DNA of 63,760 nt, counting the filler. It is 9 parts of 9 records of this genome, joined end to end, with 100 filler letters (N's around TTAATTAATTAA, not from the genome) between each part and the next. Parts side by side here need not be neighbours in the genome. Positions count along the whole stretch, not along the records: positions 7,289 to 15,922 come from SRR20825010_3454; 8 more parts are not named here. One strand, given 5' to 3'. Positions 1 to 63,760 of this stretch are shown piece by piece (positions within the stretch are counted from its first letter, which is position 1; every line of letters starts with the position of its first letter). Made by a program: the position numbers and the translations under genes. The notes under the pieces are model-generated. The model made no database searches and was not told where the DNA came from. It saw only the letters and a list, made by a program, of their open reading frames with translations.

Positions 1-46
1 CCTCCACCTTGGCAAGGTGGCGCTCTACCAACTGAGCTATTTTCGC
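1..46 (-). tRNA. tRNA-Gly(GCC), 3' part cut off by the window edge
   Basis: Reverse complement reads GCGAAAATAGCTCAGTTGGTAGAGCG-CCACC-TT-GCC-AA-GGTGG-AGG: canonical D-arm plus anticodon stem-loop with GCC. Confidence 0.93.
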
Positions 47-87
47 AATTTATGTAATGAACGTCGCATCCTTTTCTGATGCGGGAG

Positions 88-117
88 CAAATTTAATACA
101 ATTCTATAAAAAGCAAA
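88..117 (-). promoter_or_regulatory. Bacteroidota housekeeping promoter for tRNA-Gly
   Basis: TAAATTTG (88-95) fits the TAnnTTTG -7 element; TTTG (114-117) lies 18 nt upstream. Confidence 0.65.
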
Positions 118-213
118 GAACTTTTCGCTAAAAAGAATCAAAATATTTATAATGTGCCCAAGGTGAATATTTTATATGGGATTTAAAGGCCAATTGGCCA
201 TTTACTAGATCCT

Positions 214-2829
214 CTAGGCATTTTTCTTTTTGGTGAGCAAACGCTTAATTTCGTTGAGTTTCATCAAGGCTTCAACAGGGGTTAAGGTGTTGATGTCCAG
301 ATGGGTAATTTCCTCCTTGATCTGTTCCAATAAAGGGTCGTCCAAATTAAAAAAGCTTAGCTGCATTTCGTTTTGCACCAATTGTAATTTATCCGAAAGC
401 TCTTCGCTGGAATGCGATTTTTCCAGTTTTTTAAGAATCTTATTGGCTTTGTGAATCACCTGTTGTGGCATACCGGCCATTTTGGCCACGTGTATACCAA
501 AACTATGCTCGCTACCTCCAGGGGTGAGTTTTCGTAAAAAGAGCACATTATCCTTCAGTTCCTTTACGGAGACATTGAAGTTCTTGATACGTGTAAATGT
601 CGAGGTCATTTCATTGAGCTCGTGATAATGTGTGGCAAACAAAGTTTTTGCCCTCGCGGGATGCTCATGTAAATATTCCGAAATGGCCCAAGCAATGGAA
701 ATGCCGTCATAAGTGCTGGTACCCCTGCCTATTTCATCCAAAAGTACCAGACTGCGTTCTGAGAGGTTGTTTAGAATGGAGGCTGTTTCGTTCATTTCTA
801 CCATAAAGGTAGATTCTCCCATAGAGATATTGTCACTGGCACCGACCCGTGTAAATATTTTGTCCACATAACCAATTTTGGCGGCATCTGCCGGTACAAA
901 ACTTCCCATCTGCGCCAATAATACTATGAGGGCCGTTTGTCTTAAGATGGCCGATTTACCACTCATGTTGGGGCCGGTAATCATAATGATCTGTTGCTCA
1001 TCCCTGTTCAAAGTAACATCATTGGCAATATAGGCTTCGCCCAAAGGCAATTGCTTTTCAATTACGGGATGCCTGCCTCCAATAATGGATAGTTCGGTGG
1101 AATCATCCATGTCCGGGGAGACATAGTTGTTCTCCTTGGCCAATTGGGTAAAACCACATAGACAGTCCAACTGCGCTATTTGAAAGGCATTGTTTTGTAC
1201 TGGGGCTATGTATTCCTGCATCCAGACTACCAACTGGGAAAACAATTGTTGCTCCAAACTTAAAATGCGTTCCTCAGCACCCAATATTTTAGCTTCGTAT
1301 TCCTTTAGCTCTTCGGTAATATAGCGCTCGGCATTCACCAGGGTCTGCTTTCGGATCCAATCTTCCGGCACTTTATCCTTATGGGTATTCCGCACTTCTA
1401 TATAATAACCGAATACATTGTTGGAGGCTATTTTCAGTGAACTAATTCCGGTACGTTGGGTTTCCCTTTCCAACATTTTGTCCAGGTAATCCTTGCCGGA
1501 AAAGGCCAGCCCCCTTAGCTCGTCCAATTCTGCGGAATAGCCCTTGGCAATGGTGCTCCCTTTTAGCATGTTTACAGGGGCTTCCTCGCTGACCATTTCT
1601 TTGATCTTGCTTCTCAGCATATCGCAGGTATGTAATTGGTCCCCAATAAGGCTCAAAGCTTCGTTCTTGCTTTTGGTAGTAATCTGTTTTATGGGGACAA
1701 TGGCCTCCAAGGAATTTTTAAGCTGCACAACTTCCTTGGGATTTATTTTCCCCGTGGCTACCTTGGAAATTAATCTTTCCAGATCGCCTATCAATTTTAT
1801 GCCGCTTTGTAATTTATGGTGGGCCGTTTCGTTTTCGGTTAAGTGGGTAATTACCTGATGCCTTCTTCTTATTTTTTCGATATTCTTCAAAGGAAGTGCC
1901 AACCATCTTTTCAACATTCTACCGCCCATAGGGGAGATAGTCTTATCTATGACATCTAAAAGGGTAACCGCATTTTGATTGTTGGAATGGTAAAGCTCCA
2001 GGTTTCTTATGGTAAACCTATCCATCCAAATATGTTCCTCTTCCGCAATGCGTTGTAAGGTATTGATGTGCTGTAACTGCCTATGCTGTGTGTCTGAAAG
2101 GTAATGTAGGACAACCCCTGCCGCTACTATACCATGGGCCAAATGGTCTACGCCAAAACCCTTTAGGCTTTTTGTTTTAAAATGATTGGTAAGTGTCTCC
2201 AGGGCATAATCATCCTGAAAAATCCAATCCTCTGTAAAAAAGGTATGGAAATTTTTGCCGAAGACCTCCAAAAATTCCTTTTTGTTGGCTTTTGATACCA
2301 ATACTTCGTTAGGAGAGAAATTTTGGAGCAATTTGTCTATCTGTTCCTCATTGCCTTCCGAAGTTAGAAATTCGCCTGTGGATATATCCACAAAGGATAT
2401 TCCCAATCTTTTTCGTCCAAAATGAACCGCACATAAAAAATTGTTGGTCTTGGCCGAGAGGATGTCGTCGTTCATGGCTACACCTGGGGTAACCAGTTCC
2501 GTAACACCCCTTTTTACTATGGTCTTGGTAAGCTTAGGGTCTTCCAGCTGATCGCATATGGCAACCCTTTGCCCCGCTTTTACCAGTTTTGGCAAATAAG
2601 TGTTTAGGGAATGGTGCGGAAAACCGGCAAGTTCTGTTCTGTCACCACCATTGTTCCGATGGGTAAGAATAATGCCCAGTATTTTTGAAGCCTTAACGGC
2701 ATCTTCCCCAAAAGTCTCATAAAAATCCCCAACACGGAACAATAATAGGGCATCAGGATATTTCACCTTAATGGTATTGTACTGTTTCATTAAAGGGGTT
2801 ACCTTTTTTGTTTTTCCCGAGTCTGCCAA
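214..2829 (-). CDS. mutS: DNA mismatch repair protein MutS
   Basis: [15 protein letters not shown], Walker [25 protein letters not shown] and FATHYHEL motifs. Likely start is TTG at 2829; the extension to 2958 looks non-coding. Confidence 0.97.
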
Positions 2830-2999
2830 AAGAGATTTTATTAACTTATTTTTGCATTCCTTTCCTAGACAACGAATGTAAGGTTTATCTACTGGAATGT
2901 ACACTATTGTTGATATTTTGGGGATAACTTTATGCCGTTTTGACCTGGCTAATGTCATTGTTGAAGGTAGGAAATTAGTAAAAGCAAAAATTGGATTGA

Positions 3000-3530
3000 A
3001 TGCGTAAATTGGAGAATAGCGAATTGGACCGACTTAATGTAGAAGAGTTTAAACAGGTGGAAAAAACACCGATTTGCATTGTGCTGGACAATGTGAGGAG
3101 CTTGAACAACATTGGATCGGTATTTAGAACGGCCGATGCTTTTTTGATAGAAAAGATATACCTGTGCGGAATTACCGCAACCCCTCCCCATAAGGACATT
3201 CATAAAACCGCCTTAGGAGCTACCGATAGTGTGGCCTGGGAACATAGGGAGAGTACCATGGAACTCTTGGAAGAATTAAGGGAGGAAGGCTATACTTCCC
3301 TTGCTGTGGAGCAGGCCGAGAATGCGGTTATGCTGAACGACTTTAAGGTGGAAGAAAATAAAAAGTATGCCCTAATTTTTGGCAACGAGGTAAAAGGGGT
3401 TTCCCAAGAAGTAGTCTCTGCTAGCGATCTGGTCTTGGAAATTCCGCAGTACGGTACAAAACATTCCCTAAATATTTCGGTAAGCGTGGGTATTGTGGTT
3501 TGGGACCTCTGGGCTAAATTGAAACCATAA
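3000..3530 (+). CDS. TrmH/SpoU-family RNA methyltransferase
   Basis: SPOUT motifs [25 protein letters not shown] and [15 protein letters not shown]. Confidence 0.93.
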
Positions 3531-3699
3531 ATCGATTTCCTTTCAATTTTTAAATTAAACCCCACTGCGGATGTGATGCACTGTTTTAAAGCGAATAGAG
3601 CATATTCTACGGCATTCCTGCAATGTGCAATATCGGTCATTGATTCTGCCACACATACACTTGGAAATACTTGTAAGGGGAATAAAAATAAAGCTTATA

Positions 3700-3826
3700 A
3701 AAACCAAAACCCAACCGTTTGGTTGGGTTTGGCACTATATAGTTTGAGTTAGTTAGTTTAAAACCTTAAAGTCTTTCCATCAAATTTTTAGATCTGCCCG
3801 AGGGCTAAAAACGACTTTATTGGAGG
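3700..3826 (-). ncRNA. Candidate small structured RNA ending in an intrinsic terminator
   Basis: Nested stems AAAGTC/GACTTT and TTTTTA/TAAAAA around a GCC-CTCG-GGC hairpin, an AACTAACTAACTCAAA tract, then hairpin AAACCCAACC/GGTTGGGTTT with a T-run. Confidence 0.4.
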
Positions 3827-3877
3827 CGCAAGTAAATAAATTGATTTGTCCTGTGCAAATAATATGTGAAAATTATC

Positions 3878-5023
3878 TTAAAATGAGAGTTTCACCGCAT
3901 ATTTCTGGATTTTGTCCAGAATTACTTCATAATCGGCCGGATTTTCAACGAAATCCAATTCACTAATATCCAATACTAGATTATTTTGCTCAGGAAAACT
4001 TCGTATATAATCAAAGTACCCACGGTTTAGCTGTTCCAAATATTCCGGGGCTATATTCTGTTCGTAACCTCTTCCTCTTTGCTTTATATTGCGTAGTAAG
4101 CGTTCCGTGTTTTGGTACAGGTAAATATATATTTTCGGCTTTTTTATCTCTTTGTACATAAGGTTAAAAAGCTTTCTGTACAGTTTAAATTCTTCTTCCT
4201 GAAGGGTGACCTTGGCGAAAATTATGGATTTGTTAATGTCGTAATCGCTTACCATAAAGTTCTTGAACAGATCAAACTGGGAAGTATCGTCCATAAATTG
4301 CTGGTAGCGATCTGCCAGAAAGGACATTTCCAAGGGGAAGGCAAACCTACCTTGATCCTCATAAAACTTAGGTAGAAATGGGTTGTCCGCAAACCTTTCC
4401 AAGACCAATTTTGCATTAAAATCCTGGCCAATCTTATGGGCCAAGGTTGTTTTTCCCGCGCCAATATTTCCTTCAATGGCAATATATTCCAATTGGGAAA
4501 ATAACTGTGATCTGTTCGTATATAGCTTATGGGACGTTTTTGTAATAATACTTTTGTCCTTGCATTCCTGTAATAGGTTTCTGGTATCCTTATTTAGAAT
4601 TGGATGGTAGAACTGTGGAGCTATGTCTGCCAAGGGTCTAAGTACAAACCTTCTCAATTGCAAGTTGGGGTGGGGGATGGTCAGTAAATCGGTATTAATG
4701 ATTTCCTTATCAAAATATAGTATATCGATATCGACGGTCCTGGAGGAGTAGCCTGTTCCCTTATTCCTTTCCCTGCCCAACCTTGTTTCTATTTCCAGTA
4801 ATTTTTCCAAAAGAGCGGTTGGGGTAAGTGGGGTTTCTACCTTAATGCACGCATTGAAGAAATTGTCACCCTCAAAACCCCAAGCCGGCGTTTCGTATAC
4901 TGGGGATGTTTTTATGACTTCGCCCACATTGGCTTGAATTAAGAATACCACCTCCTGCAAATGGTTGAGTTTGTCCCCAAGATTGCTTCCAAGTGAAAGA
5001 TATGTTGTTGTGGTCTTGTTCAT
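3878..5023 (-). CDS. folK: HPPK (FolK) fused to a deoxynucleoside kinase domain
   Basis: N-terminal YLSLGSNLGD, RTVDIDIL and IPHP (HPPK); C-terminal IAIEGNIGAGKTT P-loop and NPFLPKFY (dNK). Confidence 0.95.
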   Translation of the reverse strand: MNKTTTTYLSLGSNLGDKLNHLQEVVFLIQANVGEVIKTSPVYETPAWGFEGDNFFNACIKVETPLTPTALLEKLLEIETRLGRERNKGTGYSSRTVDIDILYFDKEIINTDLLTIPHPNLQLRRFVLRPLADIAPQFYHPILNKDTRNLLQECKDKSIITKTSHKLYTNRSQLFSQLEYIAIEGNIGAGKTTLAHKIGQDFNAKLVLERFADNPFLPKFYEDQGRFAFPLEMSFLADRYQQFMDDTSQFDLFKNFMVSDYDINKSIIFAKVTLQEEEFKLYRKLFNLMYKEIKKPKIYIYLYQNTERLLRNIKQRGRGYEQNIAPEYLEQLNRGYFDYIRSFPEQNNLVLDISELDFVENPADYEVILDKIQKYAVKLSF

Positions 5024-5152
5024 AATAGGCGGGCAAAGTAAACAAAAGTAATTAACTTCATAAAGGGAAATACCAAAAACAGGACCAATTTTTAGTGGTC
5101 TTTCCTAAATTGTGTATAAGGAGGTTGCAGGCTAAAAATTCAACATTTATAA

Positions 5153-5181
5153 TTGCAACAATCCTACATTGGTTATCTTTG
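5153..5181 (+). promoter_or_regulatory. Bacteroidota promoter for sppA
   Basis: TATCTTTG (5174-5181) matches TAnnTTTG; TTG lies 18 nt upstream. Confidence 0.65.
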
Positions 5182-5207
5182 CAAGTTATTAGCAATACAT
5201 ACGAGGA

Positions 5208-6968
5208 ATGAACTTTTTAAGAAATTTATTAGCTGCAATTATAGGATGTCTCATAGCTTTTGGAATCATGTTTGTCATGTTTCTTGTTTTAGCTGCCCTC
5301 ATCGGTCAAGGCGAGGATACCGTAGTGGTCAAGGATAATTCCGTTTTGGAAATTCAATTGCAGACCCCTATCAATGATTATGTGGGGATGGATGAATCCA
5401 ATCCCTTTGCAGGACTCTTCAATGTAAATCAGGGATTGGACGAGATATTGCATGCCATTCGTGTTGCTAAGGAGGACAATAAAATAAGAGGGATTAGCCT
5501 AAATAATAATGTGCTTATGGCCGGTTTGTCCCAAACTCAGGCTATTCGGGATGCCTTGGCCGATTTTGGTGAGAGCGGAAAGTTTATATATGCCTATGGG
5601 GACTTTTATACGCAAAAGGACTATTATTTGGCCAGTGCGGCCAATGAGGTATTCCTTAATCCAGTTGGCGCCATGGATTTTAAAGGATTGTCTACGGAAG
5701 TTTTATTTTTTAAGGATCTTCAGGAAAAGTCCGGTATTAAAATGGAAGTGATTCGGCATGGGAAGTATAAGAGTGCTGTAGAACCATTTTTGGCCAATGA
5801 AATGAGTGAGGCCAATAGGACCCAGATCAAGGAGTTGTTGGATGCCTTATGGCAATCCATGCTTACCAATATTTCGGAAAGTAGGGATATTTCTGTTAAA
5901 GATTTGAACCAGATTGCGGATACTTTGGGTACACGTACCTCAAAATATGCGGCGTTATCCGGGTTGATCGATGAGATAGTGTATTTCGATGAATACGAAA
6001 GCATGATCAAGGAAAAAATAGGGATAGATACGGCAGAGGATATCAACTATGTCCCAATATCCGATTATATACGAACTGCTGGCAAAATAAAAATCAATAG
6101 TGGTAATGATAAGATTGCTGTGATCTTTGCGCAAGGAGAAATCTGGTACGGGGAGGGAGGCTCCGATGTAATTGGTCAAGGAATTATTAATGACGCCCTA
6201 AAAAAAGCCAGGGAAGATAAGAATGTAAAGGCAATAGTGTTGAGGGTAAATTCCCCGGGAGGCAGTGCATTGGCCTCCGATATTATTTGGCGCGAGATCG
6301 AAATTACCAAGCAATCCAAACCAGTGGTGGTCTCCATGGGCGATGTTGCTGCTTCGGGAGGTTACTACATTGCGGCGGGAGCCGATAAGATCTTCGCCGA
6401 ACCTACTACGATTACCGGGTCTATTGGCGTTTTTGGAACTATTCCGAATATAAGTGAACTGGCCGAAAATATAGGGGTCAACGCCGAACAGGTGGGGACC
6501 AACAAAAACTCGGTAGACTATTCCTTATTTGAACCTATGAACGATAGTTTTAGAAGCAACGTTTTGGAAGGCATAGAAGCTACCTATGAAACATTTTTGG
6601 ATAGGGTGGCCCAAGGCCGTGGAATTACCATGGCACAGGCCGATAGTGTTGCCCAAGGTAGGGTATGGAGCGGGGTAGATGCCAAGCGCTTGGGATTGGT
6701 AGATGAATTGGGGGGACTGGATGAGGCTATTGAAGCGGCTGCTAAAATGGTAGGTTTGGACAACTATGGAATAAGAAAACTTCCCAAGTACAAATCGGAT
6801 TTTGAGAAGTTAATGGAAGATTTAGGAGGTGCTACAACCAAAAGCAAGGAAAGCATTATTCAACAAGAAATCGGGACTGAGGCCTATGCCATCCTAAAGG
6901 AAATAAAGCAGGCAATGCAAAATAAAGGCATTCAGGCCAGAATGCCGTTTACCTTGAATATCAAATAG
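5208..6968 (+). CDS. sppA: Signal peptide peptidase SppA (protease IV, 67K type)
   Basis: N-terminal TM anchor; GKYKSAVEPF, RVNSPGGS, AASGGYY, TGSIGV and QGRVWSG motifs. Confidence 0.96.
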   Translation: MNFLRNLLAAIIGCLIAFGIMFVMFLVLAALIGQGEDTVVVKDNSVLEIQLQTPINDYVGMDESNPFAGLFNVNQGLDEILHAIRVAKEDNKIRGISLNNNVLMAGLSQTQAIRDALADFGESGKFIYAYGDFYTQKDYYLASAANEVFLNPVGAMDFKGLSTEVLFFKDLQEKSGIKMEVIRHGKYKSAVEPFLANEMSEANRTQIKELLDALWQSMLTNISESRDISVKDLNQIADTLGTRTSKYAALSGLIDEIVYFDEYESMIKEKIGIDTAEDINYVPISDYIRTAGKIKINSGNDKIAVIFAQGEIWYGEGGSDVIGQGIINDALKKAREDKNVKAIVLRVNSPGGSALASDIIWREIEITKQSKPVVVSMGDVAASGGYYIAAGADKIFAEPTTITGSIGVFGTIPNISELAENIGVNAEQVGTNKNSVDYSLFEPMNDSFRSNVLEGIEATYETFLDRVAQGRGITMAQADSVAQGRVWSGVDAKRLGLVDELGGLDEAIEAAAKMVGLDNYGIRKLPKYKSDFEKLMEDLGGATTKSKESIIQQEIGTEAYAILKEIKQAMQNKGIQARMPFTLNIK

Positions 6969-7001
6969 AAAATTTTGATCCAAATAGGATTCAATTAAAA
7001 T

Positions 7002-7032
7002 GACCGTGCAAATACATCTGGACGGTCTTTTT
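7002..7032 (+). terminator. Probable intrinsic terminator after sppA
   Basis: GACCGT...ACGGTC stem followed by TTTTT. Confidence 0.55.
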
Positions 7033-7188
7033 GATTTTAAATAAGTACTTGGATCTTAGGTTTTAAGCATAAATAACTATACTTTTTCCCAATAGTTTGG
7101 GATGTTGCAATTAGCAGGCTAACTCTTTGCTGCAATCGTCATCCTAACCATTATCTTAAATTTTATTAGTGAAACTCAATTTTGAGAA

Positions 7189-7288
7189 NNNNNNNNNNNN
7201 NNNNNNNNNNNNNNNNNNNNNNNNNNNNNNNNTTAATTAATTAANNNNNNNNNNNNNNNNNNNNNNNNNNNNNNNNNNNNNNNNNNNN
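7189..7288. other. Artificial contig linker
   Basis: N44-TTAATTAATTAA-N44; the core gives stops in all six frames. Confidence 0.98.
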
Positions 7289-10058
7289 TGTTTTGATATT
7301 AAGCTATATCGGATTTAAGAAACTAGAGGTTATAGTGGGAAGCTCGGAGGAACTTTCCCTTGTATTAGAGGAAGATGTGACTGATCTTGGAGCGGTGACG
7401 GTCAATGCAGGATATTATTCTGTAAAGGAGCGAGAGCGCACTGGAAGTATTTCAAGCATCTCTGCTGCTGATATTGAAGAGCAACCCGTTACCAATGTTC
7501 TTGCTACTATGCAAGGACGAATGCCGGGAGTGTATATCACACAAGACTCGGGGGTACCTGGTAGTGGTTTTCAAATTCAGATAAGGGGGCAAAATAGCTT
7601 GCGATCGGATGGGAATATGCCTTTGTATATTGTGGATGGTGTTCCTTTTACAACCCAGTCTATGGAGAGTTTCTATACCGGAGAGGCAGTACCTGGAATT
7701 ATTAACCCTTTAAATAATATCGACCCTACGTCCATAGCAAGTATCGAGGTGTTAAAAGATGCCGATGCTACGGCTATTTATGGCTCACGTGGAGCGAATG
7801 GGGTGGTATTAATTACAACAAAAAAAGGAGTTGCTGGTAAAACCCGGTTTCAGATAGGATACACCTATGGATTGGGAAGGGTTGCTAATTTCATGGACCT
7901 TATGGATACCAATACCTATCTGGAGATGAGACGGGAAGCTTATGCCAATGATGGTATAATAACATATCCTGCCAATGCTTACGATGTAAATGGAACATGG
8001 GATCAAAACCGTTATACGGACTGGCAAGAAGTATTAATAGGGGGAACCTCTGATATTATAGATGCGACAGGTTCCGTGTCAGGGGGGAGTGAGCACACTC
8101 AATTTTTAGTGAATGGGAATTACCATAAGGAAACCACTGTATATCCAGGAGATTATGCGTATAATAAGTTTGGACTTAATAGTAGTATCAATCACAGTAC
8201 CCGTGATGAAAAGTTTAAGGTACATTTAACTGCTGGTTATACAATTCAAAATAACAACTTACCGGGGTTGTCATTTATGACAGATATCTACCAATTAGCT
8301 CCTAATGCTCCGGCATTGTATCAGGAGGATGGGACTCTGAATTGGGAAAATAGTAGTTGGGAGAATCCATATAGTGTATTTGAAACCTCTTATGAATCAA
8401 AAACGAATAGCCTTATATCAAATCTGTTACTTTCTTATGAACCTATTGATGGGTTGGAGTTTAAAACCAGTTTGGGTTATACTAATAATCAGTTTTTTGA
8501 TCAAATGCTTCGTCCATCTACTGTATATGATCCAGCATATGAAATTACCAGTGAGTTTTCGAATGCCTACAAAAATCAGGTACATTTTAATTCTTGGATT
8601 GTCGAACCACAAGTATCTTATAAAAAAGAATTTTCGGCATTTAAAACGCAGTTATTAGTTGGAGGGACATTTCAAAAACAAGTTTCTTCACAATTAGTGC
8701 ATAGTACTAGTGGGTATGCCAGTAACAGCCTATTAGGAAATATGACTGCTGCTTCGTTTATTAATATTGCCACGGATGATCAGACTGAATATAAATACAA
8801 TGCCATATTTGGACGATTGAATACTTCCCTTTTTAATCGTTATTTTATAAACATAACAGGGAGACGGGATGGATCTTCTCGTTTTGGTCCTGGTCGCCAA
8901 TTTGCCAATTTTGGTGCAATAGGTATTGCATGGTTGTTTTCAGAGGAATCCTGGTTAGAAAACTTAAATTTTTTAAGTTATGGAAAATTAAGAGCGAGCT
9001 ATGGGACAACAGGAAATGATCAGATAGGTGATTATCAGTATTTGGATACGTATACCATTAGCGGAAATAGTTACAATGGAATAGCCGTTATGGAACCCTC
9101 AAGGCTTTTTAATCCTTCTTTTAGCTGGGAAGAAAACAAAAAGTTAGAGGTAGCCATGGAAACAGGATTTATAAAAGATCGACTCTTTTTAACGGTTGCT
9201 TATTTTAAGAACCGTTCTTCGAATCAGTTGGTAGGAATACCACTTCCGGGAACAACAGGTTTTTCTTCTATTCAGGCTAATTTAAATGCTACTATAGAAA
9301 ATAAAGGATGGGAGTTTACATTACGTTCCGAACAATTTAAAAACGAAGATTTTTCATGGAGTACTACATTTAATCTAAGTGTTAACCGTAACCGACTGGT
9401 CTCTTTTCCAGGATTAGAAACCTCCACCTATAGCAATAGCTATGTTATAGGAGAACCTTTAAATATCAGTAAGGTATATCAGTATGAGGGCTTGGACTCT
9501 CAAACGGGACTGTATCAATTTAAAGATTTTAACGACGATGATTTATTAACACGTGAAAATGATCGGGAAGCTATCATACGATTTGATCCTGACTTTTTTG
9601 GTGGAATCCAAAATAGTATTCGTTATAAAGGATTATCCGTAGACTTTCTTTTTCAATTTGTTAAACAAGATCGTTATACCGGTGAACATTCAATGGGAAT
9701 GGCTGGAAGAATGGGGAATCAATTAAACCTATTACAGGATCGTTGGAAGCAACCAGGAGACATCGCAACCTTTCAGCCCTATTCTTCAGGGGCTAATTCT
9801 GAACTTAGATCAAGGTATTTGAATTATTCCCAAAGTAACGCTGTATTGGATGATGCCTCCTTTATTAGACTTAAGAACATAGCTATTTCTTATCAATTAC
9901 CGAGGAATATCTTGCATGGGGTTACTTGCAGTATTATTTTAAAGGGACAAAATCTATTGACTTTTACAGATTATGAGGGATTAGATCCAGAAGCTAATTT
10001 CACAAATAGTTTACCACCATTGCAAGTACTCACCACAGGGATACAACTCCATTTTTAA
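7289..10058 (+). CDS. SusC/RagA-family TonB-dependent transporter, 5'-truncated
   Basis: LSYIGF, the SusC signature IEVLKDADATAIYGSRGANGVVLITTKKG, RRDGSSRFG, DASFIRLKNI and a C-terminal Phe. Confidence 0.96.
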
Positions 10059-10070
10059 ATTAATAAAATC

Positions 10071-11483
10071 ATGAAAAAATATATAACAACAGTTTTAAAA
10101 AATAAAAAAACAAATGGGCATCTTTGGTTTCGAAGCCTGCTAATATTTGTATGCTGCAGTACATTTTTGCTGTCTTGTTCAGATTTTGTGGAGGTAGAAC
10201 TTCCTTCATCGCAACTCAATGCTGATGATATCTTTACCGATATTTCTTCTGCTAATGCAGCCATGGCTTCCATATATGCTGAAATGCGTGATGGTAGTAT
10301 GGTAAGTGATTTAAGTTATCAGATAGGGAATTATGCAGATGAATTGGATTATTACGGTAGTATGGCTTCTGACACCGAGGATTTTAATAAAAATACGGTA
10401 ATTTCTTCCAATGGTACCATCAAAAGCTGGTGGAATACTGCCTATAATTTAATTTATAGTGCAAACTCAATTCTAGAACGTGTTGAGAATTCAAAACAAC
10501 TTTCTACAAGTGATTGCAATCAGTTAAAAGGGGAAGCTTTATTTGTAAGAGCATACCTTCATTTTTACTTGGCGCAACTTTATGGAGCAGTCCCTTATGT
10601 AACGACCACTAATTATTCAGAGAATGCTAAGGTGGTTAAAATTCCTGTTGATCAGTTGTATTTAAATGTACTGGAGGATTTAAAAGTAGCTGAAGGCTTA
10701 TTAGGTTTGGAATATGTAAATCCAAATCGTACCCGTCCAAATAGAGGCGTAGTTAAAGCACTTATGGCAAGAATATATTTATATACAGATCAATGGGAGG
10801 CTGCTGCTCAGGCAGCTTCGTATTGCATAAACAATACAGGTACATATACATGGAACACAAATTTAAATACCTTGTTTTTAAAAGATAATACTACAACTAT
10901 TTGGCAATGGTCTCCTGAATTTGAAGGACAAAACACCAATGAAGGGCAAGCTTTTATATTCTTTTCAGTACCTCCGGGAAACGTAGCCTTGAATCCTGAG
11001 CTTGTAGCAAGTTTTGAAACTAATGATTTGAGATTGGATGGTTGGATTAAGGGATTATCGGATGGGGAAACTACTTGGTATTATGCATATAAATATAAAG
11101 AGCAAGGTGGGACGGATGTCTCAAGAGAGTATAGTGTCATTTTTCGATTGGCTGAACAATATTTGATAAGGAGCGAAGCACGTGTACAAAACGGCGACAT
11201 AGAGGGAGGGGTGTCTGACCTAAATAAAATAAGAAATCGCGCAGGACTTTCCGAAGTTGGTGTTACTGATAAAGCTACCTTATTGAAACTTATCTTAGAG
11301 GAACGTAGGCATGAATACTTTACAGAATTAGGACATCGCTTTTTTGATTTAAAGCGTACAGAACAGCTGGATACTGTTTTAGGAGTTAAACCAGGTTGGA
11401 ATACAACAGACAGAATATTACCATTACCAGAGGATGAACTCTTGATAAATCCAAATTTAGAACCGCAAAATAAAGGATATTGA
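10071..11483 (+). CDS. SusD/RagB-family surface lipoprotein
   Basis: Lipobox LLSC; GEALFVRAYLHF, FRLAEQYLIRSEA, ERRHEYFTELGHRFFDLKR and the QNKGY end. Confidence 0.95.
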   Translation: MKKYITTVLKNKKTNGHLWFRSLLIFVCCSTFLLSCSDFVEVELPSSQLNADDIFTDISSANAAMASIYAEMRDGSMVSDLSYQIGNYADELDYYGSMASDTEDFNKNTVISSNGTIKSWWNTAYNLIYSANSILERVENSKQLSTSDCNQLKGEALFVRAYLHFYLAQLYGAVPYVTTTNYSENAKVVKIPVDQLYLNVLEDLKVAEGLLGLEYVNPNRTRPNRGVVKALMARIYLYTDQWEAAAQAASYCINNTGTYTWNTNLNTLFLKDNTTTIWQWSPEFEGQNTNEGQAFIFFSVPPGNVALNPELVASFETNDLRLDGWIKGLSDGETTWYYAYKYKEQGGTDVSREYSVIFRLAEQYLIRSEARVQNGDIEGGVSDLNKIRNRAGLSEVGVTDKATLLKLILEERRHEYFTELGHRFFDLKRTEQLDTVLGVKPGWNTTDRILPLPEDELLINPNLEPQNKGY

Positions 11484-14086
11484 TGAGAGGACTAAATATA
11501 AAATCGATCAATTTCTTTCATCATAATTGCAACCTTTTATGGGGTTTAGTATGGATAGGACTTCTTTGTGTTATGCCTTTATGTGCACAAAGTAATCGTA
11601 AAACCATGACCCCAGAAGATTATGATAAATGGTATCGTTTTAACTCTTTAGGGTTTGCTTCAGAGGGGAAATGGGTATTATTTAAAAAGTCTTATACAGA
11701 TCAACCAGATTCATTATTTGTAAAAGAAATAATAGGAGATAGGCTTTACGCAATTGAAGATTGCGGTCAGTTAGCTTATGTTGGAAATAAGATAGTTATT
11801 GGACATTGTGCGAATGGGAGGTATCAAATACTACATCTGGCATCGGGAAGAATGGAAAAAATGAATGCAGATAAAGTAGAAGTAAGTTTAAATGAGGATT
11901 ACCTTATGATGTATCATAAACAAAAGAAGGAACTGATTATTAGAAATCTTTCAAATGGTAAAAACGCATTTTTTTTTAATGTTTATGACTATTCCCATAA
12001 TCCAAAATCCAATGCCATTGCAATTATGAGCCGTGAATCTACAGAGAATCAACTAACCTTGGTATTTTTAAACAAAACGCTTAAAGAGGTTGTCTTATTG
12101 GAGAATTCTTCTCGCAAAGTTGTCGAACTCACATGGAATGCAGCGGGAGATGGTGTGGCCTTTTCGATGACTTCTAGTGAATCAGAAGGAGAATATGAAG
12201 ATGTAGGGGAGCTATGCTTCTATAAGATAACTAAGGAAAAGATGATGCGTATAGATTTGAATAATTGGGGTGGTTTTCCAAGTGATAAGAAGTTGGTAAG
12301 CACATGGGTTTTGCCGCTAAGGATTACCCCAGATGACAATAGGATATTATTTGCTTTTAAACGCAAACAACCTGTCGAAATGAAGGAGCTTCCAGAGGTC
12401 TGGAAAGCCGGTGATCCATATATCTATAAAGGAATGACTTATAGGATGCATTGGCAAAATACAGCCAAGTTAGGGATATGGGATGTAAAAACCAATCGTT
12501 TTATTAAGGTTACTGATACACTTTATCCTCAGTCGCTTATTAATAAAGATGCATCTTTAGCCTTGCTGTACAATCCGGCAACTTATCAACCTCAATCCAT
12601 GTCGAAGCCACCTATTGACCTCTATATAGCAGATTTGAAAAAGGAGAGGAAAACATTGTTTTTAAAACGTCAGCTGCATGAAACATCAAAAGTTTCCTTT
12701 AGCCCCTCTGGACGTTATATTCAATACTTCAGAGAAAAGGGGTGGTGGCTTTACGATTCTAAAACAGATGTTCATGTTAATTTATGTAAGAAATTTGAAA
12801 ATACTCAATTAATTGATTATGATGAATTAACTCCGTTATTATGGAGCAAAGATGAAGATACTTTATTTATGCAGGGAAGTTACGATTTATGGGAAGTTCC
12901 TATTGGAAATGGAGAGGTGAAGTCTTTAACGAATGGGAGGAAAAAGGGAGTTCATTATCATGTACTTACCAAGCCTACTGTTTACCAAAAACGACCTCAA
13001 TCATTATATTTTAATCGACAAACTCAATCGTTGATATTCTCTGTAAAAAAAGGGGATAGTATGGGTTATGCGATATTAAGACCGCAAAAAAAACTACAAG
13101 ATATAAGTCTTAGTGAAAATTATGTTCGTGATCCATTTCTATCTGAAGATGAACGATACTTTAGTTTTAGAATGGAGCGTAACGACCAGCCCTCTAAATT
13201 AATGATTTATGACCTGAGTTCAGATCGTTTACAAACATTGTTTCAGAGCAATCCTCATTATAAGAATTATAAACAAGGGCGCTCCAAAAAGGTTTTTTAT
13301 CGCAATAAAGATGGTCTCTTACTCTCAGGGATTCTTCGTTTTCCGACGGACTATAAGAAGGATTCACTATATCCCATGATTGTACGTGTTTATGAAAAAC
13401 AGGGATATAAGCGTTTTCAATATGTAAATCCTACCATGTACAATGGCTCAGGATTTAATAGTAAAAATTATGTTAACAATGGTTATTTTGTATTTCTACC
13501 AGATATTTCTTATACCATAGGGGAACCTGGCTTTTCAGCAGCAGATTGTATTATATCAGGTACCAAAGCTGCATTGAAGGAAGCTTCTATTGATCCTGAT
13601 AGAATTGGGTTGATAGGACACTCATATGGAGGGTTTGAAACGTTGTTTACCATAACTCAAACTGATTTTTTTGCTACTGCTATTGCCAGTGCTGGTGTAA
13701 CCGATATGGTACGGGGGTATTTAGGTCTTCAGGATCGGATTCTACTTAGTTATGATATGTATGAACATTTTCAACACCGCATGGGAGTTTCTTTATTTGA
13801 GGATTACCAAGGATATTTGGATAACTCTCCTATATATCATGCCACCAAAATTCATACACCTTTTTTATTGTGGTCGGGTAAAGAGGATTATCATGTGAAT
13901 TACCATCAGAGTATATCCTTTCATTTGGCCATGAAAAGGCTAGGAAAACCAAACAGTTTACTTTTATACCCTCAAGAAGGGCACGTCCTAGGGCGTCCTG
14001 AAAGTCAAAAAGATATTACTATAAAAACCGAGCAATGGTTTGCATATTATTTGAAAGAAGGGATAAAATACGATTGGATGCCGTAA
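11483..14086 (+). CDS. Secreted S9-family serine peptidase with a large beta-propeller region
   Basis: Nucleophile motif GHSYGG, then KEDYHV (Asp) and EGHV (His); signal-peptide-like N-terminus; ATG overlaps the SusD stop (TGATG). Confidence 0.92.
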   Translation: MRGLNIKSINFFHHNCNLLWGLVWIGLLCVMPLCAQSNRKTMTPEDYDKWYRFNSLGFASEGKWVLFKKSYTDQPDSLFVKEIIGDRLYAIEDCGQLAYVGNKIVIGHCANGRYQILHLASGRMEKMNADKVEVSLNEDYLMMYHKQKKELIIRNLSNGKNAFFFNVYDYSHNPKSNAIAIMSRESTENQLTLVFLNKTLKEVVLLENSSRKVVELTWNAAGDGVAFSMTSSESEGEYEDVGELCFYKITKEKMMRIDLNNWGGFPSDKKLVSTWVLPLRITPDDNRILFAFKRKQPVEMKELPEVWKAGDPYIYKGMTYRMHWQNTAKLGIWDVKTNRFIKVTDTLYPQSLINKDASLALLYNPATYQPQSMSKPPIDLYIADLKKERKTLFLKRQLHETSKVSFSPSGRYIQYFREKGWWLYDSKTDVHVNLCKKFENTQLIDYDELTPLLWSKDEDTLFMQGSYDLWEVPIGNGEVKSLTNGRKKGVHYHVLTKPTVYQKRPQSLYFNRQTQSLIFSVKKGDSMGYAILRPQKKLQDISLSENYVRDPFLSEDERYFSFRMERNDQPSKLMIYDLSSDRLQTLFQSNPHYKNYKQGRSKKVFYRNKDGLLLSGILRFPTDYKKDSLYPMIVRVYEKQGYKRFQYVNPTMYNGSGFNSKNYVNNGYFVFLPDISYTIGEPGFSAADCIISGTKAALKEASIDPDRIGLIGHSYGGFETLFTITQTDFFATAIASAGVTDMVRGYLGLQDRILLSYDMYEHFQHRMGVSLFEDYQGYLDNSPIYHATKIHTPFLLWSGKEDYHVNYHQSISFHLAMKRLGKPNSLLLYPQEGHVLGRPESQKDITIKTEQWFAYYLKEGIKYDWMP

Positions 14087-14101
14087 GTGATGAATTAAAG
14101 T

Positions 14102-14142
14102 AAATAGGGTGGCTCATTTTAGAGCCACCCTATTTTTTTTTA
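14102..14142. terminator. Intrinsic terminator between the convergent units
   Basis: Perfect 14-bp stem AAATAGGGTGGCTC/GAGCCACCCTATTT with a long T-run on the + strand. Confidence 0.9.
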
Positions 14143-14146
14143 GAAT

Positions 14147-14431
14147 CTATGGTTGTTCAGGTCTATAAAGTTGAACAGTACATTGATTCCCCTCTTCTAA
14201 AAATAGCGGGGTACCATCTTCTTCATAATTGACTGTACAAATATAATCTGTTTCTACAGTTGAACAATCATCTGCTTGTTGGCATGATGTTCCTGCGGGA
14301 TTTAATTTAATATGCCCCTGAACAATTGCTGCGTCTTTAGCCTTTAAACTCATTGCATGTGTTGAAAAGGCTCCGATGGTTGCTATGGCAAAAATAAAAG
14401 CCGGCAACCATTTTCTTGAAATTGTTTTCAT
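14147..14431 (-). CDS. Small secreted 4-Cys peptide (resembles DUF6520 family)
   Basis: 94 aa; Sec signal ending in THA; Cys50/56/65/84; A-rich Bacteroidota-type initiation region. The family name is from recollection, not a search. Confidence 0.8.
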   Translation of the reverse strand: MKTISRKWLPAFIFAIATIGAFSTHAMSLKAKDAAIVQGHIKLNPAGTSCQQADDCSTVETDYICTVNYEEDGTPLFLEEGNQCTVQLYRPEQP

Positions 14432-14452
14432 ATTTTTTGTATTTAAAGTTAT

Positions 14453-14491
14453 GATCTACTCTTTTTTACAGGTTTTCGATCTTACCCCTGT
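14453..14491 (-). promoter_or_regulatory. Candidate H-type pseudoknot in the leader of the peptide gene
   Basis: ACAGG-GGUAA-GAUC-GAAAA-CCUGU-AAAAAAGAGUA-GAUC: stem 1 ACAGG/CCUGU; the loop GAUC can pair with the downstream GAUC. Confidence 0.4.
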
Positions 14492-15922
14492 CATCGCGAT
14501 ATATTTGTATGTGTATCTCCATGAAGCATATTTTTAAGGTCATATTGGACTAATTTATTCCCGATAAAACCATAAAAAATAGATTCCTTTATGAAAAAAT
14601 GTCTTAGGGGTTTCCCTTGTTCTTTATAGATGTAAAAACTGGTTTGATAATTTCCATTTAAGATGTTATATACATCTATTGTTTGAGTTTGCTTCCATGT
14701 CTTTTCTGCCTCATATCTTCCTTTGATTTGAGAACGTATATATAAAAAGCCATTATAAGTATAGCTTGCAGGATTAACCATCATGGAGGCAATCAATTTT
14801 AGTTGTTGAGGATTCGATGTGGAGTCTATAATTAAGTTGGGCTTAGAAATGGTGTCAATTGTATGAGCTGTTATAATGTTGTTAAGTTTCTCACTCATTA
14901 CCAAAAATTTATTTTTATAGAAATAAGTATAGGATACGTGATTGGTAAGACCATCGTATGTAATACTACCATCGGCATTAAATATTTCGTCAGACTCATT
15001 ATTCAAAAGATGCGGTACAATTTGATAGGGTAGTGAATCCTTTATATAGAGGTAGCCAAGGTCACTTTTCTGGGATTGAGAATTCAAGGTTTTAAATAGT
15101 AATGTGTTATCATTAGTTAGTTGGTAATTTGAAAAGTTGATATTACCTTGGTATTGCGAGTCTACTTCCCAATTCGTTGTAGTTCCTTTTAATATCATAG
15201 AAATTTGACCATCTATTAAAAAGAAATAAGGAGGCTGGACTCTGACTTGAGCTGCAATGGATGGTAAATTATTATTACTGATTTGAATCTTAATGGTTTT
15301 CACAGTAGCTGTTTGTAGGTTTATTCGTTTTACAATGAGTGGACTACTATAATTTCCCAGATAAATATGTTGCTTACTTGAACCAGCAAAATAAAAAGCA
15401 TCTCCGTTTAAATTTATATTAGCAATCTTTGGAATATTATATGAGTATCGACGAATAAAAGGATTTTCTTCGTATATAATTCGCTCTGAGGTTAGAAATA
15501 ACACGGTGACCGTACCAACACTTAGAAGTGAGATTACGGAAGCTATTACATAAAAAGCATACTTGTTCTTACTTTTAGAATCTCTTTTTTTGTGAAAATG
15601 AATGGCTAAAAAAGCAAATAAGGTAAATACTATATTAAAAATAAGGTGCGCCTTCCATCCCATTTTTTCCAGCACACCACCACAGGAACAGGGGATATTA
15701 GAAGCGTGGTTTAAAATGATATAAATATAGGTGCTAAACATGACCATTAAGGCTAATGATGCCAACAGACCTATATAACGTGTGTTTTTATATAGAAGTA
15801 GAAGAGCCGTTAAAATTTCAGATATAGGAACAATCCACACTAGCCAACCGGCATAGGCACTCAGCATCGGTGCTTGCCCAATTTGAATACGGAAATTTTC
15901 AAAATCCAACAGTTTAGTGAGT
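14491..15922 (-). CDS. MauE/DoxX-family membrane redox protein fused to a ~330-aa soluble domain, 5'-truncated
   Basis: Frame is open to the contig edge (TKLLDFENF); several TM segments; IPCSCGGVLEKMGWKAHLIFN motif typical of MauE/DoxX. Confidence 0.88.
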
Positions 15923-16022
15923 NNNNNNNNNNNNNNNNNNNNNNNNNNNNNNNNNNNNNNNNNNNNTTAATTAATTAANNNNNNNNNNNNNNNNNNNNNN
16001 NNNNNNNNNNNNNNNNNNNNNN
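15923..16022. other. Artificial contig linker
   Basis: Same 100-bp linker; abrupt AT-rich to GC-rich shift across it. Confidence 0.98.
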
Positions 16023-16622
16023 CCGATCCCCGAAGTGATCCGGGGCATCAACGCCTTCACAATTGCCCTGCGGTCGGTCAATCCGGAAGCCGAGGTCAAG
16101 GTTGTCTGGGTGAATTCCTGGTATGATCCGGGCAAGGAAGGCGATGCCGCCAAGGCGCTGATCGATCAGGGCGCGGACATCATCCTGCAGCACACCGACT
16201 CCCCGTCTCCGCTCCAGGTCGCCGAATCCCGTGGCGTTTACGGCTTCGGCCAGGCCTCGGACATGGTCAAGTTCGCGCCGAAAGCCCAGCTTTCCGCCAT
16301 CATCGACAATTGGGACGGCTATTACGTCGAACGGGCCAAAGCCGTGATGGACGGCACCTGGGAATCCCAGGACACCTGGGGCGGCCTGAAATCCGGCATG
16401 GTAGAGATGGCACCGTTCAACGATGTTATCCCCGCCGATGTGCAGAAGCTTGCCAACGACGCGATCGCGGGTCTCAAGGACGGCTCCATCCACGCATTTG
16501 ATGGACCGATCAAGGATCAGAGCGGCGCCGTGAAGGTCAAGAAAGGCGAAATGCTCGACGATGGCGCTTTGCTCGGCATGAACTGGTATGTCGAAGGTGT
16601 TCAGGGCAAGATCCCGAACTAA
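16023..16622 (+). CDS. BMP-family ABC transporter substrate-binding protein, 5'-truncated
   Basis: RGINAF, WVNSWYDPGKE, GADIILQHTDS and MNWYVEGV. Confidence 0.9.
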   Translation, partial: PIPEVIRGINAFTIALRSVNPEAEVKVVWVNSWYDPGKEGDAAKALIDQGADIILQHTDSPSPLQVAESRGVYGFGQASDMVKFAPKAQLSAIIDNWDGYYVERAKAVMDGTWESQDTWGGLKSGMVEMAPFNDVIPADVQKLANDAIAGLKDGSIHAFDGPIKDQSGAVKVKKGEMLDDGALLGMNWYVEGVQGKIPN

Positions 16623-16641
16623 CGCGACCAACGAAACACCG

Positions 16642-16677
16642 AAACGGCCCCGCCCGTACCCGGCGCGGGGCCGTTTT
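16642..16677 (+). terminator. Intrinsic terminator
   Basis: AAACGGCCCCGC/GCGGGGCCGTTT stem with a T-rich tail. Confidence 0.8.
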
Positions 16678-16696
16678 CATTTTGAAAGGCTTTTCC

Positions 16697-17425
16697 ATGA
16701 CTCCAGAAGAAATTCGGGACCGGGTAGTGCATCGGGACGGGCTGATTCTGGTTATCGACAAGCCTGCGGGGTTGCCTGTCCATGACGGACCCGGCGGCGG
16801 GGATAATCTCGAAGCCTATTTCAAGCACCTGACATACGGCATTCAGCATACCCCGGCACTCGGGCACCGGCTGGACCGAGACACCAGCGGCTGTCTCGTC
16901 CTGGGACGCAATCCGAAAGGATTGAAGAAGCTTGGGAAACTGTTCCGGGAAGGCCTTGTCGAGAAAACCTATTGGGCCATCACCAAAGGCGTCCCGAAGG
17001 AACCGGAAGGCCGCATCGAGCTCCCCTTGAGAAAAGTCACCAGCAAAGACAAGGGCTGGCGGATGGTGGTGGACAGGAAAGACGGGCAGGAAAGCATCAC
17101 CGATTATCGCGTCGTGAGCTCTGCGAATGGCCTGTGCTTCATCGAATGCTTCCCGCGCACCGGCCGGACGCACCAGATCCGCGTCCACCTGGCCTCCATC
17201 GGCTGCCCGATCATAGGAGACCCGCTCTATGGCGCGGAGGAAGGTGGAGAAGACGGAGAACCTCTGCAACTCCACTCCCGCGCCCTGCGTCTGCCGATGC
17301 AACAGAGCAAACCGCCCGTCTATGCGGAAGCACCGCCGCCAGAATATATGCGCTTGTATCTGGAACGCCTCGGTATAGATCCCGCCTCTGTCGTTCGAAG
17401 CACGTCGACGAACGCAGAAGGTTGA
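16697..17425 (+). CDS. RluA-family pseudouridine synthase
   Basis: IDKPAGL, HRLDRDTSG, GRTHQIRVH, IIGDPLYG and LHS motifs. Confidence 0.94.
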   Translation: MTPEEIRDRVVHRDGLILVIDKPAGLPVHDGPGGGDNLEAYFKHLTYGIQHTPALGHRLDRDTSGCLVLGRNPKGLKKLGKLFREGLVEKTYWAITKGVPKEPEGRIELPLRKVTSKDKGWRMVVDRKDGQESITDYRVVSSANGLCFIECFPRTGRTHQIRVHLASIGCPIIGDPLYGAEEGGEDGEPLQLHSRALRLPMQQSKPPVYAEAPPPEYMRLYLERLGIDPASVVRSTSTNAEG

Positions 17426-17546
17426 TACCGATAGCAACCCTCTTTAGCTGAACCTCCTCCTGCTGCTTCTCACAATCGCCAGGGTGACAATCAAGGCCAT
17501 GGCAGATAGAGTGACCGCACTAGGCTCATAGCCAAAGGAAAGCTTC

Positions 17547-17852
17547 ATGGATATCAACAGCACCACCGCCTCCCAGAATATTGCGCGTACGCAGGCCAAG
17601 CCGGTTCAGCGCAACGAAGGCCAGCAGGCAGCAGGTCAAACGCAGGGTGCAGCCGGGGCCGTATCTGTATCCGTGACCGGTGAGAGCCGGCAGGCGTCCG
17701 AGCTTGGCGAAAGCGTGAACGACAACCTCTCTGGCGAGGAGGCGCTCGCACTTGCCGGAAGTATTGCCGAGCAACTTGCCAACCTGCCGGGCGACACGGG
17801 TATCGTCAGTAACCCTGCCCTGCTTGAAGAAGCCGCACGCGGCGCCAGCTAA
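17547..17852 (+). CDS. Hypothetical Ala/Gln/Ser-rich protein
   Basis: 101-aa ORF with an AAGGA RBS and coding-like composition. Confidence 0.65.
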   Translation: MDINSTTASQNIARTQAKPVQRNEGQQAAGQTQGAAGAVSVSVTGESRQASELGESVNDNLSGEEALALAGSIAEQLANLPGDTGIVSNPALLEEAARGAS

Positions 17853-17936
17853 GAGCCTGGCACGCCGCTTGACGAAGTTGATCTCTGGGCTTCGTCATTC
17901 GACAGGATGATGTTTCAGGAACTTGATAGAATTAAA

Positions 17937-17958
17937 AAGGGCGCCATATGGCGCCCTT
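17937..17958. terminator. Bidirectional terminator
   Basis: Perfect 22-bp palindrome AAGGGCGCCATATGGCGCCCTT flanked by A- and T-rich tracts between convergent genes. Confidence 0.8.
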
Positions 17959-17982
17959 CTGTTTTGCGGTTTGACCTCAACA

Positions 17983-18402
17983 TCAGGCTTCTTGATTTTC
18001 CAGCTCTTTTCTGGCGGCGTCGGCGATCATTCGCTCTCTGACCTCCTCCATAATCTCTTCCCTCAGCGCAGCCTTTTCCTTCGGAGGAAGGGCATCATAC
18101 TGCTCCTGGGTCAGACCTTTATCCTTCAGAATGGCGTCAAAATACCGTTCTTCAGGAGTCTTGTGCAGATAGTCGAGTAATGCCGTTACAACGGCTGACT
18201 GCCCGGTATCCGCATTCGCGGTACCGGCCGCAGCCGCGCCTGCCGTTGACGCGCTTTCTTCTTCTATTTCTGAACTGTAGACACCGTTGAAAGCCTTGGT
18301 GAACCCGCTCATGCTTGAAATGCCGAGCTTTTGCGGCGCCTTGCTCTTCAGCTGAGCGCTATCACTTTCTGCATAGCTTCCCGTATAGATGATTGCTTCC
18401 AT
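17983..18402 (-). CDS. Hypothetical protein with an acidic helical C-terminus
   Basis: AAGGAG RBS before ATG 18402; C-terminal DYLHKTPEER...GLTQEQYDALPP helical segment. Confidence 0.75.
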   Translation of the reverse strand: MEAIIYTGSYAESDSAQLKSKAPQKLGISSMSGFTKAFNGVYSSEIEEESASTAGAAAAGTANADTGQSAVVTALLDYLHKTPEERYFDAILKDKGLTQEQYDALPPKEKAALREEIMEEVRERMIADAARKELENQEA

Positions 18403-18439
18403 TGCTTCGCTCCTTGGTTGGAAGACCGAAGATTTGGCA

Positions 18440-18455
18440 TGCAATAAGCGTACCC
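18440..18455 (-). promoter_or_regulatory. Putative sigma54 (-24/-12) promoter
   Basis: GGGTACGCTTATTGCA versus consensus TGGCACGNNNNTTGCW; exact GG-N10-GC spacing. Confidence 0.55.
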
Positions 18456-18465
18456 GGAGAGCCGA

Positions 18466-18975
18466 TTAAAAGTGCGGCCATAGCATGCGGGAAACGGCGA
18501 AGGTCGCCATCTCCACATAAAACAACATGAAGCCAAGCATGATGTAGCGATGCACATCACTGGTGAAGCGTGACTTCTGCGCCATTGCCATCCGGGTAAG
18601 CTCATCAAAATGGACGCGCATGAAAGTCTGTTTTTTCGCCTCTGAGCTTTGCCAGCTTTGCAGCATCAGAATTGTGCCGACGGTCGCCAGGCTGAAAACC
18701 CAGACCAGATAAAACAAGAATCGGACCAGACTGACATCACCCCAGCGGAGCCAGACACCAACAGCGACCACACCAACGCATAGCGCGGAGAAATATATCA
18801 GCGTGTGCCATTGCTGCGCCTTGGCAAACCTGATGTTCGCCGATGCGTCCGTATAGAGGGCAAGAAATTCCTGCCGTGTTTCTGAATCGATGTCCGGATG
18901 AGTGTCGTGATGGGCGGCCGGCCCGCGTGCGCGTTTCGGGTTCTGTGGGTCCGCTCTGGACAGTCCGTCAGCCAT
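18466..18975 (-). CDS. Hypothetical membrane protein (about 3 TM)
   Basis: 169 aa with three hydrophobic segments; GGAGG RBS. Confidence 0.75.
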   Translation of the reverse strand: MADGLSRADPQNPKRARGPAAHHDTHPDIDSETRQEFLALYTDASANIRFAKAQQWHTLIYFSALCVGVVAVGVWLRWGDVSLVRFLFYLVWVFSLATVGTILMLQSWQSSEAKKQTFMRVHFDELTRMAMAQKSRFTSDVHRYIMLGFMLFYVEMATFAVSRMLWPHF

Positions 18976-19025
18976 GGAAGATCCTCCAGCTTGCCTGCCT
19001 CACACGGATTATGCGCTTTGGTTTG

Positions 19026-19457
19026 TTATTGAATCAACTCTTTAGGGTCTAAAAACGGACAGGGTTTAAGGATTACTTGCATCTCCCCCTCCCGGACCAG
19101 CTCAGGCTCGCCACCGCGCTTGATCAGGTAGGTCCGGCGTGGTTCAGGCGCAGACCATGTCAGCACCTGATCGACTTCCAGACGGTCGCCGGAGATCCGA
19201 TAGCTGGATCTCCCCATCTCCAGAACGCGCACACCGGAGAGCGTGCCATGCCTGGGAAGAACACGCACATATACCCCCTGATGGAACACCATAACCGCCG
19301 TACCGCTGCATTTCGGCTGACCGTCCGGACCGGCGATGCCCCACACCCCTTCCACCTTCTGCTCTGCCCCGGAAGTTACGGCCGAAACGGCAGCACCTGA
19401 AAGGCAGAGCGCTAAAGCGAGTATGATCAGCAGCGCCGGTGACCGGCCGTGTTCCAT
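19026..19457 (-). CDS. Hypothetical secreted protein
   Basis: Signal-peptide-like N-terminus; starts 3 nt after the ECH stop. Confidence 0.7.
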   Translation of the reverse strand: MEHGRSPALLIILALALCLSGAAVSAVTSGAEQKVEGVWGIAGPDGQPKCSGTAVMVFHQGVYVRVLPRHGTLSGVRVLEMGRSSYRISGDRLEVDQVLTWSAPEPRRTYLIKRGGEPELVREGEMQVILKPCPFLDPKELIQ

Positions 19458-19460
19458 GGC

Positions 19461-20234
19461 TCAGGCAGCGCCTTTCTTGCTCGCCAGGAAAGCCTGCATC
19501 ATGGCTTGCGGCTCACCTGTTTCGTAAGCGGCGGCAAAAGCCTCTATCCCGGCTTCGATCCCCTCTTCCAGCGACTCTTCTTCCCAGACCTTGAGAAGCT
19601 GCTTCTGGATGCGGATCGCCGCCGGACCGGCCTTGGCGATTTCGGACGCCATCTCGTCGGCGATCTCGAACAGCGACTCGCTCGTCACCATACGCTCGAT
19701 GAAACCCCAGTCGCGGGCCGTCCGGACGTCAATAGTGGCACCCGTATAAATCAGGTACGACGCCTTGCCCCAGCCGATCAGACGCGGCAGCAGGGCCGCC
19801 TCGATTACCGACGGGATGCCGACCTTCACTTCCGGCATGCCGAACTTTGCATTCTCGCCAGCAATCCGCATATCGCAGGCGGCCGCGACTTCCATGCCCG
19901 CGCCCAGGCAATAGCCGTCAATGGCGGCTATCACCGGCACCCGGCATTCCCGGATTGCCTTCATCAGGCCGTGCAGGCGGGAGATGAACGCTTCCGCACT
20001 GTCCGCATCGCACGCCGCCATCTCGTTGATGTCGGCACCGCCGATGAAGGCCTTGTGCCCGGCACCGCGCAGGATTACCGCGCGAACGCTGTCATCCGCC
20101 TCCAGAGCGGTTATCGCCCCGGTCAGAGCTTCGATCCCCTCCGAGCCAACGATATTGATCTTGGCGCTATTCTCCCAAGTGATCGTGACGACAGTTCCCG
20201 TGCCACGTTCCTTGCGACCGATTTCAACCGGCAT
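19461..20234 (-). CDS. Enoyl-CoA hydratase/isomerase family protein
   Basis: AFIGGADI, IAAIDGYCLGAGMEVAAACD and FGMPEVKVG; start set at ATG 20234. Confidence 0.92.
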   Translation of the reverse strand: MPVEIGRKERGTGTVVTITWENSAKINIVGSEGIEALTGAITALEADDSVRAVILRGAGHKAFIGGADINEMAACDADSAEAFISRLHGLMKAIRECRVPVIAAIDGYCLGAGMEVAAACDMRIAGENAKFGMPEVKVGIPSVIEAALLPRLIGWGKASYLIYTGATIDVRTARDWGFIERMVTSESLFEIADEMASEIAKAGPAAIRIQKQLLKVWEEESLEEGIEAGIEAFAAAYETGEPQAMMQAFLASKKGAA

Positions 20235-21012
20235 TCTCAGTATCCTCCATATCTTCCGGGCGTGCTTCGAACGGCTCGCCGCCAAATTCTCTTATCATCT
20301 GCCGGATCGCCTCGGCGACTTCATCAAGTACAGCCTCGTCCGTGCCGCGCGCCACCAGCGTCGTGCCGAACCCGCCAGCCCGGTAATAGGGATAGCTGCC
20401 AATCTCGACATCCGGGAAGCGGTCCTGGATTGCGCCAAGCGGAGCAGCGACCGTGCCCTCCCCGATGGTGCAGCTGACGGAGCGGGACTTCATCTTGCTG
20501 CCATGCTTCAGCTTCGGCAGCAGCTCCAGCACCATCGCCTGGAACACGCTCGGCACACCGGCCATGACATGCACATTGCCGATGATGAAGCCCGGCGCGA
20601 CCGAGACAACATTGTCGATCAGCGTGGCCCCTTCCGGGGTCTCCGCCATCTTCTTCCGGGCCTCGTTGAATTCCCGTCCGATGGTCTCGTAATGCGCGGC
20701 CATACGGCGCATCGCTTCGGGATTCCGGATCACCGGCTTGTTGAAGGCGGCCGCAATGGATGCGCAGGTGATGTCGTCATGGGTCGGGCCTATCCCGCCG
20801 GACGTGAAGACATAGGTATAGACCTCCGAGAGCGCGCGGACAGCCGCGACAATCTCCTCCTCCTCGTCTCGCACCACCCGGACTTCGGAAAGCCGGATAC
20901 CGGTTTCGGTCAGTTTCTCGGCGAGAAATCCGAGGTTCTTGTCCTTGGTGCGTCCGGACAGGATTTCGTTACCGATGATGAGGAAGGCGGCTGTGACGGT
21001 TTCGTCTGACAT
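20224..21012 (-). CDS. CinA-like molybdopterin-binding domain protein
   Basis: IIGNEILSG, SGGIGPTHDDIT, MAGVP and IGSYP. Confidence 0.92.
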   Translation of the reverse strand: MSDETVTAAFLIIGNEILSGRTKDKNLGFLAEKLTETGIRLSEVRVVRDEEEEIVAAVRALSEVYTYVFTSGGIGPTHDDITCASIAAAFNKPVIRNPEAMRRMAAHYETIGREFNEARKKMAETPEGATLIDNVVSVAPGFIIGNVHVMAGVPSVFQAMVLELLPKLKHGSKMKSRSVSCTIGEGTVAAPLGAIQDRFPDVEIGSYPYYRAGGFGTTLVARGTDEAVLDEVAEAIRQMIREFGGEPFEARPEDMEDTENAG

Positions 21013-21081
21013 GTGGGACCGGGATTGCTATGACGGATCAGGAATTTAGAACCCCGGAACCATGAGACAACGGACGCCCCG

Positions 21082-21798
21082 ATGCAACTTCCGTCGCCGC
21101 TCTATGAGGGCACGCTGATCCAGCGCTACAAGCGCTTCCTAGCCGATGTCCGTTTCCCCGACGGAACCGAGGTCACGGCACACTGCCCCAATCCGGGCGG
21201 CATGATCGGCCTGAAGGATCCGGGCTCCCGTGTCTGGCTCTCGAAATCGGATAATCCGAAGCGCAAGCTGGCCTATACGTTCGAGCTGATCGAAACCTCC
21301 GGCGGCCTTGTCGGTATCAATACCGGCCATCCGAACGCCATCGTCGAGGAAGCTGTGCGGGACGGCACCATCACCGAACTCTCCGGATACGAAAGCCTCC
21401 GGCGCGAAGTGAAGTATGGCGAGAATTCCCGGATCGATCTCTATCTCGAGGATCCGGTGAAAGGCATTTGCTATGCCGAGGTGAAGAACGTTCACCTGAA
21501 ACGCGACGATGGCCCGAACCCGGGCGCTGCCGAATTTCCGGATGCGGTGACCAAGCGCGGGGCCAAGCATCTGGTCGAACTCGGCAACGAGGTGGCAAAG
21601 GGCAACCGGGCTGTCATGGTCTATCTGGTGCAGCGCATGGATTGCGACAGGTTCTGCCTCGCCGACGATATCGATCCGGGTTATGCGGAAGCACTCAGGG
21701 TCGCGCGCGAGGCCGGTGTCGAGGCGATCTGCTACGACACATCGATCACCACAGAGGCTATTTCCGTCCGCCGCCAGCTCCCCGTTGTCTGGCCCTGA
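21082..21798 (+). CDS. sfsA: DNA/RNA nuclease SfsA
   Basis: [24 protein letters not shown] and [13 protein letters not shown]. Confidence 0.96.
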
Positions 21799-21905
21799 CG
21801 GCGTTTTCCGGGCTGGATTGACTTGACGCTCGCGCCCTCGGGCCGCATTTATGGCAGACACATTTACTGACATTGCGCGGTTCGTGCCGCGCCATTTGGA
21901 ACAGC

Positions 21906-22724
21906 ATGCAAGATCCGTCACTCGCCCAGGATGAGAATTACCGCGCCATCAAGCTGCATGGCCCGCTTGATTTTCAGGGCATGCGCCAGGCCGGGCGCCT
22001 GGCCGCCGAAACCCTCGATTATCTGACGCCGTACGTGAAACCGGGCATCACTACCGAGGAGCTGGACCGGCTCTGCCATGACTTCATTCTGGAGCATGGC
22101 GCGACACCGGCGCCGCTCGGCTACAAGGGCTTTCCGAAGTCGATCTGCACCTCGATCAACCACGTTGTCTGCCACGGCATTCCTGGCCCCAGGAAGCTGG
22201 AAAACGGCGATATCCTGAATATCGACGTGACGGTCATCCTTAATGGCTGGCACGGCGATACCAGCCGGATGTTTGGCGTCGGCAAGGTTGGCGTAAAGGC
22301 GCGCCGGCTGATGGACATCACCTATGAAAGCCTGATGCGCGGGATCGCCGTGGTAAAGCCGGGCGCGACGCTCGGCGATATCGGCTATGCCATCCAGACC
22401 TATGCCGAGGGCGAACGCTGCTCCGTGGTCCGTGATTTCTGCGGCCATGGCCTCGGCCGCACCTTCCATGCCGCGCCGAGCGTGCTGCACTATGGCGAAA
22501 AAGGCACCGGCCCGGTCCTGCAGGAAGGCATGTTCTTCACCATCGAGCCGATGATCAATGACGGCAAATACGCCGTGAAGATCCTGCCCGATGGCTGGAC
22601 CGCCGTGACCCGCGACCGCTCCCTCTCCGCCCAGTTCGAGCATTCCATCGGCGTGACGGCGGATGGCTGCGAGATCTTCACGGAATCCACCAAGGGCTAT
22701 ACCAAGCCGCCTTACGCGGACTGA
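21906..22724 (+). CDS. map: Methionine aminopeptidase type I
   Basis: CTSINHVVCHGIP, NIDVT, GWHGDTS, CGHGLG, TIEPMI and SAQFEHS. Confidence 0.97.
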   Translation: MQDPSLAQDENYRAIKLHGPLDFQGMRQAGRLAAETLDYLTPYVKPGITTEELDRLCHDFILEHGATPAPLGYKGFPKSICTSINHVVCHGIPGPRKLENGDILNIDVTVILNGWHGDTSRMFGVGKVGVKARRLMDITYESLMRGIAVVKPGATLGDIGYAIQTYAEGERCSVVRDFCGHGLGRTFHAAPSVLHYGEKGTGPVLQEGMFFTIEPMINDGKYAVKILPDGWTAVTRDRSLSAQFEHSIGVTADGCEIFTESTKGYTKPPYAD

Positions 22725-22772
22725 TCTCCTTCCCGGACCAAAAGCCTCCCGGAAAATACGCCTGCCCCTTCC

Positions 22773-23504
22773 ATGATCGTTCCAGTGAGTGATCGAGGGG
22801 AGGCTGTATCCGTGCCACGGGATCTAGTGAGTCCAGACTACAATTCCGGACATCGGCGCCGGCTCCGGGAGCGTTTTCTGAAGTCCGGTCCGGACACTAT
22901 CGCGGATTATGAGCTGCTGGAGCTGGTGCTGTTCCAGTCCCGTCCGCGCGGGGATGTGAAGCCGCTCGCCAAATCCCTGCTGGAACGGTTCGGCAGCTTC
23001 GCCGAAACCATCTCCGCCCCGGTGGAGGATCTGATGAAGGTCCGGGGCGTCGGGGAAAGCACGGCGATTGCGCTCACCAGTGTCCGCGCCGCCGCCGTGA
23101 GGCTGATGCGGGAGGAAGTGCGGGAACGGGCCGTCGTCTCCTCCTGGGGCCAGTTGATCGCCTATTGCCGGGCTGCGATGGGCTTTTCAAAGCGAGAACA
23201 ATTCCGCGTGCTCTTCCTCGACAAGAAAAACCGGATCATGGCAGATGAAGTCCTGCAGGAAGGCACTGTCGATCACACGCCGGTCTATCCCCGCGAAGTC
23301 GTGGCGCGCGCGCTCGATCTCGGCGCGACGGCACTGATCCTCGTACACAACCATCCGAGCGGAGACACCACACCGTCCAAGGCCGATATCGACATGACCG
23401 GCCAAATCCAGCGGGCAGCGTCAACGCTTGGCATCGTGCTGCATGACCACATCATCGTCGGCCGGGCCGCGCATACCAGTTTCAAGGCGCAGGGGCTGCT
23501 TTAG
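22773..23504 (+). CDS. radC: RadC/JAB-domain protein
   Basis: GHRRRLRERF, DYELLE, VYPREV, HNHPSGD and HDHII. The true start may be slightly downstream. Confidence 0.95.
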   Translation: MIVPVSDRGEAVSVPRDLVSPDYNSGHRRRLRERFLKSGPDTIADYELLELVLFQSRPRGDVKPLAKSLLERFGSFAETISAPVEDLMKVRGVGESTAIALTSVRAAAVRLMREEVRERAVVSSWGQLIAYCRAAMGFSKREQFRVLFLDKKNRIMADEVLQEGTVDHTPVYPREVVARALDLGATALILVHNHPSGDTTPSKADIDMTGQIQRAASTLGIVLHDHIIVGRAAHTSFKAQGLL

Positions 23505-23521
23505 GCGTCAAACGCCCCGGG

Positions 23522-24739
23522 TCAACGATGCGCCAGGCGCTTGAGGTTCCAGAGGAAAAAGAAGGCGAGCACAGCCAGCACGCAGGCCAAAGCGAGAGCC
23601 GGGCCCGGGCCGAACCGCTCCAGAATGCCTCCGAACAGAATGGGCGCCGCAGCAAAGGACAGCAGCATCGGCAGAGACAGCCGCGACATCATCATGCCAT
23701 ATGCGCTGGGGTCGAAAAGCTCCAACGGCAGGGTCGAGCGCACGACGTTCAAGACACCGCTCGACAATCCGTAAAAGACGACAAAAACAGCGCCGGCAAT
23801 CCAGCCGTCGGCAACGGCGAGGACCAGGAAGCCGAGCGCCATTAGAACAGCCGCTTCCAGCCCCGTGCGGATTGGCGAGCGCCCACCGGCAAACAGGAAC
23901 TCCATCAAGCGGGCCGTGATCTGGAAAATGCCGATCGAGGCCGCAAGTGCGACGGCTTCCTCGTGCGGAATCCGGAGCGAGACGAAAAGCTCCACAACCA
24001 CGATGGTAAAGCCCCATGTGACGACACCGAGCAGAGAAATCGCGATGGCGAGATTGAGGAACAATATCCGGTCCCGTCGCGACGTCCTCTCAACCGCTGC
24101 CGCGTCGCCACTGTCTGGGCGCTTCTCCCGGCCGACCAGACGGCAAACCAGGAGGTGCAACGGCAGACACAACACACCATGAAGCAGCGCGTAGAGCAAA
24201 TAGGTATCCCGCCAGCCGACCCAGCTTTCCAGCGCAGCACTCATCGGATAACCGAGACTTGAGGACAGGCCGGAAATCAGCATCAGTCCGGCAATCCAGG
24301 GCCGGGCGGAGCGGCCGAGAACCGTCACTAACACCGTATGCGCCGACGTCGTCAGGATGGCAGCGCCAGCGATCCCGACCAGCAGCCAGGCCGCGAAATA
24401 TGTCACAAGCGAATTCGACACGGCCACCATGGACAAGGCAAAGACCATGAACAAAGAGCCAGCCGCCATCAAACGCGCCGCCCCGACCGTTCGATAAAGC
24501 CGTCCGGCGAGCTGGGATGCAAATGCCATCGAGATGAGGAACGCACTGCTCCCCGTGACCGCCTCCGTCAGCGTGATTGAGAGTTCATCCGCAATTGGCC
24601 GGGCGAGAATCGCATGCGTGCTGTAGGTGGAGGCCCAGCCAAACAATTGAGTAACGGCAAAGGCCGCAACGATCCCGCTGCGTCTGAGCCGTTCTTTCAA
24701 CTCGGATTCCCCGGAACCAGCAGCTCCGTCGGAGCTCAT
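23522..24739 (-). CDS. MFS transporter
   Basis: About 12 TM segments; ATG 24739 overlaps the upstream MFS stop (ATGA). Confidence 0.88.
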   Translation of the reverse strand: MSSDGAAGSGESELKERLRRSGIVAAFAVTQLFGWASTYSTHAILARPIADELSITLTEAVTGSSAFLISMAFASQLAGRLYRTVGAARLMAAGSLFMVFALSMVAVSNSLVTYFAAWLLVGIAGAAILTTSAHTVLVTVLGRSARPWIAGLMLISGLSSSLGYPMSAALESWVGWRDTYLLYALLHGVLCLPLHLLVCRLVGREKRPDSGDAAAVERTSRRDRILFLNLAIAISLLGVVTWGFTIVVVELFVSLRIPHEEAVALAASIGIFQITARLMEFLFAGGRSPIRTGLEAAVLMALGFLVLAVADGWIAGAVFVVFYGLSSGVLNVVRSTLPLELFDPSAYGMMMSRLSLPMLLSFAAAPILFGGILERFGPGPALALACVLAVLAFFFLWNLKRLAHR

Positions 24740-26058
24740 CGTGCGGTCTTCCCCACTTCCCGAATGAAGCAGGCCGCCGCAACGCCGGCCAAACAGCACC
24801 AGGGCAGGACCTGAAGGGCGAAGCCGAACGTATCCAGGGAATAGACCCGTGCGCCGTCCACCATCCGGCCGTCCCAGGTCAAATCGAGCAGATAGCCAAT
24901 GCTTGGTTGCAGCACGGCACCGCTCCCGACCACGAAGCTGTTGATGATGCCAAGTGTTGCGCTATTGGCCCAGGGCGGATTGTGCTCCCGCGCCACGGCG
25001 AAACTGAGGACCATGGTCGAAGAGCCAGCCCCCTGCAGTGCCAATACCGCGTATAACAACGGCAGTGGCATGGCCGGGAACAGTACAATCAACGCTATCC
25101 CCGTTGTCGCGAGCAAGCCACCCATCACCATGAATGGCCGGCGCTTGCCGAGTTTGTCCGAAAGCCAGCCACTGAGAGGTGCCCCGGCTCCCCAGCCGAA
25201 GAACATGACGGATGCCAAAGCCGCTGCTTCAGGCTTGTCCAGACCACGCGCTTCCATGAAGAACGGCACTCCCCAGAGACCGCCGAATGCGAGCATCGAT
25301 CCAGTCATACCGACGCCGAAGGTCGCCGCCAGCCAGGTCTGGCCATTACTGAGCGCACGCTTCAGTCCCTCAAGCAGTGGCCGTGACGGCTCCGCTCCGC
25401 CAGATGGTTTGTCCCGCACGGTGAGAAACAGGCAAATCGTCAAGGCAACACCGCCCATTGCGACCCACCAGTTTGTTTCGCGCCAGCCGATCTGCTCCAC
25501 CGCATAGCCGAACGGTCCCTGCCCCAGCACTCCGCCAAGCACGCCGAGCATCTGCGCGAGGCCGCCAAGCAGGGCAAACCGTCCCGGAAACCAGATAGCC
25601 GCCACCGACAGCGCGGCAACGAAACTGCAGGCACAGCCCAGACCGATCAAAAATCGCCCGACATACGCCATCCAGAGCGTGTCGGCCCCGGCAAAGACCA
25701 ATACTCCGACCGTACAGACTGCCGCGGCACCGCTCGCAAGACGGCGCGCGCCAAACCGGTCAATGGCAACACCGATGGGAATCTGGATGCTGGCATAGAC
25801 GTAAAAATAAACCGCCGAGAGGTTCCCGAGAACCGCGCCACCCACCGCGAATTCCCGCATCAGGTCATCGACCATCACCGATGGCGACACCCGAAGCACG
25901 AAAGCGTAAAGAAAAAATACCGAGGCAAACAGCCAACCGGCAAGCAGCAGCGCACGTGATGGCGAGAGATGCAATGTCTTGGCTTCGGCGGTCACGTGGC
26001 AGACTCCGGTAACGAAACGTTCGCCAATCTCAGTGGCATGGGCCATAGCCACGGTCAA
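24736..26058 (-). CDS. MFS transporter
   Basis: MFS motif A twice (GVAIDRFGARR, GWLSDKLGKRR). The true start is probably near 25995. Confidence 0.92.
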   Translation of the reverse strand: MTVAMAHATEIGERFVTGVCHVTAEAKTLHLSPSRALLLAGWLFASVFFLYAFVLRVSPSVMVDDLMREFAVGGAVLGNLSAVYFYVYASIQIPIGVAIDRFGARRLASGAAAVCTVGVLVFAGADTLWMAYVGRFLIGLGCACSFVAALSVAAIWFPGRFALLGGLAQMLGVLGGVLGQGPFGYAVEQIGWRETNWWVAMGGVALTICLFLTVRDKPSGGAEPSRPLLEGLKRALSNGQTWLAATFGVGMTGSMLAFGGLWGVPFFMEARGLDKPEAAALASVMFFGWGAGAPLSGWLSDKLGKRRPFMVMGGLLATTGIALIVLFPAMPLPLLYAVLALQGAGSSTMVLSFAVAREHNPPWANSATLGIINSFVVGSGAVLQPSIGYLLDLTWDGRMVDGARVYSLDTFGFALQVLPWCCLAGVAAACFIREVGKTAR

Positions 26059-26296
26059 TCATTCCGCGAGGCAGAACTGCCGCATTAAATTGTCATCAGT
26101 GGCGCCGCGCGTCACACTTCTCTCTCAACACCGGAGGCTTCATGCAGAATAACAGCGAGACTATCGGCACAGCCCCCGTAGAGCAGCCGCCAGCACAACA
26201 ATAACGCGTAGGCCTGCACACTAAACGTTAAGATTCACACTTTATAATTTACCTTGAACCGCTTTAACAAAGCTTCAGCAGAATCTGACCGAGACC

Positions 26297-28813
26297 ATGG
26301 AAGCAAACGTTACGGACCATCACATATTTTCGTCCGTGATCGAAAATGTGAGCCAGGGCCTCAGTTACTTCGATCAGAACCTCAATCTGGTTGTCTGTAA
26401 CCGACGTTATCTTGATCTGCTTGGTTTCCCGCATGAGATGGGAACTCCGGGCACACCGATTACCGCATTCTTCCGGCTTAATGCAGAGCGCGGCGAATAC
26501 GGCCCCGGAGAGATCGAAGATCTTGTGAATGAGCGGCTTGCACTGGTGCGCCAGACAGAAGCACACAGCTTCGAACGCGAACGGCCGGATGGTACGATCC
26601 TGCGTATTAAAGGCACCCCCATCTCCGGCGGCGGGTTCGTCACGACCTACGATGATATTACCCAGCTTCGGAGATCCCAGCAGGCGCTTGAACACTCGAA
26701 CGATCGGCTGGATGAGCTTATCTGGGAGCGCACAGCCCGGCTGCAAAAACGGGAAAACGATCTCTCAGCCCAAACCAAAGCTCTCGAGACCATCCTTGAA
26801 GCGGTGAATTACGGCATTACGCTGTTCGATCGTGAATTAAAGCTGGTGGCAGCGAACCGTCAAACCTTCGACATGATGGATCTTCCCCAGGAATTGAACC
26901 GGCCAGGAACACCATTTGAGGACATCACCCGGATTCTGGCCACGCGCGGCGAATACGGCAAAGGCGATGTAGAGAAACAAGTCCAAGAACGGGTCGCCCT
27001 GGCTAAAAAATTCGAGCACCTTCGCTACACCCGGGAACACTCAAACGGTAATATCTACGAGATCTGGAACCGGCCGGTCGAGGGCGGGTTCGTAATCACG
27101 ATTGTCGACGTCACGGAGCAGAAACAACAGGAAACTCTCCTGCGCGCAAATAACGAAGAACTCGCCGAGAAATCCTTAGCTCTCGAAACCATCCTGGAAG
27201 CGGTCAGCTACGGCATCTCGCTGTTCGACAAGAACCTCAACCTGGTCGCCGCGAATCCGCAGGCGTTCAACCTGATGGCCGTCCCGCACCATTTCAATCA
27301 ACCGGGCCGTCACTTCACCGAATTCCTGCGCTATCAGGCTGCAATGGGTGAATTCGGGGAAGGCGACATCGACGAGATTGTCGAGCGCCATGCCGCAGCG
27401 GCCGCCCGGCCCGAATCATATACCTCGATCAGGCAACGCCGGGACGGAACAATCGTCGAGGTAAATCGCCGCCCCATCGAGAACGGATTCGTCGCGACCT
27501 ATCGGGATGTCACCGATGAAAAACGGCTTGAAGCCCTGCTCCGCTCAACAAACGAAGAGCTGGAAAAGCGGGTAGAGGAACGCACGTCCGAGCTGAACAA
27601 CCAATTACGTGAAACAGAACGCGCTGAAGCGGAAATGCGGGAGGCGAAGAGCCGGGCTGAACATGCAGACAGGGCAAAATCGGATTTTCTGGCGCGCATG
27701 AGCCACGAAATCCGCACGCCCCTGAACGGTGTCATCGGTCTCAATCGCATTCTGGCGGATACAAACCTGACTGAAAGGCAGGCAGATATCGTTGCCAAGG
27801 TTCGCTCATCTTCGGATGCACTGCTGAACATCGTGAATGACGTCCTTGATTTTGCAAAAATCGAGGCCGGTCAACTCGACATCGAAGAAATCCCCTTCAA
27901 ACTGAGTGATGTTCTGGAGAGTGTCACATCCATCACCGCACCGCGCGCGGAGGAAAAGAAGCTCTCCTTTGAAGTGATTTCCAATGGAACCGAGGACATG
28001 CAATTCCTCGGAGATCCGTTCCATATCGGCCAGATCCTGACCAATTTTTGCGGTAACGCCGTGAAGTTCACCGATACCGGTTATGTTCGACTGACTGTGA
28101 CATCCGAGCCTGAAAAAGATGGCGCCAGACATGTCCGGTTTTCCGTATCGGATAGCGGGATAGGTATGGAGCAGGATATCGCAGAACGGATCTTTATTCC
28201 TTTCCATCAGGCGGATGCATCGACAACACGCCGGTTTGGCGGGACAGGTCTCGGGCTTGCCATCTGCCGGGACCTCGCACAGTCAATGAATGGAGAAGTG
28301 GGGGTCGAGAGCCAACCGGATCACGGCAGCACATTTCATCTCGAACTGCCCTTGCGGCCGCTTACTGATGAAAGCGCCATCCCCCTAAACGCCGGCCGTG
28401 ACTGGCGCGCGGAGTGCAATGGCCTCCAGGTCCTGCTGGTGGAAGACAATGCGATCAACCGTGAAATCGCAACAATCCTGCTTGAAGGCGCCGGTATCAC
28501 CGTGACATCCGCCGAGCATGGCGGGGAAGCGGTTGATATAATGTTGTCCGATACGCCGCCGGGCATCGATGCTGTTCTGATGGATCTGCAAATGCCGGTG
28601 ATGGATGGTCACGAGGCAACTCAGCGCATTCTGGCCGATCCCAGACATCATGACCTCAAGATCATCGCACTGACCGCCCACGCGGTCGCCGAAGAGATCG
28701 AAAAATGCCGGGCCGAAGGCATGTGCGGGCATATAACCAAGCCTTTCGAGCCCGACACCCTATTCCGGCATTTGGCCGAGTGTTGTGGCTGCTCCAGCCC
28801 GGGTTGCTGCTAA
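26297..28813 (+). CDS. Cytoplasmic hybrid histidine kinase: 3x PAS, HisKA, HATPase, REC
   Basis: H-box [33 protein letters not shown]; receiver LLVEDN and [10 protein letters not shown]; no TM segments. Confidence 0.95.
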
Positions 28814-29070
28814 ACGGTTATATCGAGAATAGAACCCCGGGGCAGATCGGCACTGACCTCTTCAAGAGGAATGGCTCTCTGGCGCTGCGGGGTGCGTTGA
28901 CCCGCATTTGGGTCCGTACTGCTCAGTTCCTGCGCGAAACGGCTGGTTGCCGGATCCAGGGACTGGTCAGCATTCCGCCGCCCCTCAACCCCACCGGGTT
29001 GTGCCGGAACCTGTCTCTGCCCGGCCGGAACCGGTATCAGAGGAACGTTATTTATCGGACCAATAGCCAT
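28810..29070 (-). CDS. Small hypothetical protein ending [10 protein letters not shown]
   Basis: Low-complexity body with a short ordered C-terminal motif; its stop overlaps the kinase stop. Confidence 0.65.
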   Translation of the reverse strand: MAIGPINNVPLIPVPAGQRQVPAQPGGVEGRRNADQSLDPATSRFAQELSSTDPNAGQRTPQRQRAIPLEEVSADLPRGSILDITV

Positions 29071-29158
29071 ACCAACCCTGATCACTCAGGCCGGTCTCCA
29101 GTCGGTATTCTGACGGAAACCGGTCAAATAATCCATCACCCTCATGGTGTGTGAATTA

Positions 29159-29210
29159 TTTATATTGGATTTTAGATAAATATGTCAATTATGCATGAAA
29201 TAATTCATGC
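29159..29210 (-). promoter_or_regulatory. Sigma70-like promoter with an upstream inverted repeat
   Basis: TTGACA-N18-TATAAA (29188 to 29159); GCATGAA-N4-TTCATGC at 29193-29210. Confidence 0.55.
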
Positions 29211-29245
29211 CTCGGAGCACATCGTTTCTCAATCAGCTCAATCAT

Positions 29246-29491
29246 TCAACTCCGGTCTTCGGGCGGTAATGCTTTATTCTTCAAGGATTTGACAAATCCC
29301 ACCGGATCCTGGAGGGGGTCATGCTCCGCCGCCGCATCCCGCATGGACTCGCTGAGATGCCGCCCGGCATTTTCCAGTTTTGGCTTCGCCCGGACATAAA
29401 CTTCCGATGCCATGTCCGTCGCGCGCTGCTGCACCTCCGGATTTTGCATGATCCGCCGGGCCGCTTCCCAGATGAGACGTTTACCGATCAT
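29246..29491 (-). CDS. Hypothetical protein
   Basis: 81 aa; GGAG RBS; follows the aldolase gene on the same strand. Confidence 0.7.
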   Translation of the reverse strand: MIGKRLIWEAARRIMQNPEVQQRATDMASEVYVRAKPKLENAGRHLSESMRDAAAEHDPLQDPVGFVKSLKNKALPPEDRS

Positions 29492-29521
29492 TGAACAGCT
29501 CCCTACCCTACCGACATGGGG

Positions 29522-30193
29522 TCAACGCCCACCATATCCAGTAACACCGAATTTTTGCGCGACCTTTTCGATCTCTTCATCCGGAAGGATCGCCGGCTGA
29601 CCGATCTGCAAAGCCCGCCAGTACATCGCGGCAAGGGTTTCCGCTTCCTGGGTCAACGCCAATCCGCGCTCCAGGTTAGGACCCAGCACGATCAGGCCGT
29701 GATTCCCCAGCAGACAGGCCTTGCGGCCGTCCAGCGCCGTCAGCGCATGGTCGGATAGCTCCTGCGTGCCATAGGTGGCATAGGGCGCGCACCGGATCGT
29801 CGGGCCTCCGAACAGGGCAATCATGTAATGGAAAGCCGGAATTTCCCGATGCAGGCAAGCCAAGGTGGTCGAGAACATACCGTGGGTATGGACGATGGCC
29901 CCCGCATCCGGGCGGGCCCGCATGATATCGAGATGGAAACGCCATTCACTGGACGGCTTATGCTTCCCCGTCACATTCCCTTCCAGATCCATTCGCACGA
30001 TGTCTTCTGGCGACAGCCTGTCATAGCGGATGCTGGACGGCGTCATGAAGAAGCCTTCAGCCGGGTCTTCCCCGCAACGCACGCTGACATTACCGGATGT
30101 GCCCTGGTTCAGGCCCATCGCATTCATGTTCAGGCAGGTATCGATGACTTCCTGCCTGAGAGTGCGCTCAGCCTTGCTGATTTTCACAGTCAT
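29522..30193 (-). CDS. Class II aldolase (FucA/Ald2-like; probable methylthio- or deoxy-ribulose-1-P aldolase)
   Basis: GTSGNVS, PSSEWRFH, HTH, IPAFHYM and NHG; TAATG overlap with mtnA. Confidence 0.9.
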   Translation of the reverse strand: MTVKISKAERTLRQEVIDTCLNMNAMGLNQGTSGNVSVRCGEDPAEGFFMTPSSIRYDRLSPEDIVRMDLEGNVTGKHKPSSEWRFHLDIMRARPDAGAIVHTHGMFSTTLACLHREIPAFHYMIALFGGPTIRCAPYATYGTQELSDHALTALDGRKACLLGNHGLIVLGPNLERGLALTQEAETLAAMYWRALQIGQPAILPDEEIEKVAQKFGVTGYGGR

Positions 30194-31302
30194 TAATCCT
30201 CACCTGCCTGACGCATTTCCGGGAACAGCCGCAGCAGCCCCTCCTCACTCGGCTCCGCGAGACCGCGTTCCGTTAGCAAACCGGTTACAAGACGCGCCGG
30301 TGTCACATCGAAGGCCGGGTTCGCCGCCTTGCTCGTCTCCGGCGTGATCGTCACCGTGGCGACCTTACCGTCCGCAAGGCGCCCGGTGATTTCCGTCACC
30401 TCCCGGGCATCACGCTCCTCGATCGGAATGTCCCGCACCCCGTCTGCAATAGTCCAGTCGATGGTCGGAGACGGCAGGCCGACATAGAACGGCACGCCGT
30501 TATCGTGGGCGGCCAGCGCCTTCAGATAAGTGCCGATCTTGTTGCAGACATCGCCTGCACGCGTGGTCCGGTCAGTGCCGGTAATCACCAGATCGACCAT
30601 GCCATGCTGCATGTAATGGCCGCCCGCATTATCGACGATGACCGTATGCGGCACACCGTGATTGCCCAGCTCCCAAGCGGTCAGGCTGGCGCCCTGGTTG
30701 CGTGGCCGGGTCTCGTCCACCCAGACATGAACAGGAATGCCCGCATCGTGCGCCAGATAGATCGGCGCGGTCGCCGTGCCCCAATCCACCGTCGCCAGCC
30801 AGCCGGCATTGCAGTGGGTCAGCACATTGATGGTCTCGCCCGGTTTTTTGCTGGACTGGATATCCTTGATCACCGCAAGACCGGCCTCGCCGATGGAGCG
30901 GTTGATCTCCACATCCTCGTCGCAGATTTCTCCCGCCAGCGCAAAAGCGGCATCCGCCCGCGCATCCGGCGCCAGAGGGCCCAGTTTGGTCCGGGCGGCA
31001 TCCAGCGCCCAGCGCAAATTGACCGCCGTTGGACGGGTTTCGTAGAGACGCTCGTAGGCATTCGACAAGCCAGCGTCGGAGACATCCTCGCGCATGGCCA
31101 ACCACATGCCATAAGCGGCCGTCGCTCCGATCAGCGGCGCCCCACGCACCAGCATCGCCTTGATCGCATAGGCCGCGTCTTTCAGCGTCTCCAGCCGGGC
31201 AATCTCGAACCGGTGCGGCAATTTCGTCTGGTCGATAATCTCCACCGCATTGCCATCCGGCGCCGGCCAGATCGTGCGATGCGGCTTGCCGTCGATCTTC
31301 AT
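30193..31302 (-). CDS. mtnA: S-methyl-5-thioribose-1-phosphate isomerase
   Basis: [43 protein letters not shown] and NPAFDVTP. Confidence 0.97.
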
Positions 31303-31443
31303 GAGCTCGCTCCCTCTTGAACCTTCATCTGAACTGTCCGCCCGCAGCGTGACTCACAGCGGCGGCAATGATAAAACCCCGCCTGTCCGATTGCCATCCC
31401 GCATTCGGGCACCAACGCACGCACCTGTCACCCGAGGACAAAT

Positions 31444-32253
31444 ATGATCCCGCGCTATTCCCGCCCCGAGATGGTCAAGATCTGGGAGCCCGAGAACAAA
31501 TTCCGCATCTGGTTCGAGATTGAGGCGCATGCCTGCGACGCACAGGCCGAACTCGGGGTGATCCCGAAGGAAGCCGCCAAGGCTGTCTGGGAACGCGGTA
31601 ATTTCGATATCGACCGGATCGACGCGATCGAGCGCGAGACCAAGCACGATGTCATCGCCTTCCTGACGAACCTTGCCGAATATGTCGGCGACGAAGCCCG
31701 CTTCGTGCATCAGGGAATGACCTCCTCGGACGTCCTCGACACCTGCCTTGCGGTGCAGCTCACCCAGGCGGCAGACCTGCTGCTGGCCGATCTCGACGCC
31801 CTGCTGGCGGCAATCAAGCGCCGCGCTTTCGAGCACAAGATGTCCCCGACCGTCGGGCGCAGCCACGGCATCCATGCCGAGCCGCTGACATTCGGCGTGA
31901 AGCTCGCCGGATATTATGCCGAGTTTGACCGTAACCGGGCACGGCTGCAGGCCGCACGGGCGGAAATCGCCACCTGCGCCATTTCCGGCGCCGTCGGCAC
32001 CTTCGCCAATATCGACCCGCGCGTCGAAGAGCATGTGGCCGAGAAACTTGGCCTCACCGCCGAGCCGGTTTCGACCCAGGTCATCCCGCGCGACCGGCAT
32101 GCGATGTTCTTTGCCACCCTCGGCGTCATCGCCAGCTCCGTCGAACGGCTGGCCACCGAGATCCGGCATCTGCAGCGCACCGAAGTCCGCGAAGCGGAGG
32201 AATATTTCTCGCCGGGCCAGAAAGGCTCGTCGGCCATGCCGCACAAGCGCAAT
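31444..32253 (+). CDS. purB: Adenylosuccinate lyase, 3'-truncated
   Basis: MIPRYS, HDVIAF, TSSDVLD, GRSHGIHAEP and GSSAMPHKRN. Confidence 0.97.
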
Positions 32254-32353
32254 NNNNNNNNNNNNNNNNNNNNNNNNNNNNNNNNNNNNNNNNNNNNTTA
32301 ATTAATTAANNNNNNNNNNNNNNNNNNNNNNNNNNNNNNNNNNNNNNNNNNNN
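32254..32353. other. Artificial contig linker
   Basis: Same 100-bp linker. Confidence 0.98.
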
Positions 32354-32582
32354 GAACCGGGTGGAAAAGGCCGGGGTTGATCACGCCATGCGCTATGCCG
32401 CAATTGGTGGACGCGACACAGTTGCGCAAAAACTGCGTGAATTTGCTGATATGACCAATGCCGATGAAATTATGGTCACGGCAAATATCTTTGATCAGGC
32501 TGCGCGTCGGAAATCATTTAAAATGGCCGCTGATTTGTTTAACGAAATGAACGCGCAAAGCAGCGCGCAAGATTGCGCGTAA
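32354..32582 (+). CDS. C-terminus of a luciferase-like (LLM class) flavin monooxygenase
   Basis: AIGGRDTVAQKL...TNADEIMVTANIFDQAARRKSF resembles YhbW-type C-termini. Confidence 0.75.
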
Positions 32583-32607
32583 GCCACACCACACACGCCA
32601 AAATACG

Positions 32608-32643
32608 AATGCCGGGTTCCTTCCGAACCCGGCATTTTCGTTT
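32608..32643 (+). terminator. Intrinsic terminator
   Basis: 12-bp stem AATGCCGGGTTC/GAACCCGGCATT followed by TTCGTTT. Confidence 0.85.
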
Positions 32644-32762
32644 CATCATACGAAATACCAACTCACACTACTTGCACTTGCATCCATGCTCGGACAATAT
32701 GCGCGTCCCGTCAGATTGTTGACGACAGTTCCTTTGTTTCAAAAGGTTATGGTGCGCCTTCC

Positions 32763-34337
32763 ATGAGCGATTTTTTGTTGGCAGCATTGCCGATTGCAAC
32801 AATCCTGTTTCTAATGATCAAAGCAAACTGGGGGGCTGCACGCGCGGGCGCTGCGGCCTGGTTTGTCACCGTCATCATCGCGGTGTTCTTCTTTGGCGCA
32901 CCAACCGAAATGCTCGTCATTGCGCAAGCCAAAGGCGTGATGCTGGCCCTTTATATTCTTTATATCGTTTGGGCGGCCTTAATCCTGTATTTTGCCGCCG
33001 AAGAAGCCGGCGCGATCAAGACAATTGGCCGTGCGATCCGATCCTTGACCGATGATCGCCCGCTTCAACTTCTGATCCTTGGCTATGTCTTTGCCAGCTT
33101 CCTGCAAGGGGTTGCCGGATTTGGTGTGCCGATTGCCGTGGTTGCGCCGATTTTGTTGGGCATGGGCTTTTCCCCGGTTCTGGCCGTGGCAGCCCCCATG
33201 ATCGGGCATAGCTGGTCGGTTTTGTTTGGCAATATGGCAACATCGTTCGAAGCCCTGATCGGTGTGACCGGCATTCCCGGCACCGAACTGACCCACTATT
33301 CCGCGATCCTTCTGGGATTATCTGGCTTTAGCTGCGGGGCTGCCGTTTTATGGCTTGATGGCGGGTACCGAACCGTGCGTCGCCGGATCGTGCCACTGGT
33401 TCTGATTTCCGGTGTGATGGGCATCGTTCAATATTGCATGGCCAATTACGGGGTCTGGACCCTTGGCGGTTTAACCGCCGGGATTGCGGGCCTTGTTACC
33501 TCGATCATTGTCACCCGGTTCTGGAAACCACATCCCGATGATATCGCCGAACAGGTTGCCGATGATCATCAGCATATGCCACTTCTCGAAGCACTCACCC
33601 CGTATCTGGTCTTCATTGTTCTGGTGACACTCGCGACCTTTGTTCCCGCCATTGAAATGCTGCTGGGCAAGATCCGCTTTACCCTCGACTTCCCGGAAAC
33701 CGTCACCTCGACCGGCTGGATCATTGAAGCCCAGAGTGCCAAGGCAATTGCTATTTTTGGTCATCCCGGTGCGCTGTTGCTCTATACCGCTGCGATCAGT
33801 TTCACATTCTTCAAACTCCGCGGACATTACGATAACGGCATTGGCAAACGCATCTGGCAACGTACGCTTAAAAGCGGCCTTCCGACCAGTATTGGCATGG
33901 TGCCCGTGATCGGGCTTGCCATTATCATGGATCATGCGGGCATGACCTATGCCTTGGCAGAAGGCGGTGCTGCGATCTTTTCGGGAAGCTTTGCGATTGC
34001 CTATCCGGTGATTTCGCCTGCCATTGGGGCACTGGGCGCTTTCATGACCGGAAGTACCAATAATTCCAACGTCGTGTTTGGCATGTTCCAGCGCCATACC
34101 GCCGAGCTTTCCGGGCTTTCGACCGCCCTTATTCTGGCGGCACAGGCAACGGGCGCATCTCTTGGCAGTATGTTGGCCCCTTCAAAAATCCTTGTCGGCT
34201 GCTCGACCGTCGGGCTTTCGGGTAAAGAAGGACCGGTGCTTTCGGTTGTCCTTAAAACGGGTGTGATCCTGACCGCCCTTTGCGGTTTCATGGCACTTGG
34301 AATGTTGCTGATCACGAACATGGTTGGAGGTGCGTAG
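32763..34337 (+). CDS. L-lactate permease (LctP family)
   Basis: FLQGVAGFGVPIA, GALGAFMTGSTNNSNVVFG and LILAAQATGA; polytopic membrane protein. Confidence 0.9.
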   Translation: MSDFLLAALPIATILFLMIKANWGAARAGAAAWFVTVIIAVFFFGAPTEMLVIAQAKGVMLALYILYIVWAALILYFAAEEAGAIKTIGRAIRSLTDDRPLQLLILGYVFASFLQGVAGFGVPIAVVAPILLGMGFSPVLAVAAPMIGHSWSVLFGNMATSFEALIGVTGIPGTELTHYSAILLGLSGFSCGAAVLWLDGGYRTVRRRIVPLVLISGVMGIVQYCMANYGVWTLGGLTAGIAGLVTSIIVTRFWKPHPDDIAEQVADDHQHMPLLEALTPYLVFIVLVTLATFVPAIEMLLGKIRFTLDFPETVTSTGWIIEAQSAKAIAIFGHPGALLLYTAAISFTFFKLRGHYDNGIGKRIWQRTLKSGLPTSIGMVPVIGLAIIMDHAGMTYALAEGGAAIFSGSFAIAYPVISPAIGALGAFMTGSTNNSNVVFGMFQRHTAELSGLSTALILAAQATGASLGSMLAPSKILVGCSTVGLSGKEGPVLSVVLKTGVILTALCGFMALGMLLITNMVGGA

Positions 34338-34338
34338 A

Positions 34339-34497
34339 ATGAAACAGAAATTGTTTAATCCGGTGTTTCTGGTTCTCGCCTCGATCATTCTACCGATCGC
34401 AGCGTTCGAGGCCTTTGCAATGGGCAGCAGTGCCGCAAGTGATATCCTGCTGGCCCTGTTTGCCGCCGTCATGGCACTGATCATTGCGGGTAATTAA
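34339..34497 (+). CDS. 52-aa two-helix small membrane protein (not in the ORF track)
   Basis: MKQKLFNPVFLVLASIILPIAAFEAFAMGSSAASDILLALFAAVMALIIAGN; GGAGGT lies 7 nt before the ATG, 1 nt after the permease stop. Confidence 0.75.
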   Translation: MKQKLFNPVFLVLASIILPIAAFEAFAMGSSAASDILLALFAAVMALIIAGN

Positions 34498-34524
34498 AAG
34501 CCCGCCGGTATCAAATACCGACGG
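34496..34524 (-). terminator. Probable terminator between the small gene and lysE
   Basis: CCGTCGGTAT-TTG-ATACCGGCGG hairpin followed by GCTTTT on the - strand. Confidence 0.6.
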
Positions 34525-34550
34525 ACCGGATCAGTTCGCCACCCCAATCC

Positions 34551-35183
34551 TTACGGGCGCAATACCGCCAGCTTGATGCCAAATGCAATAAACACCGCCC
34601 CCGTGGTTGCCTTGAGCGCGCGCTGAAAACGCCCGCTTGCCGCATAGCGGGTTAGCCGCGCCAACACCATGATCATGGCTCCGAACCAGATTGCATTGAT
34701 CGCGGCATGCACGCAGACCAGCATAAAGGCCGATCCAACCGCCCCCTCACCCACCGGGATGAATTGCGGGAAAGCTGCCAGATAAAAAATCGAAACTTTC
34801 GGGTTCAGCGCATTGGTTAAAAACCCTTCACCATATGCCACAACAAGCGTGCGCTTGCGTTTGGCCGGTGCCACTTCTGCAACCGTTTTCACACCGCGCC
34901 AGGCATCTCGCAATGCCTTGAACCCGACCCAGCAAAGATACGCTGCCCCCAGCAATTTCACGACCATGAAAGCCTGTGCCGACTGCACAAGAATGACCGA
35001 TATACCAAGGATCGAAAGCGTCCCGTGGATGTAGAAGGCCGTTACAAAGCCCGCCACATTGGCAAACCCGGCCGCACGCCCGGAAGTCGGGACGGTTTTG
35101 GCAATCAAAACACCATTGGGTCCGGGCGACATCACCAAAAGCGACGTCACAAGCGCAAAACTTAAAAACTGTGTCCAATCCAT
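34551..35183 (-). CDS. LysE/RhtB-family exporter
   Basis: SPGPNG, KLLGAAYL and GFLTNALNPKV. Confidence 0.94.
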   Translation of the reverse strand: MDWTQFLSFALVTSLLVMSPGPNGVLIAKTVPTSGRAAGFANVAGFVTAFYIHGTLSILGISVILVQSAQAFMVVKLLGAAYLCWVGFKALRDAWRGVKTVAEVAPAKRKRTLVVAYGEGFLTNALNPKVSIFYLAAFPQFIPVGEGAVGSAFMLVCVHAAINAIWFGAMIMVLARLTRYAASGRFQRALKATTGAVFIAFGIKLAVLRP

Positions 35184-35500
35184 CGGCGTGGCTCCATGGC
35201 AAGGTTCTTTATGAAACTATAAATGGATTGTAAAAACCGGCAAGGCCGCAATTGTCGCCATACATTGATGCAACTTTCATCTTTCCCGCCCTCGGATAAT
35301 GATAACTTTTGCGAAAACGATAAAGAATACCTGTGGTTCGCACTGGTCTTTATCGGTAACTTTACCGCAAGAAAACAAAGACATGACAAACAGTCATGCA
35401 TAAGCGGGACACTTAATTCCCACGCGTTTATCCCCCTGATGCATCACAGTGCGGCAGCCTGTTGCTGTTGCGCAATGATGCCTGCTGCCCAGATTTTGTG

Positions 35501-36355
35501 ATGCGTATAAAAAAAACCACCCTGATTGGATTGTTGTTTGGCTCGACGATTTTGGCTGCGTCTGGCGCCCATGCACAAACACTGGATGAACCCGAAAAAT
35601 GGGGCCCGCATATCGATCTTGAAGGCAAGGCCGGGACGGATCGAAACCTTGGCGAGACGGATCTGTTCATCCCGCTTTGGCAGGATGACGACACGCTGAG
35701 CTTTGGCAGCATACGCGCACGGATGGATGACAATAGCAGCCATGAGGGCAACTTTGGCCTTGGCATCCGTCAAATGCTGGATAATGGCTGGAATATTGGC
35801 GGATACGGGTATTTTGACCGCCGCCACAGCCCGTATGGCAATAAATTCAATCAGGTCACCGTCGGGGTCGAGGCCCTGTCTATGGATTGGGACTTTCGTG
35901 CCAATGGCTATGTTCCAGTTGGCACCACGAACTATATGGAAGACAGTCTGAGTACCGTCGATTTCTCCGGCGCGTCGATCATGTACTCCCAAGGCGAGGA
36001 ACGTGCCCTTCGCGGCTTTGACACCGAAATTGGCTGGCGTGTTCCGCTGTTTGATGCCGATGCAGGACAACAGCTCCGCGCCTATGCTGGCGGCTATCGG
36101 TTCACAGAAAAAAACGCCGATACGGTGCAAGGCCCGCGTGGGCGACTTGACCTGACGTTTGATGAGGTCCCCTTTCTGTGGGAAGGATCGCGTTTCTCGC
36201 TGGGGGCAGAAATCCAGCATGACGACCCGCGTGGTACCCAAGGTTTTGCCAGTTTCCGCCTGCGCATTCCATTACAGGGATTTGGTGACAGCCCGAAACC
36301 CAAACTTACCGCGATGGAACGGCGGATGACCGATCCGATCATACGCGACATTGAT
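35501..36355 (+). CDS. Inverse autotransporter (intimin/invasin-type) beta-barrel protein, 3'-truncated
   Basis: Signal peptide; EGNFGLGIR, GGYGYFD, DFRANGYVP, GFDTEIG and the RMTDPIIRDID end-of-barrel motif. Confidence 0.85.
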
Positions 36356-36455
36356 NNNNNNNNNNNNNNNNNNNNNNNNNNNNNNNNNNNNNNNNNNNNT
36401 TAATTAATTAANNNNNNNNNNNNNNNNNNNNNNNNNNNNNNNNNNNNNNNNNNNN
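36356..36455. other. Artificial contig linker
   Basis: Same 100-bp linker. Confidence 0.98.
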
Positions 36456-36494
36456 AGATATATGTGGGTGGATGTTTTTTTGATGGAATAAATT

Positions 36495-36719
36495 CTAAAA
36501 GATGGATTTCAAAATAGTATTTATTCCTTTAAAACAAAGATAAATAGCGCCAGCTGCGGCAATTATACCGAAGAAAAGAAATACGTAAAACATAAATGTT
36601 TCTTTGTTTAGAAATGACAGGGTTAGTAAATAAGGGGCTAAAAAAAGTAAGGGTAGTGCGAATGCCATATACTTTATTCCTTTTTTAAGTATTTCAATAT
36701 CTGTGTGTTCTTTACCCAT
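36495..36719 (-). CDS. Small 2-TM protein (DUF6095-like)
   Basis: HTDIEILKKGIK...LPLLFLAP...FKGINTILKSIF; overlaps the murQ end. Confidence 0.75.
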   Translation of the reverse strand: MGKEHTDIEILKKGIKYMAFALPLLFLAPYLLTLSFLNKETFMFYVFLFFGIIAAAGAIYLCFKGINTILKSIF

Positions 36720-37527
36720 TTTTAAAATTGTTTATAGCATTTCGTACATTTTTGTATTTCTCTATAAGTGTTTTTGCTTCTGTTTCTGAAATATTCAATT
36801 CACTCATAACCATTCGTACGCCACGATCTACTAGTTTGTTGTTGCTAAGCTGCATATCAACCATTTTATTTCCTTTAATTCTACCTAATTGAATCATTGC
36901 TGTTGTAGAAATCATATTTAGCACCAGTTTTTGTGCTGTTCCAGCTTTCATTCTAGAGCTACCAGTTACAAATTCGGAACCAACGGTTACAACTACAGGA
37001 TATTTTGCCGTGATAGCCAATGGGCTTCCTTCATTACCGCTAATACAACCTGTATAGATATTAGAATCGTTGCATTTTTTTAAAGCTTCAATCACATATG
37101 GTGTAGTCCCTGAAGCTGCAATGCCAATTACAATATCCTTTTCAGAAATATTTTCTTTTTGAAGATCTTCCCAGCCTTGACTTATAGAATCTTCCGCAAA
37201 TTCTACAGCTTTTCTAATTGCAATATCACCCCCAGCTATCAATCCAATAACCAAATCAAAAGGAACTCCAAAAGTAGGAGGGCATTCACTAGCGTCTACA
37301 ATTCCTAAACGACCACTGGTTCCAGCACCGATATAAAAAAGTCGTCCTCCGTTCTTTAGTTTTTCAACTACTTTTTCAGTTAATATTTCAATCTGAGGAA
37401 GTGCTTTTTCAACTGAAAAGGCAACTGTTTTATCTTCATTATTAATATTTTGAAGCAATTCAGAAACGGTCATTTTTTCTAAATGATTGTATTTTGAATC
37501 CGATTCTGTAGTTTTTATAAAAGACAT
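36712..37527 (-). CDS. murQ: N-acetylmuramic acid 6-phosphate etherase
   Basis: GAGTSGRLGIVDASECPPTFG, AASGTTPY, GSSRMKAGTAQK and GNKMVD. Confidence 0.96.
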   Translation of the reverse strand: MSFIKTTESDSKYNHLEKMTVSELLQNINNEDKTVAFSVEKALPQIEILTEKVVEKLKNGGRLFYIGAGTSGRLGIVDASECPPTFGVPFDLVIGLIAGGDIAIRKAVEFAEDSISQGWEDLQKENISEKDIVIGIAASGTTPYVIEALKKCNDSNIYTGCISGNEGSPLAITAKYPVVVTVGSEFVTGSSRMKAGTAQKLVLNMISTTAMIQLGRIKGNKMVDMQLSNNKLVDRGVRMVMSELNISETEAKTLIEKYKNVRNAINNFKNG

Positions 37528-37557
37528 TGATTACGTATTAAATTCTATAAACGAATG

Positions 37558-38355
37558 CTATTGCACGGTATAATTAAGCGTGGATATTTCTGAAATTCTA
37601 AAATAACCTAATGGATAATTAGAAGGGTTTGTTTTATTCACAATATTACCACGAACTGTGGCAGGTTGTGTCTCAAAAGGTCCGCCACCACCTTCTCCTT
37701 GTTGTAAAAGGATATACATAAAGTTATAAAATTGTTCATTAACTCCATACAATCTGAATGATACTTCATCCCCTGCAGCTAAATCTTCGGCTAAATATAA
37801 TCCGAAAATAGCATTGCCATCAAAAAAAACATCGTCATAGATATCTAAATGGTCGCCCCGTGCTGAAAATGCCTCAAAAAAATAGTAATCTCCTTCACCT
37901 AATGGATCTGTAAAAAATGCTTTAAGCTCAATATCTTCACCTGTAAAACCACCGTCATTTCTCTGCTCTATATATTCTAAAGGAACTACATTATAAAGTT
38001 GCTCTGTTGCTGTATAAATTTCGTCTTTATAGGTAATAGATAATGTATAATCTATATTTTCTTGAGGGATAAAAAAGGCGGAATATATTCCTTCATCTTG
38101 ATAATCAAAATTATAAACTACGTCATTTTCATCAGTTATAATTACGGTTGCATCCGAGACAAAAGATGTGTTATTGTTGAAAAAAGGCGCTGTCGTAGTT
38201 AATTTTATGTTTGAAGAAGCACTGCCGTCGCTACGTACGTTTATACTTGCTTCAACCACTAAACGTGGAGGAGCTTCGTTGAGTTCAACCTCTATAACAT
38301 CTTCACAGGAAGTAAATATTCCGAAGAAAATCACTATTAAAAATAATTTCTTCAT
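37558..38355 (-). CDS. DUF4249-like lipoprotein
   Basis: Lipobox FTSC-EDVI; RLVVEA; C-terminal RGNI...LGYF; directly follows a TBDR. Confidence 0.8.
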   Translation of the reverse strand: MKKLFLIVIFFGIFTSCEDVIEVELNEAPPRLVVEASINVRSDGSASSNIKLTTTAPFFNNNTSFVSDATVIITDENDVVYNFDYQDEGIYSAFFIPQENIDYTLSITYKDEIYTATEQLYNVVPLEYIEQRNDGGFTGEDIELKAFFTDPLGEGDYYFFEAFSARGDHLDIYDDVFFDGNAIFGLYLAEDLAAGDEVSFRLYGVNEQFYNFMYILLQQGEGGGGPFETQPATVRGNIVNKTNPSNYPLGYFRISEISTLNYTVQ

Positions 38356-38360
38356 ATTTT

Positions 38361-40721
38361 CTAAAATTTAAAATTATACGTTATGGAAGGGATTATACCA
38401 AAAATTGAAAGTCGAACCGCTTCATTTTGACCAATATCTGTGTTTTCTCTAAATGAAATTGAGGCCGCATTTTTTTTGTTATACGCATTATAAATACTAA
38501 AAACCCATTCGCCTTTCCAGCGTTTTGTACTTTCTGGTTTGGGTGTCCAGGTAGCAGATAAATCCATACGATGAAAAGGACTGAGCCTGCTACTATTGCG
38601 AGCTTCATAAACAGGTATTATAGCACCATTATACTCATATTGTGCTTCAGGATAAGTAGTTGGGCGACCCGTTTGAAAAATAAAATTTGCTCCGAACGAC
38701 CATTTTTTTGAATATTCATATTGCCCAGTAATTGAAAGGTCGTGTGTTTTATCCCAAGCTGAATTATACCATTCGCCATTATTAATACCACTTTCAGTTG
38801 ACGTTCTTCCAGGAGTTCGTTGTTCACTTTTTGAAAGTGTATATGCAATCCAGCCCTGAAATTTTCCTTTATTTTTTCTAAGGAGGAATTCCAAGCCATA
38901 AGCACGAGCTTCGCCAGTGAGTAATATTTGTTCTAAAGCATCATTTGCAATTAAATCTGCGTCGTCCACATAATCTAATCTGTTTTTTACTTCTTTATAA
39001 AAAGTTTCTATTTCTAACGAATAGTTTTTAAAATTTCTAAAATATCCCATCGCCACTTGATCTGCTAATTGCGGTTCTATGTATTTTCCGCTAGGCGCAT
39101 AAATATCAAATGGGGTGGGCGAAGTAGTATTGCTAATTAAGTGAACATACTGCGTCATTCGATTATAACTTGCCTTTATTGATGAATCATCATTCAATAA
39201 ATAAGAAATCGCTAGTCTTGGTTCTAAATTGGCAAAAGATTTTATAGTTTCACTTCTATCAAATGAAATAGTATCTATAGGTTTTACTTTTTGGTAAATA
39301 TCTAATTCTTGATTGTAAAATATTGGGTTGTCGTTTTCATATAAATACAATTCATCTTGTCCCAAACGATTAAAAGTTGAGAGCCTTAAGCCCGCTTGTA
39401 CTGTAATTTTATCAGAGATTTCAATGTCAGCATCTAAATACGCGGCGTTTTCCCAAGCGTATTTATCAGTTAGTTTGAATGGATTTATACCTGAATCTTC
39501 TGAAGTGGGGTTTACATCTCCAGGGTTAAATTTGTAATAAATACTATTTACTCCATAGCGTAAATCTATATTGTTTGAAAGAAAATGGGTGAAATCATAT
39601 TTCAAATTTAAGTTTTGAATTCCGCTGTCAAAATCGAAACCTACAAAATTTAACGCTAGTCCAAAATAATAATCGGAATAGATAAGTGATAGATTTGAAA
39701 ACAATTTATCAGAATAAAGATGATTCCATCGAAGGTTTAAAGTTGTATTTCCAAAGCTATTTGAAAAGCTATCTGAAATTTCAAAAACATCTCTTCCGAA
39801 GTAACCAGATAAATACAAACGGTTGTTATCATTAAGGTTATAGCTAAGTTTTGTATTCAAATCATAAAAATAAGCCACGTTATCATTATCAAATAAAGGC
39901 AGAAATAAATGTGCATAACTGCTACGACCACCTACCAAAAATGAAGCAGTATCTTTTTTAATTGGCCCTTCAAGTAACAGTCTGCTTGCAACAAGACCAA
40001 TACCACCCGTGGCATGATATTCACGCTTGTTACCATCTTTCTGGTAAATGTCTAAAACTGAAGAAATACGTCCGCCATAACGCGCGGGTATTCCACCTTT
40101 GTATAAGGTTAAATCTTTAATTGCATCTGGGTTAAAAACGGAAAAGAAACCAAATAAATGTGAAGAATTGTATAGTGTGGCTTCATCTAGCATGATTAAA
40201 TTTTGGTCTGCAGCACCGCCACGAACATTAAATCCGCTTGCGCCTTCACCCGCACTTGTTACGCCAGGAAGCATTGTAATTGCTTTTATAACGTCTACTT
40301 CACCTAAAACAACAGGGATTTTTTTGATTGTTGAACTTGAAAGTGTGTTGACGCTCATCTGCGCATTTCGAATGTTTAATTTTTCGGCATCAGCTTCAAT
40401 TACTACTTCGTCAAGACTTTCTGTATCGGTGGTTAATTCTAAGTCGTTTTTTACATTTTCAGAAAGTGAAACTTCAATTTTTTGCGTCGCAAAACCAATA
40501 CTGCTATAAACTATTTCATAATTTCCCTTCGGAAGTGTGATGGAATAGTAGCCGTATTGATTGGTTACAGTTCCAGTTTGCAACGATGGGATAATAACAT
40601 TTACTCCAAAAAGTGTTTCACCTGAAGAAGCTTCTGAAATTGTACCGCTAAGCGTAAATTTTTCTTGTGAAAAAGCAGAAATGCTTCCAATGAAGAGCAG
40701 AAAAAGGATAATTTTTTTCAA
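38361..40721 (-). CDS. TonB-dependent receptor with an N-terminal carboxypeptidase-regulatory-like domain
   Basis: TNQYGYYSITL, LGEVDV, GFNVRGG, YKGGIPARYGGR and the PSITYNFKF end; TTG start. Confidence 0.93.
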   Translation of the reverse strand: MKKIILFLLFIGSISAFSQEKFTLSGTISEASSGETLFGVNVIIPSLQTGTVTNQYGYYSITLPKGNYEIVYSSIGFATQKIEVSLSENVKNDLELTTDTESLDEVVIEADAEKLNIRNAQMSVNTLSSSTIKKIPVVLGEVDVIKAITMLPGVTSAGEGASGFNVRGGAADQNLIMLDEATLYNSSHLFGFFSVFNPDAIKDLTLYKGGIPARYGGRISSVLDIYQKDGNKREYHATGGIGLVASRLLLEGPIKKDTASFLVGGRSSYAHLFLPLFDNDNVAYFYDLNTKLSYNLNDNNRLYLSGYFGRDVFEISDSFSNSFGNTTLNLRWNHLYSDKLFSNLSLIYSDYYFGLALNFVGFDFDSGIQNLNLKYDFTHFLSNNIDLRYGVNSIYYKFNPGDVNPTSEDSGINPFKLTDKYAWENAAYLDADIEISDKITVQAGLRLSTFNRLGQDELYLYENDNPIFYNQELDIYQKVKPIDTISFDRSETIKSFANLEPRLAISYLLNDDSSIKASYNRMTQYVHLISNTTSPTPFDIYAPSGKYIEPQLADQVAMGYFRNFKNYSLEIETFYKEVKNRLDYVDDADLIANDALEQILLTGEARAYGLEFLLRKNKGKFQGWIAYTLSKSEQRTPGRTSTESGINNGEWYNSAWDKTHDLSITGQYEYSKKWSFGANFIFQTGRPTTYPEAQYEYNGAIIPVYEARNSSRLSPFHRMDLSATWTPKPESTKRWKGEWVFSIYNAYNKKNAASISFRENTDIGQNEAVRLSIFGIIPSITYNFKF

Positions 40722-40739
40722 ATGAATTTATTTTAGAGT

Positions 40740-40771
40740 AAAAAAAAACCTTCAGTAAATACTGAAGGTTT
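40740..40771 (-). terminator. Intrinsic terminator after icd
   Basis: AAACCTTCAGTA/TACTGAAGGTTT stem with a T-run on the - strand. Confidence 0.85.
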
Positions 40772-40788
40772 ATATAACGATTGGAGTT

Positions 40789-43041
<2,253 letters not shown>

Positions 43042-43051
43042 TTAAAGGACG

Positions 43052-43059
43052 CAAATATA
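43052..43059 (-). promoter_or_regulatory. Bacteroidota -7 element for icd
   Basis: TATATTTG 34 nt upstream of the ATG. Confidence 0.65.
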
Positions 43060-43125
43060 ACGATTTGGTGGAGCTTTTAAAAGGGAAGTGAGTGCTTAAT
43101 TGTTATTGAAACAACACTAATTTGT

Positions 43126-43335
43126 AAAAAAAGAAAAGCCATATCACTGTATAAATACATTGTGACATGGCTCCTTGTAAAGCAAACCGTTGCCAACTAT
43201 CTTAAACAATGTTAAGATTTTGAGCAAGTTTATTATACCCTTGCAGTTGTGGTTTACTTTGACGGGCTCTGTATCTTTCAAATAACAGAACCAAATGTTT
43301 TTTATTTCCCTTCGCATATACCCTTGGGTTATCAT
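43126..43335 (-). ncRNA. Candidate ~210-nt multi-hairpin RNA
   Basis: Four successive stems plus a terminator hairpin with a T-run (detailed in findings). Confidence 0.4.
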
Positions 43336-43586
43336 ACGGCAAGTATTAAAAAACGATAAAGTGTTTTCTTTATATTTTATAAAATCTAGAGGCTAGGATT
43401 TAGTGAATCCTTAGCCTCATCATAAATTAAAAAAACAATGTAAAAGAACGTTACTTTATTTTATCCAGTTTGGTTATTAACCCAAATTTGATACCGCTAA
43501 TATAGGTCTGAAAACTTAAACGGCACTCCTTTTTAGGGGGTTTAAAGTCAACAGTTTGCCAACAGGGGTTATAAACAAATGTTCAT

Positions 43587-43615
43587 AAAAAAAGCCCTGT
43601 AATTACAGGGCTTTT
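43587..43615 (-). terminator. Intrinsic terminator after rplS
   Basis: Palindrome AAAAGCCCTGTAATTACAGGGCTTTT with a T-run. Confidence 0.88.
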
Positions 43616-43637
43616 AAGAGTTTTCAACAAAGAAGGA

Positions 43638-43988
43638 CTACATACGTTTTTCTTTGATACGGGCTTTCTTCCCGGTAAGCCCTCTAAAGTAATAGATACG
43701 AGCTCTACGTACGCTACCTTTTTTATTGACTTCAATTTTTTGCAGTGCTGGCATATTAAGTGGGAATATACGTTCCACACCAACGGTACCGCTCATTTTA
43801 CGGATTGTAAAAGTTTTGGTTATGCCTGTTCCCTTAACTTGTATTACTACACCTCTAAAGAACTGGGTTCTGGTTTTTTCACCTTCACGGATTTCATAGA
43901 ATACAGTAATTGTATCACCGGCTCCGAATTCAGGAAATTCTTTTTTTGTAACAAATTCGTCTTGTACAAACTTTATTAACGCTTCCAT
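43638..43988 (-). CDS. rplS: 50S ribosomal protein L19
   Basis: PEFGAGDTI, RTQFFRGVVI, TFTIRK, GVERIFP, VRRARIYY and GKKARIKE. Confidence 0.98.
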   Translation of the reverse strand: MEALIKFVQDEFVTKKEFPEFGAGDTITVFYEIREGEKTRTQFFRGVVIQVKGTGITKTFTIRKMSGTVGVERIFPLNMPALQKIEVNKKGSVRRARIYYFRGLTGKKARIKEKRM

Positions 43989-44018
43989 TTTGTTAATTTG
44001 ATAAGGATTAAATTAAAA

Positions 44019-44046
44019 CAACATTCGCGGTTCTCGCCAGAGGTTG
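44019..44046 (-). promoter_or_regulatory. Probable L19-Flavobacteria ribosomal protein leader
   Basis: CAAC-CTCTG-GCG-AGAAC-CGC-GAAT-GTTG hairpin with an internal loop, between the promoter and the rplS ATG. Confidence 0.7.
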
Positions 44047-44059
44047 AATTAAGTGGGTG

Positions 44060-44067
44060 CAAAAATA
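44060..44067 (-). promoter_or_regulatory. Bacteroidota -7 element for rplS
   Basis: TATTTTTG matches TAnnTTTG. Confidence 0.7.
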
Positions 44068-44093
44068 AGCATTTATTTTTAGCAAGCAAGTAT

Positions 44094-44193
44094 NNNNNNN
44101 NNNNNNNNNNNNNNNNNNNNNNNNNNNNNNNNNNNNNTTAATTAATTAANNNNNNNNNNNNNNNNNNNNNNNNNNNNNNNNNNNNNNNNNNNN
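44094..44193. other. Artificial contig linker
   Basis: Same 100-bp linker. Confidence 0.98.
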
Positions 44194-44332
44194 CCCTGCT
44201 TTTCAATCGTCACATTCTGATAGTCACTCATGCTTCACTCCCCCTGATTTATTTTCGCCAAGTGTGACCCGATGTGACGCATAAACTCAAGCAGACTGCT
44301 ACACTGTAGGAATCGCAAAACAGGAGCGCCAA

Positions 44333-45466
44333 ATGAGTGAAAGAAAAATCCGCCTCGGCATTATCGGCGGCGGCGCTGGTTCCATGATCGGCGATATCCA
44401 TCGCCTCGCCGCGCTCCACACCGGCAAATTCGAAATCGTCGCAGGCGCGCTCGCTTCAACAAAAGAACGCTCCGATGCCTCCGCCGAAAAGGCAGGCATT
44501 CCACTTGACCGCTCCTATGGCCACTACGAAGACATGGCAGAGGCCGAAGCCGCCCGCGCAGATGGTGTCGAAGCCGTCGCCATCCTCACACCCAATGCGC
44601 TGCACGCCCCCGTCGCACATGCTTTCCTGCAACACGGTGCCCACATCATTTGTGAAAAACCGATGACCGGCGACCTACCGCAAGCCGATGCGCTGACAAA
44701 AGCCGTCGCAGATGCCAACACCGCCTTCATCGTCACACACAGCTATACAGCATTCTCCATGGTGCGCCGCGCGCGTGAACTAATCGGCTCTGGCGAACTG
44801 GGCGACATTCGCACCATTCATTCTGCCTATCTGCAAGCAGCCCGCATCGGCTACGAGCAAGACCCCGCCGCCGCCAATTGGCATCTCGATCCAGCACTTT
44901 CCGGCATCGCAGGCACATTGGCCGATGTCGGCAGCCACGCTTTCCACATGATGACATGGCTCACAGGGTTGAAGCTCGAAAGCCTCGCCGCTGACTTATC
45001 CGCCTTTGGCATCCACAACAAAGTGGACAATGACGGCAACGCGCTGCTGCGCTTCAAGGGCGGCGCGAAAGGCAATCTGTCATTTTCCCAAATGGCCATA
45101 GGCAAGGATAACAGCTTCGGCTTCTTCCTCTATGGCTCCAAAGCCTCGCTGGCATGGTCGGTTGAAACCCCCAACGAATTGCATTTCACACGTGCAGGCC
45201 AACCCGCGGAAATCCTCACGCCGGATGCTGCCGCCCTTGCCGAGGATGCCCATTGGGAAGCCATGGGCTTTGGCCCCTTCGCGCCCTATGCATCGGCCTT
45301 CCGTCGCCTCTATGACGAAGCCGCCGACCAGATCAACGCCCGAAAATCCGGCATCATCCCGCCCGCCATGCTCGCCCCCGACATCGCGGAAGGCCACGCC
45401 GTCATGCGCTTCATCGATGCCACCGTCAAATCATCCGCCAACGGATCGACTTGGGTGCACCTCTAA
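44333..45466 (+). CDS. Gfo/Idh/MocA-family oxidoreductase
   Basis: LGIIGGG...IGDIHR, TPNALH, ICEKPM and DVGSH. Confidence 0.93.
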   Translation: MSERKIRLGIIGGGAGSMIGDIHRLAALHTGKFEIVAGALASTKERSDASAEKAGIPLDRSYGHYEDMAEAEAARADGVEAVAILTPNALHAPVAHAFLQHGAHIICEKPMTGDLPQADALTKAVADANTAFIVTHSYTAFSMVRRARELIGSGELGDIRTIHSAYLQAARIGYEQDPAAANWHLDPALSGIAGTLADVGSHAFHMMTWLTGLKLESLAADLSAFGIHNKVDNDGNALLRFKGGAKGNLSFSQMAIGKDNSFGFFLYGSKASLAWSVETPNELHFTRAGQPAEILTPDAAALAEDAHWEAMGFGPFAPYASAFRRLYDEAADQINARKSGIIPPAMLAPDIAEGHAVMRFIDATVKSSANGSTWVHL

Positions 45467-45472
45467 AAGCAC

Positions 45473-47461
45473 CTAATGCACCGGCAAGGCATAGGCCACA
45501 ATCGTATCGCCCAATTTTGCACCTGCCCGCGCATGACCGCCTGCGGCAATCACCACATATTGCCGTCCCTGCCATGTATATGACATGGGTGTCGCCTGCC
45601 CGCCTGCGGGCAAACGCCCCTTCCACAGTTCCGCGCCCGTCTCCGTATCAAAGGCACGCAGATAATTATCCATCGCAGCGCCAATGAATGTCAGACCCGA
45701 TTTCGTCACCAGCGGCCCGCCAAAATTAGGCACACCCCATTTCAGCGGCAACGGCACAGGAGCCAAATCACGGATGGTGCCCAGAGGCTCGTCCCATTTG
45801 ATCGTGCCGGTGTTCAGATCAACCGCCACCAGCTTGCCCCATGGCGGCGACGTGCAAGGCAGCCCCAAAGGCGAGAGAAAAAGATCGCGCCGCATCCCAT
45901 AAGGCGTCCCCGTCATAGGCGAAATTTCCGAATGTCCGCCCGCATCCTTGCGCCCCTTGAATTCATCAGCCGGAAACAGCGTCACGATATGCGCGGCAAT
46001 ATTCATATTCACAACTGCCACATTGCGCACCGGATCAAAGGCCATGCCGCCCCAGTTCGCCCCACCGCCATTGAACGGATAAAGCACAGTCCCCTCCAGA
46101 GAGGGCGGCGTGAAAAGCCCGTCGCTGCGCGCCTTCTCCAGCCGCGCCGCACAGGCTCTCTTGTCAAACCACGCAACGCCCCAGGCCGCGTCCTTACCCA
46201 GTTCTTGTGGCACCAGCGCAGGCGGCTTCACGGGGAAAGGCTGTGTCGGCGACAGAAATTCGCCCAGCACCCCGCCCTGCGGCACCGCGCGTTCCTCCAC
46301 GCCGAAGAAAGGCTTGCCCGTCTCGCGCTCCAGCACAAACATAAAGCCGGTCTTGGTCACCTGAATAACCACATCCACCGGCTCGCCATCGCGCAACAAT
46401 GTCGCCAGTGTCGGCTGGGATGGCAGGTCATAGTCCCAGACATCGTGATGCACCGTCTGGAAAGACCACACCACCTCGCCCGTGGCCACTTTCAGCGCCA
46501 CCACGGAATTGGCATAGCGGTTATCGCCCTTGCGCAACCCGCCGAAAAAATCGGGGCTCGCGCTCGATGTCGGCAGGATAACCAGCCCGCGCGCCTCATC
46601 CACAGAAAAAGGCGCCCAGACATTGGCTTGGCCCACACGGGTCGCGTCTTGCGGCCAGTCCTTGGGATGGTCGCGTTTGCCGCGCGCCACCGGATCAAAT
46701 TTCCATACTGCCTTGCCGGTCCGCGCATCAAATGCCCGCACCGTCCCCTTGGGCGCATCGGCCCGCAAATTGTCGCTGATCGCCGAACCGATAATCACAG
46801 TATCGCTGACCACCACCGGCGGCGAAGTGATCTGGAATTCACCGGGCCAGACCAGCAGCCGGTCGGCCCCCACCTCCAGTTCGCCGGGCCGCAATTGGTC
46901 CGGCCCGAAGCCCGCACAGAGCCGCCCGTTGCGCGCATCCAGCGCAATCAGCCGCCCGTCATTCGTGCCCATGAAAATCCGTGTCGCGCAGTCCGAATTC
47001 GGCGCGGCCATAGCGTCCTGCCAATAGGCAACCCCTCGACAGACAAATTGGTTTGCCGGTCGCTGGTCGGTGGCAATCTTGGGGTCATAGCTCCACAGCA
47101 CCGCCCCGCTGGCTGGATCAAGCGCCATCACCACATTGAAAGGCGTGCAGACCACCAGCCGGTCACCGGCCAGAATAGGCGTCCCCTGAAAGGCATAGCG
47201 CTCCAGCACCGCCTCGGACTTGCCCTCCATCGCACCGGTCGAGGCCGACCAGACCTGCTCCAGCCCGCCCACATTCTCCGGCGTGATCTCGTTAGCCGCT
47301 ACATAGCGCTGGCCGCCTGCATCGCCGCCATAATGATCCCATAGCGCACCGGCAGGTTGCGCCGCCCATGCTCCCCCGCCGGTCGGCACCCCCGCCAGTC
47401 CAAGCAGCAAAACCGCCAACAAGCGTCCCCGTGCGCGCATCCATGCCAGCCCGACCATCAT
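45473..47461 (-). CDS. Periplasmic PQQ-dependent dehydrogenase (glucose/quinate DH-like, no N-terminal TM bundle)
   Basis: Signal peptide; WDHYGG, CRGVAYW, TSPP, FQTVHHDVWDYD, GGANWGG, PPWG and GGQATPMSY. Confidence 0.93.
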   Translation of the reverse strand: MMVGLAWMRARGRLLAVLLLGLAGVPTGGGAWAAQPAGALWDHYGGDAGGQRYVAANEITPENVGGLEQVWSASTGAMEGKSEAVLERYAFQGTPILAGDRLVVCTPFNVVMALDPASGAVLWSYDPKIATDQRPANQFVCRGVAYWQDAMAAPNSDCATRIFMGTNDGRLIALDARNGRLCAGFGPDQLRPGELEVGADRLLVWPGEFQITSPPVVVSDTVIIGSAISDNLRADAPKGTVRAFDARTGKAVWKFDPVARGKRDHPKDWPQDATRVGQANVWAPFSVDEARGLVILPTSSASPDFFGGLRKGDNRYANSVVALKVATGEVVWSFQTVHHDVWDYDLPSQPTLATLLRDGEPVDVVIQVTKTGFMFVLERETGKPFFGVEERAVPQGGVLGEFLSPTQPFPVKPPALVPQELGKDAAWGVAWFDKRACAARLEKARSDGLFTPPSLEGTVLYPFNGGGANWGGMAFDPVRNVAVVNMNIAAHIVTLFPADEFKGRKDAGGHSEISPMTGTPYGMRRDLFLSPLGLPCTSPPWGKLVAVDLNTGTIKWDEPLGTIRDLAPVPLPLKWGVPNFGGPLVTKSGLTFIGAAMDNYLRAFDTETGAELWKGRLPAGGQATPMSYTWQGRQYVVIAAGGHARAGAKLGDTIVAYALPVH

Positions 47462-47491
47462 TCATCCCCTCTGCATTCATCAAACAATTTG

Positions 47492-47512
47492 ATAAATGAA
47501 CCGTTCATTCAT
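47492..47512. promoter_or_regulatory. Probable TetR operator
   Basis: AATGAAC-C-GTTCATT perfect inverted repeat in the 86-bp divergent spacer. Confidence 0.75.
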
Positions 47513-47547
47513 ACAATGAGCCGAAACCGCATGAAGTTCAAGACCAC

Positions 47548-48315
47548 ATGACGCCCCAACCAGCTTTGTACCCTCCCTCGCCCCGATCCTCAGGCCGCGC
47601 CCGCACCAGCGCCGCCGAACGCGCGGAGCGTTTCACAGCCATTGCCGATGCAGCCATCGCCTGCTTCAGCCATGCGGGCTACAAACGCACACAGGTGGCA
47701 GACATTGCAGCCCATTTGGGTGCCTCTACCGGCTCGCTCTATCTCTATGTCTCGGGCAAGGAAGCCCTCTTCCACCTCGCCGTAATGCGGATTTGCGACC
47801 AGTCTTTCACCGGCCTCACCGCGCCTTTGCCCGCCCCCTCGATCGACGAAACAGTCACATTGCTGGAGGATGCAGCAAAGAGGCTCGGCACATGGCCCGG
47901 CCTCGCGGCGGCAATCGCAAGCGGCATGCGGCCAGACTTCGACCTCTTCAACAAAATAGGTCTGGAGCTCTATGATTTGCTTGAAAATATCCGCGCAGCG
48001 GTCTGGTTGCTGGATGCTTGCGCCATGGACATTCCCGCGCTCAACCGTGCATACCGCGTCACCCTGCGCGGCGCATATCTGACCGAGCTGGTTAAGGTAA
48101 TCTTGCAAGGGAAACATCTAACAACCGCACAGGCCTATATCGGCGCCCGCACATCCATAGAAATCATCGCATGGGCCGCCATGCACCGCCTTCGCGAGCA
48201 GACGCTGCCCGAAGAGCTTGCCATGGACGAAGCCATGATCCGGCAGACATCCGCGCAGGGCTTTGCGGCCGCGCTCATGGCTCTCACCACAGGCGCGTCC
48301 GCGTCGCTTACTTGA
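47548..48315 (+). CDS. TetR/AcrR-family regulator
   Basis: HTH region GYKRTQVADIAAHLGASTGSLYLYVSGKEALF. Confidence 0.92.
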   Translation: MTPQPALYPPSPRSSGRARTSAAERAERFTAIADAAIACFSHAGYKRTQVADIAAHLGASTGSLYLYVSGKEALFHLAVMRICDQSFTGLTAPLPAPSIDETVTLLEDAAKRLGTWPGLAAAIASGMRPDFDLFNKIGLELYDLLENIRAAVWLLDACAMDIPALNRAYRVTLRGAYLTELVKVILQGKHLTTAQAYIGARTSIEIIAWAAMHRLREQTLPEELAMDEAMIRQTSAQGFAAALMALTTGASASLT

Positions 48316-48335
48316 ATGGCAATGGATAGAAGGCT

Positions 48336-48659
48336 TTAGCCTTCGGTCTGGATCTGCTTTGCCGCTTCAGCCAGCAATTCTTCCATGTTGCGACGGATCT
48401 GGTGGTCAGACTGATCCACGCCCTTGGCGTCGAAATCGCCACGAATCTTGCGGAACACGTCTTCCTCGCCCGCTTCTTCCAGATCGGCCACAACGACACT
48501 TTTGGCATATTCGTCTGCCGCAGCGCCTTCCAGACCCATCAGACCAGCGGCCCAAAGGCCCAGCAGCTTGTTGCGCCGTGCAGTCGCCTTGAACAGCAAG
48601 GCCTCGTCATGGGCAAACTTGTTCTCGAAATTGTCTTCGCGCTTGTCGAAGGTGGACAT
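48336..48659 (-). CDS. F1Fo-ATPase inhibitor zeta subunit (DUF1476)
   Basis: MSTFDKREDNFENKFAHD, ARRNKLLGLWAA and EEAGEEDVFRK. Confidence 0.93.
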   Translation of the reverse strand: MSTFDKREDNFENKFAHDEALLFKATARRNKLLGLWAAGLMGLEGAAADEYAKSVVVADLEEAGEEDVFRKIRGDFDAKGVDQSDHQIRRNMEELLAEAAKQIQTEG

Positions 48660-48872
48660 GGGAACTCCGGTCGTCTGATAAACTGAAAGATAGGCTTAGC
48701 CTTGGGCGACCATCAAATCAACCGTGATCACCCCCTATTGGTAAAGCATTTGGGGTGTCGGCCCCGCCCGCGCAAGTGTCCTGTCTAACGGGGACGAGCA
48801 TAAGAAATACCACCGAGACGTCGCCCAGAACGTCGCCCCCCAGGCGCATTTCATCCGCCCACAAGGTCGCCC

Positions 48873-48972
48873 NNNNNNNNNNNNNNNNNNNNNNNNNNNN
48901 NNNNNNNNNNNNNNNNTTAATTAATTAANNNNNNNNNNNNNNNNNNNNNNNNNNNNNNNNNNNNNNNNNNNN
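48873..48972. other. Artificial contig linker
   Basis: Same 100-bp linker. Confidence 0.98.
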
Positions 48973-49255
48973 TGAACTTGCTGTCGACCTTGTCCCACCA
49001 GCCCGCGCCTTGCGGTCCGCCGTCCTGCTGTTCCATGTCCTTGACGCGGAAGCCCAGCAGCACGGCCTTTTTCGCCCACTGGTTGACGTGCCATGTGCCG
49101 TCGTCGCCGCGTTCGGCCACCCGCAGCTTGCCACTGTCGAGCGCGTTCAGCGTGTCCTCGATGGCGTCGCGGGTTTCACCCGTGGTCGACGGGGTAATGT
49201 CTGCCCGGTTTTCCCAGGCGGCCTCGATGGCGGTTTCAAGCTGTGCGTTGGACAT
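48973..49255 (-). CDS. dapD: Tetrahydrodipicolinate N-succinyltransferase, 3'-truncated
   Basis: [26 protein letters not shown] and WWDKVDSKF. Confidence 0.94.
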
Positions 49256-49344
49256 GGTGCCCTCTCCCCTCGGAATACGTTCCGATGCCCTATAGCGGTC
49301 CTGACGTGGCGGAACAATCCTCCGCCACTCCTTCACCATGGGCC

Positions 49345-50262
49345 CTATCCCAGCGGATCGGGGGCGATGTTGCCGCCGCACAGCAGCACCGCTACCCGTT
49401 CGTCCGAGGCGGGGATGTAGGCGCCGCTGATCAGCGCGGCCAGTGCGCAGGCCCCGGCGGGTTCGACCAGCAGGCGGTGCGCTTGCCACAGGAGGCGCTG
49501 GGCGTCGGTGATGGCCGTGTCCGTGACGGTGACGACCGGGGTGGCGTGCTCTCGCGCGAGGTCAAAGCAGATCTGACCGATGCGGCGCGCGCCAAGCGCG
49601 TTGGCGGCCACGCCCGAGACGCTGACATCCACTGGTGCGCCCGCTGTCATCGCGGCGTCGAGCGTGTTGCACGAGGCGGGTTCAACGGCGACGATCTTGC
49701 GCGCGCCTTGGTTCCACGCGAGGGAGCCGCCGATCAGTCCGCCGCCGCCCACGGCGATCAGTACGGTGTCGGCATCCAGCCCCTGTGCCTCCCACTCGCG
49801 CAGGCAGGTGCCTTGGCCCGCCACCGTCAGCGGGGCGTCATAGGCGTGGACCTGCATTGCGCCGTGCCGCTGCTCATGGCGTTTGGCCATGTCCAGCGCA
49901 TCGGCGTATTCGCCGGGCACCACGGTCAGGTCAGCCCCGGTGCGTTCGATCAGGGCGATCTTGGCGGGACCGGCGATCTCGGGGACAAAGATCTGCGCCT
50001 TGTGGCCCAGTCGGTGCGCGGCAAACCCCACCGCCGCGCCATGATTGCCACCCGAGGCGGCGACCACCCCGCCTGCGGGCACATCAACGGCGCGCAGGGT
50101 GTTGAACGCGCCGCGCGCCTTGAAACTGCCGGTGTGTTGCAGATGCTCCAGCTTGATCGCGACGGGACGCTCCCAGAGCGCGTCCGAGGTCATGACAGGG
50201 GTGGTCACGGTATAGCCGCCAATCCTGTCGGCGGCTGCTTTGATCTCGGCTTTCCAATTCAT
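49345..50262 (-). CDS. PLP-dependent threonine/serine dehydratase
   Basis: [28 protein letters not shown] and LCGGN. Confidence 0.92.
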
Positions 50263-50362
50263 CGGCTGTCCTGCGGTGCTGGTGGGTGGATATGTTCGCG
50301 GTAACTGGCGCTTTGGAGCGGCACGCTATAGTTCTGAGGAAAGGCGAACAAGGAGCCGCACT

Positions 50363-51205
50363 ATGAAAGACGACCGCCGCAGCCCGCTGCGCAATGCGCA
50401 TACGGACCGCGATACCGCAAAGCAAATCCCGGAAACCCCGCAGACGCTGTCCCCCAGCTATCGGCTGGCCTTTGCGGATGATGAATTCCTGTACCGCGAT
50501 GAGTTGCGCCCGGTGCGTCTGCAACTGGAATTGCAGAAGTTCGAGATGCTGATGGACGAACACGGCATCGACTCGACCGTTGTGCTGTTTGGCGGCGCGC
50601 GTATCCCGGCCCCGGCGGACAAGGACACGGCGCGGACCAAGACGCTGGCCGATCTGTCGCGGTTCTACGACGAGGCGCGTGAATTTGCGCGGTTGATGAC
50701 GGCCAAGTCGAAGGAAACCGGCAACCGCGACTTTGTGATCGTGACCGGCGGCGGTCCCGGTGTCATGGAGGCAGGCAACCGTGGCGCGCATGATGAGGGC
50801 GGCCAGTCCATCGGGTTGAACATCGTGCTGCCGCACGAGCAAGCGCCCAACCCCTATGTGACCCCCGACCTTGCGTTCAACTTTCACTATTTCGCCATTC
50901 GCAAGATGCACTTTCTGATGCGGGCGCGGGCGATCTGTGTGTTTCCCGGCGGGTTCGGCACACTGGATGAGTTGTTCGAGACGCTGACCCTGATCCAGAC
51001 GGGCCGCATGCAGCGGGTGCCGCTGTTGCTGTTCGGGCGCGAATTCTGGGAGCGGATCATCAATTGGGACGCGCTGGCCGAGGCGGGCACGATCAGCCCA
51101 GAGGATCTGGACCTGTTCCGCTTTGTTGAAAGCGCGGCAGAGGCGGTCGAACTGGTCGAAAACTGGGGTCCGGCGGACGCTCGAACCGATTTGCCGGACC
51201 GCTAA
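50363..51205 (+). CDS. LOG-family nucleotide phosphoribohydrolase
   Basis: TGGGPGVMEAGNRGA, FAIRKMHF and PGGFGTLDE; AAGGAG RBS before ATG 50363. Confidence 0.93.
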   Translation: MKDDRRSPLRNAHTDRDTAKQIPETPQTLSPSYRLAFADDEFLYRDELRPVRLQLELQKFEMLMDEHGIDSTVVLFGGARIPAPADKDTARTKTLADLSRFYDEAREFARLMTAKSKETGNRDFVIVTGGGPGVMEAGNRGAHDEGGQSIGLNIVLPHEQAPNPYVTPDLAFNFHYFAIRKMHFLMRARAICVFPGGFGTLDELFETLTLIQTGRMQRVPLLLFGREFWERIINWDALAEAGTISPEDLDLFRFVESAAEAVELVENWGPADARTDLPDR

Positions 51206-51268
51206 GGTCTGGCTCTATGTCTGGGCTTGTGACTGGTTTGTGAGACGGGTTTTCGGTGAAAACCTGTC

Positions 51269-53152
51269 TCAGCTGGATTGCGCGGCTTCGTCCAGTTCGG
51301 CCTGTTCGACCCAGCGTGAGATGACCGCCCGCGCCGCCCCTTCATCGCCGGTTTCGATGGCCTGCCGCAGATCCTTGATCGCGGTGGCCACTTCGAATTC
51401 CGACAAAAAGATTTCCTGAGCGCGCAGGATCTTTGTGTGTGGGGTGGTCAGCATGTCCGAGGAAATCAGCAGCTCTTCATGCAGCTTTTCGCCGGGACGC
51501 AGGCCGGTGATCTTGATCTCAATGTCGCCTTGGGGTGTGTCTTCGTCGCGGACAGTGAACCCGGCGCCTTCGATCATCTGGCGGGCCAGTTTGCGGATCG
51601 GAACCGGATCGCCCATGTCGAGCACAAAGACATCGCCACCGCGGGCAAACGACCCGGCCAGCAAGACCAGCCGCGCCGCCTCTGATATGGTCATGAAATA
51701 GCGGGTGACCTGCGGGTCCGTCAACGTGACCGGACCGCCACGCAGGATCTGTTCCTCAAACAGCGGGATGACAGATCCGGACGAGCCCAACACGTTGCCG
51801 AACCTGACCATGGAAAACCGGGTGCCGGGGGTGCGGGCGGCCAGATCCTGGACCACCAGTTCCGCCAGCCGCTTGGACGCGCCCATGACGTTGGTCGGGC
51901 GCACCGCCTTGTCCGTCGAGACAAGGATAAACCGGTCAACCCCGGCAGAGCGGGCGGAATCCGCTAGGATCTTGGTGCCCAGCACGTTGTTGCGCAGGCC
52001 GGACAGCACGTTGTTTTCAACCAGCGGCAGATGTTTGTAGGCGGCGGCGTGCAGCACCACGTCGATGTCGTTTTCGACCAGCACTTCGCGCATCAGCCGT
52101 TCGTCCACAACCGACCCCAGCACCGGCACGATATGCAGCCCGTCGCCTATTTCCCGCAGTTCTTTGTCGATGTTGTAGAGCGCCAGTTCAGAGTGATCGA
52201 CCAGCACGACGCAATCGGGTTTGCAGGCAATCAACTGTCGGCAAAGCTCTGAACCAATGGAGCCGCCCGCACCGGACACCAGAATGCGGCGGCCAGAGTA
52301 GACATGGCTGACGCCGGGCAGTTCGCTTTCCAACCGGCTGCGGCCCAGCAGATCAAGGAGCGATACCGGAGTGACCTGTTTGCGGATCTCACCTTCGCCG
52401 ACCATGGCGGCGAAAGAGGGCAGGGCGTGGACCTCACATCCGATATGACGCAGCTTGTGTGCGATGCGTGCCAGCGCGGGCTGGCTGATCGACGGCATGG
52501 CAAGGACAACGCGGTCGATGTCCTTTTCCAACACCAGCGTCTTGAGGCTGGAGGGGGCATGGACGCGCAGGCCCGCGACAATCAGGCTTTGCAGCGTGGG
52601 ATTATCGTCGATGAAGGCCACCGGCAGGATGGCATCGTCATGGCGCAACGCGGCGACCAGCTGTTGACCGGTCTGCCCTGCGCCGTAGATCAACACCCGC
52701 ACGCGGTCCTTGCCGTGGCGATAGATGTTCAGCGTGACCTGCCGCAGGATGATCCGCCAAGAGGCGGACATGACCAGCACGAGCAGCGCAAAGATCACAA
52801 ATGCCCCGACTGGCAGGCCCGTTCTCATGACGGTGTTCAGGCCAAAGCCCAACACGCCCAAAATCCCGGCATAGGTTGCAGTCCGGATCACGCCGCGCAT
52901 CTCGTAGGCGTTGAGCGTGATGCGGGTCAGGCTCAGCGACCAACCCGCAGCAACGCCGGTGCCGGTTAGCAGGATCACCATGGGCAGGAGGGCGGACAAG
53001 GTCAGTTGATCGCTTGTGCCAGAGGTCGACAGGACAAGCGCGGCAAACATCGCCAACGGAACAACCAAAGAGTCCATCAGGATGAAAAGCAGTTGCTTTT
53101 GCGTCCGGGACAGGGCCATCACGAGGTTGTAGAACATTCTGCCGTGTCCCAT
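51269..53152 (-). CDS. CapD/PglF-type UDP-sugar 4,6-dehydratase
   Basis: N-terminal TMs; GAGGSIGSEL, HAAAYKH, STDKAVRPTNVMGASK, RFGNVLGSSGSVIP and RPGEKLHEEL. Confidence 0.94.
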   Translation of the reverse strand: MGHGRMFYNLVMALSRTQKQLLFILMDSLVVPLAMFAALVLSTSGTSDQLTLSALLPMVILLTGTGVAAGWSLSLTRITLNAYEMRGVIRTATYAGILGVLGFGLNTVMRTGLPVGAFVIFALLVLVMSASWRIILRQVTLNIYRHGKDRVRVLIYGAGQTGQQLVAALRHDDAILPVAFIDDNPTLQSLIVAGLRVHAPSSLKTLVLEKDIDRVVLAMPSISQPALARIAHKLRHIGCEVHALPSFAAMVGEGEIRKQVTPVSLLDLLGRSRLESELPGVSHVYSGRRILVSGAGGSIGSELCRQLIACKPDCVVLVDHSELALYNIDKELREIGDGLHIVPVLGSVVDERLMREVLVENDIDVVLHAAAYKHLPLVENNVLSGLRNNVLGTKILADSARSAGVDRFILVSTDKAVRPTNVMGASKRLAELVVQDLAARTPGTRFSMVRFGNVLGSSGSVIPLFEEQILRGGPVTLTDPQVTRYFMTISEAARLVLLAGSFARGGDVFVLDMGDPVPIRKLARQMIEGAGFTVRDEDTPQGDIEIKITGLRPGEKLHEELLISSDMLTTPHTKILRAQEIFLSEFEVATAIKDLRQAIETGDEGAARAVISRWVEQAELDEAAQSS

Positions 53153-53504
53153 GTCGATACGTTCCGGGAGCCTATCTGCCGGGTTCGAAACGAGGCTGGT
53201 CTTGCGCCAGGCTTGGCCGTTTCGTCGACGAGGACAACTCCGCTTTTTTCTGTCTTAGGTTACTCAACCGCAAGCAGGCAAGCCGCTTATTTCTGCGGTT
53301 GCGAGTACAAGCGGATTATCACCGGGGGGGTATGCCGGATTTTCGGGCGAATTTGAGCGTAATTCGGGCCGGTTGCCCGTTGAAGTGGCGGTGGAGCAAC
53401 GAATGGGGGCTTTCGCCCATGCTGCGCCTGCGATATGACACGCGCCATTCCGCTGGCCGTGCGATCCGCGCGTGGGTGGCGGCGCAACCCCTAAGGAGGG
53501 CCAT

Positions 53505-54460
53505 ATGGGCTACCGTATTGTCGTCGTTGGTGCCACGGGCAACGTGGGCCGCGAAATGCTCAACATCCTCGCCGAGCGGGCGTTCCCCGTCGACGAGATC
53601 GCCGTACTCGCCTCGCGCAAATCGCTGGGCACAGAGGTGAGCTTTGGCGACAAGACCCTCAAGACCAAGGATCTGGCCACTTTCGATTTCACTGGCTGGG
53701 ACATCGCCCTGTTTGCCGTCGGCTCTGGCCCGACCAAAGAATTCGCGCCCAAGGCCGCCGCGGCGGGCTGTGTCGTGATCGACAACTCGTCTTTGTATCG
53801 CTACGACCCGGACGTTCCGCTGATCGTGCCGGAAGTGAACGCCGACGCGGTCATGGGCTACACCAAGAAAAACATCATCGCGAACCCCAACTGTTCGACG
53901 GCGCAAATGGTCGTCGCGCTCAAGCCGCTGCATGACCGCGCGCGGATCAAGCGTGTTGTCGTCTCGACATACCAGTCGGTGTCCGGTTCGGGCAAAGAAG
54001 GCATGGATGAGCTGTGGGAGCAGACCAAGGCGGTCTACAACCCGACCAAGGACGTGCCGCCGACCAAGTTCACCAAGGAAATTGCCTTTAACGTGATTCC
54101 GCACATCGACGTCTTCATGGAAGACGGGTCCACCAAGGAAGAGTGGAAGATGGTGGCAGAGACGAAAAAGATCATCGACCCCAAGATCAAGGTCACAGCC
54201 ACCTGTGTGCGGGTGCCGGTCTTTGTTGGCCACTCCGAGGCGATCAACATCGAGTTCGAGGATCATCTGGACGAGGATGAGGCGCGCGACATCCTGCGCG
54301 AGGCCCCCGGCATCATGGTGATCGATAAGCGTGAGGATGGCGGCTACGTCACTCCCAAGGAATGCGTCGGCGATTTCGCCACCTTCATCAGCCGCATCCG
54401 TCAGGACAGCACCATCGACAACGGTCTGAACCTGTGGTGCGTCAGCGACAACCTGCGCAA
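53505..54460 (+). CDS. asd: Aspartate-semialdehyde dehydrogenase, 3'-truncated
   Basis: VGATGNVG, IDNSS, ANPNCST, STYQSVSG, TCVRVP and SDNLR. Confidence 0.97.
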
Positions 54461-54560
54461 NNNNNNNNNNNNNNNNNNNNNNNNNNNNNNNNNNNNNNNN
54501 NNNNTTAATTAATTAANNNNNNNNNNNNNNNNNNNNNNNNNNNNNNNNNNNNNNNNNNNN
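54461..54560. other. Artificial contig linker
   Basis: Same 100-bp linker. Confidence 0.98.
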
Positions 54561-54701
54561 TGCAATCTGTGCCCGCACATGAAGCGGATCACGCTTTCCA
54601 ATATCCGCCAGGCCCTGCAAGAAATGCGCCACGAGGTGACCATCGATCCCGCGATTGCCGGTGATGCGCGCCGCGCCGTCGAGCGGATGCTGGCGGTATG
54701 A
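54561..54701 (+). CDS. nadA: Quinolinate synthase C-terminus (partial; not in the ORF track)
   Basis: Translates as [19 protein letters not shown]...[15 protein letters not shown] overlap with nadB. Confidence 0.9.
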
Positions 54702-56227
54702 CCCTCCCCGTCGCCATCATCGGCTCCGGGATCGGCGGGCTGGTGACGGCGCTGGCGCTGGCGCCGATGCCGGTGGTTCTGGTCACGAAATCCGCGCTCG
54801 GCGCCGAGACCTCCACCGGCTGGGCGCAGGGCGGCATCGCGGCAGCCCTTGGCGACGACGATGACGCCGGACTGCATCTCGGCGACACGCTCGCCGCCAG
54901 CGACGGGCTGTGCGATCAGGAGGCCGCCGCGCGCATATTGCGAGCCGCGCCGGAGGCCATCGCCTTCCTCGAACGCCACGGCGTCGCCTTCGACCGCGGT
55001 CCCGATGGACGGCTGGCCTTCGGGCTGGAGGCGGCGCATTCGAGGCGACGTATCATCCATGCCGGCGGCGATGCCACGGGTGCCGCCATCATCGCGGCGC
55101 TGGCGCGCGCCGTGACCGAAACGCCCTCGATCGCAGTGTCTTGCGGCTTCGAGGTCCGCCGGCTGCTGGTTCAGGGCAATGCGGTTTGCGGGCTTACCGG
55201 CGTGAAGGACGGTCATCCACATCAGCTCGCCGCCTCCAGGATCGTGATCGCGACCGGCGGCATTGGCGGGCTCTACCATGCCTCGACCAATCCATCGGGC
55301 AATTTCGGCCAGGGCGTGGCGCTTGCCGCCCGCGCGGGTGCGGCGCTTGCCGACATGGAGTTCGTGCAGTTCCACCCGACAGCGCTTGCGACCGATATCC
55401 GCCCACTGCCGCTGATCAGCGAGGCGGTGCGGGGAGAAGGCGCGATCCTGGTGAACGACAGGGGCGAACGCTTCCTGGCCGCAACGCCGGGGGCCGAACT
55501 TGCGCCCCGCGATGTCGTCGCTCGTGCGATCGCCGGCGAGATCGCAACGGGCGGGAGCGTTTTTCTGGATGCGCGGACCGCCCTCGGCAGCCGGTTCAAA
55601 ACCCGCTTTCCCGAGATTTTCGCGATCTGCGCCCGCGCCGGCATCGATCCGGCCACGGACCTCATTCCGGTGCGGCCGGCCGAGCATTATCATATGGGCG
55701 GGGTCGCCGTGGATGCGGCGGGCCGCACGTCGGTTCCGGGTCTCTATGCCGTCGGCGAATGCGCGGCGACCGGGCTTCACGGCGCCAACCGGCTTGCCAG
55801 CAACTCGCTGCTGGAGGCCGCCGTCACCGGCCTTGCCGCCGCCGCCGATATCGCCGCCGCATCGCCCCCGCGCGCACTGCCGCTTCCGGCGCTGCCGCTG
55901 CCGCCGGCAATACGGCTTGCGACCGTGCGCAACAGTGTTTCCGGTGCGCTCGGCGTCACCCGCGATCGCGCCGCGCTCGACCATGCGATCGGCGCCCTGC
56001 TGCCGCTTGCCGAATGCAACGGCGCGGAGGCCGATCCGGCAATCGTTGCGCTTTCGATTGCCGTGTTCGCGGCACTGCGCGAAGAATCGCGCGGCGGCCA
56101 TGCCCGCATCGATTTTCCGCAGAAAGACGCCGGAAGCCAGCGGCGGACGATGACGCTCGACGCCGTGTTCGCCCATGCCCTTTCAATGCCGAAGCAAGCC
56201 CGCCCTGCCCTCGCCAGAAGCGCCTGA
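54698..56227 (+). CDS. nadB: L-aspartate oxidase
   Basis: [42 protein letters not shown] and [11 protein letters not shown]. Confidence 0.96.
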
Positions 56228-56238
56228 GGATCACATCC

Positions 56239-57084
56239 ATGCTGCCCCGCCTGCTCATCGAACCCGCTGTCCGCCGCGCGCTTGAGGAAGACCTCGGTCT
56301 TGCCGGAGACATCACCGCCAATGCCGTGATCCCGGCCAGCCACCGCTCAACCGTGGTAATGGTGGCGCGCAGGCCCGGCGTGATCGCCGGTCTCGATGCC
56401 GCCGAACTCGCCTTCACGCTCACCGATCCCGCAATCACCATGACCCGGCATGTGGAAGACGGCGCCAGCGTTGGTGCCGGCGATGTGGTCGCCACCGTCA
56501 CCGGCCCATCGCGCGGGCTGCTGACCGGGGAACGCACCGCGCTCAACTTCCTCGGTCATCTCTCCGGCATCGCCACCGTCACGGCCGGTGTTGTCGCGGC
56601 GGTCGCCGGCACCAACGCGGCGATCGTGTGCACCCGCAAGACCACGCCGGGGCTCCGGGCGCTGGAGAAATACGCGGTGAAGGCCGGCGGCGGCGGCAAT
56701 CACCGCTTCTCGCTCGCCGATGCCGTGCTGATCAAGGACAACCACATCGCGATCGCCGGCGGCATCCGTCCGGCGCTCAGGGCCGCGAAGAAACATGCCG
56801 GCCACATGGTCAGGATCGAGGTGGAAGTCGACACGCTCGACCAGCTTCACGAGGCGATGGATGAGGGCGCGGACGCCGTGCTGCTCGACAACATGTCGCC
56901 GGAAACGCTGCGGCAAGCCGTCGCGATCGTCGCCGGCCGCGCGATCACCGAGGCATCCGGCGGGATCACGCCGGAAACAGCGGGTGCGGTCGCCAGGGCC
57001 GGCGTCGACCTGATCTCGATCGGCTGGCTGACCCATTCCGCACCCGTACTCGATATCGGGCTCGATTACCGGGAAGCTTTCTGA
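56239..57084 (+). CDS. nadC: Nicotinate-nucleotide diphosphorylase (QPRTase)
   Basis: ALEEDLG, ERTALN, TRKTTPG, IKDNH, EVEVD, LLDNM and EASGG; start at ATG 56239. Confidence 0.96.
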
Positions 57085-57131
57085 GCGCCAGCGCCGCCCA
57101 CCGTAAAAAGGACAGCTTTGTCAACACATTG

Positions 57132-58958
57132 CTAAAGCCCGTAATACCAGGGCGCCGTCAGCGCGAACACCACGGTGAGCAGCACGATCAGAGGCACGCC
57201 GGCGCGGATGAAATCGCCAAAACTGTAATGGCCCGGCCCCATGACCATGAGATTGGTCTGGTAGCCGATCGGGGTGGCGAACGAGCAATTGGCGGCGTAG
57301 ATCACGGCGGCTGCAAACGCCTCCGGCGGCGCGCCGATCTGGCGGGCCATGCTGAGGCCGATCGGGATGAACAGCGCGACCGCCGCATTGTTTGAGAGCA
57401 CATTGGTGAGGATCGAGACGCCGATGAACAGCAGCACAATCATCAGCCATGCCGACGATCCCCCGCCTAGAGCGACGATGCCCTCCGCGATCAGTTGCGC
57501 GCCGCCGGTCGCCTGAAGCGCGGTGGCCATCGCAATCGACGCCCCGACAAGCAGGTATATCTGACGATCGAAGGCGCGGGCGGCCTGCTGCAGCGTCAGG
57601 CAGCCGAGCAGGATCATCAGCAGCGCGCCGGCGACGGCATTGACCACCATCGGCGAAAGGCCGGTGGCCGACAGGACGACGATCGCCGCGAATATCCCGC
57701 TTGCGACCAGCGCCTTGTTGCGCGGCGGCACGCTCTGGGCCGAGTGCTCGAGCAGCAGGATATCGTGATTGCCGCGCATCGAGACGAAATCCTCCTCCCT
57801 GCCGCCGATCAGGAGCGTATCGCCCGCCTCGAAGCGCAGTTGCGACAGCGGCGCGCGCGCCATCCGGCTTTTCCGCCGGACACCGAATATGGTGATGTTG
57901 AAGCGCTGCTGAATGCCGCTGAAACGCACCGTGCGCCCCTCGAACAGCGACCCGGGGGTGATCACCGCCTCGGCCAGGTGATAATGCGCGCCGACCCGCC
58001 GCTCCACGGTCGGCAGGGTTCCATCGGGCGGCGCTGACAGGCTGATCTCGCCCTTGGCCAGCAGGTCCATGAATCCCTTGCGGGTCCCGGTCATCTGCAG
58101 CCGGTCGCGGGGCCGCAGCGTCAGATCGTCGTCATAGGGCGGCAGCAGGACCTTGTCGTCGCGAACGAGGGCGTGCAGCGACATCGGCGCAAGCGAGGGA
58201 AAGAAGCCCGAGCGGGCACGCTCTCCGACAAAGCGACTTGCCTCGAGCAGAACCACCTCGCCCAGAAACTGGGTGCCGGCGCTCTCCTGTTCGAACCGCT
58301 TTTGCGAACGCTCCCGGGTGAAGATCCGCGGCATGACGAACAGCACATACACAGAGCCTGCGACCGCGAGAATGACGCCCATGCCGGTGATATCGAAGAA
58401 CCCGATATTGACGCCCTCCCGGGCCGCGACGCCCGCCGCGATCAGATTTGTCGAGGACCCGATCATCGTGGTCATGCCGCCCAGGATGGTAATGAAGGAA
58501 AGCGGCATGAAGATCTGATAGGACGGCAGGCGGAACCGCGCGGCCAGCGACGCCAGAACGGGAATGAAGATGACGACGACCGGCGTATTGTTCAAGAACG
58601 CCGAGGTTATGCCGCAGGTCGCCAGTATCACGATGATCAGCAGCCTCGGATTGGAGCCGTAGAACCGCCCGATCCGGTTGGTCACGCCCTCCAGCGCGTC
58701 GGTTGCAAACAGGCCCTGGCCGACGATCAGCAAGGCCAGCACCGTGACCAGCGCCGGCGAGGAAAACCCGGCGAGCATGTCCTCGATCGGCAGCGGCTTT
58801 CCGTTTTCCATCGCAAACGGGAAGGTGCCGAATAGCACCAGCAGCAGGCCGAGCGCGGCGAGCGACACCGCTTCGATCGGGAACCGGTCAATGGAATAAA
58901 GACCAATCGTCCCGACGATAATCGCCATTGTCGCCGCGAGATGAAAATGTTCGACCAA
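57132..58958 (-). CDS. SLC13-family permease with TrkA-C domains
   Basis: SAFLNNTPVV, GGMTTMIGSSTN, TNVLSNNA and FATPIGYQTNL. Start is uncertain (TTG 58958 has a GAGG RBS). Confidence 0.92.
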   Translation of the reverse strand: MVEHFHLAATMAIIVGTIGLYSIDRFPIEAVSLAALGLLLVLFGTFPFAMENGKPLPIEDMLAGFSSPALVTVLALLIVGQGLFATDALEGVTNRIGRFYGSNPRLLIIVILATCGITSAFLNNTPVVVIFIPVLASLAARFRLPSYQIFMPLSFITILGGMTTMIGSSTNLIAAGVAAREGVNIGFFDITGMGVILAVAGSVYVLFVMPRIFTRERSQKRFEQESAGTQFLGEVVLLEASRFVGERARSGFFPSLAPMSLHALVRDDKVLLPPYDDDLTLRPRDRLQMTGTRKGFMDLLAKGEISLSAPPDGTLPTVERRVGAHYHLAEAVITPGSLFEGRTVRFSGIQQRFNITIFGVRRKSRMARAPLSQLRFEAGDTLLIGGREEDFVSMRGNHDILLLEHSAQSVPPRNKALVASGIFAAIVVLSATGLSPMVVNAVAGALLMILLGCLTLQQAARAFDRQIYLLVGASIAMATALQATGGAQLIAEGIVALGGGSSAWLMIVLLFIGVSILTNVLSNNAAVALFIPIGLSMARQIGAPPEAFAAAVIYAANCSFATPIGYQTNLMVMGPGHYSFGDFIRAGVPLIVLLTVVFALTAPWYYGL

Positions 58959-59356
58959 AAGCGCCTCGTCAAAAATGATTTGGACACGCGCAGTCTCTGC
59001 GAGCAGAACGATCCCGTCGCTCCGGCAAAACCTTGAATGCGGTCCCGTGCCATTTGAAAATCGGAGTTTGACAGTATTCCCGAGACCTCCGCAAGACCTC
59101 ACTAAAAAGTCCCGCTGTTTAGGACAGCGGCGGCAATCACAACGGCATGCCGTGGACTGCAATGCACACGGAAACACCGCCTGAACGCCCTATCCTGTCC
59201 GCATTTTGAGGCTTTATCCGAGAAAGCCGCATTTTCTCCCTTTTTGGATTTTAGGCGCTCACCGAGAGAAGTGACGCAAACGTCAAGGTCAATGACCCAA
59301 AGCCAAGAAGGCCAAAGCCAGTGCAACAGGACCCCGCCGCCATGCCGCCATGCAAT

Positions 59357-59456
59357 NNNNNNNNNNNNNNNNNNNNNNNNNNNNNNNNNNNNNNNNNNNN
59401 TTAATTAATTAANNNNNNNNNNNNNNNNNNNNNNNNNNNNNNNNNNNNNNNNNNNN
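59357..59456. other. Artificial contig linker
   Basis: Same 100-bp linker. Confidence 0.98.
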
Positions 59457-59612
59457 CTGTTGCGTACCCCGCATCAACGAGAAGGGATCATCGGAATGGA
59501 CCGATGGCTTGCTCTGGGCCAACGTTGCTGACGGTGCGGCCAGCATCAACCCGGCCAGGACGGTGGCGAGGGGCCGAAGGGATTGATGTCTGGGCGTTCT
59601 GTGCGGAAACAT
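59457..59612 (-). CDS. N-terminus of a hypothetical secreted protein (partial)
   Basis: Signal-like LRPLATVLAGLMLAAPSATLAQ; the frame runs into the linker. Confidence 0.5.
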
Positions 59613-59733
59613 GCTGCTCGCCGGTTGACTTGCATGGCGCAAGTGTTCACTTCAATGTTCGATTGCGTTGTGACCCGAATATCATGGCGTTTTCAAGAGC
59701 GTCGCATGATTTTTTGACTGAATGAGGCCTGCC

Positions 59734-60318
59734 GTGAATGCCAAGAATGACGCCCTCGTCGATTTCCTGAAAACCCGTCGCTCGACCCCGGTGCTCCAGC
59801 TTGCCGCGCCAGGTCCCGGCCGCAACGAGATCGAGGAGATGTTGACCATCGCCGCCCGCATTCCCGATCACGGCAAGCTGGCGCCATGGCGTTTTATCGT
59901 TTTTGCCGGTTCCGCGCGCGAGGAGGCTGGCGAGAAGCTGGCCGATATCGTAAAGGCAGACGATCCCGAGGCCTCGCCGGAGCGGCTGACGCTGGAGCGC
60001 GAACGCCTGTCGCGCGCGCCGCTGGTGATTGCCGTCATCAGCAGGGCTGCGGTTCACCCCAAGATCCCGGAATGGGAGCAGGTGATGTCGGCGGGGGCGG
60101 TCTGCTACAATCTCGTGGTCGCCGCCAATGCGTTCGGTTACGGCGCTACCTGGTTGACCGAGTGGTACGCCTTCGACGAGCGCGCCAAGCCGGCGCTGGG
60201 CGTTGGGCCGGAAGAGAAGATCGCCGGCTTCATCCATATCGGCACCCGCACGGAGGCGCCGTTCGAGCGCGTGCGGCCGGCGCTCGAGGATATCGTCACC
60301 TGGCGCGGCGAGGCCTGA
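59734..60318 (+). CDS. Nitroreductase (YdjA-like)
   Basis: TRRS, RIPDHGKLAPWRF, RAPLVI, WEQ, WLT and GFIHIG. Confidence 0.94.
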   Translation: MNAKNDALVDFLKTRRSTPVLQLAAPGPGRNEIEEMLTIAARIPDHGKLAPWRFIVFAGSAREEAGEKLADIVKADDPEASPERLTLERERLSRAPLVIAVISRAAVHPKIPEWEQVMSAGAVCYNLVVAANAFGYGATWLTEWYAFDERAKPALGVGPEEKIAGFIHIGTRTEAPFERVRPALEDIVTWRGEA

Positions 60319-60321
60319 CCC

Positions 60322-60429
60322 GTGTTCTACCCGACCGACGCCAACGCGCATGGCCTGCCGCACGATCCGTTCAAGGCCATCGTCGTGCCGCGGCCGATCG
60401 GGTGGATCGGCTCGCGCGACCGGGGCTGA
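60322..60429 (+). pseudogene. Truncated flavin reductase (DIM6/NTAB family) remnant
   Basis: GTG-started MFYPTDANAHGLPHDPFKAIVVPRPIGWIGSRDRG*; the expected NLAPYSFF continuation is absent in all three frames. Confidence 0.8.
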
Positions 60430-60496
60430 ACGGGACACGCTCTTCCGGACAAGGCAATCCGCGCAACCGGCGGGCAGCAGCTTTTGCCAGGCTGTT

Positions 60497-61177
60497 TCAG
60501 GCCGCGCCGAAGGCGTGTTTGATGATGCCGATATGCTCGGGATTGCCGGTCAGCTTGCCGGCAAAGCCGGTGCGGGCGGACTGGTGGCAGGCGGTCCTGA
60601 AGGCCGCCGTGGCGCTGCATGCACCGGTGAAGTCGATTGCCGGTATGCCGAGATTGCGCGCCGCCAGCATGGTCGTCACCGCGCCGTGGCGTGCGATGTC
60701 GCTGTCGATCGCTTCGTCCTCCAGCGGTTCGGCATCGTAGCCGAGCGCGATCAGCCGGCCCATCCTGTGAACGAAATGGCGGGCGTTCAGCAGACCGCCG
60801 CCATTGTCGCCGATCATCGCGATCAACGCGATCGAGTTCTCGGTCAGACCTTCACGCGCCTCGACGACTCGCAGCAGCGTCTCGGCCATCTGGATGCGGG
60901 CGGCGCTTTCGACGCCGCGCAGAATGATGCCGTCCGGCGCGCATTTCGCGGCCCCGGAAAAATCCGCGATATTGTAGGCCTTGGAGATCGGCTCGCAGAT
61001 CAGGAAGATCGGGAGCGACGGCAACAGGCTTCGAAGCGACGCGACGCGGCCGGGAAGATCCGTCTCGCCGGCAACGGGAAGACAGAGGCAATCGGGCTGT
61101 GTCTGCCGGGGATCGAACGGCACGGGCTCATCGGAGCCAAGCAACCAGACTTTCATGCGGCGAATGTCCATTGTCAT
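60497..61177 (-). CDS. Divergent HpcH/HpaI aldolase or citrate lyase beta (CitE)-like protein
   Basis: PDGIIL, LLRVVEAREGL, LAARNLGIPAID and GFAGKL; GGAGG RBS. Confidence 0.7.
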   Translation of the reverse strand: MTMDIRRMKVWLLGSDEPVPFDPRQTQPDCLCLPVAGETDLPGRVASLRSLLPSLPIFLICEPISKAYNIADFSGAAKCAPDGIILRGVESAARIQMAETLLRVVEAREGLTENSIALIAMIGDNGGGLLNARHFVHRMGRLIALGYDAEPLEDEAIDSDIARHGAVTTMLAARNLGIPAIDFTGACSATAAFRTACHQSARTGFAGKLTGNPEHIGIIKHAFGAA

Positions 61178-61213
61178 TCCTCCTACCGGGCCTCCGACGG
61201 GGTGCAGAATGCC

Positions 61214-61243
61214 AAAACGCCCGCCGGTTTCAAGCGGCGGGCG
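61214..61243 (-). terminator. Probable intrinsic terminator after the FMN reductase gene
   Basis: CGCCCGCCG/CGGCGGGCG stem followed by TTTT on the - strand. Confidence 0.65.
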
Positions 61244-61362
61244 CGGGTATCCACTTCATTTATGACTGATTTGCTTCTGACGTGTGAACTTTTTGCGATT
61301 GTCACGATCGCGGCGGAAGCAAAAGCGTCGGAAGCCGCCGTCCGGGCCGGGGCGCAGTCGAA

Positions 61363-61929
61363 TCAACCGGCGCTGCGGATGGTCGCCAGCGGGCCGGCCC
61401 ACTTGAACAACTCGTTCAGCATGCCCGTGACGCCGGCATTCATTTCGTCGTTGGCTGTGAATACGCCGTCCTCGCTGATGAACTTCGGGAACATCGGAAC
61501 CGGAACGGCCTGCGGTATCGCGTGAACGTTGACGTTCCCGAGAAGCTGGCGCAGGGTCTGAGACGCGCGAAGTCCGCCCGAAATGCCGCCATAGCTGACG
61601 ATTCCGGCCGGCTTGTAGTTCCATTCGAGCGAGAGCGCCTGGACCGCATTTATCAACGCCGCGGACGGGAAGTAGTCATATTCCGGCGTCACGAACACAT
61701 AGGCATCGGCGGATGCGACGCTGGCGCTCCACGTCTTCGTATGGTCGTGCTCGTATTTCTGCATGCGCGGATGGGCGGCTTCATCGAGCAGCGGAAGGTT
61801 GAAATCGGCGAGGTCGACGAGTTCGACGTCGAATTTGCCGTGCTCACGGGCCACCTGGTCCACCCATTTGGCGATTGTCGGGTTGACGCGGCCGGGGCGG
61901 GTGCTGCCGATGATGATATTCAGTTTCAC
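61363..61929 (-). CDS. NADPH-dependent FMN reductase
   Basis: IIGSTRPGR, VTPEYD and SYGGISGGLRA; GTG start with an AAGGAG RBS. Confidence 0.93.
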   Translation of the reverse strand: MKLNIIIGSTRPGRVNPTIAKWVDQVAREHGKFDVELVDLADFNLPLLDEAAHPRMQKYEHDHTKTWSASVASADAYVFVTPEYDYFPSAALINAVQALSLEWNYKPAGIVSYGGISGGLRASQTLRQLLGNVNVHAIPQAVPVPMFPKFISEDGVFTANDEMNAGVTGMLNELFKWAGPLATIRSAG

Positions 61930-62097
61930 AATAGTTCTCCTTGCCGTCGCGGGTGCGGCGGTCTGCAAATTCAAACCCGTTCAAGGGTGCCATCTCCTGG
62001 GAGGAGCGTGACCGCGCGCGGTCACAAAAAACGACTTGCTAAAAATAAGTGACTGAATAATTTGACGCAAGAACGCAATAGTTTGGGACCAGGTCAC

Positions 62098-62511
62098 ATG
62101 GATGCGACTACCCCTCATGCCGCGCTTGCTGCCGAAGCGAAGCGCCAGCCCGCGCCGGAGACCCGGCATGTGCTGGAGCGCTGCCGGAGCGTCGCGCCGA
62201 TTCTGGCCCGCGTCGGCGACAAATGGTCGATGCTGATCATCATCGTGCTGATCGACGGGCCGTGCCGCTTCAACGCGCTGAAGCGCAGGATCGACGGGAT
62301 TTCCCAGCAGATGCTGACGCGGGTGCTGAAGGCGCTGGAGCGCGACGGGCTGATCAGCCGGACCACCTATCCGACCAGTCCGCCGCAGGTGGAATATGCC
62401 TTGACCGAACTCGGGCTTTCGCTGAGCGAACCCGTGCTTCGTCTCGGCGACTGGGTGCGCGACAATCTTGGCGGGATCGAGAACGCGCGCGAGGCCTATG
62501 ACCGCAAATAA
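62098..62511 (+). CDS. HxlR-family winged-helix regulator
   Basis: C...ILARVGDKWS, RFNALKR, GISQQMLT, LERDGL and PPQVEYALT. Confidence 0.94.
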   Translation: MDATTPHAALAAEAKRQPAPETRHVLERCRSVAPILARVGDKWSMLIIIVLIDGPCRFNALKRRIDGISQQMLTRVLKALERDGLISRTTYPTSPPQVEYALTELGLSLSEPVLRLGDWVRDNLGGIENAREAYDRK

Positions 62512-62553
62512 CGCGCGAAGAAGAGCGCCTCCGGCGGACCGGAGGCCAAAGAC

Positions 62554-63255
62554 TCACTGATAGACGACGATCGGCGTCGGCAGGTTGTCGACCCGGTTGT
62601 AGAGGTCGATCACATCCTGGTTGAGCATGCGGATGCAGCCGGAAGAGACTGCCTTGCCGATGGACGTCCAGTCCGGATTGCCGTGGACGCGGTAGAGCGT
62701 GTCCTTGCCGTTTTCATAGATATAAAGCGCGCGCGCGCCCAGCGGGTTCATCAACCCGGCCGGCATGCCGCCGTTCTTCTCGGAATATTCCTTGAGCTTC
62801 GGATCGCGCTCGATCATCTCCACCGGAGGGAACCATTTCGGCCACTCCTGCTTCCATTTGATCACGCCATTGCCGCCCCAGGAAAAGCCCGCCCGGCCGA
62901 TGCCGACGCCATAGCGCATCGCGGTGCCGTCTTCCTCGACCAGATAGAGGAAGCGGTTGGGGGTATCGACAACCACGGTGCCGGGCGCCTCGCCGGTCGG
63001 ATCGGTAACGCGCTGGCGATAATAGGTTGGATCGATCTGCTGGTAGGGCACGGCCGGGATCAGATAACCATTGTCTTCGAGCGGGCCATACATGGCTTCA
63101 AGCTCGGCTATGGTGTATGGCGAACCCTGGACGCGCGGGGAGGGCGGGACGACCGGGGTGATATCACGCTGGCTTACGCAGCCTGCAAGTACAGCGGTGG
63201 TCGAAACGGCGCCGAGGAGAAATGTCCGGCGCGACATCGTTTTATCAACGAGCAT
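62554..63255 (-). CDS. L,D-transpeptidase (Tat-exported lipoprotein)
   Basis: SRRTFL twin-arginine motif, LAGC lipobox, NPLGARA and HG...VSSGCIRM. Confidence 0.94.
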   Translation of the reverse strand: MLVDKTMSRRTFLLGAVSTTAVLAGCVSQRDITPVVPPSPRVQGSPYTIAELEAMYGPLEDNGYLIPAVPYQQIDPTYYRQRVTDPTGEAPGTVVVDTPNRFLYLVEEDGTAMRYGVGIGRAGFSWGGNGVIKWKQEWPKWFPPVEMIERDPKLKEYSEKNGGMPAGLMNPLGARALYIYENGKDTLYRVHGNPDWTSIGKAVSSGCIRMLNQDVIDLYNRVDNLPTPIVVYQ

Positions 63256-63488
63256 TCAAGCCTCTTGGATTGGTGATACGTATATCAATTACGGCTTTTA
63301 TCCGACAGGGGTGCCGCTTCATAGCGACGTTTGATCACAATCTCGACATTTATCAACTTGGTTGGATTGTGTGACCAAATTCCATCATTGAGGGAGCCGG
63401 TCCCTCGGCGGTCCCGGCGATTGCGCGAAATGTCGTTCTGAACTACAAAAATCAAGTTTTTTTTACTGACCAACCTGGGATAGTTCTC

Positions 63489-63760
63489 ATGCCGCGGATC
63501 AAGGCTTTCGTCATCAATGTTGCCTCCAGTGACTATCGGCGCGACCATTTCATGGGGCAGGCCGAGCGGCTGGGCATGCCCGTGGAGGTATTCGATGCCG
63601 TGACGCCGGCGACGGCGGATCTATCTGGACTGCGTTATGACGAGGCCCGCGCGCGCCGCTTTACCGGTAGGCCGATGATAGATACGGAGAAGGCCTGCGC
63701 GCTCAGTCATCTCAGTCTCTGGCGGGCGCTGCAGCAGGATGAGGCGGTCGACTACTATCT
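63489..63760 (+). CDS. Glycosyltransferase family 25, 3'-truncated (not in the ORF track)
   Basis: Translates as MPRIKAFVINV...RR...FDAV...EKACALSHLSLW. Confidence 0.88.
   Translation, partial: MPRIKAFVINVASSDYRRDHFMGQAERLGMPVEVFDAVTPATADLSGLRYDEARARRFTGRPMIDTEKACALSHLSLWRALQQDEAVDYY

Follow-up and report, generated by a model that had tools for sequence, protein, structure and literature searches.

Gene content of the contig

The window analysed in this study, a stretch of 63,760 nucleotides, consisted of nine contigs with N/ttaattaattaa spacers between them. Positions 7289-15922 corresponded to exactly one of these contigs (8,634 bp, GC content 0.359), which was 99% identical to Galbibacter orientalis DSM 19592. 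Two converging units were present, one comprising susC, susD and an S9 peptidase gene, and the other comprising a MauE fusion followed by a four-Cys DUF6520 peptide (Table 1). When the sequence was reread, the susC-susD gap and the overlap of susD with the peptidase gene were as the original prediction had claimed, and both contig ends were indeed cut, removing 88 residues from SusC and shortening the MauE fusion as well, each at the 5' end.

Table 1. Features of the two converging units, with positions counted along the whole window.
Feature	Position	Strand	Remarks
susC-type TonB-dependent transporter	7289..10058	+	5'-truncated by contig end; frame open from 7290
susD-type surface lipoprotein, 470 aa	10071..11483	+	12 nt 3' of susC
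S9 (prolyl-oligopeptidase family) serine peptidase	11483..14086	+	N-terminal signal peptide; ATG overlaps susD stop (TGATG)
Hairpin in 60-nt gap between converging units	14102..14135	.	14-bp stem, 7 G-C pairs, 6-nt loop
DUF6520 mini-protein, 94 aa	14147..14431	-	PF20130
Whole MauE fusion gene	14491-15922	-	PF07291; 5' end cut, 27 residues missing
Beta-propeller domain fused to MauE	14491..15492	-	Residues 171-503; Cys-free
MauE membrane domain of fusion	15493..15922	-	5'-truncated, residues 28-170 of 503; then fifth transmembrane helix

Nutrient import by SusC/SusD pairs is a hallmark of Bacteroidota, and such pairs are almost automatically taken as glycan systems. The transporter was a member of the SusC/RagA family (TIGR04056, 648.6 bits, 2.3e-194; cut-off 368.25), with the SusC signature TIGR04057 (61.5 bits; cut-off 46.2) and a Plug domain (PF07715, 74.6 bits). 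The full-length Galbibacter protein (L001; 1,010 aa) combined CarbopepD_reg_2 and Plug domains, and an STN signalling domain was absent from it. Membership of the lipoprotein in SusD/RagB was supported by PF14322 (107.6 bits, 1.2e-30) and PF07980 (68.9 bits, 7.8e-19), both over cut-off, and by the lipoprotein Cys36, which was invariant in 31 of 31 cassette SusDs. Families of glycoside hydrolases, lyases or sulfatases were not found on the contig or, in the Galbibacter genome, in ORFs of at least 70 aa in the 10 kb flanking it on either side, and the neighbours scanned at other cassette loci showed no CAZyme families. As no CAZyme families lay beside susCD, a canonical polysaccharide utilisation locus was rejected, in agreement with the original prediction.

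The third gene of this unit encoded a member of peptidase family S9 (PF00326, 98.5 bits, 5.1e-28; cut-off 22.6). Among the 89 homologues from complete cassettes, the G-x-S-x-G Ser was retained in 89, the catalytic Asp in 87 and the His in 88; a hydrophobic N-terminal run was found in 78, followed by [AGSC]Q in 50 of those 78. The closest solved chains were 8wt1 (1.4e-16) and AtxE2 5txc (9.1e-15), matching over the catalytic domain only. An AtxE2-type lasso peptide isopeptidase was ruled out, with NF033523 reaching only 94.2 bits over the C-terminal part against a cut-off of 400, and none of the scanned loci showed a lasso cyclase, protease or precursor family. Assignment to the protease-associated import systems of the Fus or YddB/PqqL type was likewise rejected, as the window protease is S9 and not M16; with an M16 form present in a Galbibacter paralogue (L023) and in L048, the logic is common with the Fus type and the family membership is not.

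The hairpin between the two units was followed by the T-run TTTTTTTT on the plus strand, resembling a terminator there, and on the minus strand the tail was T-poor and the signal weaker.

The predicted secreted Cys peptide was recovered as a mini-protein with a Sec-type signal peptide, a core of about 65 aa, four Cys and a C-terminal C-x3-L-Y-R-P tail, and belonged to the existing Pfam family DUF6520, with a marginal PF20130 score (25.9 bits against a cut-off of 25.4). Paralogous peptides scored 74.4 and 37.2 bits, and a protein atlas placed the mini-protein among DUF6520 clusters with scores of 0.92-0.93. An AF2 model gave a core at approximately residues 35-90 (pLDDT about 91), with no match in a structural search of the PDB. 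In all 89 complete S9-type cassettes the mature peptide had exactly four Cys, and 86 of the 89 mature peptides were distinct. The peptide was the fastest-diverging part of the cassette, with a median pairwise identity of 0.26 compared with 0.51-0.57 for SusD and SusC. Net charge ranged from -8 to +6 (median -1), so no common physico-chemical function was obvious. The C-terminal motif L-[YF]-[RK]-P was conserved and followed by 0-4 variable residues. Besides SusCD, no outer-membrane export route for the peptide was encoded: there was no lipobox and no ABC/C39 exporter, and a T9SS C-terminal domain would not fit into so small a peptide.

A weak hint of expression came from an RNA library of a compost metatranscriptome. 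One 625-nt contig of depth 223 bridged the MauE fusion gene, at its 3' end, and the peptide gene, of which it covered the first 90 nt, compared with depths of 2.7-8.6 for the other listed contigs of the same run on this stretch. Contig depth is no basis for ranking genes, however, and the library may include carried-over DNA.

The gene preceding the peptide had been described as a MauE/DoxX fusion. The MauE part was upheld by PF07291 (cut-off 27), at 87.4 bits (1.3e-24) for the truncated window copy and 110.1 bits (1.2e-31) for the full-length Galbibacter protein. The CXC active site was kept as Cys105-Ser-Cys107 (15682-15690), in the loop between helices 3 and 4, and was invariant in 25 of 25 fusions. 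DoxX was ruled out as the fused domain. The AF2 model of this domain (alignment A3; pLDDT 86.6, pTM 0.86) contained about 28 strands, and almost all of the top 50 Foldseek matches in the PDB were beta-propellers, the best being 3s9j (DUF4221; TM-score 0.57), followed by BamB and WD40 proteins. The propeller was also found as a separate gene beside the peptide gene (L049, L066 and L075). It is predicted to be periplasmic and is probably a docking platform for the peptide.

The original prediction had treated MauE as a disulfide-forming enzyme, which agreed with both the invariant CXC and a 2026 preprint, the available text of which reports that MauE replaces DsbB in E. coli via its periplasmic CXC (bioRxiv 10.64898/2026.03.05.709764). 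Disulfide-forming activity coupled to quinone is described there for two MauE proteins, from other phyla only, in E. coli. A methylamine utilisation (mau) cluster was rejected, as neither mauA and mauB families nor further genes for methylamine use were found among the neighbours of L001, L023, L024 and L002-L006. The original prediction knew of no functional characterisation, and our literature search found no publication on the DUF6520/MauE/SusCD cassette.

Co-inheritance of the two operons

The five-gene layout occurred in three copies in G. orientalis, one of them with an M16 peptidase, and the full set was present at six of six loci with a MauE-fusion homologue (30-35% identity; Myroides and Flavobacterium). 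An even sample of 401 Bacteroidota genomes gave 19 DUF6520 sites over the Pfam cut-off, 18 of which adjoined MauE and faced SusC/SusD. SusD places scoring at least 281 bits adjoined MauE in 32 of 33 cases, compared with 1 of 20 examined below 281 bits. Propeller-domain places lay in such cassettes in 28 of 29 cases, the 29th being indeterminate at a contig edge. All six modules were held by 71 of the 76 named loci, mostly Flavobacterium, with enough flanking sequence. These five separate tallies supported the claim that the two convergent units form one module, and the rare co-occurrence in other genomes that had been named beforehand as fatal to that claim was clearly contradicted by every one of them. 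The arrangement of the two units was far beyond chance.

Divergence of the units was also linked. Spearman correlations of pairwise identities were 0.73 for SusD against the MauE fusion and 0.78 for SusD against the S9 peptidase of its own operon, indicating divergence of the two operons as a single block. A comparison of the regions upstream of susC and mauE revealed no common operator, the mean longest shared k-mer being 9.6 within and 9.35 between cassettes. The five exceptions among the 76 loci (L103, L124, L163, L166 and L170) were SusCD-S9 units without the peptide or an intact MauE nearby, and no clear MauE/peptide unit without SusCD was found among the DUF6520 and propeller places. The existence of receptor-only units and not of peptide-only units fits "listeners" better than exporters with nothing to export.

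The cassette was widespread in Bacteroidota, its parts almost always being inherited together. Full or sibling forms were present in approximately 27 of the 401 sampled genomes, at least 582 SusD relatives were matched in the named collection, and Flavobacterium johnsoniae carried a copy (L155) in addition to the three of G. orientalis DSM 19592. Three divergent cassettes were found in each of three single genomes (G001, G148 and G308). Such stacking of divergent cassettes, together with the distinctness of nearly all mature peptides, is the expected look of private ligand-receptor pairs. In sibling cassettes, SusC had an STN domain and was accompanied by FecR, and regulators included LytTR (L064) and AraC or LuxR at other loci.

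The gene after susD varied across cassettes among S9, M16, zincin (L049), S8 (L066) and thioredoxin-fold proteins, and this enzyme tracked the peptide class. S9 was paired with four-Cys peptides in 89 of 89 cassettes and M16 with two-Cys peptides (L023 and L048); thioredoxin-fold proteins mostly accompanied two-Cys peptides (L064, L078, L080 and L081), with one four-Cys exception (L075). The occurrence of four unrelated peptidase families in one slot argues for a generic job acting on the mini-protein. Peptidases of the S9, S8 and M16 families also serve as maturation proteases for secreted peptides, and in the sibling cassettes the thioredoxin-fold proteins may act as oxidation partners of the MauD/DsbA type and not as reductases.

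Within 10 kb of the copy in the Galbibacter genome, nothing marked it as cargo of a conjugative element: genes for transfer, mobilisation or RteC were absent, as were a tRNA and any shift in GC. RteC lay beside other copies (L002-L004, L006, L048, L049, L053 and L062), a coupling protein and/or relaxase beside L005, L024 and L057, and an integrase beside L050. The cassette is sometimes mobile and is often found on conjugative elements.

Proposed function and alternative explanations

This is a large, conserved cassette class whose SusCD has a self-made, self-folded tiny protein as its only plausible partner. We propose, with a probability of about one half, that the two converging operons act on the same self-made mini-protein, which would be oxidised by MauE, taken up by SusCD and cleaved by the peptidase. 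The 94-aa precursor would be exported by Sec, and its four Cys would be joined into two disulfides by the dedicated inner-membrane MauE, acting in a DsbB-like manner through its CXC active site, with the periplasmic propeller most likely holding the substrate in place of the usual thioredoxin-fold partner. The folded mini-protein would then most likely be released from the cell, recaptured by SusD and drawn back through SusC with TonB energy, and the periplasmic S9 peptidase would cleave it, either ending a signal or freeing a carried item. This logic of a ligand with a private receptor and a dedicated hydrolase is common to siderophore systems and to lasso-peptide/isopeptidase clusters. The release of the peptide is an assumption of this scheme, as no outer-membrane export route is encoded. 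The peptide would also be made in the very compartment of the peptidase that destroys it, a seeming waste unless folding confers resistance or expression is timed apart.

A more specific version of this proposal is tentative, and we consider it rather improbable as a whole: that the cassettes form a hitherto unnoticed class of private ligand-receptor systems in Bacteroidota, in which a hypervariable disulfide mini-protein, made by the cell, folded by its own MauE-propeller oxidase and then released, is recognised only by the cognate SusCD and destroyed by a periplasmic peptidase or reductase. Its SusCD would be the first with a dedicated protein ligand encoded by the same cell. Frequent carriage beside RteC and the stacking of divergent copies suggest that the mini-protein may be a signal by which the element or its host recognises self or senses a quorum. 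Peptide pheromones control conjugation in Firmicutes, and the cassette would then be their Gram-negative counterpart. The mini-protein may instead act as a privatised carrier of a scarce nutrient.

Because the crossing of the outer membrane by the peptide is left unexplained, a role in biosynthesis and export is a live rival, though an unlikely one. The peptidase would trim or mature the folded mini-protein in the periplasm and SusCD would be its exit, the peptide acting outside as signal or antagonist, without re-import. The cassette passes between hosts on conjugative elements with SusCD as its sole outer-membrane component, and a self-contained secretion route via SusCD would explain how the peptide leaves the cell. 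A TonB-dependent transporter needed for protein secretion has been reported for Oar/PopC in Myxococcus, in the text available to us (PMC6434023). A proline-specific S9 peptidase might trim the peptide at L-[YF]-[RK]-P, which precedes the variable residues, and the thioredoxin-fold genes of sibling cassettes could encode MauD-like oxidation partners, in line with the suggestion in the accessible part of the preprint that MauE may act through a thioredoxin-fold partner (bioRxiv 10.64898/2026.03.05.709764). SusD, however, is a surface-exposed, ligand-capturing lid, and the characterised SusCD/RagAB pairs all import, as far as the available portions of the sources describe them (ButCD, PMC11467351; RagAB, bioRxiv 10.1101/755678). 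A dedicated exporter would serve no purpose in the SusCD-S9 units that lack the peptide or an intact MauE, and the STN domain with FecR in sibling cassettes is wiring for the sensing of an incoming ligand.

Slightly less probable still is that the mini-protein never leaves the periplasm, serving as a partner, regulator or adaptor of a SusCD-peptidase system for which some foreign peptide or protein would be the imported nutrient. The peptide has a Sec signal only and no visible way out, and SusCD and peptidase loci without CAZymes have been proposed, in the available text of two reports, to act in protein or peptide uptake (PMC11467351; PMC6793856). Any tight functional partnership would also fit the co-inheritance counts. 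A structural accessory would, however, be expected to be conserved, yet the peptide diverges fastest; it would need to partner four unrelated peptidase families as well as thioredoxin-fold proteins, and it is dispensed with in the SusCD-S9 units that lack the peptide.

Antagonism, in which the mini-protein is a bacteriocin-like toxin entering competitors through related SusCDs and the producer's peptidase provides immunity by destroying re-entering toxin, appears doubtful. The hypervariable secreted Cys scaffold, the several cassettes per genome and the conjugative carriage would suit such a toxin, and the LytTR, AraC and LuxR regulators resemble bacteriocin-type control. A precedent is BfUbb, a small disulfide-bearing toxin described in the available text as imported by SusCD (PMC11467351). 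Carrying the receptor with the toxin, however, would make the producer sensitive by design, and the cassettes have neither a separate immunity gene nor a dedicated exporter. The charge of the peptides is not consistently cationic, and lasso peptides of the analogous isopeptidase type are mostly without antimicrobial activity, according to the accessible part of one report (PMC9266682). The last alternative, an ordinary peptide-uptake SusCD locus lying by chance beside an unrelated MauE/peptide pair, would suit the separate transcription of the units, their convergence on a terminator and the lack of a detected shared operator, but is effectively refuted by the independent tallies (18/19, 32/33, 28/29 and 71/76) and by a pairing kept at 30% identity across genera and in three paralogous copies of one genome.

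If the proposed link between the two operons and the mini-protein holds, SusCD biology would reach self-produced protein ligands, with roles in signalling, kin recognition or carrier-mediated scavenging. MauE would gain a concrete client and a new partner domain, the propeller, and a common cargo of Bacteroidota conjugative elements would be explained.

Comparison with known systems

RagAB of Porphyromonas gingivalis is a SusCD-type pair reported, in the available text, to import oligopeptides and not glycans (bioRxiv 10.1101/755678). RagAB takes up protease-generated host peptides as food, and its locus is, as described there, without a self-encoded ligand, an oxidase or a dedicated periplasmic peptidase. 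ButCD of Bacteroides fragilis is a SusCD without CAZyme genes and with a metallopeptidase gene as neighbour; it imports the small, secreted, disulfide-bearing BfUbb, according to the accessible text (PMC11467351). BfUbb, however, is a toxin hijacking a conserved transporter encoded elsewhere in the genome, with no dedicated oxidase and no co-inherited toxin-transporter cassette.

In the FusA/FusC system of Pectobacterium and YddB/PqqL of E. coli, the available portions of the reports describe a TonB-dependent transporter in genetic linkage with a narrow-specificity periplasmic protease that cleaves an imported small folded protein (PMC6793856; PMC6071955; PMC6042079). The M16 variants of the cassette (L023 and L048) repeat this transporter-protease pairing; the window, in contrast, has an S9 protease rather than M16, and a SusD lid on its transporter. 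The Fus cargo is a host protein, plant ferredoxin, whereas the candidate cargo of the cassette is self-encoded and has its own folding enzyme.

For oxidation, the nearest comparison is the MauE system of the preprint, whose accessible text describes MauE with a periplasmic CXC as needed for disulfides in a small Cys-rich protein (bioRxiv 10.64898/2026.03.05.709764). The MauE of the cassette differs in being fused to a Cys-free propeller rather than working with a thioredoxin-fold partner, and its putative client is a DUF6520 peptide.

The lasso clusters of Proteobacteria (astexins with AtxE1/AtxE2, sphingopyxin and benenodin) share with the cassette a self-encoded, very stable peptide, an S9-family hydrolase, a TonB-dependent transporter and local regulators, and AtxE2 is the second-best solved relative of the cassette S9. 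In the available text on isopeptidase clusters, the transporter and the S9 hydrolase are devoted to a peptide that the cell itself makes, with the hydrolase confined to the peptide of its own cluster, and catch-and-release or turnover has been put forward as a role (PMC9266682). The cassette, in contrast, has no genes for a lasso cyclase or leader protease, and where the lasso clusters make an ATP-dependent lasso RiPP, its peptide is a Sec-exported disulfide protein of about 65 aa, with a MauE oxidase as maturase, a SusC/SusD pair as transporter and Bacteroidota as the host phylum.

Gene content and arrangement of the cassette

The 63,760-base window consisted of nine contigs separated by N/ttaattaattaa spacers, with GC contents ranging from 0.35 to 0.66, and the cassette occupied exactly one of them (8,634 bp, GC 0.359). 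Three contigs were low in GC and Bacteroidota-like, carrying MutS with an S49 peptidase, the cassette, and a TonB-dependent receptor with DUF4249 and a monomeric IDH, respectively; genes on the six high-GC contigs included a PQQ dehydrogenase, a PAS hybrid kinase, MFS transporters, and CitMHS. The spread in GC, together with gene content, indicated that at least two organisms are mixed in the assembly from which the window comes.

Features of the window and of fetched loci (L numbers) with their positions
Feature	Record	Position	Strand	Detail
Contigs	window	1-7188, 7289-15922, 16023-32253, 32354-36355, 36456-44093, 44194-48872, 48973-54460, 54561-59356, 59457-63760		cassette on 7289-15922
susC	window		+	5'-truncated; TIGR04056, 648.6 bits
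susD	window		+	start 12 nt 3' of susC
S9 peptidase	window		+	ATG overlaps susD stop codon (TGATG)
Hairpin	window	14102-14135		14-bp stem, inside the 60-nt gap between the converging units
Exported four-Cys peptide, 94 aa	window		-	Pfam DUF6520, 25.9 bits (cut-off 25.4)
MauE-domain protein	window		-	5'-truncated; upstream of the peptide gene
CXC motif of MauE	window	15682-15690		Cys-Ser-Cys
Two tandem S9 genes	L124	5850-11280	+	after SusCD
Exported nine-Cys protein, 77 aa	L081	9128-9361	+	~2 kb upstream of the cassette
LanB-like dehydratase	L060 (G388:C31)	14116-16704	-	~4 kb from the cassette

Most of the layout in the original prediction was borne out: the 12-nt susC-susD gap and the TGATG overlap of susD with the S9 gene were both read in the sequence, a hairpin was present where the two convergent units meet at their claimed shared terminator, and susC and the MauE gene were both truncated at the contig ends. 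The claimed lack of glycan-degrading genes was matched by an empty CAZyme family search of the contig. The claimed MauE/DoxX fusion with a 94-aa Cys peptide stood in part; the MauE domain and the exported four-Cys peptide were recovered, but a DoxX identity for the fused part was ruled out, as it models as an all-beta propeller.

The contig matched Galbibacter orientalis DSM 19592 at 99% identity, and in that genome the complete locus sits between housekeeping genes, with purD to one side and genes for an IcmF-like mutase and an epimerase to the other. Extending the contig had been suggested as a way to find regulators, and the complete locus yielded, upstream of the MauE gene, an additional 218-aa protein whose C-terminus is LuxR-like and, upstream of susC, an Xre-type HTH gene. 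CAZymes near susC, named beforehand as evidence against the prediction, were absent from the complete locus, and a scan of its 21 kb for Rfam families, tRNA, and GC shift gave no match of any kind. The five-gene layout was present three times in the G. orientalis genome, the contig's copy included. The second copy (S9 type) adjoined conjugative-element genes (coupling protein, DUF5712, RadC, SSB, and DUF932), and the third carried an M16 peptidase instead of S9 and a stand-alone MauE of 137 aa.

Co-inheritance of the two units

The two convergent units are one cassette, and the co-occurrence check put forward with the original prediction came out in its favor from several directions. All six loci with MauE-fusion homologues (30-35% identity; Myroides and Flavobacterium) held the complete set, including one with broken reading frames (L002, Myroides sp. 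mNGS23_01). Each of three L002 genes (MauE fusion, S9, and SusD) was split into at least two ORFs, for which either decay or errors in sequencing that assembly could account.

In the forward test, a six-frame PF20130 (DUF6520) search of an even sample of 401 Bacteroidota genomes gave over-cut-off matches in 16 genomes, with an HMM of limited sensitivity that missed the contig's own peptide. All 19 over-cut-off places outside G. orientalis were taken in along with one sub-cut-off place, and two other sub-threshold places were left out. DUF6520 adjoined MauE and faced SusC/SusD in 18 of 19 places; the single exception (1/19), in an AcrB context, looks like a false match. In the reverse test, MauE adjoined 32 of the 33 places whose SusD scored at least 281 bits against the window's SusD, and at the exception, L080, a small exported Cys peptide was still present though MauE was not detected; below 281 bits, MauE was found at 1 of 20 places examined. 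Places matching the fused propeller domain lay within ~7 kb of reverse-test SusD hits in 27 of 29 instances; of the remaining two, one neighbored an S9 gene at the end of its contig and the other was an indeterminate fragment at a contig edge.

A scan of named genomes with a SusD alignment returned at least 582 relatives, of which the best 80 (43-52% identity) were used; these were mostly from Flavobacterium (including F. johnsoniae CI04), and also from Aequorivita, Empedobacter, and Moheibacter. SusC, SusD, S9, peptide, MauE, and propeller were all present in 71 of the 76 loci with enough flank among these best 80 of at least 582. The other five (L103, decayed; L124, L163, L166, and L170) had SusCD-S9 without the peptide or an intact MauE, and no clear example of the opposite case, a peptide/MauE unit without SusCD, was found among the loci examined. 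Locus L124 (Flavobacterium sp. ZS1P14) had tandem S9 genes after SusCD and no peptide or MauE within reach; the same strain carried three complete cassettes elsewhere (L106, L158, and L171).

In the set of 89 complete cassettes, divergence of one operon tracked that of the other (Spearman correlation of 0.73 between SusD and the MauE fusion and of 0.78 between SusD and S9). Chance adjacency of the two units, each independent of the other, was effectively excluded. When the regions upstream of susC and mauE were compared in 86 cassettes for a shared operator, the longest k-mer they shared had the same length in pairs from one cassette as in pairs from different ones.

The peptide and the MauE fusion

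The N-terminus of the peptide is conserved and resembles a signal peptide (MKT...LP...AGAFAT); the core follows the pattern C-x5-6-C-x7-8-C-x13-19-C, and the C-terminus reads C-x3-L-[YF]-[RK]-P with 0-4 more residues after it. Exactly four cysteines were present in 89 of 89 S9-type cassettes, across which 86 of the 89 mature sequences were distinct and net charge ranged from -8 to +6; the median pairwise identity of 0.26 was the lowest of the cassette components. The core modeled as a small beta fold (pLDDT ~91) with no counterpart among solved structures, the best Foldseek PDB E-value being 1.7 and VIA-align giving no Z of 2 or more over 48,161 chains. A complex prediction of mature SusD (37-470) with mature peptide (27-94), run without alignments or controls, scored 0.00, which speaks neither for nor against binding. 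A protease-inhibitor role was set aside because the adjacent peptidase changes catalytic class between cassettes.

According to a 2026 preprint, MauE proteins stand in for DsbB in E. coli by way of a periplasm-facing CXC (helices 3-4), and a thioredoxin-fold partner may normally mediate their action (bioRxiv 10.64898/2026.03.05.709764). The CXC was invariant in 25 of 25 MauE fusions. MauE helix 4 is followed by a strongly basic loop (HKKRDSKSKNK) and a fifth hydrophobic helix, which by the positive-inside rule would place the C-terminal 333 residues in the periplasm. This cysteine-free domain modeled as a propeller of ~28 strands (pLDDT 86.6, pTM 0.86), with the Bacteroides DUF4221 protein 3s9j as best PDB match (TM 0.57) and BamB and WD40 propellers next in rank; a Pfam scan of 28 propeller domains with E values allowed up to 1 assigned no family and gave a single weak DUF4221 match (1/28, E 0.0013). 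The propeller was encoded as a separate gene adjoining the peptide gene in L049, L066, and L075, and we read it as a putative docking platform presenting the peptide to the CXC site. Atlas clusters, taken as leads only, scored the propeller domain 0.87-0.88 to TolB-like six-bladed propeller lipoproteins of Bacteroidota, and one DUF6520 cluster was auto-named 'NVEALA family'; these clusters hint that small exported peptides may be paired with propeller proteins repeatedly and more widely across Bacteroidota.

The peptidase slot and cassette variants

The S9 catalytic residues were kept in nearly all homologues (Ser 89/89, Asp 87/89, His 88/89), and most begin with a signal peptide, often followed by Gln; the kept triad and signal peptide point to a predicted active, exported enzyme. 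Its closest solved relatives, over the catalytic domain only, were an uncharacterised S9 peptidase and the lasso isopeptidase AtxE2; an AtxE2 equivalog identity was rejected at 94 bits against a cut-off of 400.

The gene after susD was S9 in 13 of 18 forward-sample cassettes. Other forms were M16 (L023, L048), a DUF4953 Met-zincin (L049), an S8 subtilase with a thioredoxin-DUF3738 protein (L066), and TlpA-like thioredoxin-fold proteins (L064, L075-L082), while in L060 and L067 susD directly neighbored the peptide gene and a thioredoxin-fold gene stood upstream of susC instead. The class of peptide varied with this gene, with four Cys beside S9 and two beside M16 and most thioredoxin forms. SusC of the thioredoxin forms carries an added STN domain and is accompanied by a FecR anti-sigma gene, the circuitry of ligand-induced surface signaling.

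Six sibling loci (L075, L076, L078, and L080-L082) shared a layout in which FecR, STN-SusC, SusD, and a thioredoxin-fold protein of 417-459 aa face a stand-alone MauE (not detected in L080) and a peptide of ~70-130 aa, the FecR and STN being confirmed in L075, L076, and L078 only. Their peptides had two Cys in L078, L080, and L081 and four in L075, the exception among thioredoxin forms, and an AraC regulator was present in L075, L078, and L081. Upstream of the L081 cassette lay an exported protein with nine Cys in repeated K-x-C-D-P-K-type units. The lanthipeptide dehydratase gene near the DUF6520/MauE/SusCD variant in L060 indicated a second peptide-modification system close to that cassette.

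Regulators, mobility, and expression

Regulators adjoining MauE were AraC with or without PAS (usually with DUF7793), LuxR-type response regulators, LytTR, and TPR-AraC, and an Xre-type HTH gene was common upstream of susC. A gene trio lay upstream of the MauE gene in L048, L049, L053, L058, L059, and L070-L072, comprising DUF7793 (~127 aa), an AraC-type regulator (~305 aa, sometimes with PAS), and a divergent ~805-aa aminotransferase and FemAB-like/GNAT fusion, usually followed by RteC; Pfam names were confirmed in L048, L049, and L053, and the other loci were assigned from ORF size and order. The trio may be part of cassette control or of a conjugative-element backbone.

The original prediction had also proposed a search for ICE genes. 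The contig's own copy is chromosomal in G. orientalis, with no conjugative genes within 10 kb, but many other copies had RteC, an integrase, or genes for a relaxase or coupling protein as neighbors, making the cassette a common passenger on conjugative elements.

Transcription of the MauE/peptide unit was weakly hinted at by one 625-nt contig (97% identical, depth 223) from a compost metatranscriptome run, which reached from the 3' end of the MauE fusion across the intergenic spacer into the initial 90 nt of the peptide gene. Depths of 2.7-8.6 were given for the remaining contigs listed from that run on this stretch, and contig depth cannot rank genes; in RNA runs X1-X3, parts of the contig lacking RNA contigs do not indicate silence.

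Proposed function and comparison with known systems

Genes, motifs, and co-inheritance are observed, and from them we infer, with a probability of about 0.5, that the cassette makes, releases, and reimports its own mini-protein. The precursor would be exported by Sec and oxidized by the MauE-propeller enzyme to a mini-protein with two disulfides, which would then be released from the cell. The cognate SusD would capture it and SusC import it with TonB energy, after which the periplasmic peptidase, or a thioredoxin-fold protein in sibling cassettes, would open it. The import step has a direct precedent in ButCD/BfUbb, in which a CAZyme-free SusCD imports a small disulfide-bearing protein (PMC11467351), and the peptidase step in Fus and PqqL/YddB, where an imported folded protein is cleaved in the periplasm (PMC6793856).

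The weakest point of this release-and-import reading is that the cassette encodes no route out of the cell for the peptide, which keeps three rivals alive. The best placed, though unlikely, is export and maturation, in which SusCD would be the exit route and the peptidase would trim the peptide; Oar/PopC provides a precedent (PMC6434023). Next comes a periplasm-only accessory role for the peptide, which we regard as doubtful, and last a bacteriocin, which seems improbable.

A literature search, with supplements and subscription-only papers outside its reach, found no mention of DUF6520 and nothing on topic that treats MauE together with SusC. The parts list of the cassette is previously undescribed, and the roles of its parts are putative. 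Its combination of a self-made ligand, a dedicated TonB-dependent transporter, and a hydrolase is of a kind already known. Siderophore systems follow the same logic of ligand, private receptor, and dedicated hydrolase as the release-and-import reading of the cassette, and isopeptidase-type lasso clusters likewise surround a highly stable peptide of their own making with an S9 hydrolase, a TonB-dependent transporter, and regulators (PMC9266682).
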